Shown piece after piece: positions 1 through 64,000 of a stretch of DNA of 64,000 nt. Within the stretch, counting starts at the first letter, position 1, and the number at the start of each line of letters is the position of its first letter. Source of the DNA: Planctomycetota bacterium (GTDB lineage: Bacteria; Planctomycetota; GCA-002687715); the NCBI GenBank assembly GCA_002687715.1, contig NZBC01000036.1, positions 4,322 through 68,321 of the forward strand, in the 5' to 3' direction. The notes under the pieces are model-generated. The model had not been told where the DNA came from. It worked only from the letters and a program-made list of their open reading frames with translations, and did no database searches. The position numbers were made by a program, and so were the translations under genes.

Positions 1-423
1 CATGCGAAGCGCGATCTCGACGGGTCCGGCTTCCCGCATCACGACCGGGTGAACGAAGAACCAGCTCCCCGTGTGATCGGCGGACGAACGCATGAGCAGG
101 CGCCTGCTGAGATCACGCACGTCGCGGCCAACTCGCACGACCTGCAGCGGTCCGAGGCGTTCGCCAGGAGATTCGGCGCCGACGCGGGCCTTCATTCCGT
201 CGGCGATGCAGTAGAGCAGCACCCCCTCCCCCACCCTGGCCGAACGCGCCTGGATGCCCAGCCGCACCCGCACTCCGTCCCCGAGGTCGATGGGCGTCTG
301 CTCGAGCAGCTCCTCGAACGTCGCCACGACCGCGACGTCGGCGGATTCGACGGAGTCTGGGTGATTCGCACACCCCACCAGAACTACGAGCCCCAAGGCC
401 ACGACAAGAGGAAGCTTGATCAT
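1..423 (-). CDS. hypothetical lipoprotein (C-terminus outside window)
   Basis: ATG at 423-421 (minus) overlaps the stop of the upstream gene at 422-420 (ATGA). Frame stays open to the window edge. N-terminus MIKLPLVVALGLVVLVGC has a lipobox. It is absent from the ORF track because it has no stop inside the window. Confidence 0.4.
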   Translation of the reverse strand, partial: MIKLPLVVALGLVVLVGCANHPDSVESADVAVVATFEELLEQTPIDLGDGVRVRLGIQARSARVGEGVLLYCIADGMKARVGAESPGERLGPLQVVRVGRDVRDLSRRLLMRSSADHTGSWFFVHPVVMREAGPVEIALRM

Positions 424-821
424 CGCGCAAACCCTCCGAGGGCAGCCCCTCCGAACAAACAGGCCAGATACAGAAACGTCGCGGTGAACAGCCAGTTGAA
501 ACCCGAGTGACGCCGTTTCTCGTCCGCGTTGTAGTGCCACACCTGCATGACGAGCCGCAGCCCCCAGAACAGCGCAAGGAACCCGCTGATGGCGCGGCCG
601 ATTCCAGTCCCTGACGCCAACGCGTCCGCAAAGAAGATGCAGAGCAGCGCATACCCCGCGACCGCGAGCATCAGAAACGTGTGCTGCGCCCAGAACACGT
701 CACGGACCACGGGATCGACGCGCTCGAGGTTCTCGCGATAGCGGAACATCCTCTTCGCGAAGAAGTTCGCGGACAGGACTCCAAGCTGCGCGGCCGCAGC
801 GATCCAGAACAACTCCTGCAT
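420..821 (-). CDS. small hydrophobic membrane protein, unknown function
   Basis: 133-aa ORF with several hydrophobic segments (FLMLAVAGYALLCIFF, FLALFWGLRLVMQVW, FTATFLYLACLFGGAALG). Its stop overlaps the start of the downstream lipoprotein gene. Confidence 0.5.
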   Translation of the reverse strand: MQELFWIAAAAQLGVLSANFFAKRMFRYRENLERVDPVVRDVFWAQHTFLMLAVAGYALLCIFFADALASGTGIGRAISGFLALFWGLRLVMQVWHYNADEKRRHSGFNWLFTATFLYLACLFGGAALGGFAR

Positions 822-891
822 GCGATCATCCTAAGGAGTCGATCGCTCCACTCCCCGTGAGACGTCCCGGGTACGTGGCCGAAAGGGGGGC

Positions 892-1419
892 ATGAGCCCA
901 TTCGTCGCTTCGTGCACCGAGATCCTCCGCCGCACCCCGAGCGTGCTTCGCGCCCTCCTCGCGGACCTCCCGGACGACTGGACCACGGCCACCGAGAAGC
1001 GGGACGCATGGTCGCCCCACGTCATCGTCGCCCACCTGATCCAGGGCGAGGACACGGACTGGATTCCGCGGGCTCGGCTCATTCTCGAGCACGGCCCGAA
1101 CAGACCTTTCGAACCCTTCGATCGCCATGGCGAACTCAGTCGAATCGCGAACGACCCGCTCGCCCGCCTCCTCGACACCTTCGGCGAACGTCGCACCCGC
1201 AACCTCGAGATCCTGGAGAGCCTGCAGCTCACTGAAGATGACCTCGCCCGCGAAGGCGTCCATCCCGAGCTCGGCACCGTGACGCTCCGGAATCTCCTGG
1301 CGACCTGGTGCGCCCACGACCTCGCCCATCAGGCCCAGATGACGCGCACGATGGCGCGTCGGCTCGCCGAAGACGTCGGACCCTGGCGACACCCGGAGTA
1401 CATGGCCCACTTCACTTGA
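892..1419 (+). CDS. DinB/YfiT-like (DinB_2 superfamily) metal-dependent protein
   Basis: 175 aa. Histidine pattern (HVIVAHL ... HDLAH) and size are typical of the DinB_2 four-helix-bundle family. An AAAGGGGGG Shine-Dalgarno sits upstream. Confidence 0.7.
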   Translation: MSPFVASCTEILRRTPSVLRALLADLPDDWTTATEKRDAWSPHVIVAHLIQGEDTDWIPRARLILEHGPNRPFEPFDRHGELSRIANDPLARLLDTFGERRTRNLEILESLQLTEDDLAREGVHPELGTVTLRNLLATWCAHDLAHQAQMTRTMARRLAEDVGPWRHPEYMAHFT

Positions 1420-2440
1420 TCAGCTTGCGCGCGCGAAAGTGCCGCTCCCAGGCGTCGAGGTCCTTGCCATGGTCCTCCTTCGAGATCCGGCGGAACGCGG
1501 GGAGCACGTTCGCGGTCCAGTGCCGCGGGTTGGCGCGCGCGTAGCGAACGAGTCGCGGGAGCCCGTCGGGACGTCCAAACGCGGTCAGCGCAAACGCCGC
1601 ATACAGCGCGGCGCGCTCGTCGTCTCGGACGAGCAGCGCGGCGATCCGGTCAGCCGCATCCGCTGCGCCCATGGCCGCCAGCGTCTCGCACGCGAACACC
1701 CGGCCCTCCGTATCCTCCCCAGTCAGCAGCCCGACCAGGAGGGCGGTGAACCGCTTCGGCGCGAGGTCCTTCGCGAGGGGTCCGAAGAACGTGCCGCCGA
1801 TGTGCTCGACAAGGACCGGCTCGCGCCGGCGAATGAGCTCCTCCAGCTCCTCGACCGGACCGAGGATCCTCAGGAGCCACTCGGAGTCGGGTTGCGGCCC
1901 GGCGCGAACGAGCGACGACATGATGTCGCGGCGCCAATCCTCGAGCAGGTCGAGGGTCTCCTGCATCGTGCCCCGGGTCACGTTCTTCGCGTCGAAGGGC
2001 ACGGGTCGAATCGCGTTGCGGGCGACCAGCTCCCAGTTGCCGCCCGGCATCTTCTTGATCCATACGCGGACGCGGGTGTGCTCAGACGGCGGCACGAAGA
2101 GCTTCGCGCCGGGCGCCTGCGGATCTCGACGGGTCTGTCCGAAGCGGAGATAGATCACCTCACCGCGCTTGGGCCCCGAGCCGCGGTCGAGCTTCCGCAC
2201 GCCGAGCTCGATACAGAACCGCTCGTCGACGTAGTGCCCCGCAGGAGGCAGCGCGCGGACGCGCTCGTATACGTGGACGACTTGCCCGACGACGACATGA
2301 GAGGCGCGGCGATCCAGCTCCTCCCGCGTGACCTCCCTCGGGAACATCCGCTGCCCGAAGGCCGGGAGGGCGAGCCCGGCGAGGAACACCACCCACATGC
2401 TCGACTCGATGAACTTCCGCCTCATGGGGATTCTCCGCAT
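1412..2440 (-). CDS. HEAT-repeat (PBS-lyase-like) secreted protein
   Basis: Start re-assigned to the internal Met (MRRIPMRRKFIESSMWVVFLAGLALPAFG, signal-peptide-like). The C-terminal half has repeated LL..D....R..AA.AL..G HEAT-like units. Convergent with the DinB-like gene. Confidence 0.55.
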   Translation of the reverse strand: MRRIPMRRKFIESSMWVVFLAGLALPAFGQRMFPREVTREELDRRASHVVVGQVVHVYERVRALPPAGHYVDERFCIELGVRKLDRGSGPKRGEVIYLRFGQTRRDPQAPGAKLFVPPSEHTRVRVWIKKMPGGNWELVARNAIRPVPFDAKNVTRGTMQETLDLLEDWRRDIMSSLVRAGPQPDSEWLLRILGPVEELEELIRRREPVLVEHIGGTFFGPLAKDLAPKRFTALLVGLLTGEDTEGRVFACETLAAMGAADAADRIAALLVRDDERAALYAAFALTAFGRPDGLPRLVRYARANPRHWTANVLPAFRRISKEDHGKDLDAWERHFRARKLIK

Positions 2441-2548
2441 GGTTCGACTCCCGACGCGCACGTGGCCACGATCAATCGGACCGTGGTCTCCGCATGATAC
2501 GAGCGCCGTTCCCGACCTGCTCATCCGACTCGAGATCGATACCTTCCC

Positions 2549-4651
2549 GTGACACGAGTCCATAGAATGCCCGCTATGGGACGCGTCGCCGTGATCTTCC
2601 TCTTGCTCATCGGAACCCAATCGCCGAGCCAGACGGTCCGGGCCAGCAAGCTACGAGCGTTGTTCAAGATCCCGGTCAAGGAGCTGAAGGCGGACGGGTA
2701 TCTCGCTGCGACGTGGCGGTTTGCGAAGGTCGAGGAGATGCGGGCTTTCCAGGAAGAGGAAGGGCTCGAGCTGACCTCGGATTCGGGCGTGATGATCCAG
2801 AAGAACGCCGCACTCGCGTGGCGGGAGCTGTTCTTCGAGGGCGACCTCACGATGTCATTCGAGGTGTGGGCGGCGTCTGAAGACGGTGAGCTGCGAGTGA
2901 TCCTCGGCGCACCCGGCGACCGCGTAAACGGCGTGCTCGCGTTCTTCAACGGCACGATCGGTGACGAGAAAGGACGCCACTGCGCAGCGGTCAAGGTCGT
3001 CAACGGCGAACCGGGCGAGATCCGGGGCGCGCTCACGGTCGATCTCAAACCGCGGACGTGGCACCGGATCGGGTTCGAGGTGAAGGCCGGCACGCTGACC
3101 CTGATCGCGAACGGCAAGCGGATCACCGCACGCGGGGTGAAGGTCCCGCGCACCTTCGCCACGACGCTGTACCCGGCAGCGAACCGCGTCCACGTCCGAG
3201 ACCTCGAGATCGCCGGCCATGTGAACCTCGCGTCGTTGCGCAAGCTCGTGGGTGGCGCCAAGGCGGCCTCACGATCCCACCCCAGGAATCGCGGTGGCGG
3301 GGCACTCGCCGCGCTGCGCAACGAGGAACGTCGCGCTGTCCTCGACGAGATCCTCAAGGTCCGCAAGCGCTCCGAACCCCGCGACCCCGGCGCGGCCGAG
3401 CGACAGATCCGCGAGCGCAACCTCGCCGTCGGGCTCATCAACCGCGCCACGAAGGCCTGGCGCGACGACCACTTCGACGTCGCGATCGCCGAGCTGACCA
3501 AGGCCGACGCCAACTGGTTCCACCCCGGGGCGATCGCCTACCTCAAGGGGATCATCCAGTTCGATGCCCGGGAGCTCGACCACGCACTGGAATCCCTCGG
3601 CGAGGCCGCCAAGGCCCGCAAGAAGTATGTACCCGCCTTACGTGCGATGGCGTTGGTCCACATCGAACGCGAGGACTACGACCGCGCGGAACGCGTCCTG
3701 GCCAAGGCCCGGTCGATGGAGCGCAAGAACGGCTACACGATGGCGTTCCTCGCCCTCGCGCAAATGGCGAGAGGCAAACTCCCGCAGGCCCAGACCTCGC
3801 TCCGCATCGCCAAGGACCAGATGCCGTCATCCGACGGCGTGAAGCTCCTGCTCACCCACGTGCAGCGCCTGCGCTCGCGGCCCCGATGGTCTGCCGTCCA
3901 CAAGAAGTCCAACCGCTGGTACGCCGTCGAGACCAACGTCGGCGGTGGGGTGGCAGCCGACATCGCCCAGGACCTCGAACGCTACCGCACCTTCCTCGAG
4001 CAGGCCCTCCCCCTCGGCATCAAGCAACGCAGGCCCGTCCGCGTCTGGGTCTTCGACTCCCAGGATGAGTACCTCTCCTTTACCGAGGTCCTCATCCGCC
4101 GCGCCGAGAGCTCGCTCGGGTGTTACGTCCCCGCCATCAAGACCTTCCTCTTCTTCCACACGCTGGACGAGGAGAAGAACCGCGAAGTCCTGTACCACGA
4201 AGCGTTCCACCACTACCTCCACCAGAAGACCAGACGTCCCCCGATCTGGCTCGATGAAGGTCTCGCCGAGTACTACGGCGGCACGACCTTCACCTCGGAC
4301 GGCCGCGCCACTCCCGGCGCCATCCACCACAACCGTCTCATCGACTTGAAGGACTGGCTCGCCAAGAACCGCGCGATCCCCCTGAAGGCCCTCATGCACA
4401 TGGCCCCGGCCACCTTCATGAGCCCCGAAACCGCCGCCGTCCACTACGCCACATCCTGGGCCTTCGTCCACTGGATCAAGCACGCCGCCCCCGCCGACGC
4501 CAAGAAGACGTTCGACACCTACGTCACGTCCGTGCTCCGCAAGAAGCCCGCGACGGCTGCGTGGTCCGCGTCGTTCGCGAAGCTGGACGTCGGCAAGCTG
4601 GATGAACAGCTCCGCGCGTACGTGACGGGAGTGTTGTTCAAGAAGCTGTAG
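2549..4651 (+). CDS. secreted DUF1570-like protein with HExxH motif (putative metallopeptidase) and TPR-like helical region
   Basis: 700 aa. N-terminal signal peptide (VAVIFLLLIGTQSPSQ). Central helical/TPR-like segment. C-terminal HEAFHHYLHQ motif (HExxH) followed by conserved WLDEGLAEYYGG, resembling DUF1570 proteins of Planctomycetes. Confidence 0.55.
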   Translation: MTRVHRMPAMGRVAVIFLLLIGTQSPSQTVRASKLRALFKIPVKELKADGYLAATWRFAKVEEMRAFQEEEGLELTSDSGVMIQKNAALAWRELFFEGDLTMSFEVWAASEDGELRVILGAPGDRVNGVLAFFNGTIGDEKGRHCAAVKVVNGEPGEIRGALTVDLKPRTWHRIGFEVKAGTLTLIANGKRITARGVKVPRTFATTLYPAANRVHVRDLEIAGHVNLASLRKLVGGAKAASRSHPRNRGGGALAALRNEERRAVLDEILKVRKRSEPRDPGAAERQIRERNLAVGLINRATKAWRDDHFDVAIAELTKADANWFHPGAIAYLKGIIQFDARELDHALESLGEAAKARKKYVPALRAMALVHIEREDYDRAERVLAKARSMERKNGYTMAFLALAQMARGKLPQAQTSLRIAKDQMPSSDGVKLLLTHVQRLRSRPRWSAVHKKSNRWYAVETNVGGGVAADIAQDLERYRTFLEQALPLGIKQRRPVRVWVFDSQDEYLSFTEVLIRRAESSLGCYVPAIKTFLFFHTLDEEKNREVLYHEAFHHYLHQKTRRPPIWLDEGLAEYYGGTTFTSDGRATPGAIHHNRLIDLKDWLAKNRAIPLKALMHMAPATFMSPETAAVHYATSWAFVHWIKHAAPADAKKTFDTYVTSVLRKKPATAAWSASFAKLDVGKLDEQLRAYVTGVLFKKL

Positions 4652-4787
4652 AAGCGCCGGACGAATGGCAGCCCGACCTCCGACCTCGAAGTCGACTCTC
4701 CCGGGAGCGCGAACCTCCACGTCCGCTCCGGCTGCGGAAGTGGGGATCGCAGTGAGTTGCCCCTCCGAACTTGCGAAGCACCGCCGA

Positions 4788-5255
4788 TCAGTCGGCGTCT
4801 TCTTCCGGAGCGACGCGCCAGCGCATGTACAACCGTCGGACCTCAGGGATGCAGCACTGACCCGAGGGCGTCTTCGTGAGGCATGCCGCTGCCGGCGATT
4901 CGGACTTCTCGATCAAGCTGCGCAAGCGAGTGGGGTCGTTGTTGCGGGCGTCGGTTTCGATGTCGTCCGCGGTCATGCCGAAGCAGGGACAGACGGGCGA
5001 CTCGGGGTGCTTGGGCCAGACGGGGTGCCGCAACACGGTGATGGGGATGGAGGTGCCCCACGCGTCGAACCACGCGACCTCGCAGGTCGCGCTCGTGCAC
5101 CAATACGCTTCGTGGGCGAGGGAAGCGCGGAGGTCTTCGGTGAGCCAGGCCACGAGGGTCTCGTCGGAGACGGGTTCGCCGGTGCCGCCGCAGCCCTCGG
5201 GAGCGGGACAGGTGGGTTCGAGGGGTTCGGGGTCCTTGACGAAGGCCTTGTTCAT
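4788..5255 (-). CDS. cysteine-rich putative metal/Fe-S binding protein
   Basis: Start moved to MNKAFVKDPEP (ATG 5255-5253), which overlaps the DUF3501 stop (ATGA). Multiple Cys motifs (CPAPEGCGG, CTSATC, CPCFGMTADDIE as in BFD-like 2Fe-2S domains, CC). It is the last gene of the rubrerythrin/Fe-S operon. Confidence 0.45.
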   Translation of the reverse strand: MNKAFVKDPEPLEPTCPAPEGCGGTGEPVSDETLVAWLTEDLRASLAHEAYWCTSATCEVAWFDAWGTSIPITVLRHPVWPKHPESPVCPCFGMTADDIETDARNNDPTRLRSLIEKSESPAAACLTKTPSGQCCIPEVRRLYMRWRVAPEEDAD

Positions 5256-5814
5256 GAAACGGCTTCGATGTCCTCGGTGAGGGCAACTCGCGTGTCCTCG
5301 GAGAGCTGGGTCTCGGCCGTCACCACCGGGTGGTCGCAGCCGAGCGCGACCGGTACCCGTCCGCCGACCGGGAACTGGAGGAACTGGACCGAGGAGAGAC
5401 GGTCGTCGCCGACCTGGCGGTCGTCCCACGTGGCGCGAACGACGGCCCCGTCATCGAGCTTGACGTACAGATGGGCGCAGAGGCCGAACCAGGTGCGGAG
5501 CTTCACGTCGCGTTCTTCGGGATCGCGGATACCGATCATGAGCGTGCACCCGAGACCGCCGTCCTTCCCGAGAAGCTCGTTATAGGTGTCGAGCTCGTGC
5601 TGGATGTCCGACTCCTTGACTAACTGCTCGGTGCGGACCATCTCGAGGACCTGGTAGCGGACGGTCTCGTGGGACTCGAAGAGGAAGGTGAGGACGTCGG
5701 CGACGATGACCCGGCGGCGCTCCTTTGCAGCCATCGCGGAGTCGCGGATCTGGTCACGCTTCTCGCCATAGGTAACGAAGTCGAGGATCTCGTCGCGATG
5801 CACCGTACTCATGT
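5252..5814 (-). CDS. DUF3501 family protein
   Basis: Start re-assigned to MSTVHRDEILDFV (ATG 5814-5812), overlapping the stop of the upstream Fe-S gene. Sequence matches the DUF3501 family that is habitually encoded next to HdrD-like CCG Fe-S proteins. Confidence 0.65.
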
Positions 5815-7167
5815 CTTCTCCTCCTCGGCCTTCACTGACCTGGGGAAGCCGTCTTCCCGATAGGCGCGCGCGAGGACGGTCATGGGGTGGAGCGGTTTCT
5901 TGTCTGCGTGCTGCTGGAACTGGAGCGCAGCGAGCGGGCAGTCGGTTGCCCAGACCTCGGCCTCGGCCTGCTTCATGCCGTCGAACGCCTTGCGGCCGAT
6001 GCGCCGCGACGGCTCGAATCCCTCGACCTTCATGGCATAGGTCCCGTCGTGGCCACAACATTCCATGGTCATGCGGGGTTTCACTCCCGGGATCTTGCGC
6101 AACAGGTCACGACCCCGGAAACCGACGCCCTGCGCTCGGAGATGGCACGGGGCATGGTACGCGACCGCATCGCCGGGAGTGCTCTTGAAGTCGGTGTTGA
6201 AGCGGTCCTCGTCTCGGATCGACCACAGCTTCTCGCTCGGGTCGCGGATCGCATCGGCGACCTTCTTCGCGCGTTCGCGGTCTTCTTCCGCCACCAGCTG
6301 GGGATACTCGCGGCGCAGCATCATGCTGCAGGTCGGGTTGATGGCGATCACCTCCGCCCCCGCGTCGACGTAGGGTTCGAGGATGTCCAGGTTGGTCTTT
6401 GCCTGCTTCTGCAAGCCGGCGAGATCGCCCGACTCCCAGGCCGGCATGCCGCAGCACGCAAGCCCCGCGGTGCAACGAACGTCGACCTGGTTCTTCTCCA
6501 GGACTTCGAGCGTATCGCGGCCGATCTGCGGCTCGTTGTTCTGTACGTAGCAGGTCGGAAAGAGGACCGCCTCTCCACCGGCTTCCTCGTTGATCTTGCC
6601 AGCTTGCGACGCCCATTTCTCGAACGTGGTGCCCGCGAAGTCCGGAAGGAGCTTGTCGCGGTGAATACCGACCAGCTTCTCCATGAACCACCGGTGGAGC
6701 CCGACGCGATTCATGACGTTCGCGAGACCGAAGCTGCTCCGCGCGAGCTTCGCGGCCCGGTCCGGGTCGCCGAGTACCCGGGCGCTGAGCGAGATGCCAT
6801 CACGCTTCGCGCGCTGCGCCTGATAGCGGTGCACGAGCTTCGGGAAGTCGAGCTGGAATTCGTGGCCGTCGCGTTCGGTGTACGGGCACTGGACCTCACA
6901 GAGCTTGCACTGGAAGCACTGGTCCATGACCTGGTCCGTTTCCTCGGTCGTCACCTTGCGAACGTCCCCGTCGTGGCGATCGTCGATGAACGAGAAGAGG
7001 CTCGGGAAGCTGTCGCAGTACTTGAAGCACATGCGGCAGCCATGACAGACCTCGAACACGCGCGTCACCTCCTTCTGGAGCGCGGTCGCTTCCCAGTAGC
7101 GCGGTTCCACCGGGTCGTACGACAACCCGTCGGTTGGCTGGTAGGAGATCGCCTTTTCGTTGCTCAC
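5809..7167 (-). CDS. heterodisulfide-reductase-related (Fe-S)-binding protein with CCG domains (GlpC/LutA/HdrD-like)
   Basis: 452 aa. Two ferredoxin-type Cys clusters (CHGCRMCFKYC, CFQCKLCEVQC) and C-terminal CCG motifs (ACCGMPAW ..., CPLAALQ). Gene neighbourhood with DUF3501 and rubrerythrin. Confidence 0.8.
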   Translation of the reverse strand: MSNEKAISYQPTDGLSYDPVEPRYWEATALQKEVTRVFEVCHGCRMCFKYCDSFPSLFSFIDDRHDGDVRKVTTEETDQVMDQCFQCKLCEVQCPYTERDGHEFQLDFPKLVHRYQAQRAKRDGISLSARVLGDPDRAAKLARSSFGLANVMNRVGLHRWFMEKLVGIHRDKLLPDFAGTTFEKWASQAGKINEEAGGEAVLFPTCYVQNNEPQIGRDTLEVLEKNQVDVRCTAGLACCGMPAWESGDLAGLQKQAKTNLDILEPYVDAGAEVIAINPTCSMMLRREYPQLVAEEDRERAKKVADAIRDPSEKLWSIRDEDRFNTDFKSTPGDAVAYHAPCHLRAQGVGFRGRDLLRKIPGVKPRMTMECCGHDGTYAMKVEGFEPSRRIGRKAFDGMKQAEAEVWATDCPLAALQFQQHADKKPLHPMTVLARAYREDGFPRSVKAEEEKT

Positions 7168-7186
7168 TGAGACTCTCCGGACGGAC

Positions 7187-7225
7187 GAGGGGCGCCGGAC
7201 GTGGTGCTCACTTCCGGCGCCCCTC
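7187..7225 (-). other. perfect 13-bp inverted repeat (GAGGGGCGCCGGA / TCCGGCGCCCCTC, 13-nt loop) between rubrerythrin and the Fe-S gene
   Basis: Read directly from the sequence. It is a strong GC hairpin in the 98-nt intercistronic gap with no clear U-tract. Candidate partial terminator or processing site giving differential expression within the operon. Confidence 0.4.
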
Positions 7226-7265
7226 GATTCGGACTAGCGTACGCACCGCGGTACGCGTTCGATGG

Positions 7266-7685
7266 TCAGCTGACGGAGTCGAGCAGCTGCTGGAAGCGAC
7301 CGGCGTGCGACTTCTCCGCCTTCGCGAGCGTCTCGAACCAGTCGGCGATCTCGCCGAAGCCCTCTTCGCGCGCGGTGGCGGCCATGCCCGGGTACATGTC
7401 GGTGTACTCGTGGGTCTCACCAGCCACGGCCGCCGCGAGGTTCAGCTGCGTGTCGCCGATCGGGAGGTCCGTCGCCGGATCGCCGACCACCTTCAGGTAG
7501 TCGAGGTGGCCGTGCGCGTGGCCGGTCTCGCCCTCCGCGGTCTCCCGGAAGTTCGAAGCGATCTCCGGGTAGCCCTCGATGTCCGCGACCTTGGCGAAGT
7601 AGAGGTAGCGCCGGTTGGCCTGGGACTCTCCTGCAAACGCAGCCTTGAGGTTGTTGTGGGTCTCGGTGCCGTTCAGATCAGCCAT
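7266..7685 (-). CDS. rbr: rubrerythrin-family ferritin-like protein (no rubredoxin domain)
   Basis: 139 aa. Ferritin-like di-iron E...ExxH motifs ([37 protein letters not shown]) typical of rubrerythrin/symerythrin. Confidence 0.85.
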
Positions 7686-7703
7686 GACTCAGTGTTTTCC
7701 AGT

Positions 7704-8159
7704 TCATCGAAGGTCGTCCTGGCAGTCCTCGCACGTGCCGATCACCTGGACCGACACCTTTTCCGGCGCGAAGCCGTCCAGGTTCCGGGGCAAACGGAGG
7801 CGGGAGAGCCCCGCATCCGTGAAGTCCGTGATGCTATCGCAGGACCCGCACACCAGGTGGTGGTGCGGCTCGAGATTCGCGTCGTAGCGGTGGGTGCTGC
7901 CATCGTTGGCGACGCGGGCGATGAGTCCGAGCTCGACGAGACAGTCGAAGGTCTTGTACACGGTCGCGAGCGAGAGGCTCGGCATGTCCGCGCGGACCTC
8001 GTGGAAGACCTCGTCGGGGGTGGGGTGCGCGCACGATCCCGCGACCGCTCGGTACACCGCAATGCGCTGCGGCGTGACCTTCATCCCCGACTCACGGCAG
8101 TGCGCAGTCAGCCGCTCGAGGACGTCGTCTGGTGGGGTCCGGGGTCTCATCGCGGGCAT
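7704..8159 (-). CDS. perR: Fur-family transcriptional regulator, likely PerR
   Basis: 151 aa. Fur-family HTH (SLATVYKTFDCLVELGLI) plus HHHLVCGSC and CEDC structural Zn site. It sits directly upstream of rubrerythrin, a classic PerR regulon arrangement. Confidence 0.8.
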   Translation of the reverse strand: MPAMRPRTPPDDVLERLTAHCRESGMKVTPQRIAVYRAVAGSCAHPTPDEVFHEVRADMPSLSLATVYKTFDCLVELGLIARVANDGSTHRYDANLEPHHHLVCGSCDSITDFTDAGLSRLRLPRNLDGFAPEKVSVQVIGTCEDCQDDLR

Positions 8160-8209
8160 GATACCGTCTCCGGAGATTCTATCAACGGAGAATTTTTCTT
8201 AATCTTGAC

Positions 8210-9892
8210 TCACCGTCCGTCGTAGACCGTCTTCCCTCCGACCACGGTCATCACGACCTTGGTTTCGAGGATCTTCTCGTGCGGGATCGTGAAGACGTCG
8301 TGATCCAGGACGACGAAATCCGCGAGACGACCGGGCGCCAGCGATCCCTTCACGTCCTCCAGGTGCTCGCCGTACGCGCTGCCGACGGTGTAGTGGTACA
8401 CCGCCTCCCACGCAGTGAGCTTCTGCTCGGGGAACCAGCCCGTCTTCGGCTCCATGCGTTGGATGTTGGTCCGCGTGACTGCGGAGTACACACCGCGCAT
8501 CGGATCGAGCGGCTCGACGGACCAGTCCGTCCCGAATGCGAGCTTCGCCCCCGAATCGAGCAACGACCGCCAGGGGTACGCGGTCCGGCAGCGCAGCCTG
8601 CCGATCCGGGTCTCGGCAAATCGCATGTCGGTCGTGCAGTGGGTCGGTTGCATCGACGCAATGACGCCGAGACGCGCGAACCGGCGCAGGTCGTCCTTGT
8701 GGATCACCTGGGCGTGCTCGACGCGGTGCCGGCGGTCCTTCGTTCCGTTGACCCTCGCGGCGCGTTCGAACGCGTTCAACACCATGTGGACGCCCTTGTC
8801 GCCGATCGCGTGGATCCCGATCTGGAACCCGAGCCGGTCTGCCTCGACGACCATCGCGTCCAGCTTCTTCTGATTCATGGTCGGGAGACCATCGAAGTCG
8901 GGACGATCGATGAACGGGTCGAACATCGCCGCCGTGCCGTCGCCGAGCGTGCCGTCGATGTACCCCTTGAGGAAACCGACACGCACCCAGTTATCGCCCT
9001 GCCCCGTGACGACGCCGCGCTCCCCGAGCCACGCCGCCTGGCGCAACGGAAGCCAGCCCGTCCACCGCAGCGTCAGCTTGCCCTGGGCCTTCAGCTCACG
9101 AATGACCTCCATCTCCCGGAGGCTGCTGCTGGTCTGGACACTCGTGACTCCACGCCGGGCTGCGTGTCGAAAGCCGGCGATGAGGTCGGCCTCGAGCCGC
9201 TTGCGTCGCTGCTCGCGGGTCAACTGCGGACCGCGCCGCCGTCCCCGCACCAACCCTGCCGCCGACTCCAGCAGGATGCCGGTCGGCTGCCTCGTCTTGG
9301 AGTCCCGCTGGATCTCCCCCGCCGGCGGGTCCTTCGACGCGCTCGTGATCCCGCTGATCTTCAAGGCGAGCGAGTTGACCCACACCGAGTGCCCACTCGC
9401 GCGCCTCAGCACGACGGGGTTGTCGGGCGCGACCCGGTCGAGGTCCTGCTTGGTCGGCCAACGATCACCCCAGAGCGTGTGGTCGTAGCGCGACCCGTAG
9501 ATCCACTCCCCCGGCTGTGCCCGATCGACGGACTCCTTCACCAGCTTCAGGACCTTCGCCAGCGTGTCGACGCCGTAGAGGTTCAGCTGCCGCAGAAGCC
9601 GCGACCCGCCGGTGAAGTGGCTGTGACTGTCGTTGAACCCGGGCACGACCAGCTTGCCGTCGAGATCGACGACCTTGCCGCCCGGACGCATGGCCGACCT
9701 CACGTCCTCCTCGATCCCGATCGCCACGATCCGCTCGCCTCGCACCAGGACCGAGTCGGCACGCGGCACGCGACTGTCCATGGTCATGACGCGACCATTG
9801 ACGAACATGACGTCGGTCGGATCGCCGGCACTCTGCCCCCACGAAATCGCGACCAGGAGCAGACTCAACAGGGCATGACGCAACGCGGGCAT
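8210..9892 (-). CDS. secreted amidohydrolase (Amidohydro_3 family)
   Basis: 560 aa with signal peptide (LLSLLLVAISWGQSAGDP). Metal-binding HxH near the N-terminus (GFNDSHSHF), plus IGIHAIGDKG and VEHAQ motifs typical of the amidohydrolase superfamily. Confidence 0.8.
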   Translation of the reverse strand: MPALRHALLSLLLVAISWGQSAGDPTDVMFVNGRVMTMDSRVPRADSVLVRGERIVAIGIEEDVRSAMRPGGKVVDLDGKLVVPGFNDSHSHFTGGSRLLRQLNLYGVDTLAKVLKLVKESVDRAQPGEWIYGSRYDHTLWGDRWPTKQDLDRVAPDNPVVLRRASGHSVWVNSLALKISGITSASKDPPAGEIQRDSKTRQPTGILLESAAGLVRGRRRGPQLTREQRRKRLEADLIAGFRHAARRGVTSVQTSSSLREMEVIRELKAQGKLTLRWTGWLPLRQAAWLGERGVVTGQGDNWVRVGFLKGYIDGTLGDGTAAMFDPFIDRPDFDGLPTMNQKKLDAMVVEADRLGFQIGIHAIGDKGVHMVLNAFERAARVNGTKDRRHRVEHAQVIHKDDLRRFARLGVIASMQPTHCTTDMRFAETRIGRLRCRTAYPWRSLLDSGAKLAFGTDWSVEPLDPMRGVYSAVTRTNIQRMEPKTGWFPEQKLTAWEAVYHYTVGSAYGEHLEDVKGSLAPGRLADFVVLDHDVFTIPHEKILETKVVMTVVGGKTVYDGR

Positions 9893-9955
9893 GGCAAGAC
9901 CTCCAAGACATCATCATGCCAGTTCCGCTGTCGAAGGGGAGCCTGCCGGGAGCGC

Positions 9956-11443
9956 ATGCAGTACGATCCGGTCATGGGATGCCTTCTTCCGTGGTGCGTG
10001 GTCATGATCGTGACCGCGGCCTCGGCCCTGGCTTCGGCGCAGACTCCGGACGACCCTTTGGTCGTCGGCCCGCTCGAGTGCCGCACAGCGGTCACGAAGC
10101 TGCGCAACGAAATCCGGAGTGGTCGTCGCGCGGGTGAGCTCGGATGCTCGGAGCTGGCCCAGGCGATCGCGCGCACGTTCAAGAAGCTCGGGCTTCAATC
10201 AGGGGGTGACGGTCGCGATCGTTCGAATCCGTGGACGCAGCGCGTCACGTTGAAGGGAGCCGGTTGGAGCCCCGCGCGTACCTTCATCGGGGTCGTTGGG
10301 CGCGAGAAGCAGCGCGTGAGCATCGGATCGGGGTTCTCTGCAGAAGCTCCCGCCCGAATGGACGCCAAGGGGAAGCTCGCGGTCCTGTGTGTGCCGGAGA
10401 TCACCAAGGACCCCGCGCTGTCAGTAGCCCAGGTTCTGAATCGGCCCCGGCCAAGAATGAAGAAGTTCGAGATCCACGGTTCGGTCGTAATCGTGGCACC
10501 CAACCGAGAGGGCGGCGACGAGGCGGCCCACCGCGGATGCGTGTCCAAGTTGCGCAAGGCCGGCGCGAAGGCGGTCCTGTTGGTCGATTCGAAGGCACGG
10601 CTCGGCGACCTCTGCGAGACCTGGACGTTGGCGACTCGATACCGCCGCCGATCCAACCTCGCCAGCCCGCTACTGTACGTTACGAGATCCGAAGCCGAGA
10701 AGCTGGCCAAGTCGGCGAACCTGGAACTCAACCTGATCGAAGCGCAGCGTAGCGTCCACAGCGCACTCGGCGCGGGCGCGAACGCCTTCTCACGGTCCAA
10801 GAAGTCGGTGCACGTCGCCCTCGAATACCGGGTACGAAGGCACCACGACGTAAACGTCGTGGGTTGGATCGGGGGATCCGATCCGAAACTGGCCGAGGAG
10901 GTCGTCGTCGTCGTGTCCCACCTCGATCACCCGGTGCCGAAACTCCTCGGGATCACATCCGGCGACGGGCTCACCGGATGCGCCGGCCTCGTCCTGATCG
11001 CGAAGCGCCTCGCCGAGTCGAAGCCCCGACGGACGGTGGTCTTCGTCGGCGCCTCGGGGGAACACGCGGATTCTGCGGGTGCGCGCTGGTTCGCCAAGCA
11101 CCCGTCGCATCCGCTGGACAAGGTGATCGGTGTCGTCGCGCTCGGTTCTGTCGGCATTGCCGATGGGCCCCTCGAGAAGCGCCCCACAGCGCTGGCGCAC
11201 AGCGGCGCCACCGCCCTCGTCGCCCGAGTCAAGGCCTGGAACGGAGACAAGGGATTGCAGCTCGTCGAGAAGCCGACGGTCGGGTCCGCACTCGAACCGT
11301 TCAACGGCAAGCAACGACTTCTTCTCGGACTTGCCGGAGTCCCGGGCGGAGAGACGGGCAGGTGCGCCGTTGATGCCGAAGGCATGGCGCAGGCCGTCGA
11401 GCTGGCGCTGCGCGCCGTCACCGCAATCGCGAATGACCGCTGA
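9956..11443 (+). CDS. M28-family zinc aminopeptidase with PA domain
   Basis: Real coding part is the distal end of the 1054-aa track ORF (its proximal part is antisense artefact). Start at ATG 9956 (alternative ATG 9974, MGCLLPWCVVMIVTAASALA signal peptide). M28 motifs HLDH, DGLTGCAG and FVGASGEH are present. Confidence 0.7.
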   Translation: MQYDPVMGCLLPWCVVMIVTAASALASAQTPDDPLVVGPLECRTAVTKLRNEIRSGRRAGELGCSELAQAIARTFKKLGLQSGGDGRDRSNPWTQRVTLKGAGWSPARTFIGVVGREKQRVSIGSGFSAEAPARMDAKGKLAVLCVPEITKDPALSVAQVLNRPRPRMKKFEIHGSVVIVAPNREGGDEAAHRGCVSKLRKAGAKAVLLVDSKARLGDLCETWTLATRYRRRSNLASPLLYVTRSEAEKLAKSANLELNLIEAQRSVHSALGAGANAFSRSKKSVHVALEYRVRRHHDVNVVGWIGGSDPKLAEEVVVVVSHLDHPVPKLLGITSGDGLTGCAGLVLIAKRLAESKPRRTVVFVGASGEHADSAGARWFAKHPSHPLDKVIGVVALGSVGIADGPLEKRPTALAHSGATALVARVKAWNGDKGLQLVEKPTVGSALEPFNGKQRLLLGLAGVPGGETGRCAVDAEGMAQAVELALRAVTAIANDR

Positions 11444-11448
11444 TCCGC

Positions 11449-12264
11449 CTACGAGCTCGCACTCCTGACCGCGCCCGGCTCTTGGGGTAAGCCTGTCCTC
11501 GCCACCCTTCGGATCCACGCCGACGGCCAGTAGGTCACCGGGTCGCGGACCTTGCCCTCGTTGAAGCGGAAGGTCGGGGTCTGGATCTCGAACTCCGGGT
11601 GGGCGAGGACGAAGTCTCCCGCCGCGGAGGTCGGGTTGTTCGTAGCCCAGTCGGGGGCGGAGCGGGGGGCGCCCTGGAGTCCGGCCATGATGCCGTCGCA
11701 GGCAACGATGTAGGAGCCCTCGTCGACGAGGTCGTGGTAGGCATCGAGCTCGCGCTGCACGTGCTCCCGGGTGTGGCAGGAGTCGAGCAGGACGAGGACA
11801 CGCTCGCCGGGCTGGATCAAGGACTTCACTCGGGCGACGATCACCGGGTCGGTGGAGTCGCCTTCGATCATCGTGATGAGCTCGTCGGTGAGCTCGTGGG
11901 ATTCCATCGCAGCGCGGTTGTGAGGACGGATTTCCACGTCGACTCCGATGACACGACCATGACCCATCGCCTTGCAAAGGGAGGCGTGGAAGACCAGCGA
12001 GCCGCCGTGGGCGATGCCCGTCTCGACGATGACGTCGGGCTTCAGCTCGTAGATGACCTCCTGCAAGCGCACGATGTCCTCTGGGAGCTGGATGATCGGG
12101 CGGCCCATCCACGTGAAGCTGTAGACGTGCTTCGTGTCCCACCCGCAGCGCAGCCACGCCTGGGACACGATGCGGAACGCCTCGGAGCTGTCGAGCGGGT
12201 AGCTCTCCTCGACACCGTTCGACTCGGTGCACACACGACCGTTTTCGAGGTCGATCTTGATCAT
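11449..12264 (-). CDS. CmcI-family (cephalosporin-hydroxylase-like) class I SAM methyltransferase, likely sugar O-methyltransferase
   Basis: 271 aa. VETGIAHGGS SAM-binding region and overall similarity to PF04989 rhamnosyl O-methyltransferases. Its start overlaps the stop of the ketoreductase gene (ATGA). Confidence 0.7.
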   Translation of the reverse strand: MIKIDLENGRVCTESNGVEESYPLDSSEAFRIVSQAWLRCGWDTKHVYSFTWMGRPIIQLPEDIVRLQEVIYELKPDVIVETGIAHGGSLVFHASLCKAMGHGRVIGVDVEIRPHNRAAMESHELTDELITMIEGDSTDPVIVARVKSLIQPGERVLVLLDSCHTREHVQRELDAYHDLVDEGSYIVACDGIMAGLQGAPRSAPDWATNNPTSAAGDFVLAHPEFEIQTPTFRFNEGKVRDPVTYWPSAWIRRVARTGLPQEPGAVRSASS

Positions 12265-13088
12265 GTCACGCTCATCTCGGAGAGGGAGTCCTGGACCACC
12301 CGGACCATTTCCGGCAAGGCATCCACGACGGACCGGGGTCGGAAACCGAACTCATCGACGATCCGGTCGATGACCACCGCCACGTCCTCGATGCAGGGTG
12401 CATTCTCGGCGACGTCCCACCCGCAGCCGCAGATGGACGACAGCCGTTCCACGATCGCGCGATGAGTCGTGAGGGCGCCGGACGCCACGTTGTAGATCCG
12501 ATGGACCCCACGAAGCGCGATCGCCTCGATCATTGCCACGACGTCGTTCAGGTGCACATAGTCCTTGCACGACGCGGCACTCGTTCGCAGCGAGACGTGG
12601 CCGTTCACGGCCTCGCGAACGATCGACGCGAGGAAGTTGTCCGAAGCGTCGCCCGGCGCCGAGACGTTGCTCAGGCGAACGACGCGGCCCCGCATCCGCC
12701 GCGCGGACAGCGTCAGCGCCTCGCCGGCGAGCTTCGAGATGTCGTAGAGGTGATCCGAATCGCGGGGGTCCACGATGAACGCCGACTCTTCGTGCCCCGA
12801 CGGTGCTCCGCGATAGAGGCGCGCGGACGCCAGGTACGAGAACGACGCTGCGTCCCCGTCGGCCAGGACCCGCGCCGGGAGCGCCACGTGCGGTTCGGCG
12901 ACCTCCAGCGGACGATGCCGGAAGTCGGCCGTCAGCCCGGCCGCCCACACGACGTGCCCCAGCTCAGAGCCGCGCCAGCTGTCATCATCCCGCCCCGGCA
13001 CTTCCACGTCGTGGCCCTGGGTCTCGAGGTGGCGGACGAGCGCCGAGCCGATGAAGCCCCGCCCTCCGAACACCGTGAACCGCGCCAC
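12261..13088 (-). CDS. NAD(P)-dependent sugar epimerase/4-ketoreductase (short SDR-type)
   Basis: The true gene is only the distal 275 aa of the 563-aa track ORF. Start GTG 13088-13086 (VARFTVFGGRGFIGSAL, Rossmann GxxGxxG) overlaps the stop of the C-methyltransferase. The ORF has no internal Met upstream of the Rossmann fold. Confidence 0.65.
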   Translation of the reverse strand: MARFTVFGGRGFIGSALVRHLETQGHDVEVPGRDDDSWRGSELGHVVWAAGLTADFRHRPLEVAEPHVALPARVLADGDAASFSYLASARLYRGAPSGHEESAFIVDPRDSDHLYDISKLAGEALTLSARRMRGRVVRLSNVSAPGDASDNFLASIVREAVNGHVSLRTSAASCKDYVHLNDVVAMIEAIALRGVHRIYNVASGALTTHRAIVERLSSICGCGWDVAENAPCIEDVAVVIDRIVDEFGFRPRSVVDALPEMVRVVQDSLSEMSVT

Positions 13089-14356
13089 TACGGGATCACC
13101 TCGATGCGAGGAATCGGCACCACGAAGCGCCCGCCCCACGAGCGCACGAAATCCGCGCACTCGACGATCTCGTCCCGCAGGTTCCACGGCAGGATGAGCA
13201 CCCAATCCGGTCGCGCCGTCTTCAAGTACTCGACCGGGTAGACCGGGATGTGGCTGCCGGGCAGCCAGCGACCGTGTTTGCGCGGTGAACGGTCGACCGT
13301 GAACGAGACGAGGTCCCGGCCGATACCGCAGTAGTTGAGCAGCGTGTTGCCTTTCGCGGGCGCACCGTAGGCCGCGACGGCTTGGCCGCGCGCCTTGGCG
13401 TCCTCGAGGAACTTCCGCAGCCCGGTCCGCACCGAGCGTGCGCGCGCACCGAATGTCTCGTAGGTGTCCATCCGGAGGAGCCCGGCGCGGCGCTCCTCCG
13501 CGAGCACCTCGCTGACGGAAGGCCGCACCGACGGTGACGTCGCGGCGTGACCGACCCGGACCCGCAGGCTGCCGCCGTGGGTCTTCAGCCGCTCGACGTC
13601 GAACACGCTCAGCCCGACCCGCTCGAGAAGCCGCTTGGTCGCGGTCAGCGAGAGGTAGGAGAAATGCTCGTGGTAGATGGTGTCGAACTGCCCTTCGTCC
13701 ATCATCCGCAGCAAGTGCGGAAACTCGAGCGAGATCACTCCGTCGCGCGCAAGCAGGATGCGCAACCCCGAGACCAGGTCGCGAATGTCCGGGACGTGGG
13801 CGAGCACGTTGTTGGCGATGATGACGTCGGCCCGCCACCCGCGCTCGACCAGATCTCGCGCCGTTTCCTGACCGAAGAAGCGAACTTCCGTCGGGATACC
13901 CGCGGCGATCGCCACCTCGGCGACGTTGCGGCACGGGTCGACGCCAAGACACGGGATCCCGCGCGCGATGACGTTGCGGAGCAGGTAGCCATCGTTGCTC
14001 GCGATCTCGACGACCTTCGAATCCGGCCCGAGACCGCGCTCGGCGATGAGGTCGTCAACGAGCCTGGCTGCGTGATCGAGCCAGGAGTCGCTGAACGATG
14101 AGAAGTACGCGTAGTCGTCGTCGAAGAGCTCGTCCTGCGACCACACGGTCGCGATCTGCACGAGGTAGCAGTTTCCGCAGACGCGGGCGTGGAGGGGGCG
14201 CAGCCGCTCCTCTTCCGCGAGCTGATCCTCGGTCAGGTACGCGTTCGCTGACGGGTGGACACCGAGATCCGCCAGGGTGTTCGTCAACGGTGCGTCGCAG
14301 CCCCGGCACAGAACCCGTGGCTCGGCCCGGAGCATCGTCGCGGAACTCTCCCCCAT
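13088..14356 (-). CDS. NDP-hexose C-methyltransferase (TylC3/EryBIII/NovU family)
   Basis: 422 aa. N-terminal Zn-finger CRGCDAPL...CGNC. Class I MTase core (VVEIASNDGY) and C-terminal C-methyltransferase domain (AAYGAPAKGNTLLNY), characteristic of sugar C-methyltransferases. Confidence 0.75.
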   Translation of the reverse strand: MGESSATMLRAEPRVLCRGCDAPLTNTLADLGVHPSANAYLTEDQLAEEERLRPLHARVCGNCYLVQIATVWSQDELFDDDYAYFSSFSDSWLDHAARLVDDLIAERGLGPDSKVVEIASNDGYLLRNVIARGIPCLGVDPCRNVAEVAIAAGIPTEVRFFGQETARDLVERGWRADVIIANNVLAHVPDIRDLVSGLRILLARDGVISLEFPHLLRMMDEGQFDTIYHEHFSYLSLTATKRLLERVGLSVFDVERLKTHGGSLRVRVGHAATSPSVRPSVSEVLAEERRAGLLRMDTYETFGARARSVRTGLRKFLEDAKARGQAVAAYGAPAKGNTLLNYCGIGRDLVSFTVDRSPRKHGRWLPGSHIPVYPVEYLKTARPDWVLILPWNLRDEIVECADFVRSWGGRFVVPIPRIEVIP

Positions 14357-14536
14357 GTTCCAAACGTCGTCCGGGGCGAGGGTTTACGTTGAGAAAAGAT
14401 TCCCTCCGAGGCGCGCTTTGGCTCAAAACCCACCCGTGGGCTGAACGATAAGCAGAGATGGAATGAGGGAGCGGACGCTTCGGGCCGAGTTCCAGCACCG
14501 AAGGACCTCCCGAGAAGTCAGGGGAACCTCCGTCTC

Positions 14537-15361
14537 ATGAAGGTCGTGATCTTCGCTGGCGGATGGGGAACGCGTCTCGGCCAGATCGCGGATCGGGTGC
14601 CCAAACCCATGGTTCCGATCGGTGGACAATCCATCCTGCGGCACATCATGAACGCCTACGCCTGGCACGGGTACAAGGACTTCGTCCTGTGCCTGGGCGT
14701 CAAGGGCGACGCGATCCGCGCGTACTTCGAGAACCTCCCGGCGTATAGCCGCGACTTCACGATCGACCTCGCGACGGGCCGCAAGACGCTCCACGGCGCG
14801 TCGGAGCCGGTCCTCGACTGGAACGTGACCCTTGCCGGGACCGGGCTCAATACACTCAAGGGCGGACGGCTCAAGAAGGTCGGACGCTACCTCGACAGCG
14901 AGCACCACTTCCTGACCTACGGCGACGGCCTCGCCGACGTCGACCTGCAGGCGCTGCTCGCGTTCCACAAACGCCACGGCAAGTTGCTCACCATCACCGG
15001 AGTACATCCTCCGTCACGCTACGGAGAGATGGAAGAGCGCCGGGGCCGGGTGACCGCGTTCGCCGAGAAGGCGAGCTCTAGCCAGTGGATCAACGGCGGC
15101 TACATGGTCTTCCGACGCGGCTTGCTCGACTGGCTGACGACGGACGACGGGTGCGACTTCGAGAACGGGGTCGTATCCGAACTCGCGGGCCACGGCGAGG
15201 TCGCAATGTACCGCCACGTCGGCCCATGGATCGGCATGGATCACGAGCAGGACGTCCACGAGCTGGAGCGGCTACTCGCCGACGGCAGAGCATTCTGGAA
15301 GCCGTGGGAACGCGTGAAAGAGACCGCCGCCGTCTCGGCAAGTGACGAGCGTGCGTTCTGA
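14537..15361 (+). CDS. rfbF: glucose-1-phosphate cytidylyltransferase
   Basis: MKVVIFAGGWGTRLG...PKPMVPIGG nucleotidyltransferase signature, size 274 aa, and overall similarity to RfbF/DdhA. Confidence 0.85.
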   Translation: MKVVIFAGGWGTRLGQIADRVPKPMVPIGGQSILRHIMNAYAWHGYKDFVLCLGVKGDAIRAYFENLPAYSRDFTIDLATGRKTLHGASEPVLDWNVTLAGTGLNTLKGGRLKKVGRYLDSEHHFLTYGDGLADVDLQALLAFHKRHGKLLTITGVHPPSRYGEMEERRGRVTAFAEKASSSQWINGGYMVFRRGLLDWLTTDDGCDFENGVVSELAGHGEVAMYRHVGPWIGMDHEQDVHELERLLADGRAFWKPWERVKETAAVSASDERAF

Positions 15362-15371
15362 AGGGGAGATC

Positions 15372-16397
15372 ATGCGCGTACTCGTTACAGGACACCGCGG
15401 CTACATCGGGCCCTGGGTCGTCCGTCTGTTCAAGGACGCCGGCCACGAAGTGGTTGGCGTCGACGTCGGGTTGTTCGAGGGATGCGCATTCGAACCGTTG
15501 CCCTATGCCGACGCGGAGTGGTCCCGCGACTTCCGCGACCTGTCGGTACGGGACCTGGCTTCGTTCGACGCGATCGTCCACCTCGCGGCGATCTCCAACG
15601 ATCCGATGGGTGAACTCGACCCGGGCCTCACGCGGGCCGTCAATCTCGAGGGCTCCGTCGCGCTCGCCGAGTGCGCTCGCGACGCGGGGGTGAGCCGGTT
15701 CCTCTTCTCGGGCAGCTGCTCCGTGCACGGCAAGGGCGGCGACGACGCGCCCGCCGACGAGTCGTCACCGGTGCAGCCGTTGTCGGTGTACGCCGAGAGC
15801 AAGGTCCTCGCCGAGACGCGTATTGGCGCGCTCGCCCAGCCCGGATTCTCTCCGGTATTCCTGCGCAACGCGACGGCCTTCGGTCACTCGCCGATGTTGC
15901 GGATCGACCTCGTGGTGAACAACCTGCTCGCGTGTGCAGTGGCCCGAGGCGAGATCCGCATCCACTCCGACGGGTCTCCGTGGCGTCCATTGATCCACTG
16001 CCGGGACATCGCAGCCGCGCTCCTCGCGATCGCAGAAGCACCGGTCGAGCTCACCCACGGACTGGCGATCAACGTCGGCGATGACGGGCAGAACTACCGC
16101 GTCAAGGACGTGGCCGATGTCGTAGGCAACCTCGTCCCCACGGCCCGCGTCATCTACACCGGTGAGGCCGTCGACGACCCACGGGACTACCGCGTCTCGT
16201 TCTCGCGCCTCCGGCGGCTGCTCCCCGCATTCGCACCCCTCTACGATCTGCGCACTGGCGCGGAGGATCTCCTCCGACGCCTGCAGCAGCGCGGGTTCCG
16301 TCAGACTGATTTCGATAGTCCTCGCTACGTGCGCCTCCGCACCCTGCAGCGACGCGGCGAGGTCGCGGAACTACGTTACGAAAAGAGCTCGGTATGA
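15372..16397 (+). CDS. CDP-glucose 4,6-dehydratase-like NAD-dependent epimerase/dehydratase
   Basis: Start at ATG 15372 after a GGGGAG Shine-Dalgarno. MRVLVTGHRGYIGPWVV mirrors the RfbG motif VFVTGHTGFKGSWL. Extended-SDR size (341 aa). Sits between rfbF and the RmlC-like gene. Confidence 0.7.
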   Translation: MRVLVTGHRGYIGPWVVRLFKDAGHEVVGVDVGLFEGCAFEPLPYADAEWSRDFRDLSVRDLASFDAIVHLAAISNDPMGELDPGLTRAVNLEGSVALAECARDAGVSRFLFSGSCSVHGKGGDDAPADESSPVQPLSVYAESKVLAETRIGALAQPGFSPVFLRNATAFGHSPMLRIDLVVNNLLACAVARGEIRIHSDGSPWRPLIHCRDIAAALLAIAEAPVELTHGLAINVGDDGQNYRVKDVADVVGNLVPTARVIYTGEAVDDPRDYRVSFSRLRRLLPAFAPLYDLRTGAEDLLRRLQQRGFRQTDFDSPRYVRLRTLQRRGEVAELRYEKSSV

Positions 16398-16948
16398 GAT
16401 TCGTAGGAACAGGACTCCAGGGCGCATGGATCATCGAGACGGAGTCGCACGAGGACACTCGTGGGTCGTTCGCTCGTACGTTCTGCGCGCGAGAATTCCG
16501 CGAGCGCAGACTCGAATCGCGGATGGTCCAATCCAGCATCTCGCGGAACCAGCTCCGGCACACCCTGCGTGGGCTGCACTGGCAGGCGGGCGCGGCTGGA
16601 GAAGCCAAGCTGATCCACTGCGTCCGAGGCGAGATCCTCGACGTTCTCGTCGACCTCCGGCGGGGGTCACCCACGTTTGGTCGCCACGAGAAGGTCGTCC
16701 TGTCGGAAGACAACCAGCGCATGGTGTACGTTCCGCGTGGGTTCGCGCACGGGTTCCTCACGCTGCGCGACGACACGTGGGTCTCCTATCAGATGACCAA
16801 TCACTACGCGCCGCAGAGCGCGCGCGGCCTGAAGTGGAACGACCCTCACCTCATCATCGCGTGGCCAGTCGACCAGCCGCGGGTGTCCGATCAGGACGCC
16901 AACTGGCCGGACTTCGAACCAGCAGCCATCACGGCCGAGATGCCATGA
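16394..16948 (+). CDS. NDP-4-keto-6-deoxyhexose 3,5-epimerase (RmlC-like cupin)
   Basis: 184 aa. Conserved RmlC-type motifs (ETRGSF, SRN.LRG.H, YVP.GFAHGF, Y...Y). Confidence 0.8.
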   Translation: MRFVGTGLQGAWIIETESHEDTRGSFARTFCAREFRERRLESRMVQSSISRNQLRHTLRGLHWQAGAAGEAKLIHCVRGEILDVLVDLRRGSPTFGRHEKVVLSEDNQRMVYVPRGFAHGFLTLRDDTWVSYQMTNHYAPQSARGLKWNDPHLIIAWPVDQPRVSDQDANWPDFEPAAITAEMP

Positions 16949-17901
16949 ACGCCCGCGTCACTGTGATCATCCCGGCCACCGAAGGCGCCGACCGGATTGC
17001 CCGACTCGTCGCGTACTGGCACGGCCGTCTCGTCCGCATCATCCTCTGTGACGGCTCGCCGGACGGATTCTCGATCGCGGCGACGAAACCGACGCTGCAT
17101 CTACGTCGGCCGGGGTCGACGTGGATCGATCTCGTCGCTGACGGCGTTGCTCGCGTCCAAACCGACTACGCGCTCGTGTGCGACACGGATGTGTTCGTGA
17201 CCCCGACCGCGATCGGCTCCGCGATCGCGTGGCTCGACGTCCACCCCGGGCACGCGGCCGTTCAGGGACGCCACCTGCGTGCCATTCACGGCGCCGATGA
17301 TGTCCAGTTCGAGCCGTGTGAGATCCTGGGCGGGCTGCAGATGGTCTCGGCGGAGTGCCCGTCGGTCCGCGTACAGCAGATCTTCGACCCCTACCTGCAC
17401 GTCGTCACCGCGCTCCATCGGACGGAGACGCTGCGAGACGCGTTCTGTGGATTCCTGCGTGGAACATGTATCTCGGCCCGAGCGCTCGCCGAGCTACTGC
17501 TGGCGATGATCACGGCCGTCAACGGCAAGGTCCGCGTCTTGCCGGTGCCCTGGTGCGTGCGAGAGGTCTCCCACTCGGGCGAGACGACAAGCCCCACGCC
17601 GAGCCTGCTCACCCTGCTCGATGACCCCGACGCCGCCGACCAGATCGATCGCTTCCTGGGATCAGCCATCGTTCACCTCATGAACCGCGCCGACGTCCCG
17701 CAGGGGGACGCGCGAACGAGCGTGGGCAGTGCCCTGGACGTCTATCTCAACCGCTACTTGCCGCGCCTGCACCGACACCGCCTGCTTCCAGCGGTCGAAC
17801 GTGCTGCCCGCTCACTCACTCATCGCGGGTACCCCTCGGACGACCACGAAGATCTGGTGGCGATCCGCGCAGCGCTCTTGGGCGCCGTGGTCCAGGCCTA
17901 G
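16945..17901 (+). CDS. putative glycosyltransferase (GT2-like)
   Basis: True start MNARVTVIIPATEG at ATG 16945 overlaps the rmlC-like stop (ATGA). The upstream part of the 579-aa track ORF is non-coding. N-terminus resembles GT-A fold transferases, with an acidic DTD motif. Confidence 0.5.
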   Translation: MNARVTVIIPATEGADRIARLVAYWHGRLVRIILCDGSPDGFSIAATKPTLHLRRPGSTWIDLVADGVARVQTDYALVCDTDVFVTPTAIGSAIAWLDVHPGHAAVQGRHLRAIHGADDVQFEPCEILGGLQMVSAECPSVRVQQIFDPYLHVVTALHRTETLRDAFCGFLRGTCISARALAELLLAMITAVNGKVRVLPVPWCVREVSHSGETTSPTPSLLTLLDDPDAADQIDRFLGSAIVHLMNRADVPQGDARTSVGSALDVYLNRYLPRLHRHRLLPAVERAARSLTHRGYPSDDHEDLVAIRAALLGAVVQA

Positions 17902-18902
17902 CCCTGCGACGGGTCCTCTCGGAGGAGCCGGATCAGCGCGAGGAGGAACTCCGCGTGGACCTCGCCGTAGTGGCGCAGGCTGCACAGAAGCCGATTGGCA
18001 CGTCTGAGCTTGTAGCCACCAGCGGGATGGACGTCTTCCATGGCGCGTTCCCTCTCGACGCCCGGGAGCGGGTTCATCTCCACGCTCAACGCCACCGCAC
18101 CCCGCACACGTCCGAACCAGTCCATGGTGAGGCCGCGCCGACTGGGTCCGCTCATCTCGAACGCGAGACTGTGCGGGTAGACCATGCTCTCGTAGATCGC
18201 GCAGATGTCGGCGTAGCGTTTCCGCTGATCCTTCGGGGGGTATTTCGGATGGATGATGAGGTTCGCGGAGGTGTGGTAGCTGATCGCGAGGTCGATAGGG
18301 CCGACCCGTTTCCAGAACGCCATGACCGCCTGCGTTTCCGGCTCGGGTACGGAGACGTGCTCCGCGATCGATCGGCCGTCGATCGTGACTGCCTTGATCG
18401 GATAGTTGCGGTTGAGGTCGACGTCGTGAACGTTGTTGCGGTGATGCGGAAACGGCGGTCGCATCCCGCGGTGGAGGCCGTCGGGATTCAGCACCGGCGC
18501 AAGGTAGAGGCGGATTCGAGAAAGCCAGGCGGGAGGCTTGCCTTCGCCGATGGCCCGCCGCAGGTGCTCAGCGACCGCGAGCGCGGGGCGCTGGCTACCG
18601 AGCTCACCGCCGTGGATCGCACCGTCGATCCAGTAACCCTTCTTCTTTCCCGTCGCTTGTGTATCGGTCACGACCAGGCACGGGAGGGGCCGCCCCTGCA
18701 CGGAGTGGCCCATGATCTCGACGGAGAACCAGCGCGGCGCAGCTTCCTCGAGCGTCCGGAACCATGCCAACACCATCGAGACGTCATAGAAGCGGTCCAC
18801 GGCCAGTTCGGCGTCAACGACTCGACCCGACGTCGGCGCGTCTGCGCAACCCAGCAGCAGGACAGCCAACAGAGGCAGCAAGAGCACCCACCGACTGATC
18901 AA
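17898..18902 (-). CDS. M14 zinc carboxypeptidase lipoprotein (MpaA / gamma-D-Glu-DAP peptidase-like)
   Basis: Lipoprotein signal (LLAVLLLGCADAP). M14 motifs HGGE, NPDG..R and ISYHT. 334 aa. Confidence 0.7.
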   Translation of the reverse strand: MISRWVLLLPLLAVLLLGCADAPTSGRVVDAELAVDRFYDVSMVLAWFRTLEEAAPRWFSVEIMGHSVQGRPLPCLVVTDTQATGKKKGYWIDGAIHGGELGSQRPALAVAEHLRRAIGEGKPPAWLSRIRLYLAPVLNPDGLHRGMRPPFPHHRNNVHDVDLNRNYPIKAVTIDGRSIAEHVSVPEPETQAVMAFWKRVGPIDLAISYHTSANLIIHPKYPPKDQRKRYADICAIYESMVYPHSLAFEMSGPSRRGLTMDWFGRVRGAVALSVEMNPLPGVERERAMEDVHPAGGYKLRRANRLLCSLRHYGEVHAEFLLALIRLLREDPSQG

Positions 18903-19585
18903 GATCCGCCCTCCTTCAAGTCCATTCCGGTGCGCCGAACCACCTGACCTGCCGCGGCCGCCACGAGGCGCCGCACGACGCCGAGCCCGAGGTCCTCATC
19001 CGCCGTTCGTTCCGGATGCCACTGCACTCCGAGCCAGAATCGGCGCGACGGATCGAGAATGGCCTCGATGACGCCATCCGGAGCCCGCGCGACGACTTCA
19101 AGGCCGCCGGGTGTGGCGAGCGCCTGATGGTGCGCGCTCGTGACCGGCCCAGCAAGGTGCGTACCCTCGACCAGGTGGACATGGTCGTTCGTGTGCAGCT
19201 GGGGACGGTCGAGGACGTCGTCGAGGTGCTGCTCGAGTCTCGCGCCGGCCCGCAGACCCATGAGCTGCATCCCGAGGCACACGCCGAGCGCGGGGAGATC
19301 GCTGGCGTAGCACTGCGCGAGCAACGCGAGGTCCGATTCCTGGCGACGCGGGTCCATCAGCCTCGCTGCGGGATGGGTGGACTGACCGAACGCCTCCGTC
19401 GCCGGATCGCGGCCGCCGGTGAACAGCACCCCGTCGCATCGCTCCGCCAAGGCCGACGCGCCGCGACCAACGGGAAGGATCATCGAATCGCCGCCCGCCC
19501 TCTCGATGGCGCGAACGTAGTCGGCGCCAACGGTGAGGCAGTCGTCCCGGAGGTCCGCGGTAAGTCCGATGACGGGGCGGGTCAT
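18899..19585 (-). CDS. class I glutamine amidotransferase-like peptidase C26 (gamma-glutamyl hydrolase family)
   Basis: 228 aa. Catalytic GVCLGMQ and WHPE motifs of PuuD-like gamma-glutamyl-GABA hydrolases. ATGA overlap with the M14 gene. Confidence 0.8.
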   Translation of the reverse strand: MTRPVIGLTADLRDDCLTVGADYVRAIERAGGDSMILPVGRGASALAERCDGVLFTGGRDPATEAFGQSTHPAARLMDPRRQESDLALLAQCYASDLPALGVCLGMQLMGLRAGARLEQHLDDVLDRPQLHTNDHVHLVEGTHLAGPVTSAHHQALATPGGLEVVARAPDGVIEAILDPSRRFWLGVQWHPERTADEDLGLGVVRRLVAAAAGQVVRRTGMDLKEGGS

Positions 19586-19589
19586 GCCC

Positions 19590-20570
19590 TCATGTGATCA
19601 TGAACTGGCTGCGACCGGTACCCTTCGCCAGGCTGTCGTAGACCGCGCGATGGGACGGAGCAGCCTCGCGCAGGCGCGGCAACCCGCAATCGGAGGCGTC
19701 GGCGAGCAACTTCTGGAGGAAGACGCCCGTTGACTCGCTCACCGGCAGACTGCCGATCGGGTGTTCCACGTCGTGGACGAGATCGTGGAGGGTGCCCTCG
19801 TTTTCCTCGAGGACGAAGACGGGCGCGCCCGACTCCTTGTCGCGTACGGTGATTCGAATGGGGCCGGGGCCGAACCCGTCGCCGCCGCAGACCAGCGTCA
19901 GCGTGTCGCCGTGTGGAACGCGGAACGTGGCGGAGCCAACGAACTCCTCGAACTCGGGGCCGCGACGAGAGAACTCGGGCGCCGCCTCGATGATCGCAGC
20001 CGTACACGCGATCGATTCCGCGCCGGCGGCGAAACGGAACGCCTCGACGAGGTGCACCGAATTACAACCGTACCCCCAGCCCTCCCCCGTCACGAGCATG
20101 TGAAACGGACCGGGGCGTTCAGCGAGCCCGTCGCGCAGCCGCCGCCATCCCTCGAACAGGTTGCGGACGCAGTTGACGTAGATCCGTTTCTCAGAGATGG
20201 CGCCCGAGTAGGTCGCGATGATCGACTCCAGCGCCTCCGGAGACTGGGCGGCTGGCTTCTCGACGAGTACGGCCCGCGGAGCCATGGCCGCGATCCCTTC
20301 GACGACCTCCGGCTGGCGATCCGCAGTGACCGCCGCGATCGCGCACCCGATGCCGTTGCCGTTGATCGCGCTCTCAGCGTCGTCGAGGCCGGACACCACA
20401 TCCACCTCGACCTCGGAGAGCTCTCCCGCAAGCCCGAGGATGTCGTTCCGCCGGGTTTGCCGTGGCTCGACCACGACAATGCGTCCGATCGACGGCACGC
20501 CCGCCGCCGCCTGGACATGACGCCAGCCGATGTCTCCACAACCGACGATGAGGACGGTCGCTCTGGTCAT
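19590..20570 (-). CDS. Gfo/Idh/MocA-family NAD(P)-dependent oxidoreductase
   Basis: Start re-assigned to MTRATVLIVGCGDIGWRH (Rossmann). 326 aa. Confidence 0.7.
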   Translation of the reverse strand: MTRATVLIVGCGDIGWRHVQAAAGVPSIGRIVVVEPRQTRRNDILGLAGELSEVEVDVVSGLDDAESAINGNGIGCAIAAVTADRQPEVVEGIAAMAPRAVLVEKPAAQSPEALESIIATYSGAISEKRIYVNCVRNLFEGWRRLRDGLAERPGPFHMLVTGEGWGYGCNSVHLVEAFRFAAGAESIACTAAIIEAAPEFSRRGPEFEEFVGSATFRVPHGDTLTLVCGGDGFGPGPIRITVRDKESGAPVFVLEENEGTLHDLVHDVEHPIGSLPVSESTGVFLQKLLADASDCGLPRLREAAPSHRAVYDSLAKGTGRSQFMIT

Positions 20571-20586
20571 GGATCGAAGGCTCTGG

Positions 20587-21549
20587 TCATGAAGCGTAGC
20601 CAGCGATCGTCTCGATGATCGCCAGGGTCTCCGCGAAGGTACGAAGTTGGGGCAAGACACTGGGGGACGTGGGCCGCTCCCGTAGTCCGTCGAACGCCTC
20701 CACCGTGCGCCAGACGCCCGGCTTCCAGTCGGTGTCCAGGCTGTCGGTAGGGGGGATCTCGGTCCACGCCACGGTGCCGGGTCGCATCACGAACAGACGC
20801 TCCATCGGCGCCAGACGATACCGACCCTGGCGCGTCCGCACCTCGATCGACCACCGTCCGGGAGCGATCCAACTCGACGACCAGGTCACCGGCACGGCAG
20901 TACAACGTCCGCTTCCCACGAAGGTCGCGCCTGCCGGATGCCAGGTCAACGCCCCCGGGTCGCCAACCGTCACATGGTCGGGTCGCAACGGTCCCAGCAG
21001 GTGCTCGACCGTGTCGATGACATGAATCGAGTTCGCGAGGGCCCACCGCTCCAGCACGTCCGCGCGGCGTCCACTGGTCGCGACGCGATCGGCCCATTCG
21101 GTGAAGTCGAACCTAGCGCACAGCGGCGCTTCGTCGTCCAGGATCGCACGGAGGGCAACCACCGATCCGAAGTACCGCCGGTTGGTCGCGATCCGTACGA
21201 GCGCGCCGACCTCCTCGGCCCGGTCCGCGAGCCCACGCAGCGCACCGGCGGACATCGCCCCGGGCTTCTCCAGCAGCATCTCGCGTGCACCGAGATCGAG
21301 CAGGCGGGTCGCCACCGGGTCGAGGCTCTCCGGCGTGGTGGCGACGATCGTCCAGGCGGACTCCGCGACCGTCCCGGCGTCGAGGTCTTCGAGCAGGACA
21401 TGGTCGACCGCGCCCGTCTCGTCCGCGAATACCGCGGTCCGGCCGGGGTCGCGTGCCACCACGCGGAAGGACGTTCCCCGCCCACGCAACACGCGTGCAT
21501 ACTCGCGGGCCATCGGCCCGGAACCGACGAGGAGGACGGAAGGCAGCAT
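20587..21549 (-). CDS. Gfo/Idh/MocA-family NAD(P)-dependent oxidoreductase (paralog)
   Basis: Start re-assigned to MLPSVLLVGSGPMAREYARVL (Rossmann). 320 aa. Tandem with the previous gene. Confidence 0.7.
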   Translation of the reverse strand: MLPSVLLVGSGPMAREYARVLRGRGTSFRVVARDPGRTAVFADETGAVDHVLLEDLDAGTVAESAWTIVATTPESLDPVATRLLDLGAREMLLEKPGAMSAGALRGLADRAEEVGALVRIATNRRYFGSVVALRAILDDEAPLCARFDFTEWADRVATSGRRADVLERWALANSIHVIDTVEHLLGPLRPDHVTVGDPGALTWHPAGATFVGSGRCTAVPVTWSSSWIAPGRWSIEVRTRQGRYRLAPMERLFVMRPGTVAWTEIPPTDSLDTDWKPGVWRTVEAFDGLRERPTSPSVLPQLRTFAETLAIIETIAGYAS

Positions 21550-21657
21550 GGATTCTCTTCGTGTTTCATCGGCCAAGAGCACCGTTCGAGGCACTGTCGC
21601 GAATATCGACGGCCGCGGGACGTGGCGGCACGGCGGGCGAGAGCATATCCTCGCGCG

Positions 21658-23964
21658 ATGCGCGTCTTCCTCCTCCTCTTCCTGCTCCCGCTTCCGACCG
21701 CCGGGGCCCAGACACCGCTGGCCAGGGATCTCGCCGCTGCGGCTGACCGCGCGATGGCCGCCGGACATGCGCCTGGGGTCGTCATCCGAGCGCAGCAACT
21801 CGACGGAGCGGTCGACGTCACGGTCGTACGGGGCGTGGCGGCCGAGGCCCCAGCCCGCGAAACGTGGAACGAAGGCTCGCTACCAGCTACCGGCCGCACG
21901 TTCGACCTGGCCTCGCTCACGAAGTGTGTCGCGACCGCGACCTGCGTGATGAAGCTCGTCGAAGAAGGTCGCTTGAAGCTGTCGGACCGCGCGGCGGATC
22001 ACCTGCCCGGGTTCGGGGTCAATGGCAAGGACGTCATCACCGTCGAACAGCTCCTGCGGCATCGCGGCGGCCTTCTGCCCGATAACCGGCTCGCCGACTA
22101 TCGCGACGGCGCGAGGCTGGCTCGCAAGCGCATCTACGCGCTCGGACTGCGAGCGGCACCGGGCACGCGGTACATCTACACCGACGTCGGCTTCATCGTG
22201 CTTGCCTGGATCGTAGAGAAGGTGACGGAGCAGCCGTTCGACGCCTACGCGAAGGCCGCGGTCTTCGCCCCGTGCGGCATGGCCCACACCGGGTTCCTGC
22301 GTGGCGGTGCGCCCAAGGCAGCGTGGTCAGCTCGTTCCATTCCGACCGAACCGGCGCGCGAGGGCGGAGCGCCGCTGCGGGGCGTGGTCCACGATCCGCG
22401 CGCCCGGCTGCTCGGCGGAGTCGCCGGTCACGCCGGCTTGTTCTCCACGATCGACGACCTCTCGCGCTACGCCCGCATGATCCTGCGCGGCGGCGTCGCC
22501 GACGACGGCACGCGCGTTCTCACGGCCGCGACCATCCGCCTCATGGGACGGTGCGGGCCCCTCCCCCGCCTGGAACGCCGGGGACTGGGCTTCGACCTGC
22601 GCCCGCTCGCGTTCACTCGCAAGGGCCCACGCGGACGTCACTTCCCGGACGGGACCTTCGGCCACACGGGGTTCACGGGCACGTCCATGTGGATGGACCC
22701 CGCGTCGAAGAGCTACGTGATCGTCCTGACCTCGCGTCTGCATCCCGACGGGCGCGGCGACGTCTCGCAACTCCGCTACGACGTCGGCACCGCGGTCGCG
22801 AAGGCCCTCGATCCACGCCCGTGGGCGCTGCGCCTCGGTCCCGCGCGCTCAGGGCTGCAGCGCATCGCCGACGGTGAGGTCTTGCCGGCGCTCACCGGCA
22901 AACGGATTGGCCTCATCACCAACCACACCGCTCGCGACCGCACGGGTGCATCGGCGATCGAGCGGCTGCACCCTCACGGACTCCGCGCGCTCTTCTCCCC
23001 GGAGCACGGCATCGCCGGCAAGTTCGACGCGCGCGTCGGCGACGCGGTCGATCCGCTGACCGGGCTGAAGATCCACAGCCTCTACCAGAAGGACCGCCGG
23101 CGGCCGTCGAAAGCGGCTCTGAAAGACCTCGACGTACTCGTGTTCGACATCCAGGACATCGGCACCCGGTTCTACACCTACGTCTCGACCATGGTGAACT
23201 GCATGGAGGAAGCGTCCCGAAACGGGTTGTCGTTCGTCGTACTCGACCGTCCCAATCCGATCGGCGTCGCCGTCGAGGGTCCGATCGCGAACGACGACGC
23301 CCTGGACTTCGTCGGTCGACTGCGGATTCCCATCCGCCACGGCATGACGGTCGGGGAACTCGCGCGCCTCGCGAAGCAGGACCTGAAGCTCGATCTCGAC
23401 CTCCAGGTCGTGGCCGTCAAGGACTGGTCACCCAATCAGTACCTCGACGATACCGGGCAACGCTGGGTCAACCCCTCCCCCAACATGCGCTCCATGGCGG
23501 CTGCGCTTCTCTACCCGGGTATCGGCATCCTCGAGACGACGAACCTCTCGGTCGGTCGCGGCACGAAGACTCCGTTCGAGCACGTTGGCGCTCCCTGGAT
23601 GAACGGCGAGGCGATCGCCAACGACCTCCGCGCCGCCGCCCTCGACGGCATCACCTTTTCCCCGGTGACCTTCACTCCCACCTCGAGCAAGTACCGCGGC
23701 AAGCGCTGCTCCGGAGTCCGCTTCGCCATCACCGATCGCACTGCACTGCGCCCGATTCGTGTCGGCCTGACCCTCGCCACCGCACTGCGGAAACACCACC
23801 CCGTCCAGTGGGACACCGCCCGCCTCGGACGCCTGCTCAAGCACCGCAAGACGCTCATCGCGATCCGGCGTGGCCGCGGAGTCACGGATATCGAGAAGAC
23901 GTGGACGTCCGAGGTCGCCGCGTTCCGGGAACGACGCAAGGCGGCTCTGATCTACGCTCGCTGA
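21658..23964 (+). CDS. fusion protein: beta-lactamase-fold serine hydrolase (AmiE/AmpH-like) + DUF1343 (NamZ-like exo-beta-N-acetylmuramidase)
   Basis: True start MRVFLLLFLLPLPTAGAQ (signal peptide) at 21658. N-terminal domain has SLTK (SxxK) and YxN-like motifs of class C/PBP4 beta-lactamase-fold enzymes. The C-terminal ~400 aa match DUF1343 (GKRIGLITNHTA ... DIQDIGTRFYTY ... NLSVGRGT). Confidence 0.75.
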   Translation: MRVFLLLFLLPLPTAGAQTPLARDLAAAADRAMAAGHAPGVVIRAQQLDGAVDVTVVRGVAAEAPARETWNEGSLPATGRTFDLASLTKCVATATCVMKLVEEGRLKLSDRAADHLPGFGVNGKDVITVEQLLRHRGGLLPDNRLADYRDGARLARKRIYALGLRAAPGTRYIYTDVGFIVLAWIVEKVTEQPFDAYAKAAVFAPCGMAHTGFLRGGAPKAAWSARSIPTEPAREGGAPLRGVVHDPRARLLGGVAGHAGLFSTIDDLSRYARMILRGGVADDGTRVLTAATIRLMGRCGPLPRLERRGLGFDLRPLAFTRKGPRGRHFPDGTFGHTGFTGTSMWMDPASKSYVIVLTSRLHPDGRGDVSQLRYDVGTAVAKALDPRPWALRLGPARSGLQRIADGEVLPALTGKRIGLITNHTARDRTGASAIERLHPHGLRALFSPEHGIAGKFDARVGDAVDPLTGLKIHSLYQKDRRRPSKAALKDLDVLVFDIQDIGTRFYTYVSTMVNCMEEASRNGLSFVVLDRPNPIGVAVEGPIANDDALDFVGRLRIPIRHGMTVGELARLAKQDLKLDLDLQVVAVKDWSPNQYLDDTGQRWVNPSPNMRSMAAALLYPGIGILETTNLSVGRGTKTPFEHVGAPWMNGEAIANDLRAAALDGITFSPVTFTPTSSKYRGKRCSGVRFAITDRTALRPIRVGLTLATALRKHHPVQWDTARLGRLLKHRKTLIAIRRGRGVTDIEKTWTSEVAAFRERRKAALIYAR

Positions 23965-24209
23965 CAATCCGGAAGCGCGGGTGTGAAGCAATCTAACGGG
24001 AGCGCGGACCTCCAGAGGCGGTGAGTCAATCGGCTCCGAGGCGAGCGAAGCGCCCAGAACGGCGCGGGCAAGGAAGGCGAAGCGAGCGGGGCAGTCCCCG
24101 TGAGCTGAGCCTGACGCAGTCCAGCGTCGCTCTGGGCTGAGCGCAGCCCGGATTGACGGCGAAGCCGCAACCCGACCCAGAGCGGACCCGCGCTCCCGAA
24201 GGACACGGG

Positions 24210-25175
24210 TCAGAAATCGCCGCGCCCCATCTCGATCAGCACCTTGAGCACACCGCTCCGTTCCGCATGGTCCAGCGCGGTGACCGCGTCGTCGAGCGGG
24301 TAGCGCGCGTCGATCATGCCCCGTGGGTCGATCCGACCGTCGGCGAGAGCAGCGAGGGCCGGGGCGAACGGTCCGCAGCGGGAGCCCACGAGGGTGATCT
24401 CGTCGACGACGATCGGCGCGAGGTCGAGGGTGGCTGGTTGCTCGCTGGTGGTTTTCAGGACGACCGTGCCGCGAGCGCGCACGTGGGTCAGCACGCGAGC
24501 GAGGGCGTCGGGATGGCCCGTCGCCTCGACGGCAATATCGAACGGTCGGTCCGCAGCCTCCGTCTCGAGGAGACCCGTGACGTGCGCGATGGACGATGGC
24601 AGGAGCCGTGCCCGCTCCGGGTGACGTCCCGCGAGGGTGACGTCCACACCGTAGAGCGCGAGCACCTGGGCGCAAAAGAGGCCGAGACGTCCGTCGCCCG
24701 CGACGAGCCCGCACATCCCCGGCGCGAGCGCCACCTGATTGGGGATCTCGAACGCCGCCGCCAGGGGCTCGGCGAAGACGGCCGACTCGTCCGGCACGGT
24801 GTCGGGCACGGCGATGAGATTGCGCGTAGGCAGCAAGACCTCCTCCGCGAACACCCCGGGGCGGCCGAGGATGCCCAGCACCGTCCGGGTCAAGCAGTGG
24901 TGGCCGTCGCCCTCGGTGCAATCGGCGCAGCGTCCACACGATGCGTTGATCCCGCCCACGACCCGCTGGCCAATCAGCGGCCCGTCGAGAGCCATGCCGA
25001 CGAATTCGTGGCCGGGCACGCCGCGGAATCCCAGGTAGCCGCGCCGCAGCGCCAGGTCCGTGGCACACACACCGGCGACACGGACCTCGATCCGCGTCTC
25101 GTCGAAAGGCCCCGGTGCCAGGGTCACGTCGTCGCGCAGCTGCGCCGCACCGTCCTCGAACCAGAGGGCTTTCAT
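24210..25175 (-). CDS. zinc-binding alcohol dehydrogenase (MDR family)
   Basis: 321 aa. GHEFVG Zn-ligand motif, structural Zn Cys cluster (CGRCADCTEGDGHHC) and GxGxxG (VAGDGRLG). Confidence 0.8.
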   Translation of the reverse strand: MKALWFEDGAAQLRDDVTLAPGPFDETRIEVRVAGVCATDLALRRGYLGFRGVPGHEFVGMALDGPLIGQRVVGGINASCGRCADCTEGDGHHCLTRTVLGILGRPGVFAEEVLLPTRNLIAVPDTVPDESAVFAEPLAAAFEIPNQVALAPGMCGLVAGDGRLGLFCAQVLALYGVDVTLAGRHPERARLLPSSIAHVTGLLETEAADRPFDIAVEATGHPDALARVLTHVRARGTVVLKTTSEQPATLDLAPIVVDEITLVGSRCGPFAPALAALADGRIDPRGMIDARYPLDDAVTALDHAERSGVLKVLIEMGRGDF

Positions 25176-25311
25176 GTCGGCATCGTACAGCGATGCGTCG
25201 TTCCCGCGCCGTCGAGAGGACGTCCCTCACCGCCGGTGACGCAAATCACGACGCTCACCGGCCACGTCAACCGGACGCGGACTCGCTGTCGATATCCCTG
25301 GTTGCCGTCTC

Positions 25312-26883
25312 ATGACATCACTCCAACCGCCAACCGACGCGACGACGCTCCTCGAGCAGGGCGAACGCCACTTCCTGCAAGGCGACCTGCTTCGAGCGGA
25401 GGACACGTTCCGTGAAGCCGCGAAGCTCGACCCAGAGGCCGCCGACAGTTGGAGCAACCTGGGCGTCGCCCTGTTTCCCCTCGAACGGCCGGAGGACGCT
25501 CGAACGGCGTTCGGCCGCGCGCTGAGCCTCGAACCGGAACACGACGCCGCGCGCGAAGGTCTCGCCCATGTCGACACCGTCGATGCGGCCGCACCAGACG
25601 CCCCACCGACGACCGACCTGCTGTTGATGCCCGCGTTCGACGACGAAGCGTCGCTCGCGGAACACCTGGGGCGGATTGCGTGGTACGTCGGCCCCTGGAT
25701 CGACGACATCGGTGCGCTCCGCATCGTCGTCGCGCCGGACTTGGGAACGCCGGACCTCCTGGACCGTATCGCCACATCCACGCCCGACCACCTCGACCCC
25801 GCCGTGCCCGACCTCGTGCGGGCCCTTGCCCAGCGCACCGAGCTGATCGTGGATCACGACGCCTCGGCGCTCGATCACGCATTCTCGACTTCGTCCCGCA
25901 TCCTGGTCTGGGACTCCGCCCGGTGGCATCGCCTCACGACCACCCTGCGCGCCGCCGGAGCGACCCGACAGCTTCCGCCAACCATCGACATCGATCCGTT
26001 CGCCGGCACGGCGCGTATGCACGAGATCCCACGGGTCGTCTCGACCGTGTTCTCCCGGGAGGCGTCGGCCGCGGGACCGGCGAGGTTCCGCAACGCCCTG
26101 GAGACGCTGGCCGATCACAAGCCCACGGACATCTGCTACGTCTTCGGTGGGGGACCGACGATCAGGAGCGCGGTCGATCGCGACCTCAGCGACGGGTTCT
26201 CGATCGTCTGCAACCGATTCGTTTGGGACGACGCGCTCACCGATCACGTCGACCCGACGTTCCTCGCCTTCATGGACGCGAGCTGCGTGGGTCCATCGCG
26301 CGCCGGGACCATGTTCCGGGAACACCTCCGGACCTGGCTCGAAGGTGGTGCCTGCCGGTTCGTGCTCACGTTTGACGTGTTCGGTCCGTGGGTCGAGTTC
26401 ATGCTCCCGCCCGAGCTCCACGATCGGGTCATCGCCGCCCCCGCCCAGGCGGTCGACTTCCCGGCGACCCGATTCAACGCCGACCTGCGATCCGCATGGT
26501 GGATGCCCGACGCCCACAACGTCATCACCAGCGTGTGCTTGCCCGTGGCGGCGACCGTTGCGCAGGAGATCCGGCTGCTCGGCCTGGACGGCGTCCGCCC
26601 GGACAAGGTCTACGAATCCTGGGGTCGCAGCTGGGAGAAGGACGCCGAGTCCGAAGCCGAATCCGTCCCGGACGACCCCTTCCTCGCGGCGCTGCGTCGC
26701 ACCCATCCCTGGCGACACAACTGGGTTTCCCCGGATTACCAGGACACCTACCGCGACAATCTCGAGGAGTCCCTGCGGCGAATATTCACGCAGCTGGAGC
26801 AGGCGGGAACTCGGATCACCTGCGTCACGCCATCATGGATGGAGGTGATGCGAGACCGCGGTGGCGCTTCGACTCCCGCCTGA
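25312..26883 (+). CDS. TPR-containing protein with a DUF115/Maf-like central region, unknown function
   Basis: 523 aa. N-terminal TPR repeats (LLEQGERHFLQGDLLRAEDTFREAAKLDPEAADSWSNLGVALF...). Central YVFGGGPTI ... SIVCNRF pattern is reminiscent of DUF115 (MptE/Maf-like). That is low-confidence recall, not a computed match. Confidence 0.45.
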   Translation: MTSLQPPTDATTLLEQGERHFLQGDLLRAEDTFREAAKLDPEAADSWSNLGVALFPLERPEDARTAFGRALSLEPEHDAAREGLAHVDTVDAAAPDAPPTTDLLLMPAFDDEASLAEHLGRIAWYVGPWIDDIGALRIVVAPDLGTPDLLDRIATSTPDHLDPAVPDLVRALAQRTELIVDHDASALDHAFSTSSRILVWDSARWHRLTTTLRAAGATRQLPPTIDIDPFAGTARMHEIPRVVSTVFSREASAAGPARFRNALETLADHKPTDICYVFGGGPTIRSAVDRDLSDGFSIVCNRFVWDDALTDHVDPTFLAFMDASCVGPSRAGTMFREHLRTWLEGGACRFVLTFDVFGPWVEFMLPPELHDRVIAAPAQAVDFPATRFNADLRSAWWMPDAHNVITSVCLPVAATVAQEIRLLGLDGVRPDKVYESWGRSWEKDAESEAESVPDDPFLAALRRTHPWRHNWVSPDYQDTYRDNLEESLRRIFTQLEQAGTRITCVTPSWMEVMRDRGGASTPA

Positions 26884-26951
26884 GGCGATTTCAGCTCCGC
26901 GGCCCACGCCTGTTACCATGCCGCGCACCGCACCCTCGTCATGCTTCTTTC

Positions 26952-29498
26952 ATGAATCGCAGGGCACTCCCGCTCCTCCTCGTCGCGCTTCTCGGCACCA
27001 CCTCGTGCTCGCAGGAGCCGGACGTCGCCAGACCGCCCGCTGCGGGTGACGTCGCACGGTCCCGCGACGCGCTGAGGGCGTTCGTCGATCGCTATCGCAA
27101 GAGTCCCCGCACCTTCGGCCCGGAAACCCAGGACTGGGCGGACGGGGTCTGGACGTATCAGGCCTGGCGCAGTCTCCTGCTGGCCGGCGTCCCTGTCGAC
27201 CCGACCGCGGGCGCACCTGACGATCGCGCGGCTGCCTTGCGGGGTCTTCGCCGAGATCAGATCCCCACGCTCCTGGTTAGCCGACTGAAGCTGGCGCGAC
27301 TCTGGGGACTGAAGGTCGAGGAGGCCGGGGCCCCAGGCGTACCGTTCCTGCCCCTCATGACCTGGGTGGGGTCGCCGCCACTGGAAGAGCTCGAAGCGAG
27401 GGTGACTGCGGACGTGATGCGGGGCCGTAAGGTCGACGTCGCGGCGCTGAAACAGATGGTCGGATTCTGGCGCGGCCCCGACGGCGGCTATCGCTACCCC
27501 GCCGGCCTCGGCGAGATCTACCCGCGCATCCTCACCAACGCGACCACCTTCACCGCGCCACCGAGACCCCACCTGGGGACTTCTACGTGCGGTGCGATCG
27601 CCGCGGCCGTAGCCTGCCTCACGCAGGTCGGCGTGCCCGTCCCCCGGCTGGACGCGGTCGTTCTGCGGCTACGCGCGCTGCGCTCCGGCGGACATTGGAG
27701 TCAGCAGCGGAACCCACTTCACGACGGAACCGGTCTCTGGGCGACCTGGAACGCACTGCGCGCCCTGTCGATGCTCGGCGTCTCGAGCGAAGCGCCGGAC
27801 GAGATCGCAGCGTGGCTCCGCACTCTGCGCCATCGCGACGGCGGCTTCGCCCATGCCCTCGACGAGCCCGCGAGCCTAGAAGCGACGTGGCTCGCGCTCG
27901 AGTGTCTGCGCCTCATTCAGCGCCCTCTGGGTCCGATGCCATCGAAGCCAGCCGCCGGACGACTGCCGAAGGCGAACGGCGCCAACGACGCATCACTGAA
28001 GCCACTGCAGGCCGTCGTACAAATGGGACCCGATCCAGCGGCTTCGGTGGTCCTCGCCCGTCGCGCGGGCGCGGACCTGTTGCTGCTGAAGAGCCTCGAC
28101 CACGACGAGCCCGCCCTCGTCGCGCGCGCGCGGCGGCTCGCCGCCCGGCTGCCCGGACCGAAGCTCGAGATCGCGTGCGTCCGAGAGGAGCACCGCAGCG
28201 CATGGGGCGTCGAGGGCATCGGGTACGTGACCCACTGCTCGGACGCGGTGTTCGCTCCGGCGGTGACGCTGGGCCAACGTGGCCGTCATCGCACGTTCGA
28301 CGAGATCCTCGACGCGTGGAAGGTCAACCGGTTGAGGGGCTGCGTGTTCTTCTCCTGTTCGTATCTGAATCGCGAGCTGCTCGCGCCCGCCTATGACCGG
28401 TCGTCGCGGCGGTTCGCCGACGGCTATGACGCTCTCATGGTCGGCTGGGCGTTCGCGCGCGGCGGCGACCTCATCCGGGACTATCCGTGGCTCCACCGAT
28501 ACGTTGGACGGATGGCGCTCATCGGCAACCATGACGCCCACGGGGACCCGCTCCACTGGTTCCACCGGGGGATGCGTACCCGCACGCTGTTCTTCGCGAA
28601 GGACGCGTCGGTCGCGTCGTTTCAGGAGGCGGTCCGCTTGGGACGCACGGTCGCGGTCGTGCACGGTCCGGTCGCTCCGGCGTACTGGGGCCACCCGACG
28701 TGGGTCGAGAAGGCGAAGGCGCGTCGCGCGGATTGGGATCGCGGACGTCCGGGGTTCACGCCCGGCGAGTGGCTACCAGCCCCGTTCGCCGCTCCGATCG
28801 ACGCGTCGACGCAGGTCGAGATGCCGTGGGTCACGAGAGGCTTCGGCATCCTCGTTCGTGCCGCGGGCCGCATCGCCGACGACGCGATGCCGCACGAGGT
28901 CACGGTCCGGGTCGGCGGGGAGGATGAGCCGCGGGTCCCGCTGCGCATCGTCCCCGCGGACGGCAAGCGACCTCCGGCACTGTGGGCGCCCCTCCCGGAT
29001 CTGAAGCCTGGTGATCACCTGGTCGTCGTAGAGGCGTTCGGTCAGACCTCGCGCCAGACGCTGCGGTGGGTCGCCCCCGTCGCGATCGCGACTCCTCCGA
29101 CGATGGCTCCACCACCGGCCCTCGAGTTCCGCGGCGCGAACGAGTTGCCGTGGGTGAGCAACACCTCGCTGGCGCCGGGCGACTTCGAAGGGTCGCTGCG
29201 GATCGTGTGCAACCGCGCGGACTTCGCGCTACGCGCGTCGCCTGGGAAGTCGCGCTTGCGCGTGAAGTGGCGTGGCGGGAAGGCCGCCGGTCCGCTGCAG
29301 TTCTTCGTCGACGGCGCGTCCGTCGGCGCGGTGACGCCGAACGGCTCGCCCGGCGAAACCAGCTTCGATTTCGACGGCGCGACAGCCCGCGCCCACCGCG
29401 TCACGTTGCGCACCGCACTGCCCGGCTGGATCTCATCGTTCGATCGCCCGAAAAGCGACCTCGAGTTGCTCCTTCTCGCCGTGGAGACGCGCCCATGA
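26952..29498 (+). CDS. large lipoprotein with prenyltransferase/terpene-cyclase-like alpha-alpha repeats
   Basis: Start MNRRALPLLLVALLGTTSC (lipobox) at 26952. N-terminal half has repeated ...DGGF/DGGY.. W..L.AL motifs like squalene-cyclase/prenyltransferase repeats. C-terminal half unassigned (HxH/GNHDAHGD metal-like motif). Confidence 0.5.
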   Translation: MNRRALPLLLVALLGTTSCSQEPDVARPPAAGDVARSRDALRAFVDRYRKSPRTFGPETQDWADGVWTYQAWRSLLLAGVPVDPTAGAPDDRAAALRGLRRDQIPTLLVSRLKLARLWGLKVEEAGAPGVPFLPLMTWVGSPPLEELEARVTADVMRGRKVDVAALKQMVGFWRGPDGGYRYPAGLGEIYPRILTNATTFTAPPRPHLGTSTCGAIAAAVACLTQVGVPVPRLDAVVLRLRALRSGGHWSQQRNPLHDGTGLWATWNALRALSMLGVSSEAPDEIAAWLRTLRHRDGGFAHALDEPASLEATWLALECLRLIQRPLGPMPSKPAAGRLPKANGANDASLKPLQAVVQMGPDPAASVVLARRAGADLLLLKSLDHDEPALVARARRLAARLPGPKLEIACVREEHRSAWGVEGIGYVTHCSDAVFAPAVTLGQRGRHRTFDEILDAWKVNRLRGCVFFSCSYLNRELLAPAYDRSSRRFADGYDALMVGWAFARGGDLIRDYPWLHRYVGRMALIGNHDAHGDPLHWFHRGMRTRTLFFAKDASVASFQEAVRLGRTVAVVHGPVAPAYWGHPTWVEKAKARRADWDRGRPGFTPGEWLPAPFAAPIDASTQVEMPWVTRGFGILVRAAGRIADDAMPHEVTVRVGGEDEPRVPLRIVPADGKRPPALWAPLPDLKPGDHLVVVEAFGQTSRQTLRWVAPVAIATPPTMAPPPALEFRGANELPWVSNTSLAPGDFEGSLRIVCNRADFALRASPGKSRLRVKWRGGKAAGPLQFFVDGASVGAVTPNGSPGETSFDFDGATARAHRVTLRTALPGWISSFDRPKSDLELLLLAVETRP

Positions 29499-32400
29499 CC
29501 GGGGCGTGGAGGATGATCGTCGCCGGCGTTCTCGCCGGTGCGGCGCTGGGGGTCGTGGAGGCCATCCTCCTCGGAACCGATGGAGAGCTCGGCTCGATCG
29601 TCTTGCCGGTGCTCGCCCGCTACGCATGGGCGGGGGCCGGCGTCGGCGTCTTCGGCGCACTCGCCGTCGGGCTGGTGGGGCGGCGGCCGGTCCCGTGGCG
29701 ACGCGTCGTCATCGCGGGCGGCATCGCGGCGGGCACCCTGGCGGTTCTCTACTTGAAGAACCAGTTCAAGCGCGACCCGGGAGGCCCGGCCGGCGCGGGC
29801 ATGGTCGCGACGACGGCCACCGTCCTCGCGGCACTCGCCCTCGCCGTCGTCTTCCCCGAGCGGAGCCATCGCGGATCGATCTCCCGCGGCCTCGCTCTGA
29901 TGCTCGCCGCGGCCGGACTCGCCATCGTCGACCCGCGTAGCGCCCGCGGTACCTATCCGTCGCTCGACCTGATGCTGCTGGGCTGGGGTATCTCCACGGC
30001 GGCGTTCGGGATCGCCGCGTTACTCACCACGACCGGCCCGCGGACGGGAATCGCGACCACCATCCTCGCGATCGCCGCGCTCGGTGCGATCCGTCTGTCG
30101 GAAGATCCCGCGCGGATGTCCGAGCTCGTGCTGTCGTCGAACCGATGCGACCTGCTCGACCGCACGCTGGTCGCGATCGGCGTGCGCGAGCCACGCACCC
30201 TCGACGATACCCGCGACGTCGTCGACTCTGCTGCCATCATGGATCCGCCGGTGCCGCTTGCGCAGAGCCGCGATCGGTGGCGGGCAATGCGGAAGGGCAA
30301 GAAGCCGTTGTCGTTGGTGTGGGTGACGCTCGATGCCGTGCGCTCGGATGCCACCGGCCTCAACGGCGGACGGCACACTCCACGCCTGGACGCACTAGCA
30401 GCGGTCGGGTTCGGTTTCCCCGCGACCTGGAGCCAGGCGCCGGCTACGGGTTTCAGCGTCGAGTCGTTCACGACGGGCCGCTACACGTCGCGCACCGCCG
30501 TCGCCTTCGGCTGGCGGGCCGGGCGCGCATCCGTGCAGTTCCCTTCCATCGCCGAGCACCTCGGCAAGCGCGGGTTCCGTACCGGGTTCATCACCGGCCT
30601 CCACCAGAACAAGTTCGACGACCCGGAGAACAAGACGTTCTCACGCTTGCCCAACGGGTTCCACGAGCTGGTCACGTCGCCCTCCGACGTGGATGCCAAT
30701 CGAACCGCGGACCAGGCGCTCGAGTGGATCGACAAGAACCGGGCCGGCCGGTTCTTCGCGTGGGTTCACTACTTCGATCCGCACGCGCCCTATGTGCCGC
30801 GGGACGGGCTCGCGGCCGGCGCCGAGCCACGGCGGCTGTGGGAGGGCGAAGTCACGTATGCCGATCGCGCGCTGGGCAAGGTCCTCGACGGCCTGAAGGA
30901 GCGCGGCCTGGAGGACGAGGTCGTCGTCGTGGTCCACTCCGATCACGCGGAGGCGTTCGGCGAGCACAACCGCTTCTTTCACGCGTCCTCGTACTACGAC
31001 ACGCAGATCCACATCCCCCTGGTCATCCGCGTGCCCGGGATGAAGCCCGCGCGCATCGATCGCCCGACGTCCAACGTAGACCTCTTCCCCACTCTGGTGG
31101 ATCTGCTCCAGGTCGAGGCGCCCGACTATCTACAGGGTCACTCCCTGCTGCCGGTCATGCTCGATCCGAGGCTGGAGTGGCCGAAGTTCATGCTGGCGGA
31201 GACGACGATCCTCGAGGATGACGGCCGCTGGCCGGACGATCGGCTGCGAACGATCTCCGACGGTCGCTGGAAGCTCATCGAGTTCCTCTCCGGAAACGCT
31301 CGACTGCTCTTCGATCGCGTCCAGGACCCGCTCGAGACCACGAACCTCGCCGAAGAGCGGAAGGACGTCGTCCGTCGACTCCTCGGGTGGCTCGACGCCG
31401 TCGACCAACGACTCGATGCGGCCGACGCGCGCTATCAAGCGACGACCGTGAAGCTCTCGATCACCGAGTTGCGAAAGCAACTGAACAGCCGCGACGCGCA
31501 CACCCGGCTCACGGCGTTCCAGCGCTTGATGTTCGGCGGCCGGCCGGACGCGCTCGGCCAGCTCGAGGACGAACTCGAACAGCTACGTCCGCAGGCCGCC
31601 CACAGCCTGCTCATCGTGCTCGACCACTACCTCATGGCGGACACGGAGGGGTTGGGCGTCGAGATCCCGTTGCCGGACCAGCCCTCGCCGATGCGGTTCC
31701 GGCTGCTGGAACGGTACGCACGGTCACCGCGGTTCTGGGATCTTCCGATGCCCGAGATCAGCGACTCGATCACCACCCCCGAAGCGGTCGCGGTGGCCGA
31801 AGCGAGGGCCGCGCGTGGACTGCCGGAGCCGCTGACCGCGATGAAGCAGGTCGAGCCCGCATCCCGAGAGCTGTGGAACTTCTTCGCGCCGATCCTCGCC
31901 CGGGGCCGTGATCCGGCCGGCGCGCAGATCATCATCGCGCAGACCCAGCGCAACGACGCCAAGGAAGCCTGGATCGTCCGCGGACTGCGCGCGCTGGCGG
32001 CGGCGGATCCGATCGCGTTCTTGAAGGTCGTCGTCCACATCTGGCCGAGTGACGTCCGCCGCGTGAGCCCGGCCAGGCTCGAGGCCATCGCCGACATGGC
32101 GATAGGCATCGAGCATCCCCACGCCTGGCTGGGATTGCTCGCGCTCCACTCGACGCCCGAAGCGTCGGCCGCGGCGCCGCGGTTGGAGGCCGCACTCTTG
32201 AAGCGGTCCCCGGCGCTCACCCGAGAGCGCGTCGTCCAGCTCAGCCGCCGGTGGGGACGGGCCCGGTTCCTCGAAGGCCGCCTCGACGCCGTTGCCGCCC
32301 TCGAAGCGACGCTCGCCCTCGTTCCGAAGAACACCGACCTCCCCACTGACCAGATCCGCAACGAGCTGACGCGCGCGCGGATCACCCGGCCGACCCACAT

Positions 32401-33130
32401 CCCGGAGTCGCTCGTCGTCCAGCGAGTCACCGGCATCGCGAGCGGCATCGATCAGCTCGTTGCCGGCCCGCCACGGGTTCACCTGAAATGGAGCGGAAAG
32501 TCGCGGCTCCCCCTCGGCCCCGAACGGGTCCCGTTCCTCGGCATCGTGTGGCGACAAGGCGACCGCCAGCAACAGGCAGGCATCCTCGGCCTTCCTCGCA
32601 TCGCGCTCCCCGCGGGCGGCGAGGAGACCTTCGTGATCCCGCTCGACTATCCACGCGGCACCGGCACCTGGCGCCTTGCGGTGACGCTCGAGGACACAAT
32701 CCTCCCCATGGCGTCACCCGCGCCGACATACTCCGTCCCCAAAGTCAGCAAGTGGGAAGGACCCGCCCTCGCGCGGGTCTGCACCGCCTGGCCGCTGCCC
32801 GTTCGCCTCCTCCCCGACGGCGCTCTGTTCGAGGCCTGGGAAGACGGCGACCGCGGGTTCGCCCTGCCGGCGCTCGAGCTACCGAAGGGCAAGGTCACCA
32901 TCCACATGACCTTCCGCGCGTGGTTCGACTCCGACAAACCTTGGCGGCCTCTGGTCTCGCTCGGCGCCACCGGCAAGCGCCACCTCACGGGCGCCGCCAA
33001 GTCCGGCGCCGAGACCACGCTCTCGGTGACCCTGGACGTCCCCACGGCCGGCCGCCACGAACTGTTCGTGCGCTGGCCGCTCCCCGCATCGATCGTTCAC
33101 CTCTACGGCGTGAACGTGGTCGCGCGATAG
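29495..33130 (+). CDS. polytopic membrane protein with sulfatase-like (alkaline-phosphatase superfamily, LtaS/EptA-like) domain and long C-terminal HEAT-like/beta-rich extension
   Basis: Start ATG 29495 overlaps the upstream stop (ATGA). ~8 N-terminal TM helices, then VTLDAVRSD...HYFDPHAPY...VVVHSDHAEAFGEH sulfatase-family metal/active-site motifs. No CxPxR formylglycine motif, so a transferase-type rather than a true sulfatase. 1211 aa. Confidence 0.6.
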   Translation: MTGAWRMIVAGVLAGAALGVVEAILLGTDGELGSIVLPVLARYAWAGAGVGVFGALAVGLVGRRPVPWRRVVIAGGIAAGTLAVLYLKNQFKRDPGGPAGAGMVATTATVLAALALAVVFPERSHRGSISRGLALMLAAAGLAIVDPRSARGTYPSLDLMLLGWGISTAAFGIAALLTTTGPRTGIATTILAIAALGAIRLSEDPARMSELVLSSNRCDLLDRTLVAIGVREPRTLDDTRDVVDSAAIMDPPVPLAQSRDRWRAMRKGKKPLSLVWVTLDAVRSDATGLNGGRHTPRLDALAAVGFGFPATWSQAPATGFSVESFTTGRYTSRTAVAFGWRAGRASVQFPSIAEHLGKRGFRTGFITGLHQNKFDDPENKTFSRLPNGFHELVTSPSDVDANRTADQALEWIDKNRAGRFFAWVHYFDPHAPYVPRDGLAAGAEPRRLWEGEVTYADRALGKVLDGLKERGLEDEVVVVVHSDHAEAFGEHNRFFHASSYYDTQIHIPLVIRVPGMKPARIDRPTSNVDLFPTLVDLLQVEAPDYLQGHSLLPVMLDPRLEWPKFMLAETTILEDDGRWPDDRLRTISDGRWKLIEFLSGNARLLFDRVQDPLETTNLAEERKDVVRRLLGWLDAVDQRLDAADARYQATTVKLSITELRKQLNSRDAHTRLTAFQRLMFGGRPDALGQLEDELEQLRPQAAHSLLIVLDHYLMADTEGLGVEIPLPDQPSPMRFRLLERYARSPRFWDLPMPEISDSITTPEAVAVAEARAARGLPEPLTAMKQVEPASRELWNFFAPILARGRDPAGAQIIIAQTQRNDAKEAWIVRGLRALAAADPIAFLKVVVHIWPSDVRRVSPARLEAIADMAIGIEHPHAWLGLLALHSTPEASAAAPRLEAALLKRSPALTRERVVQLSRRWGRARFLEGRLDAVAALEATLALVPKNTDLPTDQIRNELTRARITRPTHIPESLVVQRVTGIASGIDQLVAGPPRVHLKWSGKSRLPLGPERVPFLGIVWRQGDRQQQAGILGLPRIALPAGGEETFVIPLDYPRGTGTWRLAVTLEDTILPMASPAPTYSVPKVSKWEGPALARVCTAWPLPVRLLPDGALFEAWEDGDRGFALPALELPKGKVTIHMTFRAWFDSDKPWRPLVSLGATGKRHLTGAAKSGAETTLSVTLDVPTAGRHELFVRWPLPASIVHLYGVNVVAR

Positions 33131-33199
33131 GAACTCGCGCCGTAGGAGGGACCGAAGTTCCAGAGGAGAGCCCGGTTCTCCTGATCTCCTCCCAAGAAA

Positions 33200-33230
33200 G
33201 CGGGCCGGCGTCGAGAAAACGCCGGCCCGC
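33200..33230 (+). terminator. GC-rich hairpin downstream of the sulfatase-like gene (GCGGGCCGGCG-N9-CGCCGGCCCGC)
   Basis: Perfect 11-bp inverted repeat 70 nt after the stop. No U-tract, which is common in high-GC genomes. Confidence 0.45.
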
Positions 33231-33614
33231 AAGACCGCATCCCCGCCTGGGACGAGAAGGAGACCGTTGATGGGTCAGACACGTCCCCCGAGGGGGACGG
33301 TTCGGAGGTGCAGCCTGCGGACCGGAGCCAGAGCAATGGAGGTGGTGGAGCGAACCCCAATTTGCCGTTCGCCACTGATTGCTGAAGGACAGAGAGTGTC
33401 GCTCACAGCGAGATGTAGCCTCCCGGTCGAGCCGGGATTCGGGGCCCACCCCACCACCATGTATGACGACGTCGGGACGAGCAGCTCGCCACGACGGGTA
33501 TCCGTATGACGCTTGCCCGGCCGGCGGGCAAGCAGCTGTTTCTGGTTCGCACGGGGTCTGCGCTCGACGTAGACGCCGGGCTGGGTGGCGAGAGCCTGCC
33601 GCGCGTTGTCGAGA

Positions 33615-34028
33615 TCAGTCCCGGGCATCGTCTTCGGCCTCCTCGCCCGTGGTCTGCTCCTCACGCTCTCGGATCAGCGACTTCACGCGATCCAGATCGC
33701 CGGGCGCGAGCTCGCGCGCCGAGAGGAGCTGGCAGACCAGCTCGGTCACATCTCCGCGGAACACCCGATCGGCCACGCGGCTGACGACGTCCTGGCGGAC
33801 GTCCTCCTCCGTGACGGTGGGCCGGTACACGAACTGCCGGCCCGTCACGCGGTGGATCAGCAGCCCCCGCTTCTCGAGGCGGGAGAGCAGCGTGGCCACC
33901 GTGGTCACGGCGAGATCTCGCTGGGTCAGCAGGGCTTCATGGATTTCCGACACGGTGCCTTCACCCCGTTGCCAGAGGGCCTGCATGACGCTGAGCTGCA
34001 GATCGCTGAGTAGAGGACCGTCGGTCAT
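33615..34028 (-). CDS. BlaI/MecI/CopY-family transcriptional repressor
   Basis: 137 aa. N-terminal winged-helix (LSVMQALWQRGEGTVSEIHEAL...TVATLLSRLEKRGLL) and C-terminal dimerisation helix with an acidic tail, typical of the penicillinase-repressor family. Confidence 0.85.
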   Translation of the reverse strand: MTDGPLLSDLQLSVMQALWQRGEGTVSEIHEALLTQRDLAVTTVATLLSRLEKRGLLIHRVTGRQFVYRPTVTEEDVRQDVVSRVADRVFRGDVTELVCQLLSARELAPGDLDRVKSLIREREEQTTGEEAEDDARD

Positions 34029-34076
34029 GGTGTTGTGCGAGGTCGCGGATGCGGGGAGGCAGGGTGCATCGACGAC

Positions 34077-34118
34077 AGATGTAATACTACAGATGTAATA
34101 CTACATATGTAATACTAC
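34077..34118. promoter_or_regulatory. tandem BlaI/CopY operator: three 14-bp repeats (AGATGTAATACTAC x2, ATATGTAATACTAC) giving two TACA-N2-TGTA dyads
   Basis: Read directly. This AT-rich island sits in a 68% GC genome, 50 bp upstream of the repressor start and 120 bp upstream of the divergent thioredoxin-like gene. TACAGATGTA (34088-34097) and TACATATGTA (34102-34111) match the canonical CopY/BlaI box TACAnnTGTA. Confidence 0.65.
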
Positions 34119-34239
34119 TCCTGGGACGGATCTTCAACCTCAGATCGCAGGAAGCTGCAAATCGAGGGGCCGCACCATCTTCTGACCTCACCCTGCTCGC
34201 TCGACGGAGACCGCGGCTCAAGAGGATTATCATGCCGGC

Positions 34240-35388
34240 ATGACGTCGCTCATCTGCGTTCTGCTCGCCAGCCTCGGCCCCGGGTTCGACGAGCCGCCCG
34301 TCTCCAGCTCCGAGTTCCGGAGCCTCCACGGCTCCCTGGTTCCGAAGCAGCGCGCCCTGTGGGAGACGATCCCGTGGTCGGTCGACCTCGTCGCCGCGGT
34401 CGATCGAGCGCGCCGCGAGAAGAAACCGCTCTTCATGTGGTCGATGAACGGCCACCCCATGGGCTGCACGTGAAACAACGGGGTGCTGGACCGTGCGTCC
34501 ACGTTCTCCGATCCCGACATCATCGCGATGCTCCAGACCCGTTTCGTCCCGGTCGCGGTCGACGTGTGGTACGAGGAGCGTCGCCAGGATCCGGCTGGGA
34601 AGCTCTACCGCCGGATCGTGAACCAGCGCGACGGCATGCGGCCCGGGCGCACGACGCAGGGGTTCTATCTCTTCACGCCGACGGGGGACTTGCTGCAGGG
34701 CTGGAACAACCGCGACGTCAGAAAGGTCAAGCGCAGGCTCCGCAAGGCCCTCGCGTCGTACACGCCACCCACCAGCGACCCCGTGGGCGCCGGGTCCCTC
34801 GACCGCCGCTTCGAGCGGACGCCGCCCGTCGGTGCGGTCGTCGTGGACGTCTTCTCGCGCATCGTGAAGGCGAGCTGGCCACCGTCGCAGTCCCGATGGG
34901 ACCGCGTACAGCGTGAAGCCACCGGGCGCGACCACCTGTGGCTCCTGCCGGCTGAGATCACCGAGATCGTCGCCGGGCGCTGGCCCGCAACGGTCACCCG
35001 GCGCATCGCGCGCTTCCACGTCATCGACAACACCCGCGGCGAGCCGCCGATGTGGAGATCGAACGAGGTGACAGCCGCCGCCCTGAAGCTCGAGTCGACC
35101 GCCGATGGGTACCGCCTGGTCGGGAAGATCCAGGTCAAGAGCCGGAAGGGCGATCGCGGCTGCGACGCTGCCCTGCTCGGCCGGGTCAGGGTGAAGGAGG
35201 GCCGCCTCACGCGGCTCGACATCGTCGCCCGCGGATCCTATTTCGGTCATGGACGCTACACGGGCGGGGCACCTCCCGGTTCCTTCACGCTCGCGGTCGC
35301 GTTCCGACTCGCCGACCCGAAGGCGACCTCGACCCGGGTCCCGCCCCAGGGCTCGCGCGATCTCAACGGATACCTGAGAGCGCGATGA
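34240..35388 (+). CDS. thioredoxin-fold protein interrupted by an in-frame TGA at the active-site position (candidate selenoprotein, or pseudogene/split gene) with ~200-aa C-terminal domain of unknown function
   Basis: Track ORFs 34240..34473 and 34483..35388 are in the same frame, separated by a single TGA (34471-34473). The joined sequence ...KKPLFMWSMNGHPMGCT-[TGA]-NNGVLDRASTFSDPDIIAMLQTRFVPVAVDVW...YRRIVN...QGFYLFTPTGDLL reads as a contiguous thioredoxin fold (beta1, active-site turn, alpha1, beta3, cis-Pro-like region). A 5-bp hairpin GGACCGTGCGTCC lies 15 nt after the TGA. The stop overlaps the SDR start (ATGA). Confidence 0.45.
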
Positions 35389-36179
35389 CCCGAATGCTCC
35401 CGGACGCGACGTTCGCGAATCGAACCGTCCTCGTGACGGGCGGCGGGACCGGACTCGGCAAAGAGACCGCACACCGGTTCGGTGAGCTCGGCGCGCGAGT
35501 CGTCATCGCGAGCCGCAAGGCCGAGCATCTCGATCCCGCCGCCGAGGAGCTGCGCGGCGCCGGCGTCGACGTCCTCGCCGTACCGACCGACGTGACGCGA
35601 CCCGCCCGCGTGGCCGCCCTGCTCGAAACCGCCGTCGAGCGCTTCGGGCGGATCGACGTCCTCGTGAACAACGCGGCGGGCAACTTCTACTGTCCGACCG
35701 CGGATCTCAGCCCCGCGGGCTGGAAGGTCGTGATCGACATCGCGCTCAACGGAGTCTTCTACTGCAGCCGCGAGATCGGCCGCCACATGATCGAGCAGGG
35801 CGGAGGCCGCATCGTGAACGTCGTCGCGACGTACGCGTGGACGGGCGGCCCCGGCACCGCGCACTCGGCGGCCGCCAAGGCCGGCGTCTTGGCGCTCACG
35901 CGGACGCTCGCGGTCGAATGGGCTCAGCACGACGTCCGCGTCAACGCCGTCAGCCCGGGTCCCTTCCATTCCGACGGGGCGAAAAAACGGCTCTGGCCCG
36001 ATGCGAAGACCGAGGCCGCGATGAAGGCCCAGGTCCCGCTGCAGAGATTCGCCACCCGCCACGAGGTGGCCGATGCCATCACCTGGCTGGCATCACCCTT
36101 CGCCGATTATGTGAATGGCGAGGTGCTCGTGATGGACGGCGGGGCTCATCTCGGGCGGGGGTTGACCGGCGAAGCGTGA
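35385..36179 (+). CDS. SDR-family oxidoreductase
   Basis: 264 aa. TGGGTGLG cofactor motif, NNAAG, catalytic S...Y(xxx)K (YAWTGGPGTAHSAAAKAG), PGPF. Confidence 0.85.
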   Translation: MTRMLPDATFANRTVLVTGGGTGLGKETAHRFGELGARVVIASRKAEHLDPAAEELRGAGVDVLAVPTDVTRPARVAALLETAVERFGRIDVLVNNAAGNFYCPTADLSPAGWKVVIDIALNGVFYCSREIGRHMIEQGGGRIVNVVATYAWTGGPGTAHSAAAKAGVLALTRTLAVEWAQHDVRVNAVSPGPFHSDGAKKRLWPDAKTEAAMKAQVPLQRFATRHEVADAITWLASPFADYVNGEVLVMDGGAHLGRGLTGEA

Positions 36180-36336
36180 AGCGCGGGTGGACCTGCAAGT
36201 CGGCTTTTTCGTTTTTTTGGGCCATATGGACAGGGTAGACTGCTACGTTCCCCTATCCCCCAATCTCGGAACGGTCGCACGACGCGAACTACTGCCGGTT
36301 CGACGCTCGCGCAGGCATCAAGAACAAGGTGGGTCC

Positions 36337-37908
36337 ATGTCCAAGCGTAGTTCGCCGGCCATCGTCTGTGCCCTGGTCGTGCTCAGTGCCGTCTCGGCGC
36401 TCCCCGCCCAGATCCTGTCCAAGGACCTCGTGGTCAGCGGCCTTTCCCGACCGGTCCTCGTGACCGCTCCCGTGGGGGACCCTCGTCTGTTCATCGTCGA
36501 GCAGGGCAACAGTGGTGGACTGGTGGCTAGGATTCGCATCTTCAAGAACGGTGCGTTGCTCGGGACCCCGTTCCTGAACGTCGACAGCCTCGTTATCAAC
36601 AGCGGCAACGAGCGCGGCCTGCTCGGACTCGCGTTCCACCCGAACTACGAGCAGAACGGCTACTTCTACATCAACTACAACGACACCAGTGCTCGCACGG
36701 TCATCCGGCGGTACACGGTGTCCGCAAACCCGGACGTCGCGAACGCGGCCTCCGGCCTCACGTTGATGACCATCAATCAGCCGTACTCGAACCACAATGG
36801 TGGGATGCTCGCATTCGGTCCGGACGGCCATCTGTACATCGGCATGGGTGACGGCGGCTCGGGGAACGACCCCGGCAACCGCGCGCAGAACGTGAACGAC
36901 CTGATGGGCAAGATGCTCCGCATCGACGTCGACAACCCGGCACCTGGTCTGAACTACGGCATTCCCGCCGGCAACCCGTACGCGGGTCCGACCGCCGGCC
37001 GCGACGAGATCTTGCACGTCGGCCTGCGGAACCCGTGGCGGTTCTCGTTCGACCGCGACAACGGCGACCTGTACATCGGTGACGTCGGCCAGAACGCGCG
37101 CGAGGAGATCTCGTACGCCGCCGTCGGGAGCAGCCCGTTGAACTTCGGCTGGCGGTGCATGGAGGCCAACGGCTGCACTGGTCTCTCCGGATGCACCTGC
37201 TTCGCGACGTCGTTGGCGGACCCCGTCCACGAGTACTCCCAGGGCGGCTCGACCGGCTGGTGCATCCCCGGCGGCTACGTCTATCGCGGCTGCCAGTACC
37301 CGGAACTCTACGGCCAGTACTTCTTCGGCGACTACATCACCGACAAGATCTGGACGGCCGAGATCAATCCCGCGGGGACGGCGCTCATAGGCGTCGCGGA
37401 CCGGACCATCGAGCTCAGCAGTGGTGTCAACGGACTCGCGGCATTCGGCGAGGACGGCTTCGGCGAGCTCTACATCGTGGCCCGTGACGGCGGGACGGTG
37501 CACCGTATCAAGGCAACGACGGGCGGCTCCACACTGACCGTCTTCGGCACGCCGAGCATCGGCAGCACGATCAACCTGTCGCTCAACGCGCCGGGCAACC
37601 CGAGTCGCGCGTTCATCCTGGGCATCTCGGCTTCGACCGCGCCGGGAATCGTCCTGGGGGATGGTCGGATCATTCCTCTGACCGCGGACCCCCTGCTCCT
37701 CTACGCCCTGACCACGGTGCCCAACGGTCTGTACAACCCGGTGGGCAACCTGCATTCGCTGCTCTCGAACGCGCTCGTCCCACTGGCCATCCCCAACACC
37801 CCGGCGATCATCGGCGCGGAGTTCTGGATGGCTTACATCGTCCTCGAGCCGACCGCGTCCGCCGGCGTCCAGATCATCTCCTGCCCGACGTCGATCCTCG
37901 TGCAGTAG
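36337..37908 (+). CDS. PQQ-dependent sugar dehydrogenase (soluble glucose/sorbosone dehydrogenase-like beta-propeller) with C-terminal ~100-aa extension
   Basis: Start MSKRSSPAIVCALVVLSAVSALPAQ (signal peptide). GDH/6PGL-family motifs (GLLGLAFHPNY, NHNGGMLAFGPDG.LYIGMGDGG, RNPWRFSFD, LYIGDVGQN, FGWRCMEA). Confidence 0.8.
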   Translation: MSKRSSPAIVCALVVLSAVSALPAQILSKDLVVSGLSRPVLVTAPVGDPRLFIVEQGNSGGLVARIRIFKNGALLGTPFLNVDSLVINSGNERGLLGLAFHPNYEQNGYFYINYNDTSARTVIRRYTVSANPDVANAASGLTLMTINQPYSNHNGGMLAFGPDGHLYIGMGDGGSGNDPGNRAQNVNDLMGKMLRIDVDNPAPGLNYGIPAGNPYAGPTAGRDEILHVGLRNPWRFSFDRDNGDLYIGDVGQNAREEISYAAVGSSPLNFGWRCMEANGCTGLSGCTCFATSLADPVHEYSQGGSTGWCIPGGYVYRGCQYPELYGQYFFGDYITDKIWTAEINPAGTALIGVADRTIELSSGVNGLAAFGEDGFGELYIVARDGGTVHRIKATTGGSTLTVFGTPSIGSTINLSLNAPGNPSRAFILGISASTAPGIVLGDGRIIPLTADPLLLYALTTVPNGLYNPVGNLHSLLSNALVPLAIPNTPAIIGAEFWMAYIVLEPTASAGVQIISCPTSILVQ

Positions 37909-37940
37909 CAGCTCGTGAATGGCGCGGGCCAGCCCAGGCC

Positions 37941-38411
37941 TCACTTGTCCAGGCGGGTCGGCTGCAGGATCACCTTCTCGAACCAGATGCGTTCCACGCG
38001 CGCCTCCTCCCTGGGGAAGAGCTGCTCTTGCGTCATGGCGAGGAGACGTCGCTTCAGAGCGAGCTTGCCGTGGCGGGTGTCGAGGTCCTGGGCGGAGAAC
38101 TCGGGGAGGCGGGTGTGTATCGCGTCGGTGAGGTGGAGCTTGCGACCCGCGATGTGGCCGGCGGGGTCTTCGAGCTCCTTGCCGGCGCGGTAGCTGAAGA
38201 TGTACTCGAGGACGGGGTAGATCTCGGGGTCCCCGTTGAGGCGGAGCGAGACGGGGCCGATGTGGTTCTCGACCTGCTCTTCTTCGTAGTAGGCGTCGGA
38301 GCCGCGCATGCGCTCGGTGTGCTGCTGGCTCCACCCGGCGGGGCCGGAGGAGAGGGCGGCGATCGCCCCGAGGCCAAGCACCAGGCCCGTGATGATGAGC
38401 GCGAGCTTCAC
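37941..38411 (-). CDS. fliL: flagellar basal-body-associated protein FliL (paralog 1)
   Basis: 156 aa. GTG start overlaps the stop of the upstream fliL paralog. Single N-terminal TM (LALIITGLVLGLGAIAAL), then the FliL periplasmic domain pattern (Y......F..N...). Last gene of the flagellar operon. Confidence 0.65.
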   Translation of the reverse strand: MKLALIITGLVLGLGAIAALSSGPAGWSQQHTERMRGSDAYYEEEQVENHIGPVSLRLNGDPEIYPVLEYIFSYRAGKELEDPAGHIAGRKLHLTDAIHTRLPEFSAQDLDTRHGKLALKRRLLAMTQEQLFPREEARVERIWFEKVILQPTRLDK

Positions 38412-38872
38412 TGGATCTTGAAATCGCGGAAGAGGATGTCCTCGATCATCCCTTTCTGATCGGGGAAGACGACCTTCTGGATCAGCGCGCGCATCTCTTG
38501 CTTGAGGATCTCCTTCTGCTCTTTGGACTCGACGTCCTTCCTCTGCTTGGAGGAGATGAGCATGAGGAAACGGTCTTGGAGCTTCGCCGCCTTGGCGCTG
38601 AAGAGCCCCGGCGCTTCGGCGGGTTCGATCTCGGGCCCAACGCGGTACTCGGCGGTGGCGAGGATCTCGATGAACTCACCGTTCGTGCCGCGGAGGTTGG
38701 TCACGATCTTGGCCAGGTCAAACGCGAGCTCATCGCTCGTGTAGTACCCCTTCGTGCCCCGCTTCGAGGTGTCGATCGGCTCGGGCACCCCGGCCGACCC
38801 GACGATCATGAACGCGACACCGCCGAGCAGGAGAAGACCGCCCCCGCCACTGATGAAAACCTTCTTGTTCAT
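38408..38872 (-). CDS. fliL: flagellar basal-body-associated protein FliL (paralog 2)
   Basis: 154 aa. N-terminal TM (LLLLGGVAFMIVGSAGV), YYTSDELAFDL...NLRGTNGEFIEI FliL-like core. GGGGGAGGGG Shine-Dalgarno upstream. Confidence 0.65.
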   Translation of the reverse strand: MNKKVFISGGGGLLLLGGVAFMIVGSAGVPEPIDTSKRGTKGYYTSDELAFDLAKIVTNLRGTNGEFIEILATAEYRVGPEIEPAEAPGLFSAKAAKLQDRFLMLISSKQRKDVESKEQKEILKQEMRALIQKVVFPDQKGMIEDILFRDFKIQ

Positions 38873-38908
38873 CTACAACCCCTCCCCCGGCAATCAGGGT
38901 GCCCTGGG

Positions 38909-39619
38909 TCACGGCCCCACAGTGCTGATCAGTGCGATGCGGCGTCCCCACGAATCCTGACGCCACGAGGTCTCGCCCCCCCCGGTGGGGCCGTATCCGA
39001 TGGGAATGAACCTCTCGATGGGTATATCGCCCGCGGATGAGAGGTATCTGATGACATTGTCGGCACGTTGCATGGCCAGATGCCACGCTGCTTCCGTACC
39101 GAGACCTTCCTTCCACGCGAAACCTTCCACGCGGATTCGGATATCGGAATACCCCGTGAGCCAGGGGGCCATCGTGTCGAGGACCGCCCGGTGCGCGGTG
39201 GTCAGCGTCGAGGACCCCGGTGAGAACACGAGCGGCGCACCGATCTCGTTGGTCCCGGGTTTCTCCAGCGTGTCCATGACCACCTCACGCAGCGCGTCGC
39301 GATTGGCGTCCGTGATGCGGCCCGATTCGTCGACGAGCAGCTTGGAATTGATGCTCTTCGCCGGGCGGAACAGAACACGATCGGCGCCGAGGTCCATCGG
39401 CTTCTGATCGCTCTTCAAGACGCCTGGGAGGCCGTGCGACATGAGCGCCTCGCGGAACGACGACACGCCGTCGCTGATGAAGCCGGCGCGACGTTCGTCC
39501 GCGAACGCCTCGAGCAGGATGAAGAAGCAGAGCAGGTTCGTCATCATGTCCGAGAAGGACAGCATGTATAGAGGTGCGCCCGGTTCGTCCGCTTCTTCGA
39601 CCTTCTTCTTTTCGCTCAC
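38909..39619 (-). CDS. motB: flagellar motor stator protein MotB (paralog 2, OmpA-like C-terminal domain)
   Basis: 236 aa. TM helix with conserved Asp (LYMLSFSDMMTNLLCFFILL). C-terminal OmpA/MotB peptidoglycan-binding region. Confidence 0.75.
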   Translation of the reverse strand: MSEKKKVEEADEPGAPLYMLSFSDMMTNLLCFFILLEAFADERRAGFISDGVSSFREALMSHGLPGVLKSDQKPMDLGADRVLFRPAKSINSKLLVDESGRITDANRDALREVVMDTLEKPGTNEIGAPLVFSPGSSTLTTAHRAVLDTMAPWLTGYSDIRIRVEGFAWKEGLGTEAAWHLAMQRADNVIRYLSSAGDIPIERFIPIGYGPTGGGETSWRQDSWGRRIALISTVGP

Positions 39620-40362
39620 AGGTGCCCCTTCCCGTCGGGGTCCCAGATGACCTGGATCTCGATACGACGGTTCTTGCGGCGGCCGATCTCCGTTTCGTTA
39701 TCCGCGATCGGCACGGCCGCGCCGAGACCCGCGGCGCCGATGCGCCACGGTTCCCACGCCGTCTCCCTACCCAAGAACTTCGCCATCTCGAAAGCGCTCT
39801 TGCGCGTAAGGGTCAGTGCGTCTTGCCCGGGGACGAGGTCCGAGGTCTTGCTGTCAGTGTGAGCCTCGATGACGATGCGGACCGGCTCGTCCTTGAAGAA
39901 CCGCGCCACCTCGAGCAGCACGTCACGACCCGTCGACTTCAGCCGGGTCCCTCCGGGCAGGAAGAAGTGGCGCCCGTCCATGCGAATGCGATAGCCGTCC
40001 GGCATCTTCGAGAAGTCGACCTTCCGGTCGAAGACCGACGGATCCTGGATCGCCGTCGACATCCTCTCCTCGAGTTCCTGCCGCTTGGGGTGGCTCTCGG
40101 CGCCCTTCAAGTCGGTCTTCACGTTGCTCGGGACGTTGAGCTTGAACGGGGACTGTTTGCTCTTCTTCTGCTTCGGCGTCATCACGCCGAGCGAGCCCGT
40201 CAGGGCGCCGGTCACGCGGCGGAGCTTGTCGACGTCCACCGCAGAAAACGCGAACAGGAGAATGAAGAACGTCACCAGCAGAGAGATGAGGTCACCGAAC
40301 GTGACCACCCACATCGGGGCGAGGAGCTCCTTGTCTGCCGGGGCTGATTTTCGATTCGCCAT
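39616..40362 (-). CDS. motB: flagellar motor stator protein MotB (paralog 1)
   Basis: 248 aa. MWVVTFGDLISLLVTFFILLF TM with the proton-channel Asp. OmpA-like C-terminus (RIVIEAHTDS...NRRIEIQV). Confidence 0.8.
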   Translation of the reverse strand: MANRKSAPADKELLAPMWVVTFGDLISLLVTFFILLFAFSAVDVDKLRRVTGALTGSLGVMTPKQKKSKQSPFKLNVPSNVKTDLKGAESHPKRQELEERMSTAIQDPSVFDRKVDFSKMPDGYRIRMDGRHFFLPGGTRLKSTGRDVLLEVARFFKDEPVRIVIEAHTDSKTSDLVPGQDALTLTRKSAFEMAKFLGRETAWEPWRIGAAGLGAAVPIADNETEIGRRKNRRIEIQVIWDPDGKGHL

Positions 40363-40388
40363 CGTCCTGCGGTCGGGTCACCCCGTCC

Positions 40389-41162
40389 CTACTTCTTCGC
40401 GTCTTCGAGCTCGGCGCGCTCATTGGGAGAGATGTAGCTCTTCAGCTTCTCCTTGATCATCTGCGGCTTGTCCCCCGCCTGGATCGAGGCGATCCCCTCG
40501 ATCATGATCTCCCGCATGAGTGTCTCTTCCTTTTGACGCGCCTCCAGCTTCACCGCGAGCGGGATGAAGATCATGTTCGCCATGACCGCGCCGTAGAACG
40601 TCGTGATGAGCGCGACCGCCATACCACCACCAATCTGGCTCGGGTCGTCGAGGTTCTTGAGCATGGCGATGAGACCCATGAGGGTCCCGATCATGCCGAA
40701 CGACGGGGCCATCGTGCCCATCTGGTCCACGATCTTCTTGCCACTCAGGTGGCGGCCCTGCATGCCGAACAACTCGATGCCCATGATGTCCCGCACGGTC
40801 TGGGCAGGGAATCCGTCGACCACGAGACGCACGCCCTTGATGAGGAACGGGTCCTCGAGCTCCTTGATCTTCTCCTCGAGGGCGAGCAGGCCTTCGCGGC
40901 GTGCGACGTACGCGAAGTCCGCCATGCGCTCGATCTCTGCCTGCGGCGTGGGCAGCGGGTAGAGCACGGTCTTCTTGATGACCTTCATGACCCCGAGGAC
41001 CTTGCCCAGCGGGAAGGCCATCAGGGTGGCGGCGAGGGTTCCGCCCATCACGATGGCCATGCTTGGCACGTCGATGAACGACCCGACCCCCGCGCCACTG
41101 GACATGGACCAGATGACGAGGCCGAAGCCCAGCACGATGCCGATTAGGGTTGCGACGTCCAT
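40389..41162 (-). CDS. motA: flagellar motor stator protein MotA
   Basis: 257 aa. Four TM segments and the conserved MotA/TolQ/ExbB C-terminal region (GTLMGLIAMLKNL...ALITTFYGAVMANMIFIP). Confidence 0.85.
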   Translation of the reverse strand: MDVATLIGIVLGFGLVIWSMSSGAGVGSFIDVPSMAIVMGGTLAATLMAFPLGKVLGVMKVIKKTVLYPLPTPQAEIERMADFAYVARREGLLALEEKIKELEDPFLIKGVRLVVDGFPAQTVRDIMGIELFGMQGRHLSGKKIVDQMGTMAPSFGMIGTLMGLIAMLKNLDDPSQIGGGMAVALITTFYGAVMANMIFIPLAVKLEARQKEETLMREIMIEGIASIQAGDKPQMIKEKLKSYISPNERAELEDAKK

Positions 41163-41210
41163 TCCCGGAATCTCCCTCTATGGGGATCTTCGGATCAACG
41201 GGGCCTCGCT

Positions 41211-42002
41211 TTAGAGCCCCGCCGTCGTGTTCTTCTCGGCGGTGATCGCCTGCATGCGCTTCGTCACCTGGACGGCCTGGTTGGGGTCCAATTCCTGCAG
41301 GATCTTGGCGGAATTCCGCTCGGACATCCCTTTGAGGATCTTCGCGACCGAGTCCACGTCCGGGGGAACCAGCTGCGCGGCCGGGTTCGCCGCGTCCGGG
41401 CTCTGCGCGTCCGGCTTCTCCCCCTCGATCATCCTCTTGAAGATGATGGCGGCCTTCTGCGGCGACATCTTCTCGAACGTCGCCCGGAGGATCTTCAAGT
41501 TCTTCTCCTCGCTCCGGAGGACGAGGACCTGCTGCTGATCGAGCTCTTCCCGACGGGCCTCGAGGGAGTACGCCTCTTTCTCGAGCTTCGCGCCGACGGT
41601 CTTCAAGTCCTCACGCCAGTTCTCGAGCTCGCGCCGCTCCGAATCCACCGCGTCCTTCTTCTTCTGCATGTCGAGGCGCTCCTGCTCGACCGCCGTTCGC
41701 CCGTCGGCCAGCTCGTGAGCCAGGGCCTCGAGCTCCTTGGCGGTCATGCCCGTGGGCAGGTCCCAAAGCTCCAAACTCTCGCGCAGCAACAGCTTCGACT
41801 TGAGATCCGCCGCATCGGCCTTGGAGAGCTCTTCCTCGCCCTCGGGTGGGAAGAAGAACCCGCCGACGACCGGCATCGCGTGCAGCGACTCCATCGTCTC
41901 GGCCGAGTTCTTGCCTTGGACGCGGATCAACACGTGAACGAGGCCGACGAAGATCAGCTGGGCCATGAACACGACCCCGAATACGCAAAACACCTTCTTC
42001 AT
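41211..42002 (-). CDS. YlxF/MotE-like flagellar protein with MgtE_N-type C-terminal domain
   Basis: 263 aa. N-terminal TM, long charged coiled-coil, C-terminal SVAKILKGMSERNSAKILQELDPNQAVQVTKRM resembling the MgtE_N domain found in B. subtilis YlxF and MotE. Position between fliJ and motA matches ylxF in fla operons. Confidence 0.45.
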   Translation of the reverse strand: MKKVFCVFGVVFMAQLIFVGLVHVLIRVQGKNSAETMESLHAMPVVGGFFFPPEGEEELSKADAADLKSKLLLRESLELWDLPTGMTAKELEALAHELADGRTAVEQERLDMQKKKDAVDSERRELENWREDLKTVGAKLEKEAYSLEARREELDQQQVLVLRSEEKNLKILRATFEKMSPQKAAIIFKRMIEGEKPDAQSPDAANPAAQLVPPDVDSVAKILKGMSERNSAKILQELDPNQAVQVTKRMQAITAEKNTTAGL

Positions 42003-42445
42003 GATTCCCTCCGATGAAGCACGGCCGCAACCTCGTCCATGAGGCGTTCTTCCTCGCGGCGTTCTTCCTCTCCGTGTTCTTCACGCGCCCGGTCTTCGAG
42101 GTGATCGAGCGCCTTGCGATCAGCCTGGCGTATGCGGGCCTCTTCACGCGCTACTTCGAATGCGTTCCTGGCCGTGGCGATCATCGTGATCGCCCGTTCG
42201 TCCGCGTCGTCCAACTGAGCGATCTCGTCGTGGTGCAGACCGATGAACGACAGATCGATCCGCCCGGTCGCGAGATGTCGCTCGAGGTCGTCGACCACGG
42301 CCTGCCTCTGGGTCCGGATGGCCTCGAGGTGCGCTTCGGCCTCGCGAAGCCCCTGCAGAGCTCGCGCCAGCGCGAGCAGCGCCTCCTTCTCCGCCGCGGC
42401 GCGGAGCTTCTGGACCTTAGCGAGCCGGAACTGGAACCGCCTCAT
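41999..42445 (-). CDS. fliJ: flagellar export protein FliJ
   Basis: 148-aa all-helical coiled-coil protein immediately after fliI, with ATGA overlap. Size and position are typical of FliJ. Confidence 0.65.
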   Translation of the reverse strand: MRRFQFRLAKVQKLRAAAEKEALLALARALQGLREAEAHLEAIRTQRQAVVDDLERHLATGRIDLSFIGLHHDEIAQLDDADERAITMIATARNAFEVAREEARIRQADRKALDHLEDRAREEHGEEERREEERLMDEVAAVLHRRES

Positions 42446-43764
42446 GACGCGGCCTTCCCGGCGACGTTGCCGAGTAGCGCGAGCGTCTCGGCCATGGTCC
42501 GCCCCTGGCCCGTGCGTTGAGCGAGAAGGGCCTCGAACTCCGTCTGCACAGCCAGCGCGCGATCGACCTTCGGGTCCGACCCTGGCTTGTATGCGCCGAC
42601 GGAAACGAGATCCCGGGCCTCCTCGTAGGCCGCCATCAGACTACGGACCTCGATCGCCGCCTCGCGGTGGACCTCCGAGGTGACGCGATCCATGATGCGA
42701 GACGTGCTCCGCAGAACGTCTACCGCGGGGAATCGTCCGCGCTGGGCAACGTCGCGAGAGAGCACGATGTGCCCGTCGAGCAGGCCCCGCATGGTGTCCG
42801 CGACGGGGTCGTTCATATCGTCGCCATCGACGAGCACGGTGAAGATACCGGTGATGCTCCCGGTCGGGGTGCGTCCCAGACGCTCGACTAGTTTCGGCAT
42901 CGATGAGAAGAACGATGGCGGGTAGCCCTTCACCGTCGGTGGCTCGCCGAGGGCGAGCCCGACCTCACGCGTGGCGCCGGCGAGTCGAGTGACCGAGTCC
43001 AGCATCATCATCACGTCGTGGCCCTGGTCACGAAACGACTCCGCGATGGCGGTCGCAGTGAGGCAGGCCTTGATACGGATGAGGGGAGGCGCGTCAGAGG
43101 TCGCGACCACAATGACGCTCTTCTTCAGCCCCTCTTCGCAGAGCGCCTCCTCGATGAAGTGACGGACCTCGCGGCCGCGCTCACCGATGAGCGCGATGAC
43201 GTTGACGTCCGCGAGTGTCGACCGGGCGACGTCTGCGAGCAACGTCGACTTGCCGACACCCGAACCCGAGAAGATGCCCATGCGCTGGCCGCGCCCGAGG
43301 GTGAGAAAGGCATCGATGACGGATACGCCGCTCGGCAGCGGCTCCTCGATCGGAACCCGCTCCATCGGCGTGGGCGCGGCGCGTTGCAGCGGGAACGTGC
43401 GGCCCGGCGGGATGGGAGGTCCGCCGTCGATTGCTCGCCCGAGTCCATCGACCACGCGTCCGAGCAGCGCGTCGCCGCCGCGAACCTCGAGGCGCGTACC
43501 CCGCGGAACCACGCTCGCCCCGGGGTGGAGGCCGTCCGCCTCCCCCAGCGGCATGACCAGCGTCGCGCCGCCCCGAAACCCCACGACCTCGACGTCCAGC
43601 TCGCTGCCATTGTCGAGTTCGACTCGGCAGAGGTCGCCCATCGCAGCCTGCAAGCCACGGCACTCGACGAGCAGTCCGACGACCTGGGTCAGGACGCCCG
43701 CGTGACGACCCATGGGCACGGCGCGGACGATGTGTTCCATGCGCGCTACGTCAGGCAGGACCAT
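42442..43764 (-). CDS. fliI: flagellum-specific ATP synthase FliI
   Basis: Start re-assigned to MVLPDVARMEH (ATG 43764-43762). Walker A GSGVGKST, Walker B VMMMLDSVTR, and full F1/T3SS-ATPase similarity. Confidence 0.9.
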   Translation of the reverse strand: MVLPDVARMEHIVRAVPMGRHAGVLTQVVGLLVECRGLQAAMGDLCRVELDNGSELDVEVVGFRGGATLVMPLGEADGLHPGASVVPRGTRLEVRGGDALLGRVVDGLGRAIDGGPPIPPGRTFPLQRAAPTPMERVPIEEPLPSGVSVIDAFLTLGRGQRMGIFSGSGVGKSTLLADVARSTLADVNVIALIGERGREVRHFIEEALCEEGLKKSVIVVATSDAPPLIRIKACLTATAIAESFRDQGHDVMMMLDSVTRLAGATREVGLALGEPPTVKGYPPSFFSSMPKLVERLGRTPTGSITGIFTVLVDGDDMNDPVADTMRGLLDGHIVLSRDVAQRGRFPAVDVLRSTSRIMDRVTSEVHREAAIEVRSLMAAYEEARDLVSVGAYKPGSDPKVDRALAVQTEFEALLAQRTGQGRTMAETLALLGNVAGKAAS

Positions 43765-44440
43765 GTTCTGCCTCCGAGAGCAGGCGCTCGCGCATCTGCT
43801 CGAGCCGCTCCGAGATGCCCGAGTACATCTCGGCGTCGCCGCCGGTAACCCGGAACGCACCCCTTGCGAACGTCGGGTCCGGCTTCAACGTGAGACCATC
43901 CTCGGTGAGGCTCTGAGGCAAGACCCCGAGGTCTTCAGGGTGTCCCGAGAGGGTCACGGGCTCGCCCGCGAGCTCGGGCAGGACGCTGTCGAGCACGCGC
44001 TTCACGAGTCCGCGGACGTCGTGCTGTTCCGCATCGACAACGCTCGCCGTCAGCTCTTCCGCGATGGTACACGCCAGACGCACCACGAATTCCGTGAGCT
44101 CCGAACGATCGTTCACCCGGGCCTGCGCGAGCCGATTCGCGGCGGAGCACATGGTGGCGGACGCGGCATCGACGGTCGCGGAGACCTCCGCCAACGCGTG
44201 CTCGCGGCCTCGCTCGAACGCCTTGCGCTGCACCGCCTTCAGATCAAGCGCCGGCAGGGCACGGTTCGCCGCCGGAGGTTTGGGTGCGCCGACGGGGTTG
44301 GCCTCCGGGGTATCCTCAGCATCCGCATCGGGAGCCCCGCCCTCGGGGGTCCGCGGTGTCGGAACGGAGGCCGCCCCGGGTTCGTCACGGCGGCGGACCG
44401 CGACCAGGCCGCGGGGCACGACGACCTGCCTACGCGACAT
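43751..44440 (-). CDS. fliH: flagellar assembly protein FliH
   Basis: 229 aa. Pro/Ala-rich N-terminus, central helical region, C-terminal FliH/ATP-synthase-b-like domain. Lies between fliG and fliI and overlaps both. Confidence 0.6.
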   Translation of the reverse strand: MSRRQVVVPRGLVAVRRRDEPGAASVPTPRTPEGGAPDADAEDTPEANPVGAPKPPAANRALPALDLKAVQRKAFERGREHALAEVSATVDAASATMCSAANRLAQARVNDRSELTEFVVRLACTIAEELTASVVDAEQHDVRGLVKRVLDSVLPELAGEPVTLSGHPEDLGVLPQSLTEDGLTLKPDPTFARGAFRVTGGDAEMYSGISERLEQMRERLLSEAEHGPA

Positions 44441-45458
44441 ACGCGCCGCCCTTGCCCTTGGAGACGGAGATCTCTCCCGAGTCCATCAGCTCGCGCACGA
44501 TGAGCAGGATCTGCTTCTGTGAGTCGAGCACCTCGCTCAGCGGCACCGCGCCGAGGAACTCACGTTCCTCGAGGATCATGTCACGCGTACGCTGCGACGT
44601 GGCCTGCAGGATCGAGTTCTGCACCTCCTCGTCGCACGCCTTGAGCGATAGCGCCAGTAGCTTGGTATCGATCCCCGCGAGGATCTTCTGCATGGTGCGC
44701 TTGTCGAGCAGCGAGAGGTCCGCCCAGGTGAACATCCGCTCGCGGATCTCCGTGCTGAGGGTCTCGTCGTCTTCCTCGACGCGCTTGAGGATCTCCTTGT
44801 CCACGCCGGGCTCGGTCGCGTTGAGAATGTCGGCGACCACACGGAAACGCGTGTCCGTCTCGTCCTCGGCGTCTTCCTCCTCGCGGCGCAATCCGCGCGT
44901 GCGTTCGATCATCGTCTGGGCAACTTGCTTCAGCATGCGCGCCGACGGCTCCTCCATGGTCGCCATGCGGGTCACGATGGCGGACCGCGCCTCCTCCGGG
45001 ATCTCCTCGAGGATGCTGGCAGCCTGCTCCGAATCCAGGTTCGCGAGCACGAGCGCCTGCAGCTGCGGGTGTTCGTCGCAGAGGACGCGCGCGAGATCCT
45101 GGGCGCGGATTCCTCGGAGGGCGCGGAACGGATACTGGCTCCGCGAGGCATCGCGGATCGTACTCAGACGCTCCTTGCCCTCCTCCGGCCCGTACAGGTT
45201 CTCCATCATTCCGGTCAGGGTCTTGCCCAGGTTCGACCGGAACACGACGCCGGACTGGAGCATCTCACGGAACTCGTCGATCACCCCGTTGATGACGCTC
45301 TCGTCGATGTCCGTTTCCTCGAGTTCGACCATCGCCTGACCGATACGGCCCTGCTCGTCGGTATCGAACTCCGCCATGACGGAGGACGCCGCCTCATCAC
45401 CGACGACGGCGAGCAGGACCGCGACCTTCTGGATTCCCTTGAGCTGGACGGGCGACAT
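44430..45458 (-). CDS. fliG: flagellar motor switch protein FliG
   Basis: 342 aa. Conserved FliG middle and C-terminal domains (...ILEEIPEE...IVTRM... / LSLKACDEEVQNSILQ), with the charged torque helix. Confidence 0.9.
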   Translation of the reverse strand: MSPVQLKGIQKVAVLLAVVGDEAASSVMAEFDTDEQGRIGQAMVELEETDIDESVINGVIDEFREMLQSGVVFRSNLGKTLTGMMENLYGPEEGKERLSTIRDASRSQYPFRALRGIRAQDLARVLCDEHPQLQALVLANLDSEQAASILEEIPEEARSAIVTRMATMEEPSARMLKQVAQTMIERTRGLRREEEDAEDETDTRFRVVADILNATEPGVDKEILKRVEEDDETLSTEIRERMFTWADLSLLDKRTMQKILAGIDTKLLALSLKACDEEVQNSILQATSQRTRDMILEEREFLGAVPLSEVLDSQKQILLIVRELMDSGEISVSKGKGGAYVA

Positions 45459-46951
45459 CAGCTGCTACTACCCGCGGGTTCGTACATCCAGTTGCGAAGG
45501 AGCTTGCCGACGGTCCCCACGTCCCGGTGGACCAGCTCCTTGAGCTCGTCCTTGGGGTCGGGGCGGACCTCGAGTTGCCGCCGCTCATCCGTTTCTTCCT
45601 CGGCGATGCGCGCGAGCGCGGAGCCGACGGTCTTCTTGGCCCGGCGGGCGGTCAGAGCGAGGTAGGCGACGAACGCCAGCCCGATCACCCCCGTGATCGA
45701 CCACTTGATGAGCTCCCAGGCGAATCCGGTCTCCCACATCGTCGGTTCGACGGGCGCGGCGGCGGCGATGGGCGCCGCGAAAGGCACGAACTGCACGCCT
45801 CCGAACGTGTCGCCCCGCGCGGAGCGATAACCGACGGCGCCCTTCACGATGCTCTCGATCGCCAGGGTGTGCACTTTCAGCGACTCGTCCGCCAGGACGC
45901 TGACCGCCAGGTTCTTGACCGCCCCGACTTCCTTGATGCGGACCTCCCTTTTCTTGCCGTGCGCATAGGTGATGTCCGTGTCTTCGGTCTTGGACCCGAC
46001 CTCCGAGCCCGCAGCCGTGCCGGCCTGCACTGCGCTCGTGCTCACCGTGCCCTTCCCCAGCGGTTTGGAGTTCTCGGTCGCACGGATCTTCTCCGTCTGG
46101 ACGACCTGCGAATCGGGGAGGAAACCATCGGTCTCGACCCGTACCTGCTCCATGTCGAGTTCCACGTTGCAGCGCACCACGACCTTGTCGCGGCCGAACA
46201 CACGCTCGAGTGCTTCCTCCGCGGCGCCCTGGAGGCGCATGCTGCGGGCCTGGGCAAGGCCGGCGGCGACGGCCACTGGACGGTCGGCGCCTTCCGGGCG
46301 GGCCAGGACCAGACCGCGCGTGTCCGTGACGACGACGCTCTCGGCATCGAGCTCCTTCACCGCGCCGGCGACGAAGCGGACGATCGACTCGACCTGGTGG
46401 GCCGAGATCAGGTGCCCGGGCGTCGGGTCGAGCATGACGGACGCCTTGGCGCCTTGGCTGCCCTCCTTGGTCCAGTGATGCTTGGCGGGCGTGATGTAGA
46501 CCGTTGCGTCCTCGATTCCCTCCTGACGCATGATCGCCATCTCGAGCTCGTCCTGGAGCGCGATCAGACGCTTGAACTCCTGCTGCGACTTGGTCGCCGT
46601 GATATCGAGTCCGAACGCCTTCGCGAACCCTTTGTCGGAGTCGTGCTGGAGCAGATCGTTCTGCACGACGATGGTCTGGACCTCGTTCCAACGATCGAAC
46701 GGGACCTCGATGGTCGAGCCGCCCTCGACGATCCGGTACGGCACGTCGGCATCGTCCAGTTTCGCGAGGACCTTCTGGGCCTCCTTGCGACTGAGCCCGC
46801 TCCCGAGCGTGCGCCACTGCGTGGAGCTGCCCGTGAAGATCGCAACGCAGGAGAACAGCACGATGAGCACGGCCGTCCCGAGGACCAACCCACGCTGGAC
46901 CCTGCTGAGCCGCTGCCAGACCTGCTTCACTTGTGTAACGAACGCGTTCAT
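45458..46951 (-). CDS. fliF: flagellar M-ring protein FliF
   Basis: 497 aa. N-terminal TM (LVLGTAVLIVLFSCVAIF), YscJ/FliF secretin-ring domain, and a second TM near the C-terminus (GVIGLAFVAYLAL). Confidence 0.9.
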   Translation of the reverse strand: MNAFVTQVKQVWQRLSRVQRGLVLGTAVLIVLFSCVAIFTGSSTQWRTLGSGLSRKEAQKVLAKLDDADVPYRIVEGGSTIEVPFDRWNEVQTIVVQNDLLQHDSDKGFAKAFGLDITATKSQQEFKRLIALQDELEMAIMRQEGIEDATVYITPAKHHWTKEGSQGAKASVMLDPTPGHLISAHQVESIVRFVAGAVKELDAESVVVTDTRGLVLARPEGADRPVAVAAGLAQARSMRLQGAAEEALERVFGRDKVVVRCNVELDMEQVRVETDGFLPDSQVVQTEKIRATENSKPLGKGTVSTSAVQAGTAAGSEVGSKTEDTDITYAHGKKREVRIKEVGAVKNLAVSVLADESLKVHTLAIESIVKGAVGYRSARGDTFGGVQFVPFAAPIAAAAPVEPTMWETGFAWELIKWSITGVIGLAFVAYLALTARRAKKTVGSALARIAEEETDERRQLEVRPDPKDELKELVHRDVGTVGKLLRNWMYEPAGSSS

Positions 46952-46964
46952 GCCTCAACCTCGA

Positions 46965-47273
46965 TCAGACCTGAATCCGCATCACTTCCTGGTACGCATC
47001 GACGAGCTTGTTCCGGACTTCGAGCATCATCCGGAAGCTCACATCCGCCCGGTTCATCGCGATCATCACGTCATGCACATCGTCGATCTTGCCGGAGGCG
47101 AAATCGTCGAGCTTCTGGTGCGAAGCCTTGTGCATCTCGTCCGCTTGCTCGAGGAGACCCTCGAGCACCTTGCTGAAGCCCTCGCCGTCGCCCGACTTGT
47201 CCTGCTCTTGTGGCTGCAGCCGCGCCATGTCTTCCGCGATGCGCATCGCGTTCACGTCAATGGGCATGCTCAT
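46965..47273 (-). CDS. fliE: flagellar hook-basal body complex protein FliE
   Basis: 102 aa. C-terminal FliE signature (DVHDVMIAMNRADVSFRMMLEVRNKLVDAYQEVMRIQV). Confidence 0.8.
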   Translation of the reverse strand: MSMPIDVNAMRIAEDMARLQPQEQDKSGDGEGFSKVLEGLLEQADEMHKASHQKLDDFASGKIDDVHDVMIAMNRADVSFRMMLEVRNKLVDAYQEVMRIQV

Positions 47274-47276
47274 GGG

Positions 47277-47690
47277 TTACCTCGCGAGTTCCAGAGCCTG
47301 CTCGGCCATGCGGACCGACATCTGGGCTGCCTGCAGATTCGCCTCGTACGCCCGCGCCGCCGTCATGAGGTCCACCATCTCGAATGTCGGGTTGATGTTC
47401 GGCATCTTCACCATGCCACTGCTGTCAGCGTGGCGATGCCCGGGCTGGTACTTCTCGAGATGCGGCGTCTTGGTGTCGTCGACGATCTCGGCGACCCGCA
47501 CTCCCCCGCGCATCTCACCGTCGAGGACGGTCTCGAATACGGCGAGCTGACGTTTGTAGGGCGTGCCGTCGCCGCGGTTCGTATCGTGAGCGTGCGCGAG
47601 ATTCGTCGCGATCAGGCCCATGCGAACCCGCTCGGCAAGCAAGCCGCTGGCGCTGATCGACAGTCCGCGAAGTACGTTGTTGAGGTCCAT
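47277..47690 (-). CDS. flgC: flagellar basal-body rod protein FlgC
   Basis: 137 aa. N-terminal rod motif (ISASGLLAERVRMGLIATNLAHAHD) and C-terminal VDLMTAARAYEANLQAAQ. Confidence 0.85.
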   Translation of the reverse strand: MDLNNVLRGLSISASGLLAERVRMGLIATNLAHAHDTNRGDGTPYKRQLAVFETVLDGEMRGGVRVAEIVDDTKTPHLEKYQPGHRHADSSGMVKMPNINPTFEMVDLMTAARAYEANLQAAQMSVRMAEQALELAR

Positions 47691-47735
47691 CTCTCTCTCA
47701 ATCTGAGGCCGTGGTGAGCCTCGAGCTGACCATGA

Positions 47736-48055
47736 CTACTGGCTACGACCCGCGATGGCCGCGCGAGTGGTCCGCGTTTCGGAGGCCATGGCCTGCAGGA
47801 ACAGGCGGTACACGAGCGCGTTCTTGCGCATCTCCGCGTTCTCGATCTCGAGCACGACAGTGTTGCCGTCCTGGCGCGGGTTGATCCCCTGCCTTTCTTC
47901 CATGACGGCGGACTCCAGCGCTTCGTCGAACCGCAAGGTCTTCGCCTTGAAGCCCGGCGTGTTCAGGTTCGCGAGATTGCGTTGGATCACTCGATGCTGC
48001 TCAGACGTGAAGTCCAGCGCAGCGAGGATCTTCGAACTCTGTGGTCCTAGTGGGC

Positions 48056-48059
<4 letters not shown>
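47736..48059 (-). CDS. flgB: flagellar basal-body rod protein FlgB
   Basis: Start re-assigned to MSPLGPQSSKILAALDFTSEQHRVIQRNLANLNTPGFKAK (ATG 48059-48057, ATGA overlap with the response-regulator stop). 107 aa. Confidence 0.8.
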
Positions 48060-49422
<1,363 letters not shown>

Positions 49423-49426
<4 letters not shown>

Positions 49427-50700
49427 GACGTTACTCCAGGCGAACGGATCGGTAGCACGACCGTCAACCGCGCGCCTCCAATCGGGGCGGTCTCAGCGAT
49501 GATGGAGCCGCCATGGAGCTCGACGAACTTGCGGGAGAGCGCGAGTCCCAGTCCGGTGCCTTCGGCCTTCGTGGTCGTGAACGGCCGGAAGAGGCGCCCG
49601 CGCAGGTCGGTCGGGATGCCCGGTCCATCATCGTCCACGGTGATGCGAAGACGGTTGCCCTCGCGACGTGCGCCGATCATCACTCGCCCGTCTTCTCCGG
49701 TCGCCTCCATGCCGTTGCGGACGAGGTTCCCCAGCGCCAGCTTCAGCTTGAGACGATCGCACTCGATCTCGGTCCCGCTGGTGTGGTCAACCACCTCCAC
49801 CGCGGCCCGCGGCATTCCCGTCGGCTCCTCGGCGGCGGCCGCGACCTCACCGAGCAGGGCGCTCACAGTCACGGGGTCCATCCGCGCGCGCTCGGGCCGT
49901 GCCCACAGCAGCAGGTTGGAGATGATCCCGTTGACCTCCGCCACACCCTTGCGAATGCGGTCGGCGTAGCGCAGCAGTTGTGACTTCGAGGCGGCCTCGA
50001 TGCCCTCGAGACTCTCCCCCTCACCCCGCAGGGCCTTGGCGAGCAGCCCCGCGAATCCCTCGACCCCGTTCATCGGGTTGCGAATCTCGTGCGCAACGCC
50101 CGCGGCCATCTCTCCGAGCTCGGCCAGCGTGTCGAGACGCGTGACCTGTGAGCGCAGATGCGCGACCTCGGTCTGATCCGACAGGATCTCGAGGCGTCCG
50201 CCATCAGGGAGGTCCGCGACGGACCCAGACAGAAAGCGCTCTGATCCGTCCAGGCAACAGACGAGCCGTTCCACGACGGTTCCCGACCGGACCTCGCTCC
50301 TCCCAAGCAGCAGGATCGAGGTACCGCGATGATCGAGCAGCGTGCGCGCGTCACGACCGCTGACCTCGTGCGACGGACGTCCGATGATCCGCTCGGCTGC
50401 AGGGTTCAGCCGCGTGATCGTGCCCTCTCCGTCACACGCCACGACCCCGCAGGGGATCGCGTCGAGGATGCCGTTCAGCTCCCCCGTGACGCTCTTGAGC
50501 TCTGAGACCTTGTTCAGCAGCCGTCCGTTGGCCGCGGACAAGCGACCATCCACGCCGGCGGCGCGGTCCTCGAGCCGCGAGTACGCGCGCTCGAGACTGC
50601 GGGTCACCTGGTTGAACACCCGGAAGCTCTCTTGGAGATTCGTCGCTTCGTTCACCGGCATTGTCGGGCCGACCTCTCGTTCTGGTGCCACGCCGTTCAT
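49423..50700 (-). CDS. PAS-domain sensor histidine kinase (FleS/FlgS-like)
   Basis: Start at ATG 50700-50698 (MNGVAPE), ATGA overlap with the upstream TPR gene. Alternative start MPVNE at 50661. PAS (ILDAIPCGVVACDGEGTI), HisKA H-box (AAGVAHEIRNPMN) and HATPase_c (GTGLGLALSRKFVELHGG). Confidence 0.85.
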
Positions 50701-51530
50701 GTGGTTCCCTTTCCCCCCGCGAGCAGCTTGCGGATGCGTTCTCTCTGCTTGCCGAGGTCGAGGCTCCACTTCGCCTGGTTGCCCCAGTGCCCCTGCGGGT
50801 CGTCGCCCTGGGTCGCGACGTAGAGTTCCTCGGCTTCCTTCCACCGCCCGAGCTTGTCGTGGCAGCGAGCCATGCGGAACGTGATTTCGGCTGTGCGCTC
50901 CTTCGCCAACACCCGCTGGAACGCCTTGAGCGCGCCCGCGTAGTCCTCGGCGAAATACAGCGCCTTCGCGAGCGCGACCTTGTCAACGGCATCAGCGATG
51001 CGTTCTTCAGACCCGACCCCCGACTTCGGCGGCTCGGGGACTTCGAGTGCCACGTCGAGCGCGGCGGCGCCGAAACGGGTCGGACGGCGCACCTTCGCGA
51101 TCTCTCCCCGAGAACGCTCGTTGGCGAGGCGAGTCCGACGCGCCCGGAGAAGGCGCTCCTTGGCCTGCAGCTCCGCGACCTGGGTTTCCTCCTGCTTCAA
51201 GGACGACTCGGAGGCGCCAGCGTCGAGCCGCTGTTTCAAGACCTCGGGCATGTCGACGATGATGCCGCGCTCCAGCGCCGACTGCAGATTCTCGAGGTGA
51301 CGGATCTCCTCTTCGGTCTCGGCAAGACGCGCCTCCATCACCTTGACCTTCGACTTGTCCGCGGACTTCAGCATGACGCCGATGTCCCCGAAGATCTCCT
51401 GCAACGTCGGAGGCGATTCCTGGTTGCCCCCCAACTCGTCCAGGATGTTCCAGATGGCGCCTCCGGGTCGCTGGGCAGGCGCGGTCGCCGCCAGGATTCC
51501 CGTCAGCATCATCATTGCCGCACGTCTCAT
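50697..51530 (-). CDS. secreted coiled-coil/TPR-like protein (candidate flagellar accessory protein)
   Basis: Start re-assigned to MRRAAMMMLTGILAATAPAQ (signal peptide, GGAGGAAG Shine-Dalgarno). 277 aa with a long coiled coil and a C-terminal TPR-like region. Embedded in the flagellar operon. Confidence 0.5.
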   Translation of the reverse strand: MRRAAMMMLTGILAATAPAQRPGGAIWNILDELGGNQESPPTLQEIFGDIGVMLKSADKSKVKVMEARLAETEEEIRHLENLQSALERGIIVDMPEVLKQRLDAGASESSLKQEETQVAELQAKERLLRARRTRLANERSRGEIAKVRRPTRFGAAALDVALEVPEPPKSGVGSEERIADAVDKVALAKALYFAEDYAGALKAFQRVLAKERTAEITFRMARCHDKLGRWKEAEELYVATQGDDPQGHWGNQAKWSLDLGKQRERIRKLLAGGKGTT

Positions 51531-53107
51531 CCGTCTTCCTCCGGTGCCTGGCCGGACTTCCCGTCGTCCGGGGTCTTCCCCGCGTCCGTTGTCTTGTTGC
51601 GTCGGGTGCCAAACGCAAGCGCCGCCTTCGCGTAGTCGCCGAGCTGCATGTAGCAGCGACCGCGCAGCCGCGCTATCTCGTCGTGATCCACGCCGTCCGC
51701 TGCAGCCGGGATCTTCTCGAGCAGGGTGATCGCCTCGCGATTGCGCCCAAGGCCGATCTCGCAGCGCGCGAGCAGGACCGTGGCCCATGGCATCCGGTCC
51801 GGCCGTAGCGCGAGGTGGCGATAGATCTCCCGCGCCTCGTCGAATGCGTGACGCGCGAACAGGATGGACGCGGTCTCGCGCAAGATGTGGAACTCCACGC
51901 CGGTGAGGTCACCCGCACCGCACGCGACCGCGGCCTGGTCATACGCCTCCATGGCGCGTTGGCCGAGGCCGAGCTGAGTGTAGATCTCCGCCTGCATGAG
52001 ACGCGCCTCCACGAGATGCCGTCCGGTCGGCTTCTCGTTCAGCGCGATCTGTACGTTCTGAAGTGCCGCGATCCGGCGCTTGAGGTGGATACACGCCTGC
52101 GCAAGCGCGAGCGCAGCGCGGACGCGCACAACCCGGTCGGGTGTGAGCAGGCAGCGCTGCAATCGGGACAGGGCGCGCTCGTGCGCGCCCTCGAGCATCA
52201 GGCACATTCCTTCGAACAGTGGCGCCAACGCTCCGAGGTCCTCGAACTCCCGGCGCATGTCGATCGTGAATCCCTCGAGCGCATCGCTGGCCTGCTTGCC
52301 CTTGCCCTGGACATACCAGAACTCGGCATGCACGAGGCTCCCCAGCGCACGCAGGCGACTGGACGGCGCTTTCCTCATGACCCGCGCGAGGATGGGTGGC
52401 ACGGGCGACCACTCCTTGCGCTTCATGAAGAGACGGACCTGGAGCAGCCACGCCTCCATGACCTCGTTGCTGCCGTCGTACTGCTGGATGATCCGCTGCA
52501 GGTACGATTCTCCTCGCGGCTCGTCGCCCGACCGAAGCAGACACGAGGCGGCAAGCAACAGCGCTCGAGGCGCGCGTTCGTCATCTTTCGCCACCGTCGC
52601 GAACCGCTCGAAGTGGCCCACGGCCTTGCCATACTCGTTGGCGGCGAGGTGGAGCAGTCCGATCTTCCACAAGTGCTCGGGGTCACCTTTCAACGACGCA
52701 TTGCGGCGCGCAGCCAGCGCACCCAGACGGGCCCACTCCTTTGCTTCGTCGCTGCCTTCCGCCGGCTCCGGCCGCACGACGATGTGTCCGTCCTCGACGC
52801 GCCCTTCGAGTCCGACCGCGCCCGCCAGATGCGACACCAGGTCGGCAAGCGGCATCTCCACGACCTGCACGGGAACGACCTGACCCTCCATGATCACGGG
52901 CGAGCCAGGCAGGAATCGGAGCTCGACGTCGAGCCGCGCTCCAAGCTGCACCAGGACCTCGCGAATCGGCGTCGCGCGGGTCAGCAGGTCGATGAGGATG
53001 ACGCGACCCCTGCGGTGAATCGTGATGTCGAGAACGGGAGTCTGTGCCGGTGCTTCCGGCAACGCAGAGACGAACACGATGATCCCGATCAAGGCGCGTC
53101 TCACCAT
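51527..53107 (-). CDS. secreted TPR-repeat protein (candidate periplasmic flagellar scaffold, PflA/PflB-like)
   Basis: Start re-assigned to MVRRALIGIIVFVSALPEAPAQTP (signal peptide). 526 aa with multiple TPR-like helical repeats. Overlapping starts and stops with neighbours in the flagellar operon. Confidence 0.55.
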   Translation of the reverse strand: MVRRALIGIIVFVSALPEAPAQTPVLDITIHRRGRVILIDLLTRATPIREVLVQLGARLDVELRFLPGSPVIMEGQVVPVQVVEMPLADLVSHLAGAVGLEGRVEDGHIVVRPEPAEGSDEAKEWARLGALAARRNASLKGDPEHLWKIGLLHLAANEYGKAVGHFERFATVAKDDERAPRALLLAASCLLRSGDEPRGESYLQRIIQQYDGSNEVMEAWLLQVRLFMKRKEWSPVPPILARVMRKAPSSRLRALGSLVHAEFWYVQGKGKQASDALEGFTIDMRREFEDLGALAPLFEGMCLMLEGAHERALSRLQRCLLTPDRVVRVRAALALAQACIHLKRRIAALQNVQIALNEKPTGRHLVEARLMQAEIYTQLGLGQRAMEAYDQAAVACGAGDLTGVEFHILRETASILFARHAFDEAREIYRHLALRPDRMPWATVLLARCEIGLGRNREAITLLEKIPAAADGVDHDEIARLRGRCYMQLGDYAKAALAFGTRRNKTTDAGKTPDDGKSGQAPEEDG

Positions 53108-53862
53108 CCGGCTCCCTGGAAGAGCACCGGCTCCGGCAACGCGTCGAGCGCGCGACCGTTCAGCTGGGTCTGAAACTCGACCTCGAAGCTCTGAGCGAGG
53201 CGGCGCTGCGCCTCCAGAACGAGCTCCGGTTCGGGAGCGTCCATCTGACCTCCACCGAGAGCGATGAGGTGAAGACGACGACGCGCGGCCCGGGCCCGGC
53301 CGGCCTGGAGGTCCTCTGCCGCCAGATCGAAGATCGCGAGTCCCTTGTCGGACAGACCGCTGAGGTGCTTCGCCACCTGGTCGCGGTACAGGGCGGCCGC
53401 GGACATCTGACCGAGGTGGTGGCACGCTTTGGCCATGGCGCGGCACAGATCGGCTCGCAGCCGACGCTGTCGCGGCTCCGCGGCGATGAGTCCGTCGCCG
53501 AGGAGACGCTGCGCCTCGCTGAAGCGGCCGTCTTCCATGGCTGCCCGCCCCAGGTCGAGGTACTCGGACGCCCCCAGATTCGTCGGCGCGGCCGGTTTCG
53601 GCTCCGTCGGCGTGACGACTTCGGGCTGCGTCGAGGCCGGCCCCGGCTCAGGCTCTGCGTCGGTCAGAGAGGAGCCAAGCCCGACCCAGAGGAGGACAGC
53701 GGTCGCCGTGCCCGCGCCGATGAGGATCCACTCGTTCCTCAGGAACGCGACGACGGCGGCGATCTTCGTGAGCTCCGACGACGACGCGACGTCCGCCTCG
53801 GCAGCGTCCGCACCGGCATCCGCCTGCTCCGTCTGGCGCTTGGTCAGAGTGTCTTGGGTCAT
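53101..53862 (-). CDS. membrane-anchored hypothetical protein with TPR-like C-terminal domain (first gene of sigma54 flagellar operon)
   Basis: ATG 53862-53860 (MTQDTLTKR). The track start is a TTG 18 nt upstream. Single TM (WILIGAGTATAVLLWVGLG), Pro-rich linker, helical C-terminus. Confidence 0.45.
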   Translation of the reverse strand: MTQDTLTKRQTEQADAGADAAEADVASSSELTKIAAVVAFLRNEWILIGAGTATAVLLWVGLGSSLTDAEPEPGPASTQPEVVTPTEPKPAAPTNLGASEYLDLGRAAMEDGRFSEAQRLLGDGLIAAEPRQRRLRADLCRAMAKACHHLGQMSAAALYRDQVAKHLSGLSDKGLAIFDLAAEDLQAGRARAARRRLHLIALGGGQMDAPEPELVLEAQRRLAQSFEVEFQTQLNGRALDALPEPVLFQGAGW

Positions 53863-53913
53863 GGTTGCGAAAACCGTCAATGCCGGTTGTTCCCCGGCCT
53901 AGATCCCCAGAAC

Positions 53914-53928
53914 GCAAGGCCCGTGCCC
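53914..53928 (-). promoter_or_regulatory. sigma54 (RpoN) promoter, -24/-12: GGGCAC-N5-TTGCG
   Basis: The minus strand reads cGGGCACgggccTTGCg with exact GG-N10-GC spacing of the TGGCAC-N5-TTGC consensus. It lies 35-50 nt upstream of the operon's first start codon and is flanked upstream by an intrinsic terminator. Confidence 0.55.
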
Positions 53929-53962
53929 GAACGCTGAGTGACGGCGATCTCCACAGGATCAC

Positions 53963-53990
53963 TGAAAAGAGGACCCGTTCGGGTCCTCTT
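53963..53990 (-). terminator. intrinsic terminator of the upstream sigma54-activator gene (AAGAGGACCC-GAAC-GGGTCCTCTT + UUUU)
   Basis: Perfect 10-bp inverted repeat. On the minus strand it is followed by TTTTCAGT, 45 nt after the stop at 54035. Confidence 0.6.
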
Positions 53991-54034
53991 GGTCGATCTC
54001 GCCGCGATGCGCGACGCAGAGCGGTGTCCGTGGG

Positions 54035-55441
<1,407 letters not shown>

Positions 55442-55456
55442 GGAGACTTCCCGGAT

Positions 55457-55472
55457 TGGCACGACAGTGGCA
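55457..55472 (+). promoter_or_regulatory. candidate sigma54 promoter (TGGCAC-N5-TGGCA) upstream of fliC
   Basis: TGGCACgacagTgGCA has correct GG/GC spacing with one mismatch at -14. It lies ~290 nt upstream of the fliC ATG on the coding strand. No sigma28-like element was seen near fliC. Confidence 0.3.
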
Positions 55473-55759
55473 CGGGCCACGCTGTGCGATCTCTCTTCTC
55501 GAACTGGACGGTTCGGCGTCACGATGATGCCACCCCACGTATCGTCAAATCCGACAGCTGACTGAAAACAAATCACTCGTGCACCTTTGTCCCCTGTGGG
55601 CCGCCGCAACTTGGGACGTGGGCGCCTGTTTCCTCAGCACCCGGTGCATTTCGCCACCTTGATCTCAAGTTCGGCCCCAGTCGACCTACAAGACCTGTGA
55701 CGAGCGGCGAACCGTGGACGACGCACCGCGACCCTCGCAGGACGCTCCGGGAGGAACTC

Positions 55760-56590
55760 ATGGGACTCAGGGTAAACACCAACGTCTCCTCGCTGACTGC
55801 TCAGCGAAGCCTTGCACGGGCTACGGAAAACTTGAACCGCAACTTCCGCCACCTCAGCACCGGACTCCGGGTGGCCACGGCCGCCGACGACGCCGCCGGA
55901 CTCGCCATCTCGGAACGACTCCGGGCCAGGATCCGCTCGCTGGATCAGGCCGCTCGGAACGCCCAGGACGGCATCAGTCTCGTCCAGACGGCAGAGGGCG
56001 CACTCGAGCAGGTCAACTCGAACCTCATTCGGATGCGGGAGCTCTCGATCCAGGCGAGCAACGGCACGGTTTCGAACGCCGATCGGGATACTCTGGATGA
56101 GGAATTCCAGGCGCTGATCAACGAGGTCGGACGGATCTCCGGCCAGACGAACTTCAACACGATCCAGTTGCTCGACGGCTCGACGCCAACTCTGACGCTC
56201 CAAGTGGGCGCAGACACGTCGGTGGGTGTCGACACCCTGGCCGTGACACTCGTCGCCGTCACGACATCTGCTTTGACGCTCAGCACGTTGGGCATCGGCT
56301 CCGCCGGTAGCCCGTCACAGGCGATCGCCAACATCGACGCCGCCATCGACGCGGTGAGCACCGCTCGCGGTGGCCTGGGTGCCGTGCAGAACCGTCTCGA
56401 CGGCGTCATCTCAAACCTGCAAGTCTCTTCGGAGAACCTCGCAGCTGCGCAGTCCCGCATCCGGGACGTCGACGTGGCGTCGGAAAGTGCGATGCTCACG
56501 AAGAACACCATCCTCCAGCAGGCTGCGATCTCCGTACTCGCCCAGGCGAACGTACAACCGCAAGCCACGCTGTCCCTGCTGCAGGGTTAG
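55760..56590 (+). CDS. fliC: flagellin
   Basis: Start MGLRVNTNVSSLTAQR (GGGAGGAA Shine-Dalgarno). Conserved flagellin N-terminus and C-terminus (ILQQAAISVLAQANVQPQATLSLLQG). Short variable region (276 aa). Confidence 0.9.
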   Translation: MGLRVNTNVSSLTAQRSLARATENLNRNFRHLSTGLRVATAADDAAGLAISERLRARIRSLDQAARNAQDGISLVQTAEGALEQVNSNLIRMRELSIQASNGTVSNADRDTLDEEFQALINEVGRISGQTNFNTIQLLDGSTPTLTLQVGADTSVGVDTLAVTLVAVTTSALTLSTLGIGSAGSPSQAIANIDAAIDAVSTARGGLGAVQNRLDGVISNLQVSSENLAAAQSRIRDVDVASESAMLTKNTILQQAAISVLAQANVQPQATLSLLQG

Positions 56591-56608
56591 GAACGCGCTA
56601 CGACGTGA

Positions 56609-56636
56609 GACGGCCGCCACTCGGGTGACGGCCGTC
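56609..56636 (+). terminator. GC hairpin after fliC (GACGGCCG-N12-CGGCCGTC)
   Basis: 8-bp stem 19 nt after the fliC stop. No U-tract. Confidence 0.4.
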
Positions 56637-56684
56637 CATTCACACCGAGTCAGGCGGGTTTTGAAGGGAAGGGGGAGAGTCACG

Positions 56685-56783
56685 ATGAACGCAAGCAACT
56701 CAATCTCGCCCGTCTTCGACAAAGTCGCCTCTCGAGGTGGTGTGTGCATCCAGCCCTCGTCGATAGTCCAGGAGGCTGCCTGA
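56685..56783 (+). CDS. 32-aa micro-ORF with very strong RBS between fliC and fliD (possible FlaG-like remnant / small flagellar protein)
   Basis: AAGGGGGAGAG Shine-Dalgarno 6 nt before ATG 56685. Encodes MNASNSISPVFDKVASRGGVCIQPSSIVQEAA. It ends 23 nt before the fliD start. Confidence 0.3.
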   Translation: MNASNSISPVFDKVASRGGVCIQPSSIVQEAA

Positions 56784-56806
56784 GTACAGGCAACGGAGAA
56801 CGCCCC

Positions 56807-58168
56807 ATGGAAATCGGCTCTCAAATCACCTTCAGCGGCCTGGCCACGGGACTGGATTCGCGAGCGATCATCGACGCACTGCTGCAAGTCGAGTCGATTC
56901 CGATCCTGCGCATGCAGAATCGGAAGTCGATGCTCAACACCCAGGACAGCGTCTTCTCGACGCTGGACTCCAGGCTTGATGATCTACGGAGCGCGGTCGA
57001 AGCCCTCGACTCGATCGGCGAGCTCGCCAGCTACACGGCGTCATCGTCAGACGAGGACGCGATCAGCGTGACCGCCAGCGGCACAGCGACCGAAGGGACC
57101 AACAGCGTCGACGTCGTCGGGCTGGCGGCGGCCGAGAGTCGCACGACCGGCGGGTACGCCAACGCGGACGCGCTGGACATCGGTACGGGATCGTTCACGA
57201 TCATGGTCGACGGTAACAACTACAACGTCGACCTGAACTCGAGCCCGAACAACACGCTGCAGGACGTCCGCGACGCGATCAACGCGTCGGGCGCCCCCGT
57301 CTCGGCGTCGATCATCGACACCGGTTCCGGCGCGGATCCGTTCCAGCTCGTCATCAACAGCACCGAGACCGGGGCGGAAAACGCATTCTCGGTCGACCTG
57401 ACCGGGTTCACGCCTGTCGAACCGGCGAAGTTCAACATCGACGACATAGCGTCGCGGCTCCAGACGGGGGTGGATGCCCACATCAGGGTCAACAACCTCG
57501 ACGTCTACCGCCCGACCAACACGATCAGCGACGTCATCGAGGGCGTCACGCTCGACATCAAGTCCGTGTCTGCAAGGACCCAGGTGACCGTCAACCGGGA
57601 CAACCAGGGCATCAAGGACAAGGTGCAGAGTTTCCTCGACGCATACAACGACATCGCGACGATCATGGACGCGCAGAATCAGGTCGACGAGGAGGGCTCG
57701 ACGGATGCCGTCCTCTTCGGTGACTCCGGACTGCGAAGCATCGCCTCGCGACTGCGCCAGGCCGTCAACCACAGCCCCGCGTCCCTGACCGGCAACTTCA
57801 CGAGCCTCGCGGCGATCGGCATCACGTCGGATTCGACCGGCAAGCTGAACCTCGACTCGTCCGATTTCGACGCCGCCCTCGCGAGTGACTTCCAGGGCGT
57901 CATGGATCTCTTCACCAGCACGACGGACGGCTCCGCCAAGGAGTTCAAGGCGGCCGTCGACGATCTGACCGACCCGGTCAACGGGATCATCAAGATCCGC
58001 AAGGACGGCATCTCGTCCCGCCAGAGCACCCTCGACGACCGGATCGAAGCGCTGACCAACCGCCTCGCCGACTACGAGGAACGCCTCATCCAACGCTTCG
58101 CGACTCTCGAGACCCAGGTCTCGTCCTTCCAGGCTCAGGGGTCCGCCCTCTCGAGCTTCCAGTTCTGA
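56807..58168 (+). CDS. fliD: flagellar filament capping protein FliD
   Basis: Start ATG 56807 (MEIGSQITFSGLATGLDSRAIIDALLQVESIPI). Track start is a GTG 63 nt upstream. FliD N-terminal and C-terminal coiled-coil domains. 453 aa. Confidence 0.8.
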   Translation: MEIGSQITFSGLATGLDSRAIIDALLQVESIPILRMQNRKSMLNTQDSVFSTLDSRLDDLRSAVEALDSIGELASYTASSSDEDAISVTASGTATEGTNSVDVVGLAAAESRTTGGYANADALDIGTGSFTIMVDGNNYNVDLNSSPNNTLQDVRDAINASGAPVSASIIDTGSGADPFQLVINSTETGAENAFSVDLTGFTPVEPAKFNIDDIASRLQTGVDAHIRVNNLDVYRPTNTISDVIEGVTLDIKSVSARTQVTVNRDNQGIKDKVQSFLDAYNDIATIMDAQNQVDEEGSTDAVLFGDSGLRSIASRLRQAVNHSPASLTGNFTSLAAIGITSDSTGKLNLDSSDFDAALASDFQGVMDLFTSTTDGSAKEFKAAVDDLTDPVNGIIKIRKDGISSRQSTLDDRIEALTNRLADYEERLIQRFATLETQVSSFQAQGSALSSFQF

Positions 58169-58241
58169 TTGCATGGTGTGCGGAGGGGGACCGCGCGCTC
58201 GAGATACCGGCACCCATGGGACACACGACAGGGAGTAATAG

Positions 58242-58625
58242 GTGACCACCGCCACGCAGATCAACGCCGCGCGCCAGTATCAGCGGCAAGCGATCATGAC
58301 GGCCTCGAAAGAGAAGCTCGTCGTCATGTTGTACGACGGCGCGCTCCGGTTCATGGACCGGGGGCTCCACGCGTTCGAGAGCGGCAATACGACGGCAATC
58401 GGCGAGGCTCTCAGCAAGGCGTTCGCCGTCGTCGGCGAGCTGCGGTCGACGATCGACCACGGGCGCGGCGGGACGATCGCTCTGGATCTGGAACGCCTCT
58501 ACGGCTTCATTCAGGACCGCATCGTCCAGGCGAACCGCGACCGCCAAACCGAACCGCTAGTCGCCGCTCGCGAAGTGATGGCCACGCTGAAGGAGGGCTG
58601 GGATGCCATCGTCCGCACCGCTTGA
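58242..58625 (+). CDS. fliS: flagellar export chaperone FliS
   Basis: GTG start after GGGAG. YQRQAIMTASKEKLVVMLYDGALRFM... matches the FliS four-helix bundle. 127 aa. Confidence 0.85.
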   Translation: MTTATQINAARQYQRQAIMTASKEKLVVMLYDGALRFMDRGLHAFESGNTTAIGEALSKAFAVVGELRSTIDHGRGGTIALDLERLYGFIQDRIVQANRDRQTEPLVAAREVMATLKEGWDAIVRTA

Positions 58626-58977
58626 GAACCCGCCGGCAGTGTGGGCGGGCCTCAATCGGCTTCGCGCTATCTCCCGCCTCGTCCTCGTCGCCATCGAACA
58701 AGAAGACCTCGAGCGGGTCGCCGAGCTGTCGAGGGAAAGCGAGACCATCATCGCGGCCCTGAAGAACCACTCCGGACCTTCGGCCGACGCCGAGTTCGTG
58801 CGGACTCTGCTCGACGAGATCGGGCAGGCGAATCGCAGGATCGTCGAAGAGCTGAAGGAGCGGATGTTCGACACTTCGCGTGAGCTCGCCCGGACCCGCG
58901 AGACCCGCTACCGCCTCCGCGCGGCCGGCATGCCGGGACCAGCGCCGACGAGCTCCATACTCGACCGCGAAGGTTGA
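58603..58977 (+). CDS. FliT-like small helical protein
   Basis: 124 aa. AAGGAGGG Shine-Dalgarno. Overlaps the fliS 3' end by 23 nt. Helical with an acidic centre. Sits in the fliD-fliS-fliT position. Confidence 0.4.
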   Translation: MPSSAPLENPPAVWAGLNRLRAISRLVLVAIEQEDLERVAELSRESETIIAALKNHSGPSADAEFVRTLLDEIGQANRRIVEELKERMFDTSRELARTRETRYRLRAAGMPGPAPTSSILDREG

Positions 58978-59112
58978 TGACCGCCTGGGCGGCACCCTGC
59001 GCCGCGGGCCGAGGAGTCCCACCCGAGCCGCGTCGGTCGAAACCAACGCCCGCGACGAGGTTTCTTTCGGGAAAGACCGCCCTCGGGCGCGTGTACCCAG
59101 AGTACTTCTCCG

Positions 59113-59120
59113 GCCGATAG
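59113..59120 (+). promoter_or_regulatory. candidate sigma28 (FliA) -10 element GCCGATAG
   Basis: 7/8 match to GCCGATAA, 14 nt upstream of the ATG of the rod-domain gene. The -35 TAAA is not convincing. Confidence 0.3.
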
Positions 59121-59133
59121 ATGAGCAGAAGGC

Positions 59134-59457
59134 ATGTCTCGCATGCCTATCTGGAGGACCCCGTTGATCCAAGCCTTGTACACCGCCGCCTCCGGCATCG
59201 CCCTCGGACGCAGACAGCTCGACGCCGCCGCGAACAACGTGGCCAACGCGTCGACACCGGGGTTCGAGCGATCAGAGGTCGTCGGCGTCGCGGACCCCGC
59301 AGGAGGCGTGACGCCGACCGTGGTGCCGGGGGTGGATGACGGAATCGCAGCCGACCTGGTCCAGACCATCCTCGCCAAGCACACGGTGAAAGCGAATGCG
59401 GCCATGTTCCGTCGCGCCAATGCCGTTGCCGGTGAGTTGATCGACCTGATCGGCTGA
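59134..59457 (+). CDS. minimal flagellar rod-family protein (FlgB-like, N- and C-terminal rod motifs only)
   Basis: 107 aa. N-terminal AASGIALGRRQLDAAANNVANASTPGFER and C-terminal DLVQTILAKHTVKANAAMFRRANAVAGELIDL match both conserved ends of Flg_bb_rod proteins. Confidence 0.55.
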   Translation: MSRMPIWRTPLIQALYTAASGIALGRRQLDAAANNVANASTPGFERSEVVGVADPAGGVTPTVVPGVDDGIAADLVQTILAKHTVKANAAMFRRANAVAGELIDLIG

Positions 59458-59515
59458 GATCGAAAGAGGGAAAGCGCGACGCCCATTGGCGTGTCGTGAT
59501 TGGGAAGGACCAGCC

Positions 59516-61132
59516 GTGGCGAAGAAGAAGAACCCGCGCATCAGCCTCTGTATGATCGTCAAGAACGAAGAGGCGCTCCTCCCGCGGTGCCTCGACGCCG
59601 CCAAGCCTTTCGTCGACGAGATCATCGTGGTCGACACGGGCTCCACCGATGCGACGATCGAGATCGCGCGCGGCTTTGGCGCGAAGGTCTCCGAGTACCC
59701 CTGGAACGACCACTTTGCCGAGGCGCGCAACGTCGCTCTCGAGCAAGCCACGGGCGACTGGATCCTCTCTCTGGACGCGGACGAGGTCCTCTCGGAGCTC
59801 GCGGGTCGCGACCTCAGAAAGGCCGCCAGGAAGTCCCAGTACATCGGCGCCTACATCCCCCTCCGCGACCGCGGCGACAGCGGGAAGGAGACGGTCTCGC
59901 TGATGTTCCGGGCCTGGCGGAACAAGCCCGAGATCCGCTGGCGCTATCGCCTTCACGAGCAGGTCCTGCCCGACGCCCTCCCATTCGTCCGCGACCACGG
60001 GATGCGCCTCGCGCAGCTCTCCGGCGAGATCTTCCACGACGGATATCGAGCCGAGATCATGGAGGCCAAGAACAAGGACGAGCGAAACGAACGTCTGTAC
60101 GACCTCCAACTGGCGGAATCACCCGACGACCTCTACGTCCTCTACAAGTACGCGGACTTTCTCCGCCAGGACGAGGACCGCCGCCACGAGGCGATGGAAC
60201 CGCTCCGGCGCGCCTACGACGCCATGCATCAGCTCGAAGACGGGCGCCGCAAGGAGTTCACGTTCACGGGTGAGATATGCGCGCTCCTCGCGCTAGATCT
60301 CCAACGCTCCGATCGCCCGGACGGCACACTCGAGATCACCCGCTTCGGCATCGACCACTGCCGCCATACCGCGCACCTGTGGTACGCCCACGCCAACTCG
60401 CTGTCATTCGAAGGCGAATGGGAAGAAGCCGAGTCGGCGTTCCGTGAGTGCATCGGCTACCACGGCCGCCCGATGCACATCCCGCCTCAAGCCCACATCA
60501 CGGGCGCTGCCGCCCGCAAGGGTCTCGTCCGCGCCCTCGCCCACCAGACCAGGAACGAGGACGCGAGCGAGGAAGCCTGGCGCATCGCCCAGGACTACCC
60601 CGACGACGCGGAAGCCCTGGCCCTCTTCGTCGACGTGAGTTGCATCGCCAAAGATCTGGCTGGCGTCACCAGGCGGCTCATCGAGCGGGTCCAGCAGCGC
60701 CCGCTCTGCGGCAACACCTGGTTCAAGGGCGGCGAGCTCTTCTTTCGCCTCCGACTGTTCGAGAAAGCGCTCCCCTGGATCATGCGCGCAGCCGAACTCC
60801 TCGAAGACCCCGGCCCCGCCAACGGCCTCCTCGGCGAGTGCCTTCTCGCCGCCGGCCACTACGAACCGGCCATCGACGCGTTCTCACGAGGCCTCCCCGA
60901 CGACCTCCGCTGTCGCGCGGGCATCCTCCTCATGTCCCTCGCCTACAACATCGAACTCGCGGAACCCCTGGACCCCGCCGACGAGAGCCTCCGCACCGAG
61001 GTCCGCCGCATGATCGGCAACCTCCGGGAGCTCGGGCACGACCGCCTGCAACATCGCCTTCACGAGGCAGCGCCGCAACTGGAAGAGACCGACCCCGTCG
61101 CCCACCGGTTCCTGGAGGCTGCGCTGGGCTAG
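59516..61132 (+). CDS. GT2-family glycosyltransferase fused to a C-terminal TPR-like domain (candidate flagellin glycosyltransferase)
   Basis: Preferred start GTG 59516 (MAKKKNPRISLCMIVKNEE) with GGGAAGGA Shine-Dalgarno. Track start is a TTG at 59486. GT-A signature (IVVDTGSTD, DAD..L). The C-terminal 300 aa are helical/TPR-like. Located directly downstream of fliC-fliD-fliS. Confidence 0.65.
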   Translation: MAKKKNPRISLCMIVKNEEALLPRCLDAAKPFVDEIIVVDTGSTDATIEIARGFGAKVSEYPWNDHFAEARNVALEQATGDWILSLDADEVLSELAGRDLRKAARKSQYIGAYIPLRDRGDSGKETVSLMFRAWRNKPEIRWRYRLHEQVLPDALPFVRDHGMRLAQLSGEIFHDGYRAEIMEAKNKDERNERLYDLQLAESPDDLYVLYKYADFLRQDEDRRHEAMEPLRRAYDAMHQLEDGRRKEFTFTGEICALLALDLQRSDRPDGTLEITRFGIDHCRHTAHLWYAHANSLSFEGEWEEAESAFRECIGYHGRPMHIPPQAHITGAAARKGLVRALAHQTRNEDASEEAWRIAQDYPDDAEALALFVDVSCIAKDLAGVTRRLIERVQQRPLCGNTWFKGGELFFRLRLFEKALPWIMRAAELLEDPGPANGLLGECLLAAGHYEPAIDAFSRGLPDDLRCRAGILLMSLAYNIELAEPLDPADESLRTEVRRMIGNLRELGHDRLQHRLHEAAPQLEETDPVAHRFLEAALG

Positions 61133-61160
61133 ATCGGCCGTAGGAAGACAGAGGAGAAAA

Positions 61161-61215
61161 GGAGAACCCAGGAACCCAAGAACCATGTTTCTGCTCCTGG
61201 GTTCCTGGGTTCTCC
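61161..61215. terminator. bidirectional terminator: perfect 18-bp inverted repeat GGAGAACCCAGGAACCCA ... TGGGTTCCTGGGTTCTCC
   Basis: Read directly. It sits between the convergent GT2-TPR (+) and pcnB (-) genes. The loop contains an extra AGAA/TTCT pairing. Confidence 0.6.
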
Positions 61216-61254
61216 TTAGCTCTCTGCTCCCCTGATCTCCGGCCACGCGGCCGC

Positions 61255-62499
61255 CTAGACCTTCCCCTCCCACGCCTCGATCGTGTCGAGGAATCGCCCC
61301 CGCGTCTCGCCCTGGATCTTGAAGAGGAGCCACGCTGCGCGGAAGTATTCGCGGCTCATGAACTGGCCGATGGAAGCCCGGCGGCGCTTGCCCTTGACGA
61401 AGCCGGCGAGACGGCGCTGGGCGACGAGGATCTGCTTCAGGCGGTAGACGTCGCGTCGGGACATGTGGAGCCGGATGGCGATCGGACGGAGCAGGCGCTC
61501 GGTGAGGAGGTTGAGATCGCGAACGCCGTTCTGCGAGTTCTCGTCGTAGAGAGGCCGGTCGAAGAGGTTGAGGAAGACGCAGGCGAGCATGACGACGTGG
61601 TCGATGGACTCGCCGGAGCGGACGCGGCGGTCGAGCTCTTCGAGGTAGCCCCACATCGGCGACTCGATGCCGGCGGCAAAGCAGCGCTCGAGGTCCTCCG
61701 CGATCTCCGGCAACATGACCTGCATGAGGCCGGACTTGTAGAGGAGCCGGATCGACTGGAGCGCGCCGCCCCGATTGAGAAGGCGGAAGATCTCCTCGAG
61801 CAGGCGCGGGGCGGCGGCCTTGTTGAGATCGTCGCGGCAGTCGAGCATCGCCTGGTAGACGTCGTCGGCGAAGGTGAAGTTGATACGGCCGGCGAACTTG
61901 ATCGCGCGCAGCATGCGCACCGGGTCCTCGCGGAAGCGGACCCAGGGGTCGCCGATGGTCTCGATGACCCGGCGGTCGAGGTCGTCAAGGCCGCCGACGT
62001 AGTCGATCAACTCCCCCGACCGAACGTCGTAGAACAGGCCATTGATCGTAAAGTCGCGGCGACGCGCGTCCTCGCCGGCGGTGCCGAAGACGTTGTCGTG
62101 ACGGATCATCGGGTCGTCGGCGTCCGCGGGCGTTTCCACCTGGGCCCGGAACGTCGAGACGTCGAGCACCTTGTCCTGGAACGTCACGTGCACGAGGCGA
62201 AAGCGGCGACCGATGATCCGGCTGTTGCGGAACAGGCGCTTCACCTGACGAGGAGTCGCCTCGGTGGCGATGTCGAAGTCCTTCGGCTCGACCCGCAGCA
62301 TGAGGTCGCGAACGCAGCCGCCGACGAGATACGCCGTGAACCCGTGGTGGTTGAGACGGCGGAGGACCTTGACGGCGTCCGGGTCGAGCGTCCGGTAGGA
62401 GAAGCGACCGTCCGCCTTGACCCGGGTCGGCTCGGTTACTCCGGAGACGCCGTTGCGACGCACCACCATTCCGCGACCAAGAATGGCGCTCAGTCCCAT
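61255..62499 (-). CDS. pcnB: poly(A) polymerase I / CCA-adding-enzyme family nucleotidyltransferase
   Basis: Conserved head domain (LVGGCVRDLML..PKDFDIAT...RDFTINGLFYD) and PcnB-type Arg-rich C-terminal region. Start set at M64 of the track ORF (MGLSAILGRG). M52 and M74 are alternatives. Confidence 0.75.
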   Translation of the reverse strand: MGLSAILGRGMVVRRNGVSGVTEPTRVKADGRFSYRTLDPDAVKVLRRLNHHGFTAYLVGGCVRDLMLRVEPKDFDIATEATPRQVKRLFRNSRIIGRRFRLVHVTFQDKVLDVSTFRAQVETPADADDPMIRHDNVFGTAGEDARRRDFTINGLFYDVRSGELIDYVGGLDDLDRRVIETIGDPWVRFREDPVRMLRAIKFAGRINFTFADDVYQAMLDCRDDLNKAAAPRLLEEIFRLLNRGGALQSIRLLYKSGLMQVMLPEIAEDLERCFAAGIESPMWGYLEELDRRVRSGESIDHVVMLACVFLNLFDRPLYDENSQNGVRDLNLLTERLLRPIAIRLHMSRRDVYRLKQILVAQRRLAGFVKGKRRRASIGQFMSREYFRAAWLLFKIQGETRGRFLDTIEAWEGKV

Positions 62500-62692
62500 G
62501 CGGCTCTTGCGAGCTATCCCCAAGCTTCTCGGCATCAAGGTGTTAGCGAAGAAACGGCGCGGCTCGTGGTGATGCACACCCTCCCGGGCGCGATCACTCG
62601 CGCTCGGCAGGCTCACTGCGCACCGAGCGGCCATCGAGGCAGTGGTTAGACTACGCGGGTTCAACGATTTGCGCACGGAAAGGGACACACGA

Positions 62693-64000
62693 ATGGCAGC
62701 GGTGACGTGTCACGCCTGTGGGGGCTACTTCGAGGTCGACTTCGCGCCCGGTACCCAGTTCACCTGTGGCGCTTGCGGTGCCACTCTCGCCGTACCGGTC
62801 GCTCCGGTCGCCCAACCGGTCCAGCCGGCGGCCCCTCCGCCCGTGACCCCGGCTGCCTCCGCAGCTCCGGTCGCCCCCGCGATCCGGCCCCGCTCGGCTG
62901 CCCCCATGGGCAAACCTCGCCCGGGAGCGGCAGCGCGCCGCCGGGCCGCCGACCCGATCCCGGCCAAGAAGCCCATACCCACGGGATCCGCTGACCTCCC
63001 TCGATCCGGCCTTCACCAGGCGCTGGGCACCGGCAGCAAGAAGAACAACACGGTCATGATTGCCGCCGCGGGCGGCGGGATGCTCCTCCTCGCCGTCATC
63101 GTCATCATCGTGGTTTCGAGCGGCGGCAAGGACGGGAACGCCGCCGGGCCCGGCGGCGAGCGCGTGAAGACCGAGAAGGACTTCGATCCCTACGACGTCG
63201 CACGCACCAAGGCCCAGAACGGCAACTACGACGAGACCAAGCGCCTCGCGGAGATGGCCTGGAACCGGTTCAACAGCGCCAAGGGCCGGAACGCGGAAGA
63301 CGAGAAGAAGTACCGCCGCCACTGGCGGTGGGCGTACAAGCAGATCCTCCGCAGGGAACCCCAGAACGCCATCGCGCACGAACGCATGGGCGACATCCTC
63401 TTCGACCTCAAGGAGGCGCAGTCCCTCGCCGATCTCGAGGCGGTCTCCGAGAGCGTCCGCGACGACCTCCTCATGCTCATCGAGGACATCGAAGCGAACC
63501 ACGAGGCAAGCCTGAAGAAGAACCGCGGTCGCCTGTGGCTGGAGCCCCGCGACAAGGAGGCGAAGGCCTGGCTCGACCTCAAGGGCAGGCTCGAGAAGCA
63601 TCGCAAGGCCACGACCGAACGGGCCACCGACTCGTTCTATCCCGAAGCCGAGCGCTACGGCAACAAGCTCGCGAGCGACCTCGCGTCCGACCTCGTCGAC
63701 TTCCGACTCGACGGGATAAAGGACGCGCCGTTCTCCGTGTTCGTCCACAAGCCGTACGTCTTCATCGTGCAGCGCGCATCGGCCGGGTTCGAGGATCGCG
63801 TCGCATCCAAGTGGAATGACGTGCTCCAGCAGCTCCTCGAGACGTTCTACGGCGAGTATGGCGAGGGCGCGAACCTGACGCCAATCACCAAGCCGACCCC
63901 GATCGTCATCCTGCGCAAGGCGAGCGAGTACACGAAGTACATGGTGCGCAACGACACCGACGACCAGTCACCGACTCCCGTCACGAGCGCAGGCCACTTC
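62693..64000 (+). CDS. zinc-ribbon / Pro-rich / single-TM protein, unknown function (runs off window end)
   Basis: Hand-translated open frame from ATG 62693 (AAAGGGA Shine-Dalgarno) to the window edge with no stop. It is not in the ORF track. N-terminal CHACGGYF...CGACG zinc ribbon, Pro/Ala-rich linker, TM helix (VMIAAAGGGMLLLAVIVIIVV), then a charged helical domain. Confidence 0.5.
   Translation, partial: MAAVTCHACGGYFEVDFAPGTQFTCGACGATLAVPVAPVAQPVQPAAPPPVTPAASAAPVAPAIRPRSAAPMGKPRPGAAARRRAADPIPAKKPIPTGSADLPRSGLHQALGTGSKKNNTVMIAAAGGGMLLLAVIVIIVVSSGGKDGNAAGPGGERVKTEKDFDPYDVARTKAQNGNYDETKRLAEMAWNRFNSAKGRNAEDEKKYRRHWRWAYKQILRREPQNAIAHERMGDILFDLKEAQSLADLEAVSESVRDDLLMLIEDIEANHEASLKKNRGRLWLEPRDKEAKAWLDLKGRLEKHRKATTERATDSFYPEAERYGNKLASDLASDLVDFRLDGIKDAPFSVFVHKPYVFIVQRASAGFEDRVASKWNDVLQQLLETFYGEYGEGANLTPITKPTPIVILRKASEYTKYMVRNDTDDQSPTPVTSAGHF

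Follow-up and report, generated by a model that had tools for sequence, protein, structure and literature searches.

What role do three genes of no assignable family play at the head of a flagellar operon? The window analysed here, a 64-kb stretch of DNA from an uncultured member of the Planctomycetota, holds three adjacent genes, termed P1, P2 and P3, ahead of a long string of regulatory, rotor, export and stator genes. An earlier note on this DNA had proposed that their products may be lineage-specific components of the flagellar motor, possibly resembling the PflA/PflB scaffold. Accessory scaffolds of this kind are already known in other bacteria; for the Planctomycetota motor, we found in the literature no cryo-ET study, in situ structure or named accessory part. 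On balance, P1, P2 and P3 are probably Planctomycetota-specific periplasmic components of the basal body, co-expressed from a single sigma54-dependent operon with the proteins of the MS-ring, rotor, export apparatus and stator.

Promoter, gene junctions and operon content

The three open reading frames are present at the coordinates given in the earlier note (Table 1), and an independent gene caller run on the source metagenome contig returned identical lengths. The GC content by codon position (GC3 0.82-0.84, GC2 0.45-0.51) is like that of the neighbouring flagellar genes, and many synonymous codon changes separate the trio from homologues at 40-55% identity. The overlap is ATGGTGA at the P1/P2 junction and ATGA at the P2/P3 junction, as had been claimed. 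The further overlap between P3 and the kinase gene, also ATGA, holds only if the kinase starts at MNGVAPE; the gene caller places this start 36 nt further downstream, and relatives have the 4-nt overlap. Such start/stop overlaps imply co-translation and matched amounts of the trio proteins.

Table 1. Features of the locus in the 64-kb window, listed in the direction of transcription
Feature	Position	Strand	Remarks
REC-sigma54 activator-HTH gene	54035..55441	-	FleQ/FlrA-like, candidate master activator
Terminator-like hairpin	53965..53990	-	GC-rich, with T run; ends the upstream sigma54-activator gene; read from sequence
Sigma54-type -24/-12 promoter	53914..53927	-	GGCAC-N5-TTGC; motif GGCACGGGCCTTGC
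P1	53101..53862	-	253 aa; single-pass membrane protein
P1 TM helix	53665-53730	-	residues 45-66
P2	51527..53107	-	526 aa; signal peptide (residues 1-21), N0/STN-fold domain, TPR superhelix, disordered tail
P2 N0/STN-fold domain	52769-53035	-	residues 25-113
P2 TPR superhelix	51608-52750	-	residues 120-500
P3	50697..51530	-	277 aa; signal peptide, helical region, C-terminal TPR
P3 C-terminal TPR pair	50781-50978	-	residues ~185-250
PAS-HisKA-HATPase kinase	49423..50700	-	cytoplasmic, FleS/FlrB-like; start overlaps P3 stop codon (ATGA)
REC-sigma54 activator-HTH response regulator	48056..49426	-	FleR/FlrC-like
flgB, flgC, fliE, fliF, fliG, fliH, fliI, fliJ	42442..48059	-	fliJ reaches 41999
FlgY/FlbB/MotE-like gene	41211..42002	-	263 aa; N-terminal TM helix, long helix, weak MgtE_N/ARM-like head
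motA, motB-1, motB-2, fliL-1, fliL-2	37941..41162	-	stator and stator-associated; end of gene string

The clean sigma54 promoter reported ahead of the operon was recovered; from the 5' end of its motif to the start codon of P1 is 65 nt. In its strict form, this motif occurs only twice in the 64 kb, against 0.5 occurrences expected by chance, and in nine of ten loci the P1 homologue is preceded, at a distance of 52-99 nt, by a motif of this type. A terminator-like hairpin precedes the promoter, which indicates that transcription begins anew with the trio; hairpins like it can be seen in three related loci (L001-L003). The FleQ/FlrA-like activator gene is kept upstream of the trio in L003, L010 and L014-L016.

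Downstream of the trio lie the genes for a two-component pair, the kinase of which has no membrane span that we could find in its sequence, and the flgB-fliJ string then runs on from the regulator gene without large gaps. Directly after fliJ comes the gene for the FlgY-like protein, which has a TM span within residues 1-30 and only weak profile matches (MgtE_N, 19.8 bits against a cut-off of 25.9; FliG_M, 18 bits over residues 215-254); its orthologue in locus L019 also matches MgtE_N weakly. This protein is expected to be the operon's E-ring protein. Members of the FlgY/FlbB/MotE family are known partners of TPR spokes in other phyla (PMC13023049), and the FlgY-type protein of Campylobacterota, Spirochaetota and alpha-proteobacteria is partnered by periplasmic TPR proteins on which stator retention depends (PMC13023049, PMC12222027, PMC11870540). 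The gene string ends with motB and fliL each present in two copies, as the earlier note had stated.

Architecture of the three proteins

A periplasmic or membrane-anchored placement is predicted from sequence for all three proteins, and this prediction is well supported. In P1, residues 1-44 form a cytoplasmic tail that is acidic and poorly conserved. The one hydrophobic span of the protein, a TM helix kept in homologues, comes next; a Pro-rich linker then leads to a helical periplasmic domain (residues ~97-253), which is conserved and gives a weak TPR signal that stays below threshold in both Pfam and NCBIfam. Among homologues, the tail is of low complexity, ranges from ~45 to more than 200 aa and is essentially unconserved.

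By a heuristic reading, the hydrophobic segment ending in APAQ with which P2 starts is a signal peptide, making P2 a secreted protein with no TM anchor; its homologues have signal-peptide-like segments as well. A confident 3D model shows a domain of secretin-N0/STN fold, which superposes structurally with N0/STN domains, followed by a TPR superhelix of ~20 helices, or ~10 hairpins. The Pfam scan returned no STN or Secretin_N match for P2 at E <= 1, and whole-protein fold searches retrieved only generic TPR proteins. The N0/STN fold is found in secretins, in DotD/VirB7 and in TonB-dependent transducers, where it mediates periplasmic protein-protein or ring contacts, and the TPR is an all-purpose interaction module.

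P3 opens with a signal peptide in which the AQR cleavage region is conserved, and its homologues keep a signal-peptide-like N-terminal segment. A charged helical region (residues ~40-150), coiled-coil-like by composition only, precedes a conserved PEPP linker and the C-terminal TPR pair; the linker and an HWG motif are the conserved marks of the P3 family. Since the Pfam and NCBIfam matches of P2 and P3 were all of the generic TPR kind, and the TPR matches of P1 stayed below threshold, the description of the trio as lacking an assignable family is correct.

Conservation and alternative explanations

The order P1-P2-P3 was found in 13 Planctomycetota loci, with P2 identity to the window ranging from 48% down to ~20%, and all nine trio loci of sufficient length run on into flgB-flgC-fliE-fliF. 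Orthologues in non-flagellar contexts, the check set beforehand, were found in none of the loci examined. As the homologues were recovered from metagenomes and MAGs, the gene content is what indicates that their hosts are flagellated. Because the trio is attached to the flagellar operon in all distant relatives examined, its proteins are most likely lineage-specific parts of a periplasmic motor scaffold. Restriction to one lineage, uncultured Planctomycetota, is well supported and, together with the exclusive linkage to the flgB-fliL operon across deep divergence, bears out part of what had been claimed; we infer membership of the motor itself, as well as the binding partners and any effect on the stators.

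Two variants of the locus are informative. One separate lineage carries P1 and P2 fused in-frame into one protein of 940-1006 aa, the N-terminal half of which matches the P1 HMM (E 7e-10 to 8e-8) and the C-terminal half the P2 profile; this fusion argues for binding between P1 and P2 and for an inner-membrane tether on P2. Locus L019 lacks the kinase and regulator genes, and there the trio stands directly before flgB...fliJ-FlgY-motA-motB-motB-fliL, which indicates that the trio is independent of the two-component system and tracks the structural genes.

An assembly or regulatory role would fit operon membership as well. The trio might act transiently, as a factor for periplasmic assembly or an adaptor in cell-wall remodelling, and not as a permanent part of the motor, helping the rod, hook or rings to cross the peptidoglycan or chaperoning the periplasmic domains of MotB and FlgY, on the model of TPR adaptors such as CpoB/YbgF, LpoA, BamD and the PilF/PilW pilotins. 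We consider this unlikely: these resemblances consist of generic TPR matches below the family thresholds, the Pfam and NCBIfam scans detected no peptidoglycan-binding or enzymatic domain in the trio, and translational coupling together with a membrane-anchored, 1000-aa P1-P2 fusion is more typical of a stable structural complex than of a passing helper. A periplasmic sensing module is harder still to accept. Such a module would report envelope or assembly status to the FleS-like kinase in the manner of FecA-FecR, passing from the STN domain of P2 to single-pass P1, the cytoplasmic tail of which would contact the kinase. However, the trio of L019 is retained upstream of flgB without kinase or regulator in the operon, the acidic, low-complexity tail of variable length is unlike a specific signalling domain, and structural ring components, secretins, DotD and VirB7 among them, show the N0/STN fold just as typically.

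Membrane-anchored TPR proteins are known to organize cell poles, and this general precedent and the flagellar operon context are the only support for a polar landmark or placement factor that sets flagellar site or number, comparable with TPR-containing HubP/FimV or TipN-type organizers. That role is very improbable, as known placement factors act from the cytoplasmic side or have large cytoplasmic or peptidoglycan-binding domains, whereas the conserved parts of the trio are all periplasmic, and no LysM or FimV-type domain was detected in it with Pfam or NCBIfam. The idea that three unrelated envelope TPR genes came together in the operon by chance, planctomycete genomes being rich in TPR proteins (at least two others lie in the window, at 2549-4651 and 25312-26883), is effectively refuted by the conservation of order, promoter and flagellar context where P2 identity is only 20-27%.

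Likenesses to known scaffolds and a proposed arrangement

The best reading, by analogy, is that the trio would form an inner-membrane-anchored periplasmic motor scaffold working like PflA/PflB, MotC/MotK or FlcA/B. For PflA/PflB, the resemblance claimed earlier stands as a functional and architectural analogy and fails as a sequence relationship and as an AMIN-like fold. Neither the NCBIfam scan nor sequence comparison detected homology of the trio to PflA, PflB, FlcA, MotC or MotK. Like P2, PflA is a secreted periplasmic protein in which a small N-terminal globular domain precedes a long TPR superhelix, and it occurs in genomes that also encode a FlgY-type E-ring protein; the N-terminal part of PflA is involved in its pairing with a membrane-anchored partner (PMC12222027, PMC11870540). 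PflA, however, has an AMIN-like beta-sandwich and ~16 TPRs and is encoded outside the flgB operon, whereas the P2 gene lies inside it; P2 has a TPR superhelix too, though a shorter one. P2 was rejected as a PflA proper, its N-terminal domain being N0/STN and not the PflB-binding AMIN-like beta-sandwich, with no sequence or profile similarity. Like P1, PflB is a periplasmic helical-repeat protein with an N-terminal membrane anchor, and it binds a secreted TPR partner, as P1 would; with regard to the transmembrane criterion for PflB, P1 has its one TM span. PflB, though, is ~820 aa long and has many TPRs, and an antiparallel beta pair defines it (PMC11870540). With a periplasmic domain of ~150 aa and sub-threshold TPR matches, P1 cannot be a TPR array of PflB size.

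A survey by Feng et al. 2025 (PMC11870540) treated TPR proteins of flagellar clusters, planctomycete ones included, as potential PflA homologues, the criterion being a multi-TPR protein within five genes of a flagellar cluster and a FlgY homologue in the genome. By that definition P2 and P3 are such candidates, lying inside the flgB operon with a FlgY/FlbB-like gene after fliJ.

MotC of Sinorhizobium meliloti and MotK of Cereibacter sphaeroides, periplasmic TPR partners of MotE, also resemble the trio: genetic and physical ties connect both to stator function and the FlgY/MotE protein (PMC13023049). MotK, like P2, combines an N-terminal non-TPR domain with TPRs (PMC13023049), but that domain is a peptidoglycan-binding AMIN. 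MotC and MotK are single proteins, in contrast to the three-gene module, and neither appears in the NCBIfam results for the trio. In Borrelia burgdorferi, FlcA and FlcB form with FlbB an inner-membrane-anchored periplasmic collar, in which TPR proteins sit on TM-anchored FlbB; the FlgY-like protein of the window shares the N-terminal TM helix of FlbB, and without the collar stators and FliL are not retained (PMC13023049). The Borrelia collar genes, however, do not cluster but lie scattered in the genome, and the flagella of spirochaetes are periplasmic. The only flagellar family matched by P2 in NCBIfam was FlcA_CTERM (NF047371), but this assignment was discarded, with 17.6 bits against a cut-off of 300 (E = 0.001) over one generic TPR stretch of 70 residues.

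As parts of a motor scaffold, P1 would sit in the inner membrane and hold P2 via its periplasmic helical domain, the long superhelix of P2 would serve as a spoke or arc to which the N0/STN-fold domain is added, and P3 would be a helical stalk, probably dimeric, bearing a small TPR head. The three may surround the MS-ring and the FlgY-type E-ring with a collar or spoke network close to the inner membrane, which would position or retain MotA/MotB/FliL stator units, as the scaffolds above do elsewhere. The trio, the FlgY-like protein, two MotB and two FliL make a concrete candidate parts list for the Planctomycetota motor, and the trio adds a data point for E-ring-plus-TPR-spoke scaffolds being ancient and widespread (PMC11870540, PMC13023049). 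It also suggests that the non-TPR 'adaptor' domain on TPR spokes can vary, N0/STN in P2 against AMIN elsewhere, which bears on whether such scaffolds share a common ancestry or were assembled repeatedly from envelope-machine modules.

The fold of P2 residues 25-113 is common to GspD, PilQ, EscC, FecA and DotD/VirB7, although in P2 it is joined to a TPR superhelix and not to a secretin or a TonB-dependent barrel. N0 domains oligomerize in secretins, as does DotD in the Dot/Icm core. Possibly, although we think it rather unlikely, the N0 domains of P2 close into a periplasmic ring from which the TPR spokes reach the P1 anchors and heteromeric MotB-1/MotB-2 stators. If so, a ring module derived from secretins would underlie the Planctomycetota flagellar collar. 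Flagellar motors would then, for a second and independent time, have recruited modules also known from the N-terminus of PilQ-type secretins, in parallel to the AMIN of PflA and the PilQ-N1 of PflD in Campylobacterota.

The Pfl proteins have been speculated to derive from TPR components of the Tol-Pal system (Drobnic et al., PMC12222027), and P3 is similar to CpoB/YbgF in size and in its order of signal peptide, helical oligomerization region and C-terminal TPR. As a CpoB/YbgF, P3 was nevertheless rejected, scoring 14 bits with TIGR02795 against a cut-off of 90.1; the same profile gave 48.5 bits on P2. CpoB/YbgF belongs to a tol-pal context, whereas P3 is distinguished by its PEPP linker, HWG motif and flagellar context.

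The P1-P2-P3 genes and their promoter

The three minus-strand open reading frames that the earlier note had proposed at 50697-53862, P1, P2 and P3, which open the flagellar flgB-fliL operon, were borne out exactly when the frames were read, and an independent gene caller gave the same three products on NODE_1430959, the 74.6-kb metagenome contig in ENA that contains the window. Their codon-position GC contents (GC3 0.82–0.84, GC2 0.45–0.51) are those of fliF and the regulator gene, and conserved residues show many synonymous codon differences relative to a homologue at 40–50% identity. Given the reading frames, the independent calls, the codon-position GC and the synonymous differences, the three genes are genuine. 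P1 and P2 overlap in ATGGTGA and P2 and P3 in ATGA, while the stop of P3 overlaps, again in ATGA, the ATG that opens the kinase frame at MNGVAPE; the genes that follow are read in the same direction and are closely spaced or overlap (table). The public gene prediction starts the kinase 36 nt downstream of this ATG, at MPVNEAT (412 aa), and this start is probably mis-called; the upstream ATG gives 425 aa and agrees with the 4-nt overlaps present in relatives.

The element GGCACGGGCCTTGC, whose 5' end lies 65 nt before the start codon of P1, is by its sequence a textbook sigma54 -24/-12 element. It is preceded by a GC-rich hairpin with a T run at the end of the upstream sigma54-activator gene. 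The 64-kb window contains two matches to the strict GGCAC-N5-TTGC motif versus 0.5 expected by chance, and GGCAC/GGCAT-N5-TTGC was found 52–99 nt upstream of the P1 homologue in nine of the ten loci inspected. At L017, a locus of lower GC in which P1 and P2 are fused, the strict motif was not found upstream. The other exact match in the window falls within a 36-nt gap between motB-2 and fliL-1, only about 18 nt from the fliL-1 ATG, and could either serve as a sigma54 promoter inside the operon or have arisen by chance.

Features of the flagellar cluster in the window
Feature	Position	Strand	Remark
P1	53862..53101	minus	253 aa
P2	53107..51527	minus	526 aa
P3	51530..50697	minus	277 aa
GGCACGGGCCTTGC	53914-53927		upstream of P1
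REC-sigma54-activator-HTH	54035-55441	minus	upstream of trio
flagellin, fliD, fliS, fliT, small rod-family protein, GT2 glycosyltransferase		divergent	upstream of trio
Flg_bb_rod-motif protein	59134-59457	plus	104-107 aa, after fliS/fliT
GT2 glycosyltransferase	59486-61132	plus	548 aa
PAS-HisKA-HATPase kinase	49423-50700	minus	cytoplasmic, downstream of P3
REC-sigma54-activator-HTH regulator	48056-49426	minus	after kinase
flgB, flgC, fliE, fliF, fliG, fliH, fliI, fliJ		minus	after regulator
FlgY-type protein	41211-42002	minus	263 aa, directly after fliJ
motA		minus	after FlgY-type gene
motB paralogues	39616-40362, 38909-39619	minus	overlapping; each plug + OmpA domain
GGCAC-N5-TTGC	38890-38903	minus	between motB-2 and fliL-1
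fliL paralogues	38408-38872, 37941-38411	minus	tandem

Relatives and natural variants of the trio

In Pfam and NCBIfam, P2 and P3 matched nothing but generic tetratricopeptide repeat (TPR) models and P1 reached TPR below threshold only, in line with the earlier note, which had found no assignable family. Searching PDB sequences with P2 and P3 profiles likewise returned generic TPR matches and nothing more specific. P1 starts with an unconserved acidic cytoplasmic tail, has one transmembrane (TM) helix (residues 45–66) and, after a Pro-rich linker, ends in a conserved helical domain of roughly 150 aa. In P3, a signal peptide is followed by a charged helical region that is coiled-coil-like by composition and, beyond a conserved PEPP linker, by a pair of TPRs at the C-terminus. 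For each of the three proteins, the predicted place of action is the periplasm, at the inner membrane.

A word-indexed homology search with P2 recovered only three proteins, and a 32-sequence profile mostly generic TPR proteins. The family was revealed when an HMM from a P2 alignment was run exhaustively against 1.8 billion representative proteins, a search that detected about 35 full-length, single-stretch relatives of 450–590 aa, together with a set of proteins of about 1000 aa matching in their C-terminal half only. Wherever the source named the organism, the P2 relatives came from Planctomycetota MAGs. They are annotated as 'hypothetical' or 'TPR repeat protein'; their cluster labels name no cultured organism, and one of these labels, 'negative regulator of RcsB', is evidently spurious.

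Genomic context was compared at 12 loci beyond the window (L001, L002, L003, L006, L010, L011 and L014–L019), among which P2 identity to the window protein drops to about 20%. The P1-like, P2-like, P3-like order was constant in all 12, and every sufficiently long locus runs on into flgB-flgC-fliE-fliF-fliG-fliH-fliI-fliJ. On contigs reaching upstream (L003, L010, L014–L016), a sigma54 activator gene precedes the trio, followed outwards in L010 and L014–L016 by a flagellin/fliD operon. The locus search with a five-sequence alignment gave one true locus, L011; L012 and L013, which were generic TPR matches, were left out.

In the L017 lineage, a single 950-aa protein (P0036, L017 2430-5282) stands in place of P1 and P2. 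Its acidic cytoplasmic part leads into a TM helix, a periplasmic domain of the P1 type and a complete P2 that lacks a signal peptide; the next genes encode an enlarged P3 (402 aa) and the kinase. The P1 HMM matched the N-terminal halves of three fusion proteins with E-values of 7e-10 to 8e-8. The existence of P1::P2 fusions speaks for the two proteins working as a complex and for retention of P2 at the inner membrane. The fusions (P0036, P0037, P0043, P0110, P0164 and P0165) measure 940–1015 aa and have a long acidic, disordered cytoplasmic N-terminus of about 190–250 aa.

L019 carries the weakest full-length P2 relative in an operon with neither kinase nor regulator. There, the genes for a TM-TPR protein (253 aa), a P2-like protein (555 aa) and a P3-like protein (193 aa; P3 HMM E = 7e-12) immediately precede flgB...fliJ-FlgY-motA-motB-motB-fliL, and the trio therefore tracks the structural genes rather than the two-component system. 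The same locus encodes a 395-aa PilZ-domain protein between flgE and flgF (3032-4219, minus) and two small lipoprotein-like ORFs between fliK and the trio (7781-9005, minus; 187 aa, coiled-coil rich, and 228 aa), which may be additional lineage-specific flagellar accessories.

A putative periplasmic scaffold of the motor

A single conserved sigma54 promoter appears to drive the trio together with the genes for the MS-ring, the rotor, the export apparatus, the FlgY-type protein, the stators and FliL, and the three trio proteins appear to be made in matched amounts. In other phyla, FlgY/FlbB/MotE proteins form an E-ring around the MS-ring, and their partners are periplasmic TPR proteins, namely PflA/PflB in Campylobacterota, FlcA and FlcB in Borrelia, and MotC and MotK in alpha-proteobacteria, which form spokes or collars that hold the stators in place (PMC13023049; PMC12222027; PMC11870540).

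A role of the trio in flagellar biogenesis or operation is highly probable. The more specific reading towards which we lean, because it is the most economical, sees P1-P2-P3 as what planctomycetes have in place of these E-ring-partner scaffolds. P1 would be the membrane anchor, P2 a TPR spoke whose N0 domain would bind protein or form a ring, and P3 a TPR adaptor on a stalk. That the N0 domains make a secretin-like ring in the motor seems unlikely to us. It is rather doubtful that the trio instead acts transiently as an adaptor for assembly or peptidoglycan remodelling. That it is a sensor of the FecA/FecR style with output to the kinase is improbable, considering that L019 keeps the trio without kinase and regulator and that the cytoplasmic tail of P1 is unconserved. 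A polar placement factor is very improbable, and mere hitch-hiking genes scarcely credible.

The earlier note had called the trio PflA/PflB-like. For the scaffold reading, this likeness holds in architecture and context and fails as family membership: PflA has an AMIN-like beta-sandwich, whereas P2 has an N0/STN domain instead; P1 is far smaller than PflB; and no sequence homology to PflA/PflB was detected by the NCBIfam scan or by profiles against PDB sequences. The trio is thus not a member of the PflA or PflB families. The NCBIfam models FlcA_CTERM and YbgF scored far under their cut-offs on the trio proteins. Feng et al. use 'potential PflA homolog' in a loose operational sense, for a multi-TPR protein at most five genes from a flagellar cluster where the genome also encodes FlgY, and in that sense the trio qualifies (PMC11870540). 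Their Supplementary Table 5 lists flagellar-cluster TPR proteins of cultured Planctomycetota, including those of Phycisphaera mikurensis (493, 196 and 254 aa) and Pirellulimonas nuda (791, 991 and 342 aa) (PMC11870540), whose lengths resemble an L019-type trio and the fused form; these proteins, among them WP_014435528.1 and WP_014435530.1 of P. mikurensis and WP_145282887.1 and WP_145282885.1 of P. nuda, are candidate orthologues. The general idea is already in the literature, and roughly half of flagellated species are expected to have proteins of this sort; what is new here is the three-gene module with its strict placement as the first genes of the flgB operon, its conserved sigma54 promoter, the P1::P2 fusion, and an N0/STN domain where AMIN would stand.

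Other components of the cluster

The FlgY-type gene was left unannotated by gene callers. Its product, with an N-terminal TM helix, a long charged helix and a C-terminal head weakly MgtE_N/FliG_M-like (MgtE_N 19.8 bits versus a cut-off of 25.9; a weak match also occurs in the L019 orthologue), looks like an FlbB-type, TM-anchored FlgY/MotE E-ring protein.

The duplicated MotB and FliL reported earlier at the end of the operon are both present. A single motA precedes the motB pair, and at the distant L019 a MotB-like gene (20795-21556) also follows motB, so the duplication is old; the two motB could provide heteromeric MotB dimers or two stator types with one MotA. The genes of two REC-sigma54-activator-HTH proteins, one FleQ-like and one FleR-like in arrangement, flank those of the trio and the kinase; the upstream activator differs from Pseudomonas FleQ in having a recognisable receiver domain (69.5 bits).

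Since the flagellar cluster in the window spans 37941-59457 only, hook, L/P-ring and export-gate genes must be located elsewhere. The remaining genes of the window have no relation to the cluster (DUF1570, sulfatase, NamZ, amidohydrolase and others); planctomycete genomes commonly carry DUF1570 and sulfatase genes. The adjacent Flg_bb_rod-motif gene, with the motif at the N-terminus of its product, and GT2 gene are kept as a pair in L015, where the GT2 orthologue has TPR matches, and this pairing hints at flagellin or rod glycosylation.

Follow-up and report, generated by a model that had tools for sequence, protein, structure and literature searches.

A probable GmaR-type flagellin glycosyltransferase and a minimal FlgC-like protein at the end of a planctomycete filament operon

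What do the two genes that follow fliT at the end of a planctomycete flagellar filament operon encode, and do they form a late module for flagellin glycosylation, as a preliminary description of this DNA had proposed? The segment lies in a window of 64,000 nucleotides (the whole stretch of DNA analysed, to which all positions refer) and is the 3' end of the fliC-fliD-fliS-fliT filament operon in a Planctomycetota MAG. The open reading frames and the promoter-like motif listed in that description are in place, and the order fliC, fliD, fliS, fliT-like gene, small rod-like gene and glycosyltransferase gene (GT), all on the plus strand, was confirmed (Table 1). Taken as a whole, we consider it reasonably probable that the segment joins a flagellin GT of the GmaR type to a late FlgC-like paralogue placed behind an internal sigma28-type box.

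Table 1. Positions of the features discussed, in nucleotides of the window.
Feature	Position	Strand	Basis or remark
fliE	46965-47276	opposite	11 kb from the small gene
flgC, canonical	47277-47735	opposite	11 kb from the small gene
Promoter-like motif 5' of fliC	55665-55692	+	TCAAGT-N14-CCTACAAG
fliC	55760-56590	+	276-aa flagellin, D0/D1 domains only; Pfam Flagellin_N E 7e-42, Flagellin_C E 9e-25
fliD, filament cap	56804-58168	+	Pfam FliD_N and FliD_C
fliS, flagellin export chaperone	58242-58625	+	Pfam FliS E 5e-33; TIGR00208 above cut-off
fliT-like chaperone	58603-58977	+	Pfam FliT E 1.9e-5, below gathering score
Spacer	58978-59112	+	weak peptide/DNA similarity (EVSFG, GTGCAG) to L002 and L004
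Sigma28-like box GCCGATAG	59113-59120	+	7 of 8 positions of the sigma28 (FliA) -10 consensus GCCGATAA
Palindrome AGGCATG-tctcg-CATGCCT	59128-59150	+	alignment of seven upstream regions; RNA fold
Small rod-like ORF, long reading	59134-59457	+	107 aa
Small rod-like ORF, conserved core	59164-59457	+	97 aa
GT	59516-61132	+	538 aa from GTG; same sequence as a 538-aa NCBI protein
GT-A (GT2) catalytic domain	59516-60115	+	Pfam Glycos_transf_2 E 4.7e-21
C-terminal all-helical TPR-type domain	60116-61132	+	about 338 aa plus stop codon
Hairpin, 20 bp	61159-61217		between the converging GT and poly(A) polymerase genes

The frame of fliD opens at GTG 56744, with the conserved N-terminus beginning at ATG 56804, and the fliT-like frame overlaps fliS by 23 nt and has orthologues carrying PF05400 in three related loci (L001, L002, L097). 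Beyond the GT, the region 61133-61254 folds with a minimum free energy of -64.8 kcal/mol (z -6.07; 0 of 200 shuffles fold equally well), and the hairpin that it contains likely terminates transcription in both directions and closes the filament operon. Apart from this hairpin, a terminator scan stayed at chance level and gave no terminator in the interval from fliT to the small gene; a scan for sigma70 promoters found nothing. Sigma54-type flagellar regulators are encoded near the GT locus, and this planctomycete is of the Gram-negative type.

The 538-aa protein had been described as a GT-A domain followed by a TPR-like one, and both the Pfam GT2 match and an AF2 model (pLDDT 91; an alpha/beta GT-A domain, then 18 helices over residues 179-537) bear this out. 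Its closest solved relative is the GT domain of GmaR (22ao; E 1.5e-33 with the single sequence and 8e-50 with a profile), an experimentally shown flagellin O-GlcNAc transferase in which the GT domain precedes a TPR domain (PMC9638930). The phmmer alignment pairs residues 6-195 of the GT with residues 8-195 of GmaR, and the residues of the VDTGSxD and DxD motifs (the latter D87-A88-D89, at 59774-59782) align with the same residues of GmaR. Across 23 orthologues D40, T41, G42, S43, D45, L86, A88, D89 and E90 are invariant, and D87 nearly so. SunS and ThuS rank next as relatives of the GT domain and are the best matches of the full-length fold (Foldseek E 6e-16 to 1.2e-14 against 7msn, 7msp and 7msk). 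The best NCBIfam match, TIGR04195 (E 5.7e-24), falls far short of its family threshold (84.7 bits versus a cut-off of 350). Pfam TPR matches are weak and below the gathering scores; the C-terminal half matches consensus TPR proteins and the TPR domain of OGT, and is presumed to be the substrate-binding module.

The genomic setting points the same way. The GT gene follows directly after fliT or the small gene in nine of nine planctomycete loci (the window, L001, L002, L004, L089, L096, the P0022 locus, L095 and L097), a count that covers the orthologue loci long enough to show the upstream side; fliC and/or fliD are present in six of the orthologue loci. Farther afield, among 80 distant GT2-TPR relatives drawn from several phyla, 31 have fliC, fliD or fliS no more than 7 kb away. 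These relatives come from a scan of a genome collection with the GT alignment, which returned no close orthologue (best identity 35%) and served for linkage statistics only. The GmaR homology and the linkage to filament genes thus support the earlier proposal that this enzyme acts on flagellin: judged from its sequence and neighbours, it is very probably a flagellin (protein) glycosyltransferase, and as an enzyme it is one more ordinary case of a known, GmaR-like kind.

The small protein matches Pfam Flg_bb_rod (PF00460; 36.2 bits versus a gathering score of 20.7). Of the two conserved rod motifs attributed to it, the N-terminal one is therefore confirmed by Pfam, but the C-terminal one emerges only at family level: Pfam does not recognise Flg_bbr_C in the window's own protein but does so in 15 of 41 relatives, and a profile of the family aligns with the helices at both ends of the FlgG, FlgE and FlgC chains in the PDB. 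The protein is indeed smaller than canonical FlgB, FlgC, FlgF and FlgG (138, 134, 251 and 260 aa in PDB entries). Its length of 107 aa needs revision: the frame is real and open to ATG 59134, but the homologous core comprises only 97 aa from TTG 59164, behind GGAGGA at 59152-59157, and this TTG is probably the start. Both ATGs, which would give proteins of 107 and 104 aa, fall in the palindrome, part of a 26-nt insertion unique to the window among the seven aligned upstream regions. An AF2 model of the small protein (pLDDT 92.9) consists of a helix (residues 2-27), a hairpin (37-55) and a second helix (61-96); its best Foldseek match is the Salmonella proximal rod (7cg0; TM-score normalised by the query 0.78-0.87), and the protein aligns over its full length with the window's own FlgC. 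FlgM, FliE and FlaG were rejected as identities, the protein having rod motifs and a rod fold and fliE being encoded elsewhere in the window.

Yet the small protein scores far below every curated cut-off for FlgB, FlgC, FlgF and FlgG (best 35 bits versus 59 to 470), and its gene sits after fliT and not with the early rod genes flgB-flgC-fliE. Because a canonical flgC lies next to fliE elsewhere in the window, the small protein is an extra FlgC-like paralogue and not the rod protein. The N-terminal motif has degenerated in some orthologues or has lost 13 aa, which speaks against an ordinary structural function in the rod; the C-terminal helix is kept. The family to which it belongs, of about 99 aa, comprises at least 725 clusters at E up to 1e-8 and is common in relatives of Rhodoferax and Rubrivivax; outside planctomycetes its genes stand alone, away from flagellar and glycosylation genes. 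The family is annotated, but literature searches found no paper on it, and a scan of metagenome contigs with the single protein returned only matches to the N-terminal motif of ordinary rod or hook genes. As a part of the glycosylation module, which the preliminary description had made of it, the small protein shows no tie, being absent from two orthologous fliT-GT loci and having lone genes as relatives.

Is the small gene expressed late? On its own GCCGATAG is a chance-level match, sequences with at most one mismatch to GCCGATAA occurring 30 times in the window versus 30.9 expected. The motif [GA]CCGATA[AG] is found 5' of the small gene in six of the seven loci that have it, 17-43 nt before the start (the seventh has GCCGAAAG), and only seven other CCGATA[AG] sites occur in 152 kb of both strands. 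The box is absent from L001, which has no small gene, and goes with the small gene, not with the GT. Since its core CCGATA is conserved in six of seven loci despite otherwise unalignable flanks, a sigma28-type -10 element before the small gene is plausible. The claim of a sigma28-like box thus holds for the motif, its conservation and its fit with late expression, but not for a full promoter: no -35 element (TAAA, or the clade's TCAAGT) was found 13-15 nt 5' of the box in the seven loci. TCAAGT is present at fliC in the window, where the motif is the same in L002 and L004 and has variants in L001 and L089, and at fliD of the more distant planctomycete L009, which is preceded by TCAAGT-N14-TCCGATAA; this pairing of a CCGATAA -10 with a TCAAGT -35 speaks in favour of the -10 reading of the box. 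In most loci the box before the small gene would give a leader of only about 10-14 nt, and no fliA was found among the annotated ORFs of the window. The spacer just 5' of the box may be what is left of the 3' end of a gene that L002 has at the same position and that encodes a 173-aa membrane protein; the similarity is weak (tblastn E 0.09-0.3). RNA structure over 58978-59170 is not significant (z -0.48). In the window, L002 and L004 the box may thus lie in sequence derived from another gene's 3' end, and shared descent could then account for part of its conservation.

These elements can be assembled into a tentative scheme. The GT would be a cytoplasmic protein glycosyltransferase whose inverting GT-A (GT2) domain, with its intact DxD, takes a nucleotide sugar while the TPR superhelix holds the protein substrate. 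This substrate would most likely be the 276-aa flagellin, modified at Ser/Thr residues of its central Ser/Thr-rich segment (16 S/T within residues 126-175) before export through the flagellar type III system. What the analyses demonstrate is the fold, the homology, the conserved catalytic motifs and the conserved gene linkage; substrate, sugar and timing we infer. The preliminary description had looked to a 'nearby' CDP-sugar cluster with a C- and an O-methyltransferase for the sugar. This idea finds no support here: such a cluster exists, but at about 11.4-16.9 kb of the window, 43 kb from the GT and behind unrelated genes; it holds a CmcI-type O-methyltransferase, a C-methyltransferase, a glucose-1-phosphate cytidylyltransferase-like enzyme, an RmlC-like 3,5-epimerase and an epimerase/dehydratase-family enzyme, and no GT was found among its scanned ORFs. 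The [GA]CCGATA[AG] box would most likely act as an internal sigma28-type -10 element, so that the small gene and, through transcription reading on, also the GT would be expressed late. The small protein, predicted to keep only the two terminal helices, which build the inner core in rod and hook subunits, and one beta hairpin, would most likely be a late-expressed substrate of the export apparatus that docks on axial structures through these core helices.

Several other readings of the two genes deserve consideration. That the GT acts on another protein or on a cell-envelope polymer, its position at the operon end being incidental, seems improbable to us. GT2-TPR proteins are very numerous (more than 3351 matches), for 49 of the 80 distant relatives no filament gene lies close by, so that the linkage is not universal, and several relatives bear the JGI label 'glycosyltransferase involved in cell wall biosynthesis'; yet the position after fliT is held down to 42% identity, the nearest characterised homologue is a flagellin glycosyltransferase, and the nearest folds to the modelled GT-A domain and TPR helices, SunS and ThuS, glycosylate peptides. 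The enzyme might also be bifunctional in the manner of GmaR, which joins flagellin glycosylation to anti-repression through its C-terminal helical domains (PMC9638930), with the C-terminal helical half of the GT binding a flagellar regulator of transcription or translation as well. The 339 C-terminal amino acids of the GT do exceed a minimal substrate-binding TPR module, and some of the helices have no TPR signature, but at E values up to 1 this half matches none of the TPR, linker and antirepressor chains of GmaR, GmaR is longer by 99 aa, and no MogR-like gene was found among the annotated ORFs of the window; a second function of this kind would accordingly be very unlikely. A flagellin glycosyltransferase of the GmaR type remains our preferred reading of this gene.

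For the small protein, one alternative is a cytoplasmic mimic of the axial core helices that works with the GT or with chaperones and is neither structural nor exported; as such it might serve as adaptor, specificity factor or competitor, tuning which of the flagellin molecules become glycosylated or exported. A precedent is GlfM, a small cis-encoded helical factor that forms a ternary complex with the Maf-2 flagellin glycosyltransferase and flagellin (bioRxiv 10.1101/2023.12.03.569772), and in all seven planctomycete loci with the small gene it lies immediately 5' of the GT (11-117 nt away); the decay or deletion of the N-terminal assembly motif next to a conserved C-terminal helix would suit such a role. 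We nevertheless judge a mimic of this kind unlikely, orthologous GTs occurring without the small protein, the GT having a TPR module of its own and the non-planctomycete relatives being lone genes with no GT near. Least probable of all is a functionless, decaying relic, with GCCGATAG matching by accident or surviving from an older gene. The chance frequency of the box in the window, a spacer that resembles a decayed gene, the loss of the small gene in two loci and the 13-aa deletion in some copies would fit decay, but seven loci keep the frame intact, all indels being in frame, ten columns are invariant and the C-terminal helix is strongly conserved among orthologues, the frame has a GC3 of 0.80 and a confident AF2 model, and the box is retained in six of seven loci. 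A broader reading, in which the proteins of about 99 aa are a distinct and unrecognised class of the axial family, minimal subunits made of core helices only that are not rod components, and were recruited in planctomycetes behind a late, sigma28-type promoter beside the GT, is possible but rather doubtful; it would imply a role at the filament stage, where the protein would be exported to cap or terminate a structure, or would stay in the cytoplasm to mimic the terminal helices of flagellin and partner the GT or the chaperones. The late, exported FlgC-like paralogue is the reading that we retain.

Seen more widely, the catalytic module of GmaR is widespread and repeatedly linked to filament genes. 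It was found in Planctomycetota, in Solirubrobacterales and related actinobacteria, in Bacillota, and in Desulfobacterota-like and Verrucomicrobiota genomes, and for this reason GmaR-type GT-A/TPR enzymes seem to form a third broad class, besides the Maf and FlmG types, among the glycosyltransferases of flagellin. The literature that we searched held no report of flagellin glycosylation in planctomycetes. The small protein in turn points to a large, apparently unstudied family of minimal FlgC-like proteins in a well-understood machine, and its fixed position and conserved 5' box in planctomycetes offer a handle on the role of this family.

[quoted passage not shown] 'FlmG-type', the label first given to this enzyme, names the wrong family. 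The flagellin pseudaminyl transferase FlmG of Caulobacter also couples a flagellin-binding TPR module to a catalytic module in the cytoplasm, but its TPR domain is N-terminal and its C-terminal catalytic domain GT-B-like (PMC7591256), whereas the GT here begins with a GT-A domain, as in GmaR; FlmG moreover uses nonulosonic acid donors, and the two are not homologous.

As to the small protein, its resemblance to GlfM is one of position only, as a small helical protein whose gene adjoins that of a flagellin glycosyltransferase; GlfM is a four-helix bundle without rod motifs, is not homologous to it, and has a Maf-type partner enzyme without a TPR domain. With the proximal rod proteins FlgC and FlgB it shares the Flg_bb_rod motif, the helix-hairpin-helix fold and, as judged at family level, a C-terminal heptad helix, but FlgC has about 134-150 aa versus 97 aa and two insertions that are missing here, and the small gene stands after fliT behind a sigma28-like box, outside the flgBC-fliE operon. 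A counterpart of the same length is a Burkholderiales family of 99-aa proteins annotated as 'flagellar basal body protein' (Rhodoferax, Rubrivivax, Albitalea), 31-48% identical from end to end. The proteobacterial genes lie alone among unrelated genes, with no CCGATA box found 5' of them; the planctomycete branch, in contrast, is fixed between fliT and the GT.

The filament-locus genes described earlier were recovered on the + strand in the order given by the preliminary description (Table). The window has a G+C content of 66.7% and comes from a Planctomycetota MAG, and its 538-aa glycosyltransferase (GT) is identical to the NCBI entry "hypothetical protein CMJ83_02925 [Planctomycetes bacterium]". 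The - strand upstream holds the complete cluster of early flagellar genes (fliL, two motB, motA, fliI, fliH, fliG, fliF, fliE, flgC), with two response regulators of the sigma54-dependent type and a histidine kinase among them. These regulators and the PAS histidine kinase occupy 48056-50982 and 54035-55633 (- strand); one regulator/kinase pair adjoins flgC-fliE, and one regulator is divergent from fliC, an arrangement reminiscent of the hierarchy that FlrA/FlrBC or FleQ/FleSR form in polar flagellates. The tandem motB paralogues (38909-39697 and 39616-40377, - strand), each with an OmpA domain besides the MotB plug, adjoin fliL and a single motA (40389-41177).

Table. Coordinates of the filament locus, the sugar cluster and variant copies of the small gene
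Feature	Position	Strand	Remarks
fliC	55760-56590	+	
fliD	ends 58168	+	
fliS	58242-58625	+	
FliT-like gene	58603-58977	+	
Spacer	between FliT-like gene and small ORF	+	186 nt
Palindrome AGGCATG-tctcg-CATGCCT	59128-59150		within a 26-nt insertion unique to the window
Small ORF	59134 or 59164 to 59457	+	
GT gene	59516-61132	+	538 aa
Hairpin, 20 bp, very stable	61159-61217		z -6.07; between converging GT and poly(A) polymerase genes; likely a bidirectional terminator
Nucleotide-sugar cluster	11449-16948		five genes
84-aa small-protein versions	L002 4598-4852; L096 2725-2979; L097 649-903		also P0130 and P0227

The association of the GT with filament genes extends well beyond this window. In all planctomycete orthologue loci with recovered context (42-68% identity to the window protein), the GT gene directly follows either fliT or the small gene. 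The order fliC-fliD-fliS-fliT-GT is found in L001 (50% identity) and the P0022 locus (42%), and the order fliC-fliD-fliS-fliT-small gene-GT in L002 (68%), L004 (64%) and L089 (47%); L096 (45%) reads fliC-fliD-fliT-like-small gene-GT, with no fliS called, and the short contigs L095 and L097 preserve fliT, the small gene and the start of the GT. A further orthologue contig, L090, starts at the GT and adds nothing on its upstream side. Among 80 distant GT2-TPR relatives, kept from a scan with one genome per species, 31 have fliC, fliD or fliS within 7 kb (tblastn), and they are spread over Planctomycetota, Solirubrobacterales and other actinobacteria, Bacillota, Desulfobacterota-like bacteria and Verrucomicrobiota. 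The finding named beforehand as refuting the proposal, orthologues located mainly away from flagella, is not what these loci display.

The less expected element of the locus is the small gene. Its product belongs to a family of minimal FlgC-like proteins that is large and unstudied, and here the gene keeps a fixed place behind a conserved sigma28-like box. The ORF has a GC3 of 0.80 and matches Flg_bb_rod above the gathering score. An exhaustive HMMER search with the small protein returned 297 representatives at E ≤1e-3, the best 150 of which are mostly 97-110 aa long and match end to end, and a profile search yielded at least 725 clusters at E ≤1e-8, nearly all of 99 aa. The few organism-named members belong to Rhodoferax, Rubrivivax and Albitalea, and their sole annotation is "flagellar basal body (rod) protein"; none of the curated NCBIfam models claims the family, and its Pfam coverage is confined to the two terminal motifs. 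The family profile aligns with both ends of FlgG, FlgE and FlgC (40 N-terminal and 36 C-terminal residues), in the case of FlgC as one continuous stretch. The AF2 model (pLDDT 92.9) consists of a helix (2-27), a beta hairpin (37-55) and a second helix (61-96), and its best fold matches are ~128-aa chains of the Salmonella proximal rod (TM-score normalized to the query 0.78-0.87). By hhalign the protein aligns end to end with the window's FlgC, which differs in having two additional insertions. This evidence points to a cut-down FlgC, so that "minimal rod-family protein" was an accurate label; the protein is an extra paralogue rather than the rod protein itself.

Outside planctomycetes the small-family genes stand alone in the three genomes whose contexts were recovered: one, in Rubrivivax, adjoins radical-SAM/YcaO genes, another lies between dnaG and ctaB, and the third sits amid unrelated genes. 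Within planctomycetes, seven loci have the small gene between fliT and the GT, and two orthologous loci lack it. An in-frame deletion of 13 aa affects five copies and in four of them takes out the end of the N-terminal motif (TPGF) together with the first beta strand; conservation of the C-terminal helix is strong in every copy, the shortened ones included. That the GT and the small gene form one glycosylation module, as had been proposed, is not supported beyond their adjacency. In L003 and L005, two unrelated betaproteobacterial loci, GGCGTGACATC (at ~7905-7925 and ~7900-7915, respectively) is common to the regions ~75-95 nt upstream of the 99-aa lone genes and may be a common regulatory site.

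Homologues of the small gene start at the position of TTG 59164, downstream of GGAGGA, while gene callers elsewhere picked 59143 (104 aa). The ATGs at 59134 and 59143 both sit in the arms of the palindrome, a stretch between the conserved sigma28-like box and the conserved start that is the source of both codons. Between fliT and the small gene, L002 carries a 173-aa gene (4059-4580) whose product has a membrane helix predicted at its N-terminus; all that is left of it at 58978-59112 in the window and at 6829-6975 in L004 are weakly similar fragments of its 3' end, a pattern that looks like gene decay.

The preliminary description also placed a sigma28-like -10 box upstream of the small gene. 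By itself the GCCGATAG box means nothing, as the window holds 30 matches with at most one mismatch versus 30.9 expected, and no exact match to the consensus. What lends it weight is conservation: [GA]CCGATA[AG] occurs 17-43 nt before the small-gene start in the window, L002, L004, L089, L095 and L096, with GCCGAAAG at the equivalent place in L097, and the flanks in L089, L095, L096 and L097 are not alignable with those of the other loci. CCGATA[AG] has just seven other sites in 152 kb (both strands), from which we calculate a chance of ~1e-3 per locus for a site in a 40-nt window, and L001, without the small gene, is also without the box. The clade appears, from upstream sequences, to use this kind of -10 element: TCAAGT-N14-CCTACAAG precedes fliC in the window (55665-55692), L002 (723) and L004 (3358), variants lie upstream of fliC in L001 and L089, and fliD of the more distant planctomycete locus L009 is preceded by TCAAGT-N14-TCCGATAA (12486, - strand), which suggests a clade-specific sigma28-type consensus. 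Yet no -35 element accompanies the box, the leader following such a promoter would be very short in most loci, and in three loci the box lies inside DNA apparently descended from the end of another gene. On balance we lean slightly towards a sigma28-type internal promoter.

The sugar cluster encodes a CmcI-type O-methyltransferase, a C-methyltransferase, a glucose-1-phosphate cytidylyltransferase-like protein (248 bits, under the 300-bit cut-off), an epimerase/dehydratase-family enzyme and an RmlC-like 3,5-epimerase, and is a putative pathway to a nucleotide-linked deoxyhexose with C- and O-methyl groups. The scan of its ORFs (11.4-16.9 kb) turned up no glycosyltransferase. It lies 43 kb from the GT; the intervening DNA encodes peptidases, a NamZ/beta-lactamase fusion and a sulfatase as well as the whole early flagellar cluster, and a link between the two is a guess. 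The fusion is a 1092-aa ORF (20686-23964) joining a beta-lactamase-family domain to the N- and C-terminal domains of NamZ exo-beta-N-acetylmuramidase.

The GT itself matches Pfam GT2 (E 4.7e-21) and several Pfam TPR models, the latter all below their gathering scores. With a profile of 23 orthologues, whose nucleotide-binding and DxD motifs show little or no variation, the best solved relative is the catalytic domain of GmaR (22ao, E 8e-50), followed by SunS and ThuS at ~1e-29; the window protein alone matches the GmaR domain at E 1.5e-33 over residues 6-195. Its AF2 model (pLDDT 91) has a GT-A domain at residues 9-175 and, after it, 18 helices; in Foldseek, SunS and ThuS rank on top, with the OGT TPR domain and consensus TPR proteins next. 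Matches for the C-terminal 339 residues are confined to TPR proteins and include none of the TPR, linker or antirepressor chains of GmaR. In GmaR (637 residues), GlcNAc transfer to flagellin is the work of the N-terminal ~180 residues, and flagellin recognition has been proposed for the central TPR domain (PMC9638930). We regard the GT as a predicted new flagellin glycosyltransferase of the GmaR kind that lacks the antirepressor part and would be ordinary in mechanism. The FlmG-type kinship suggested in the preliminary description does not hold: in FlmG the TPR domain is N-terminal and a GT-B-like domain C-terminal (PMC7591256), whereas here a GT-A domain precedes the TPR helices, and FlmG is therefore an analogue rather than a relative. 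The window's flagellin, which has 16 Ser/Thr within residues 126-175, is short, as is that of Listeria.
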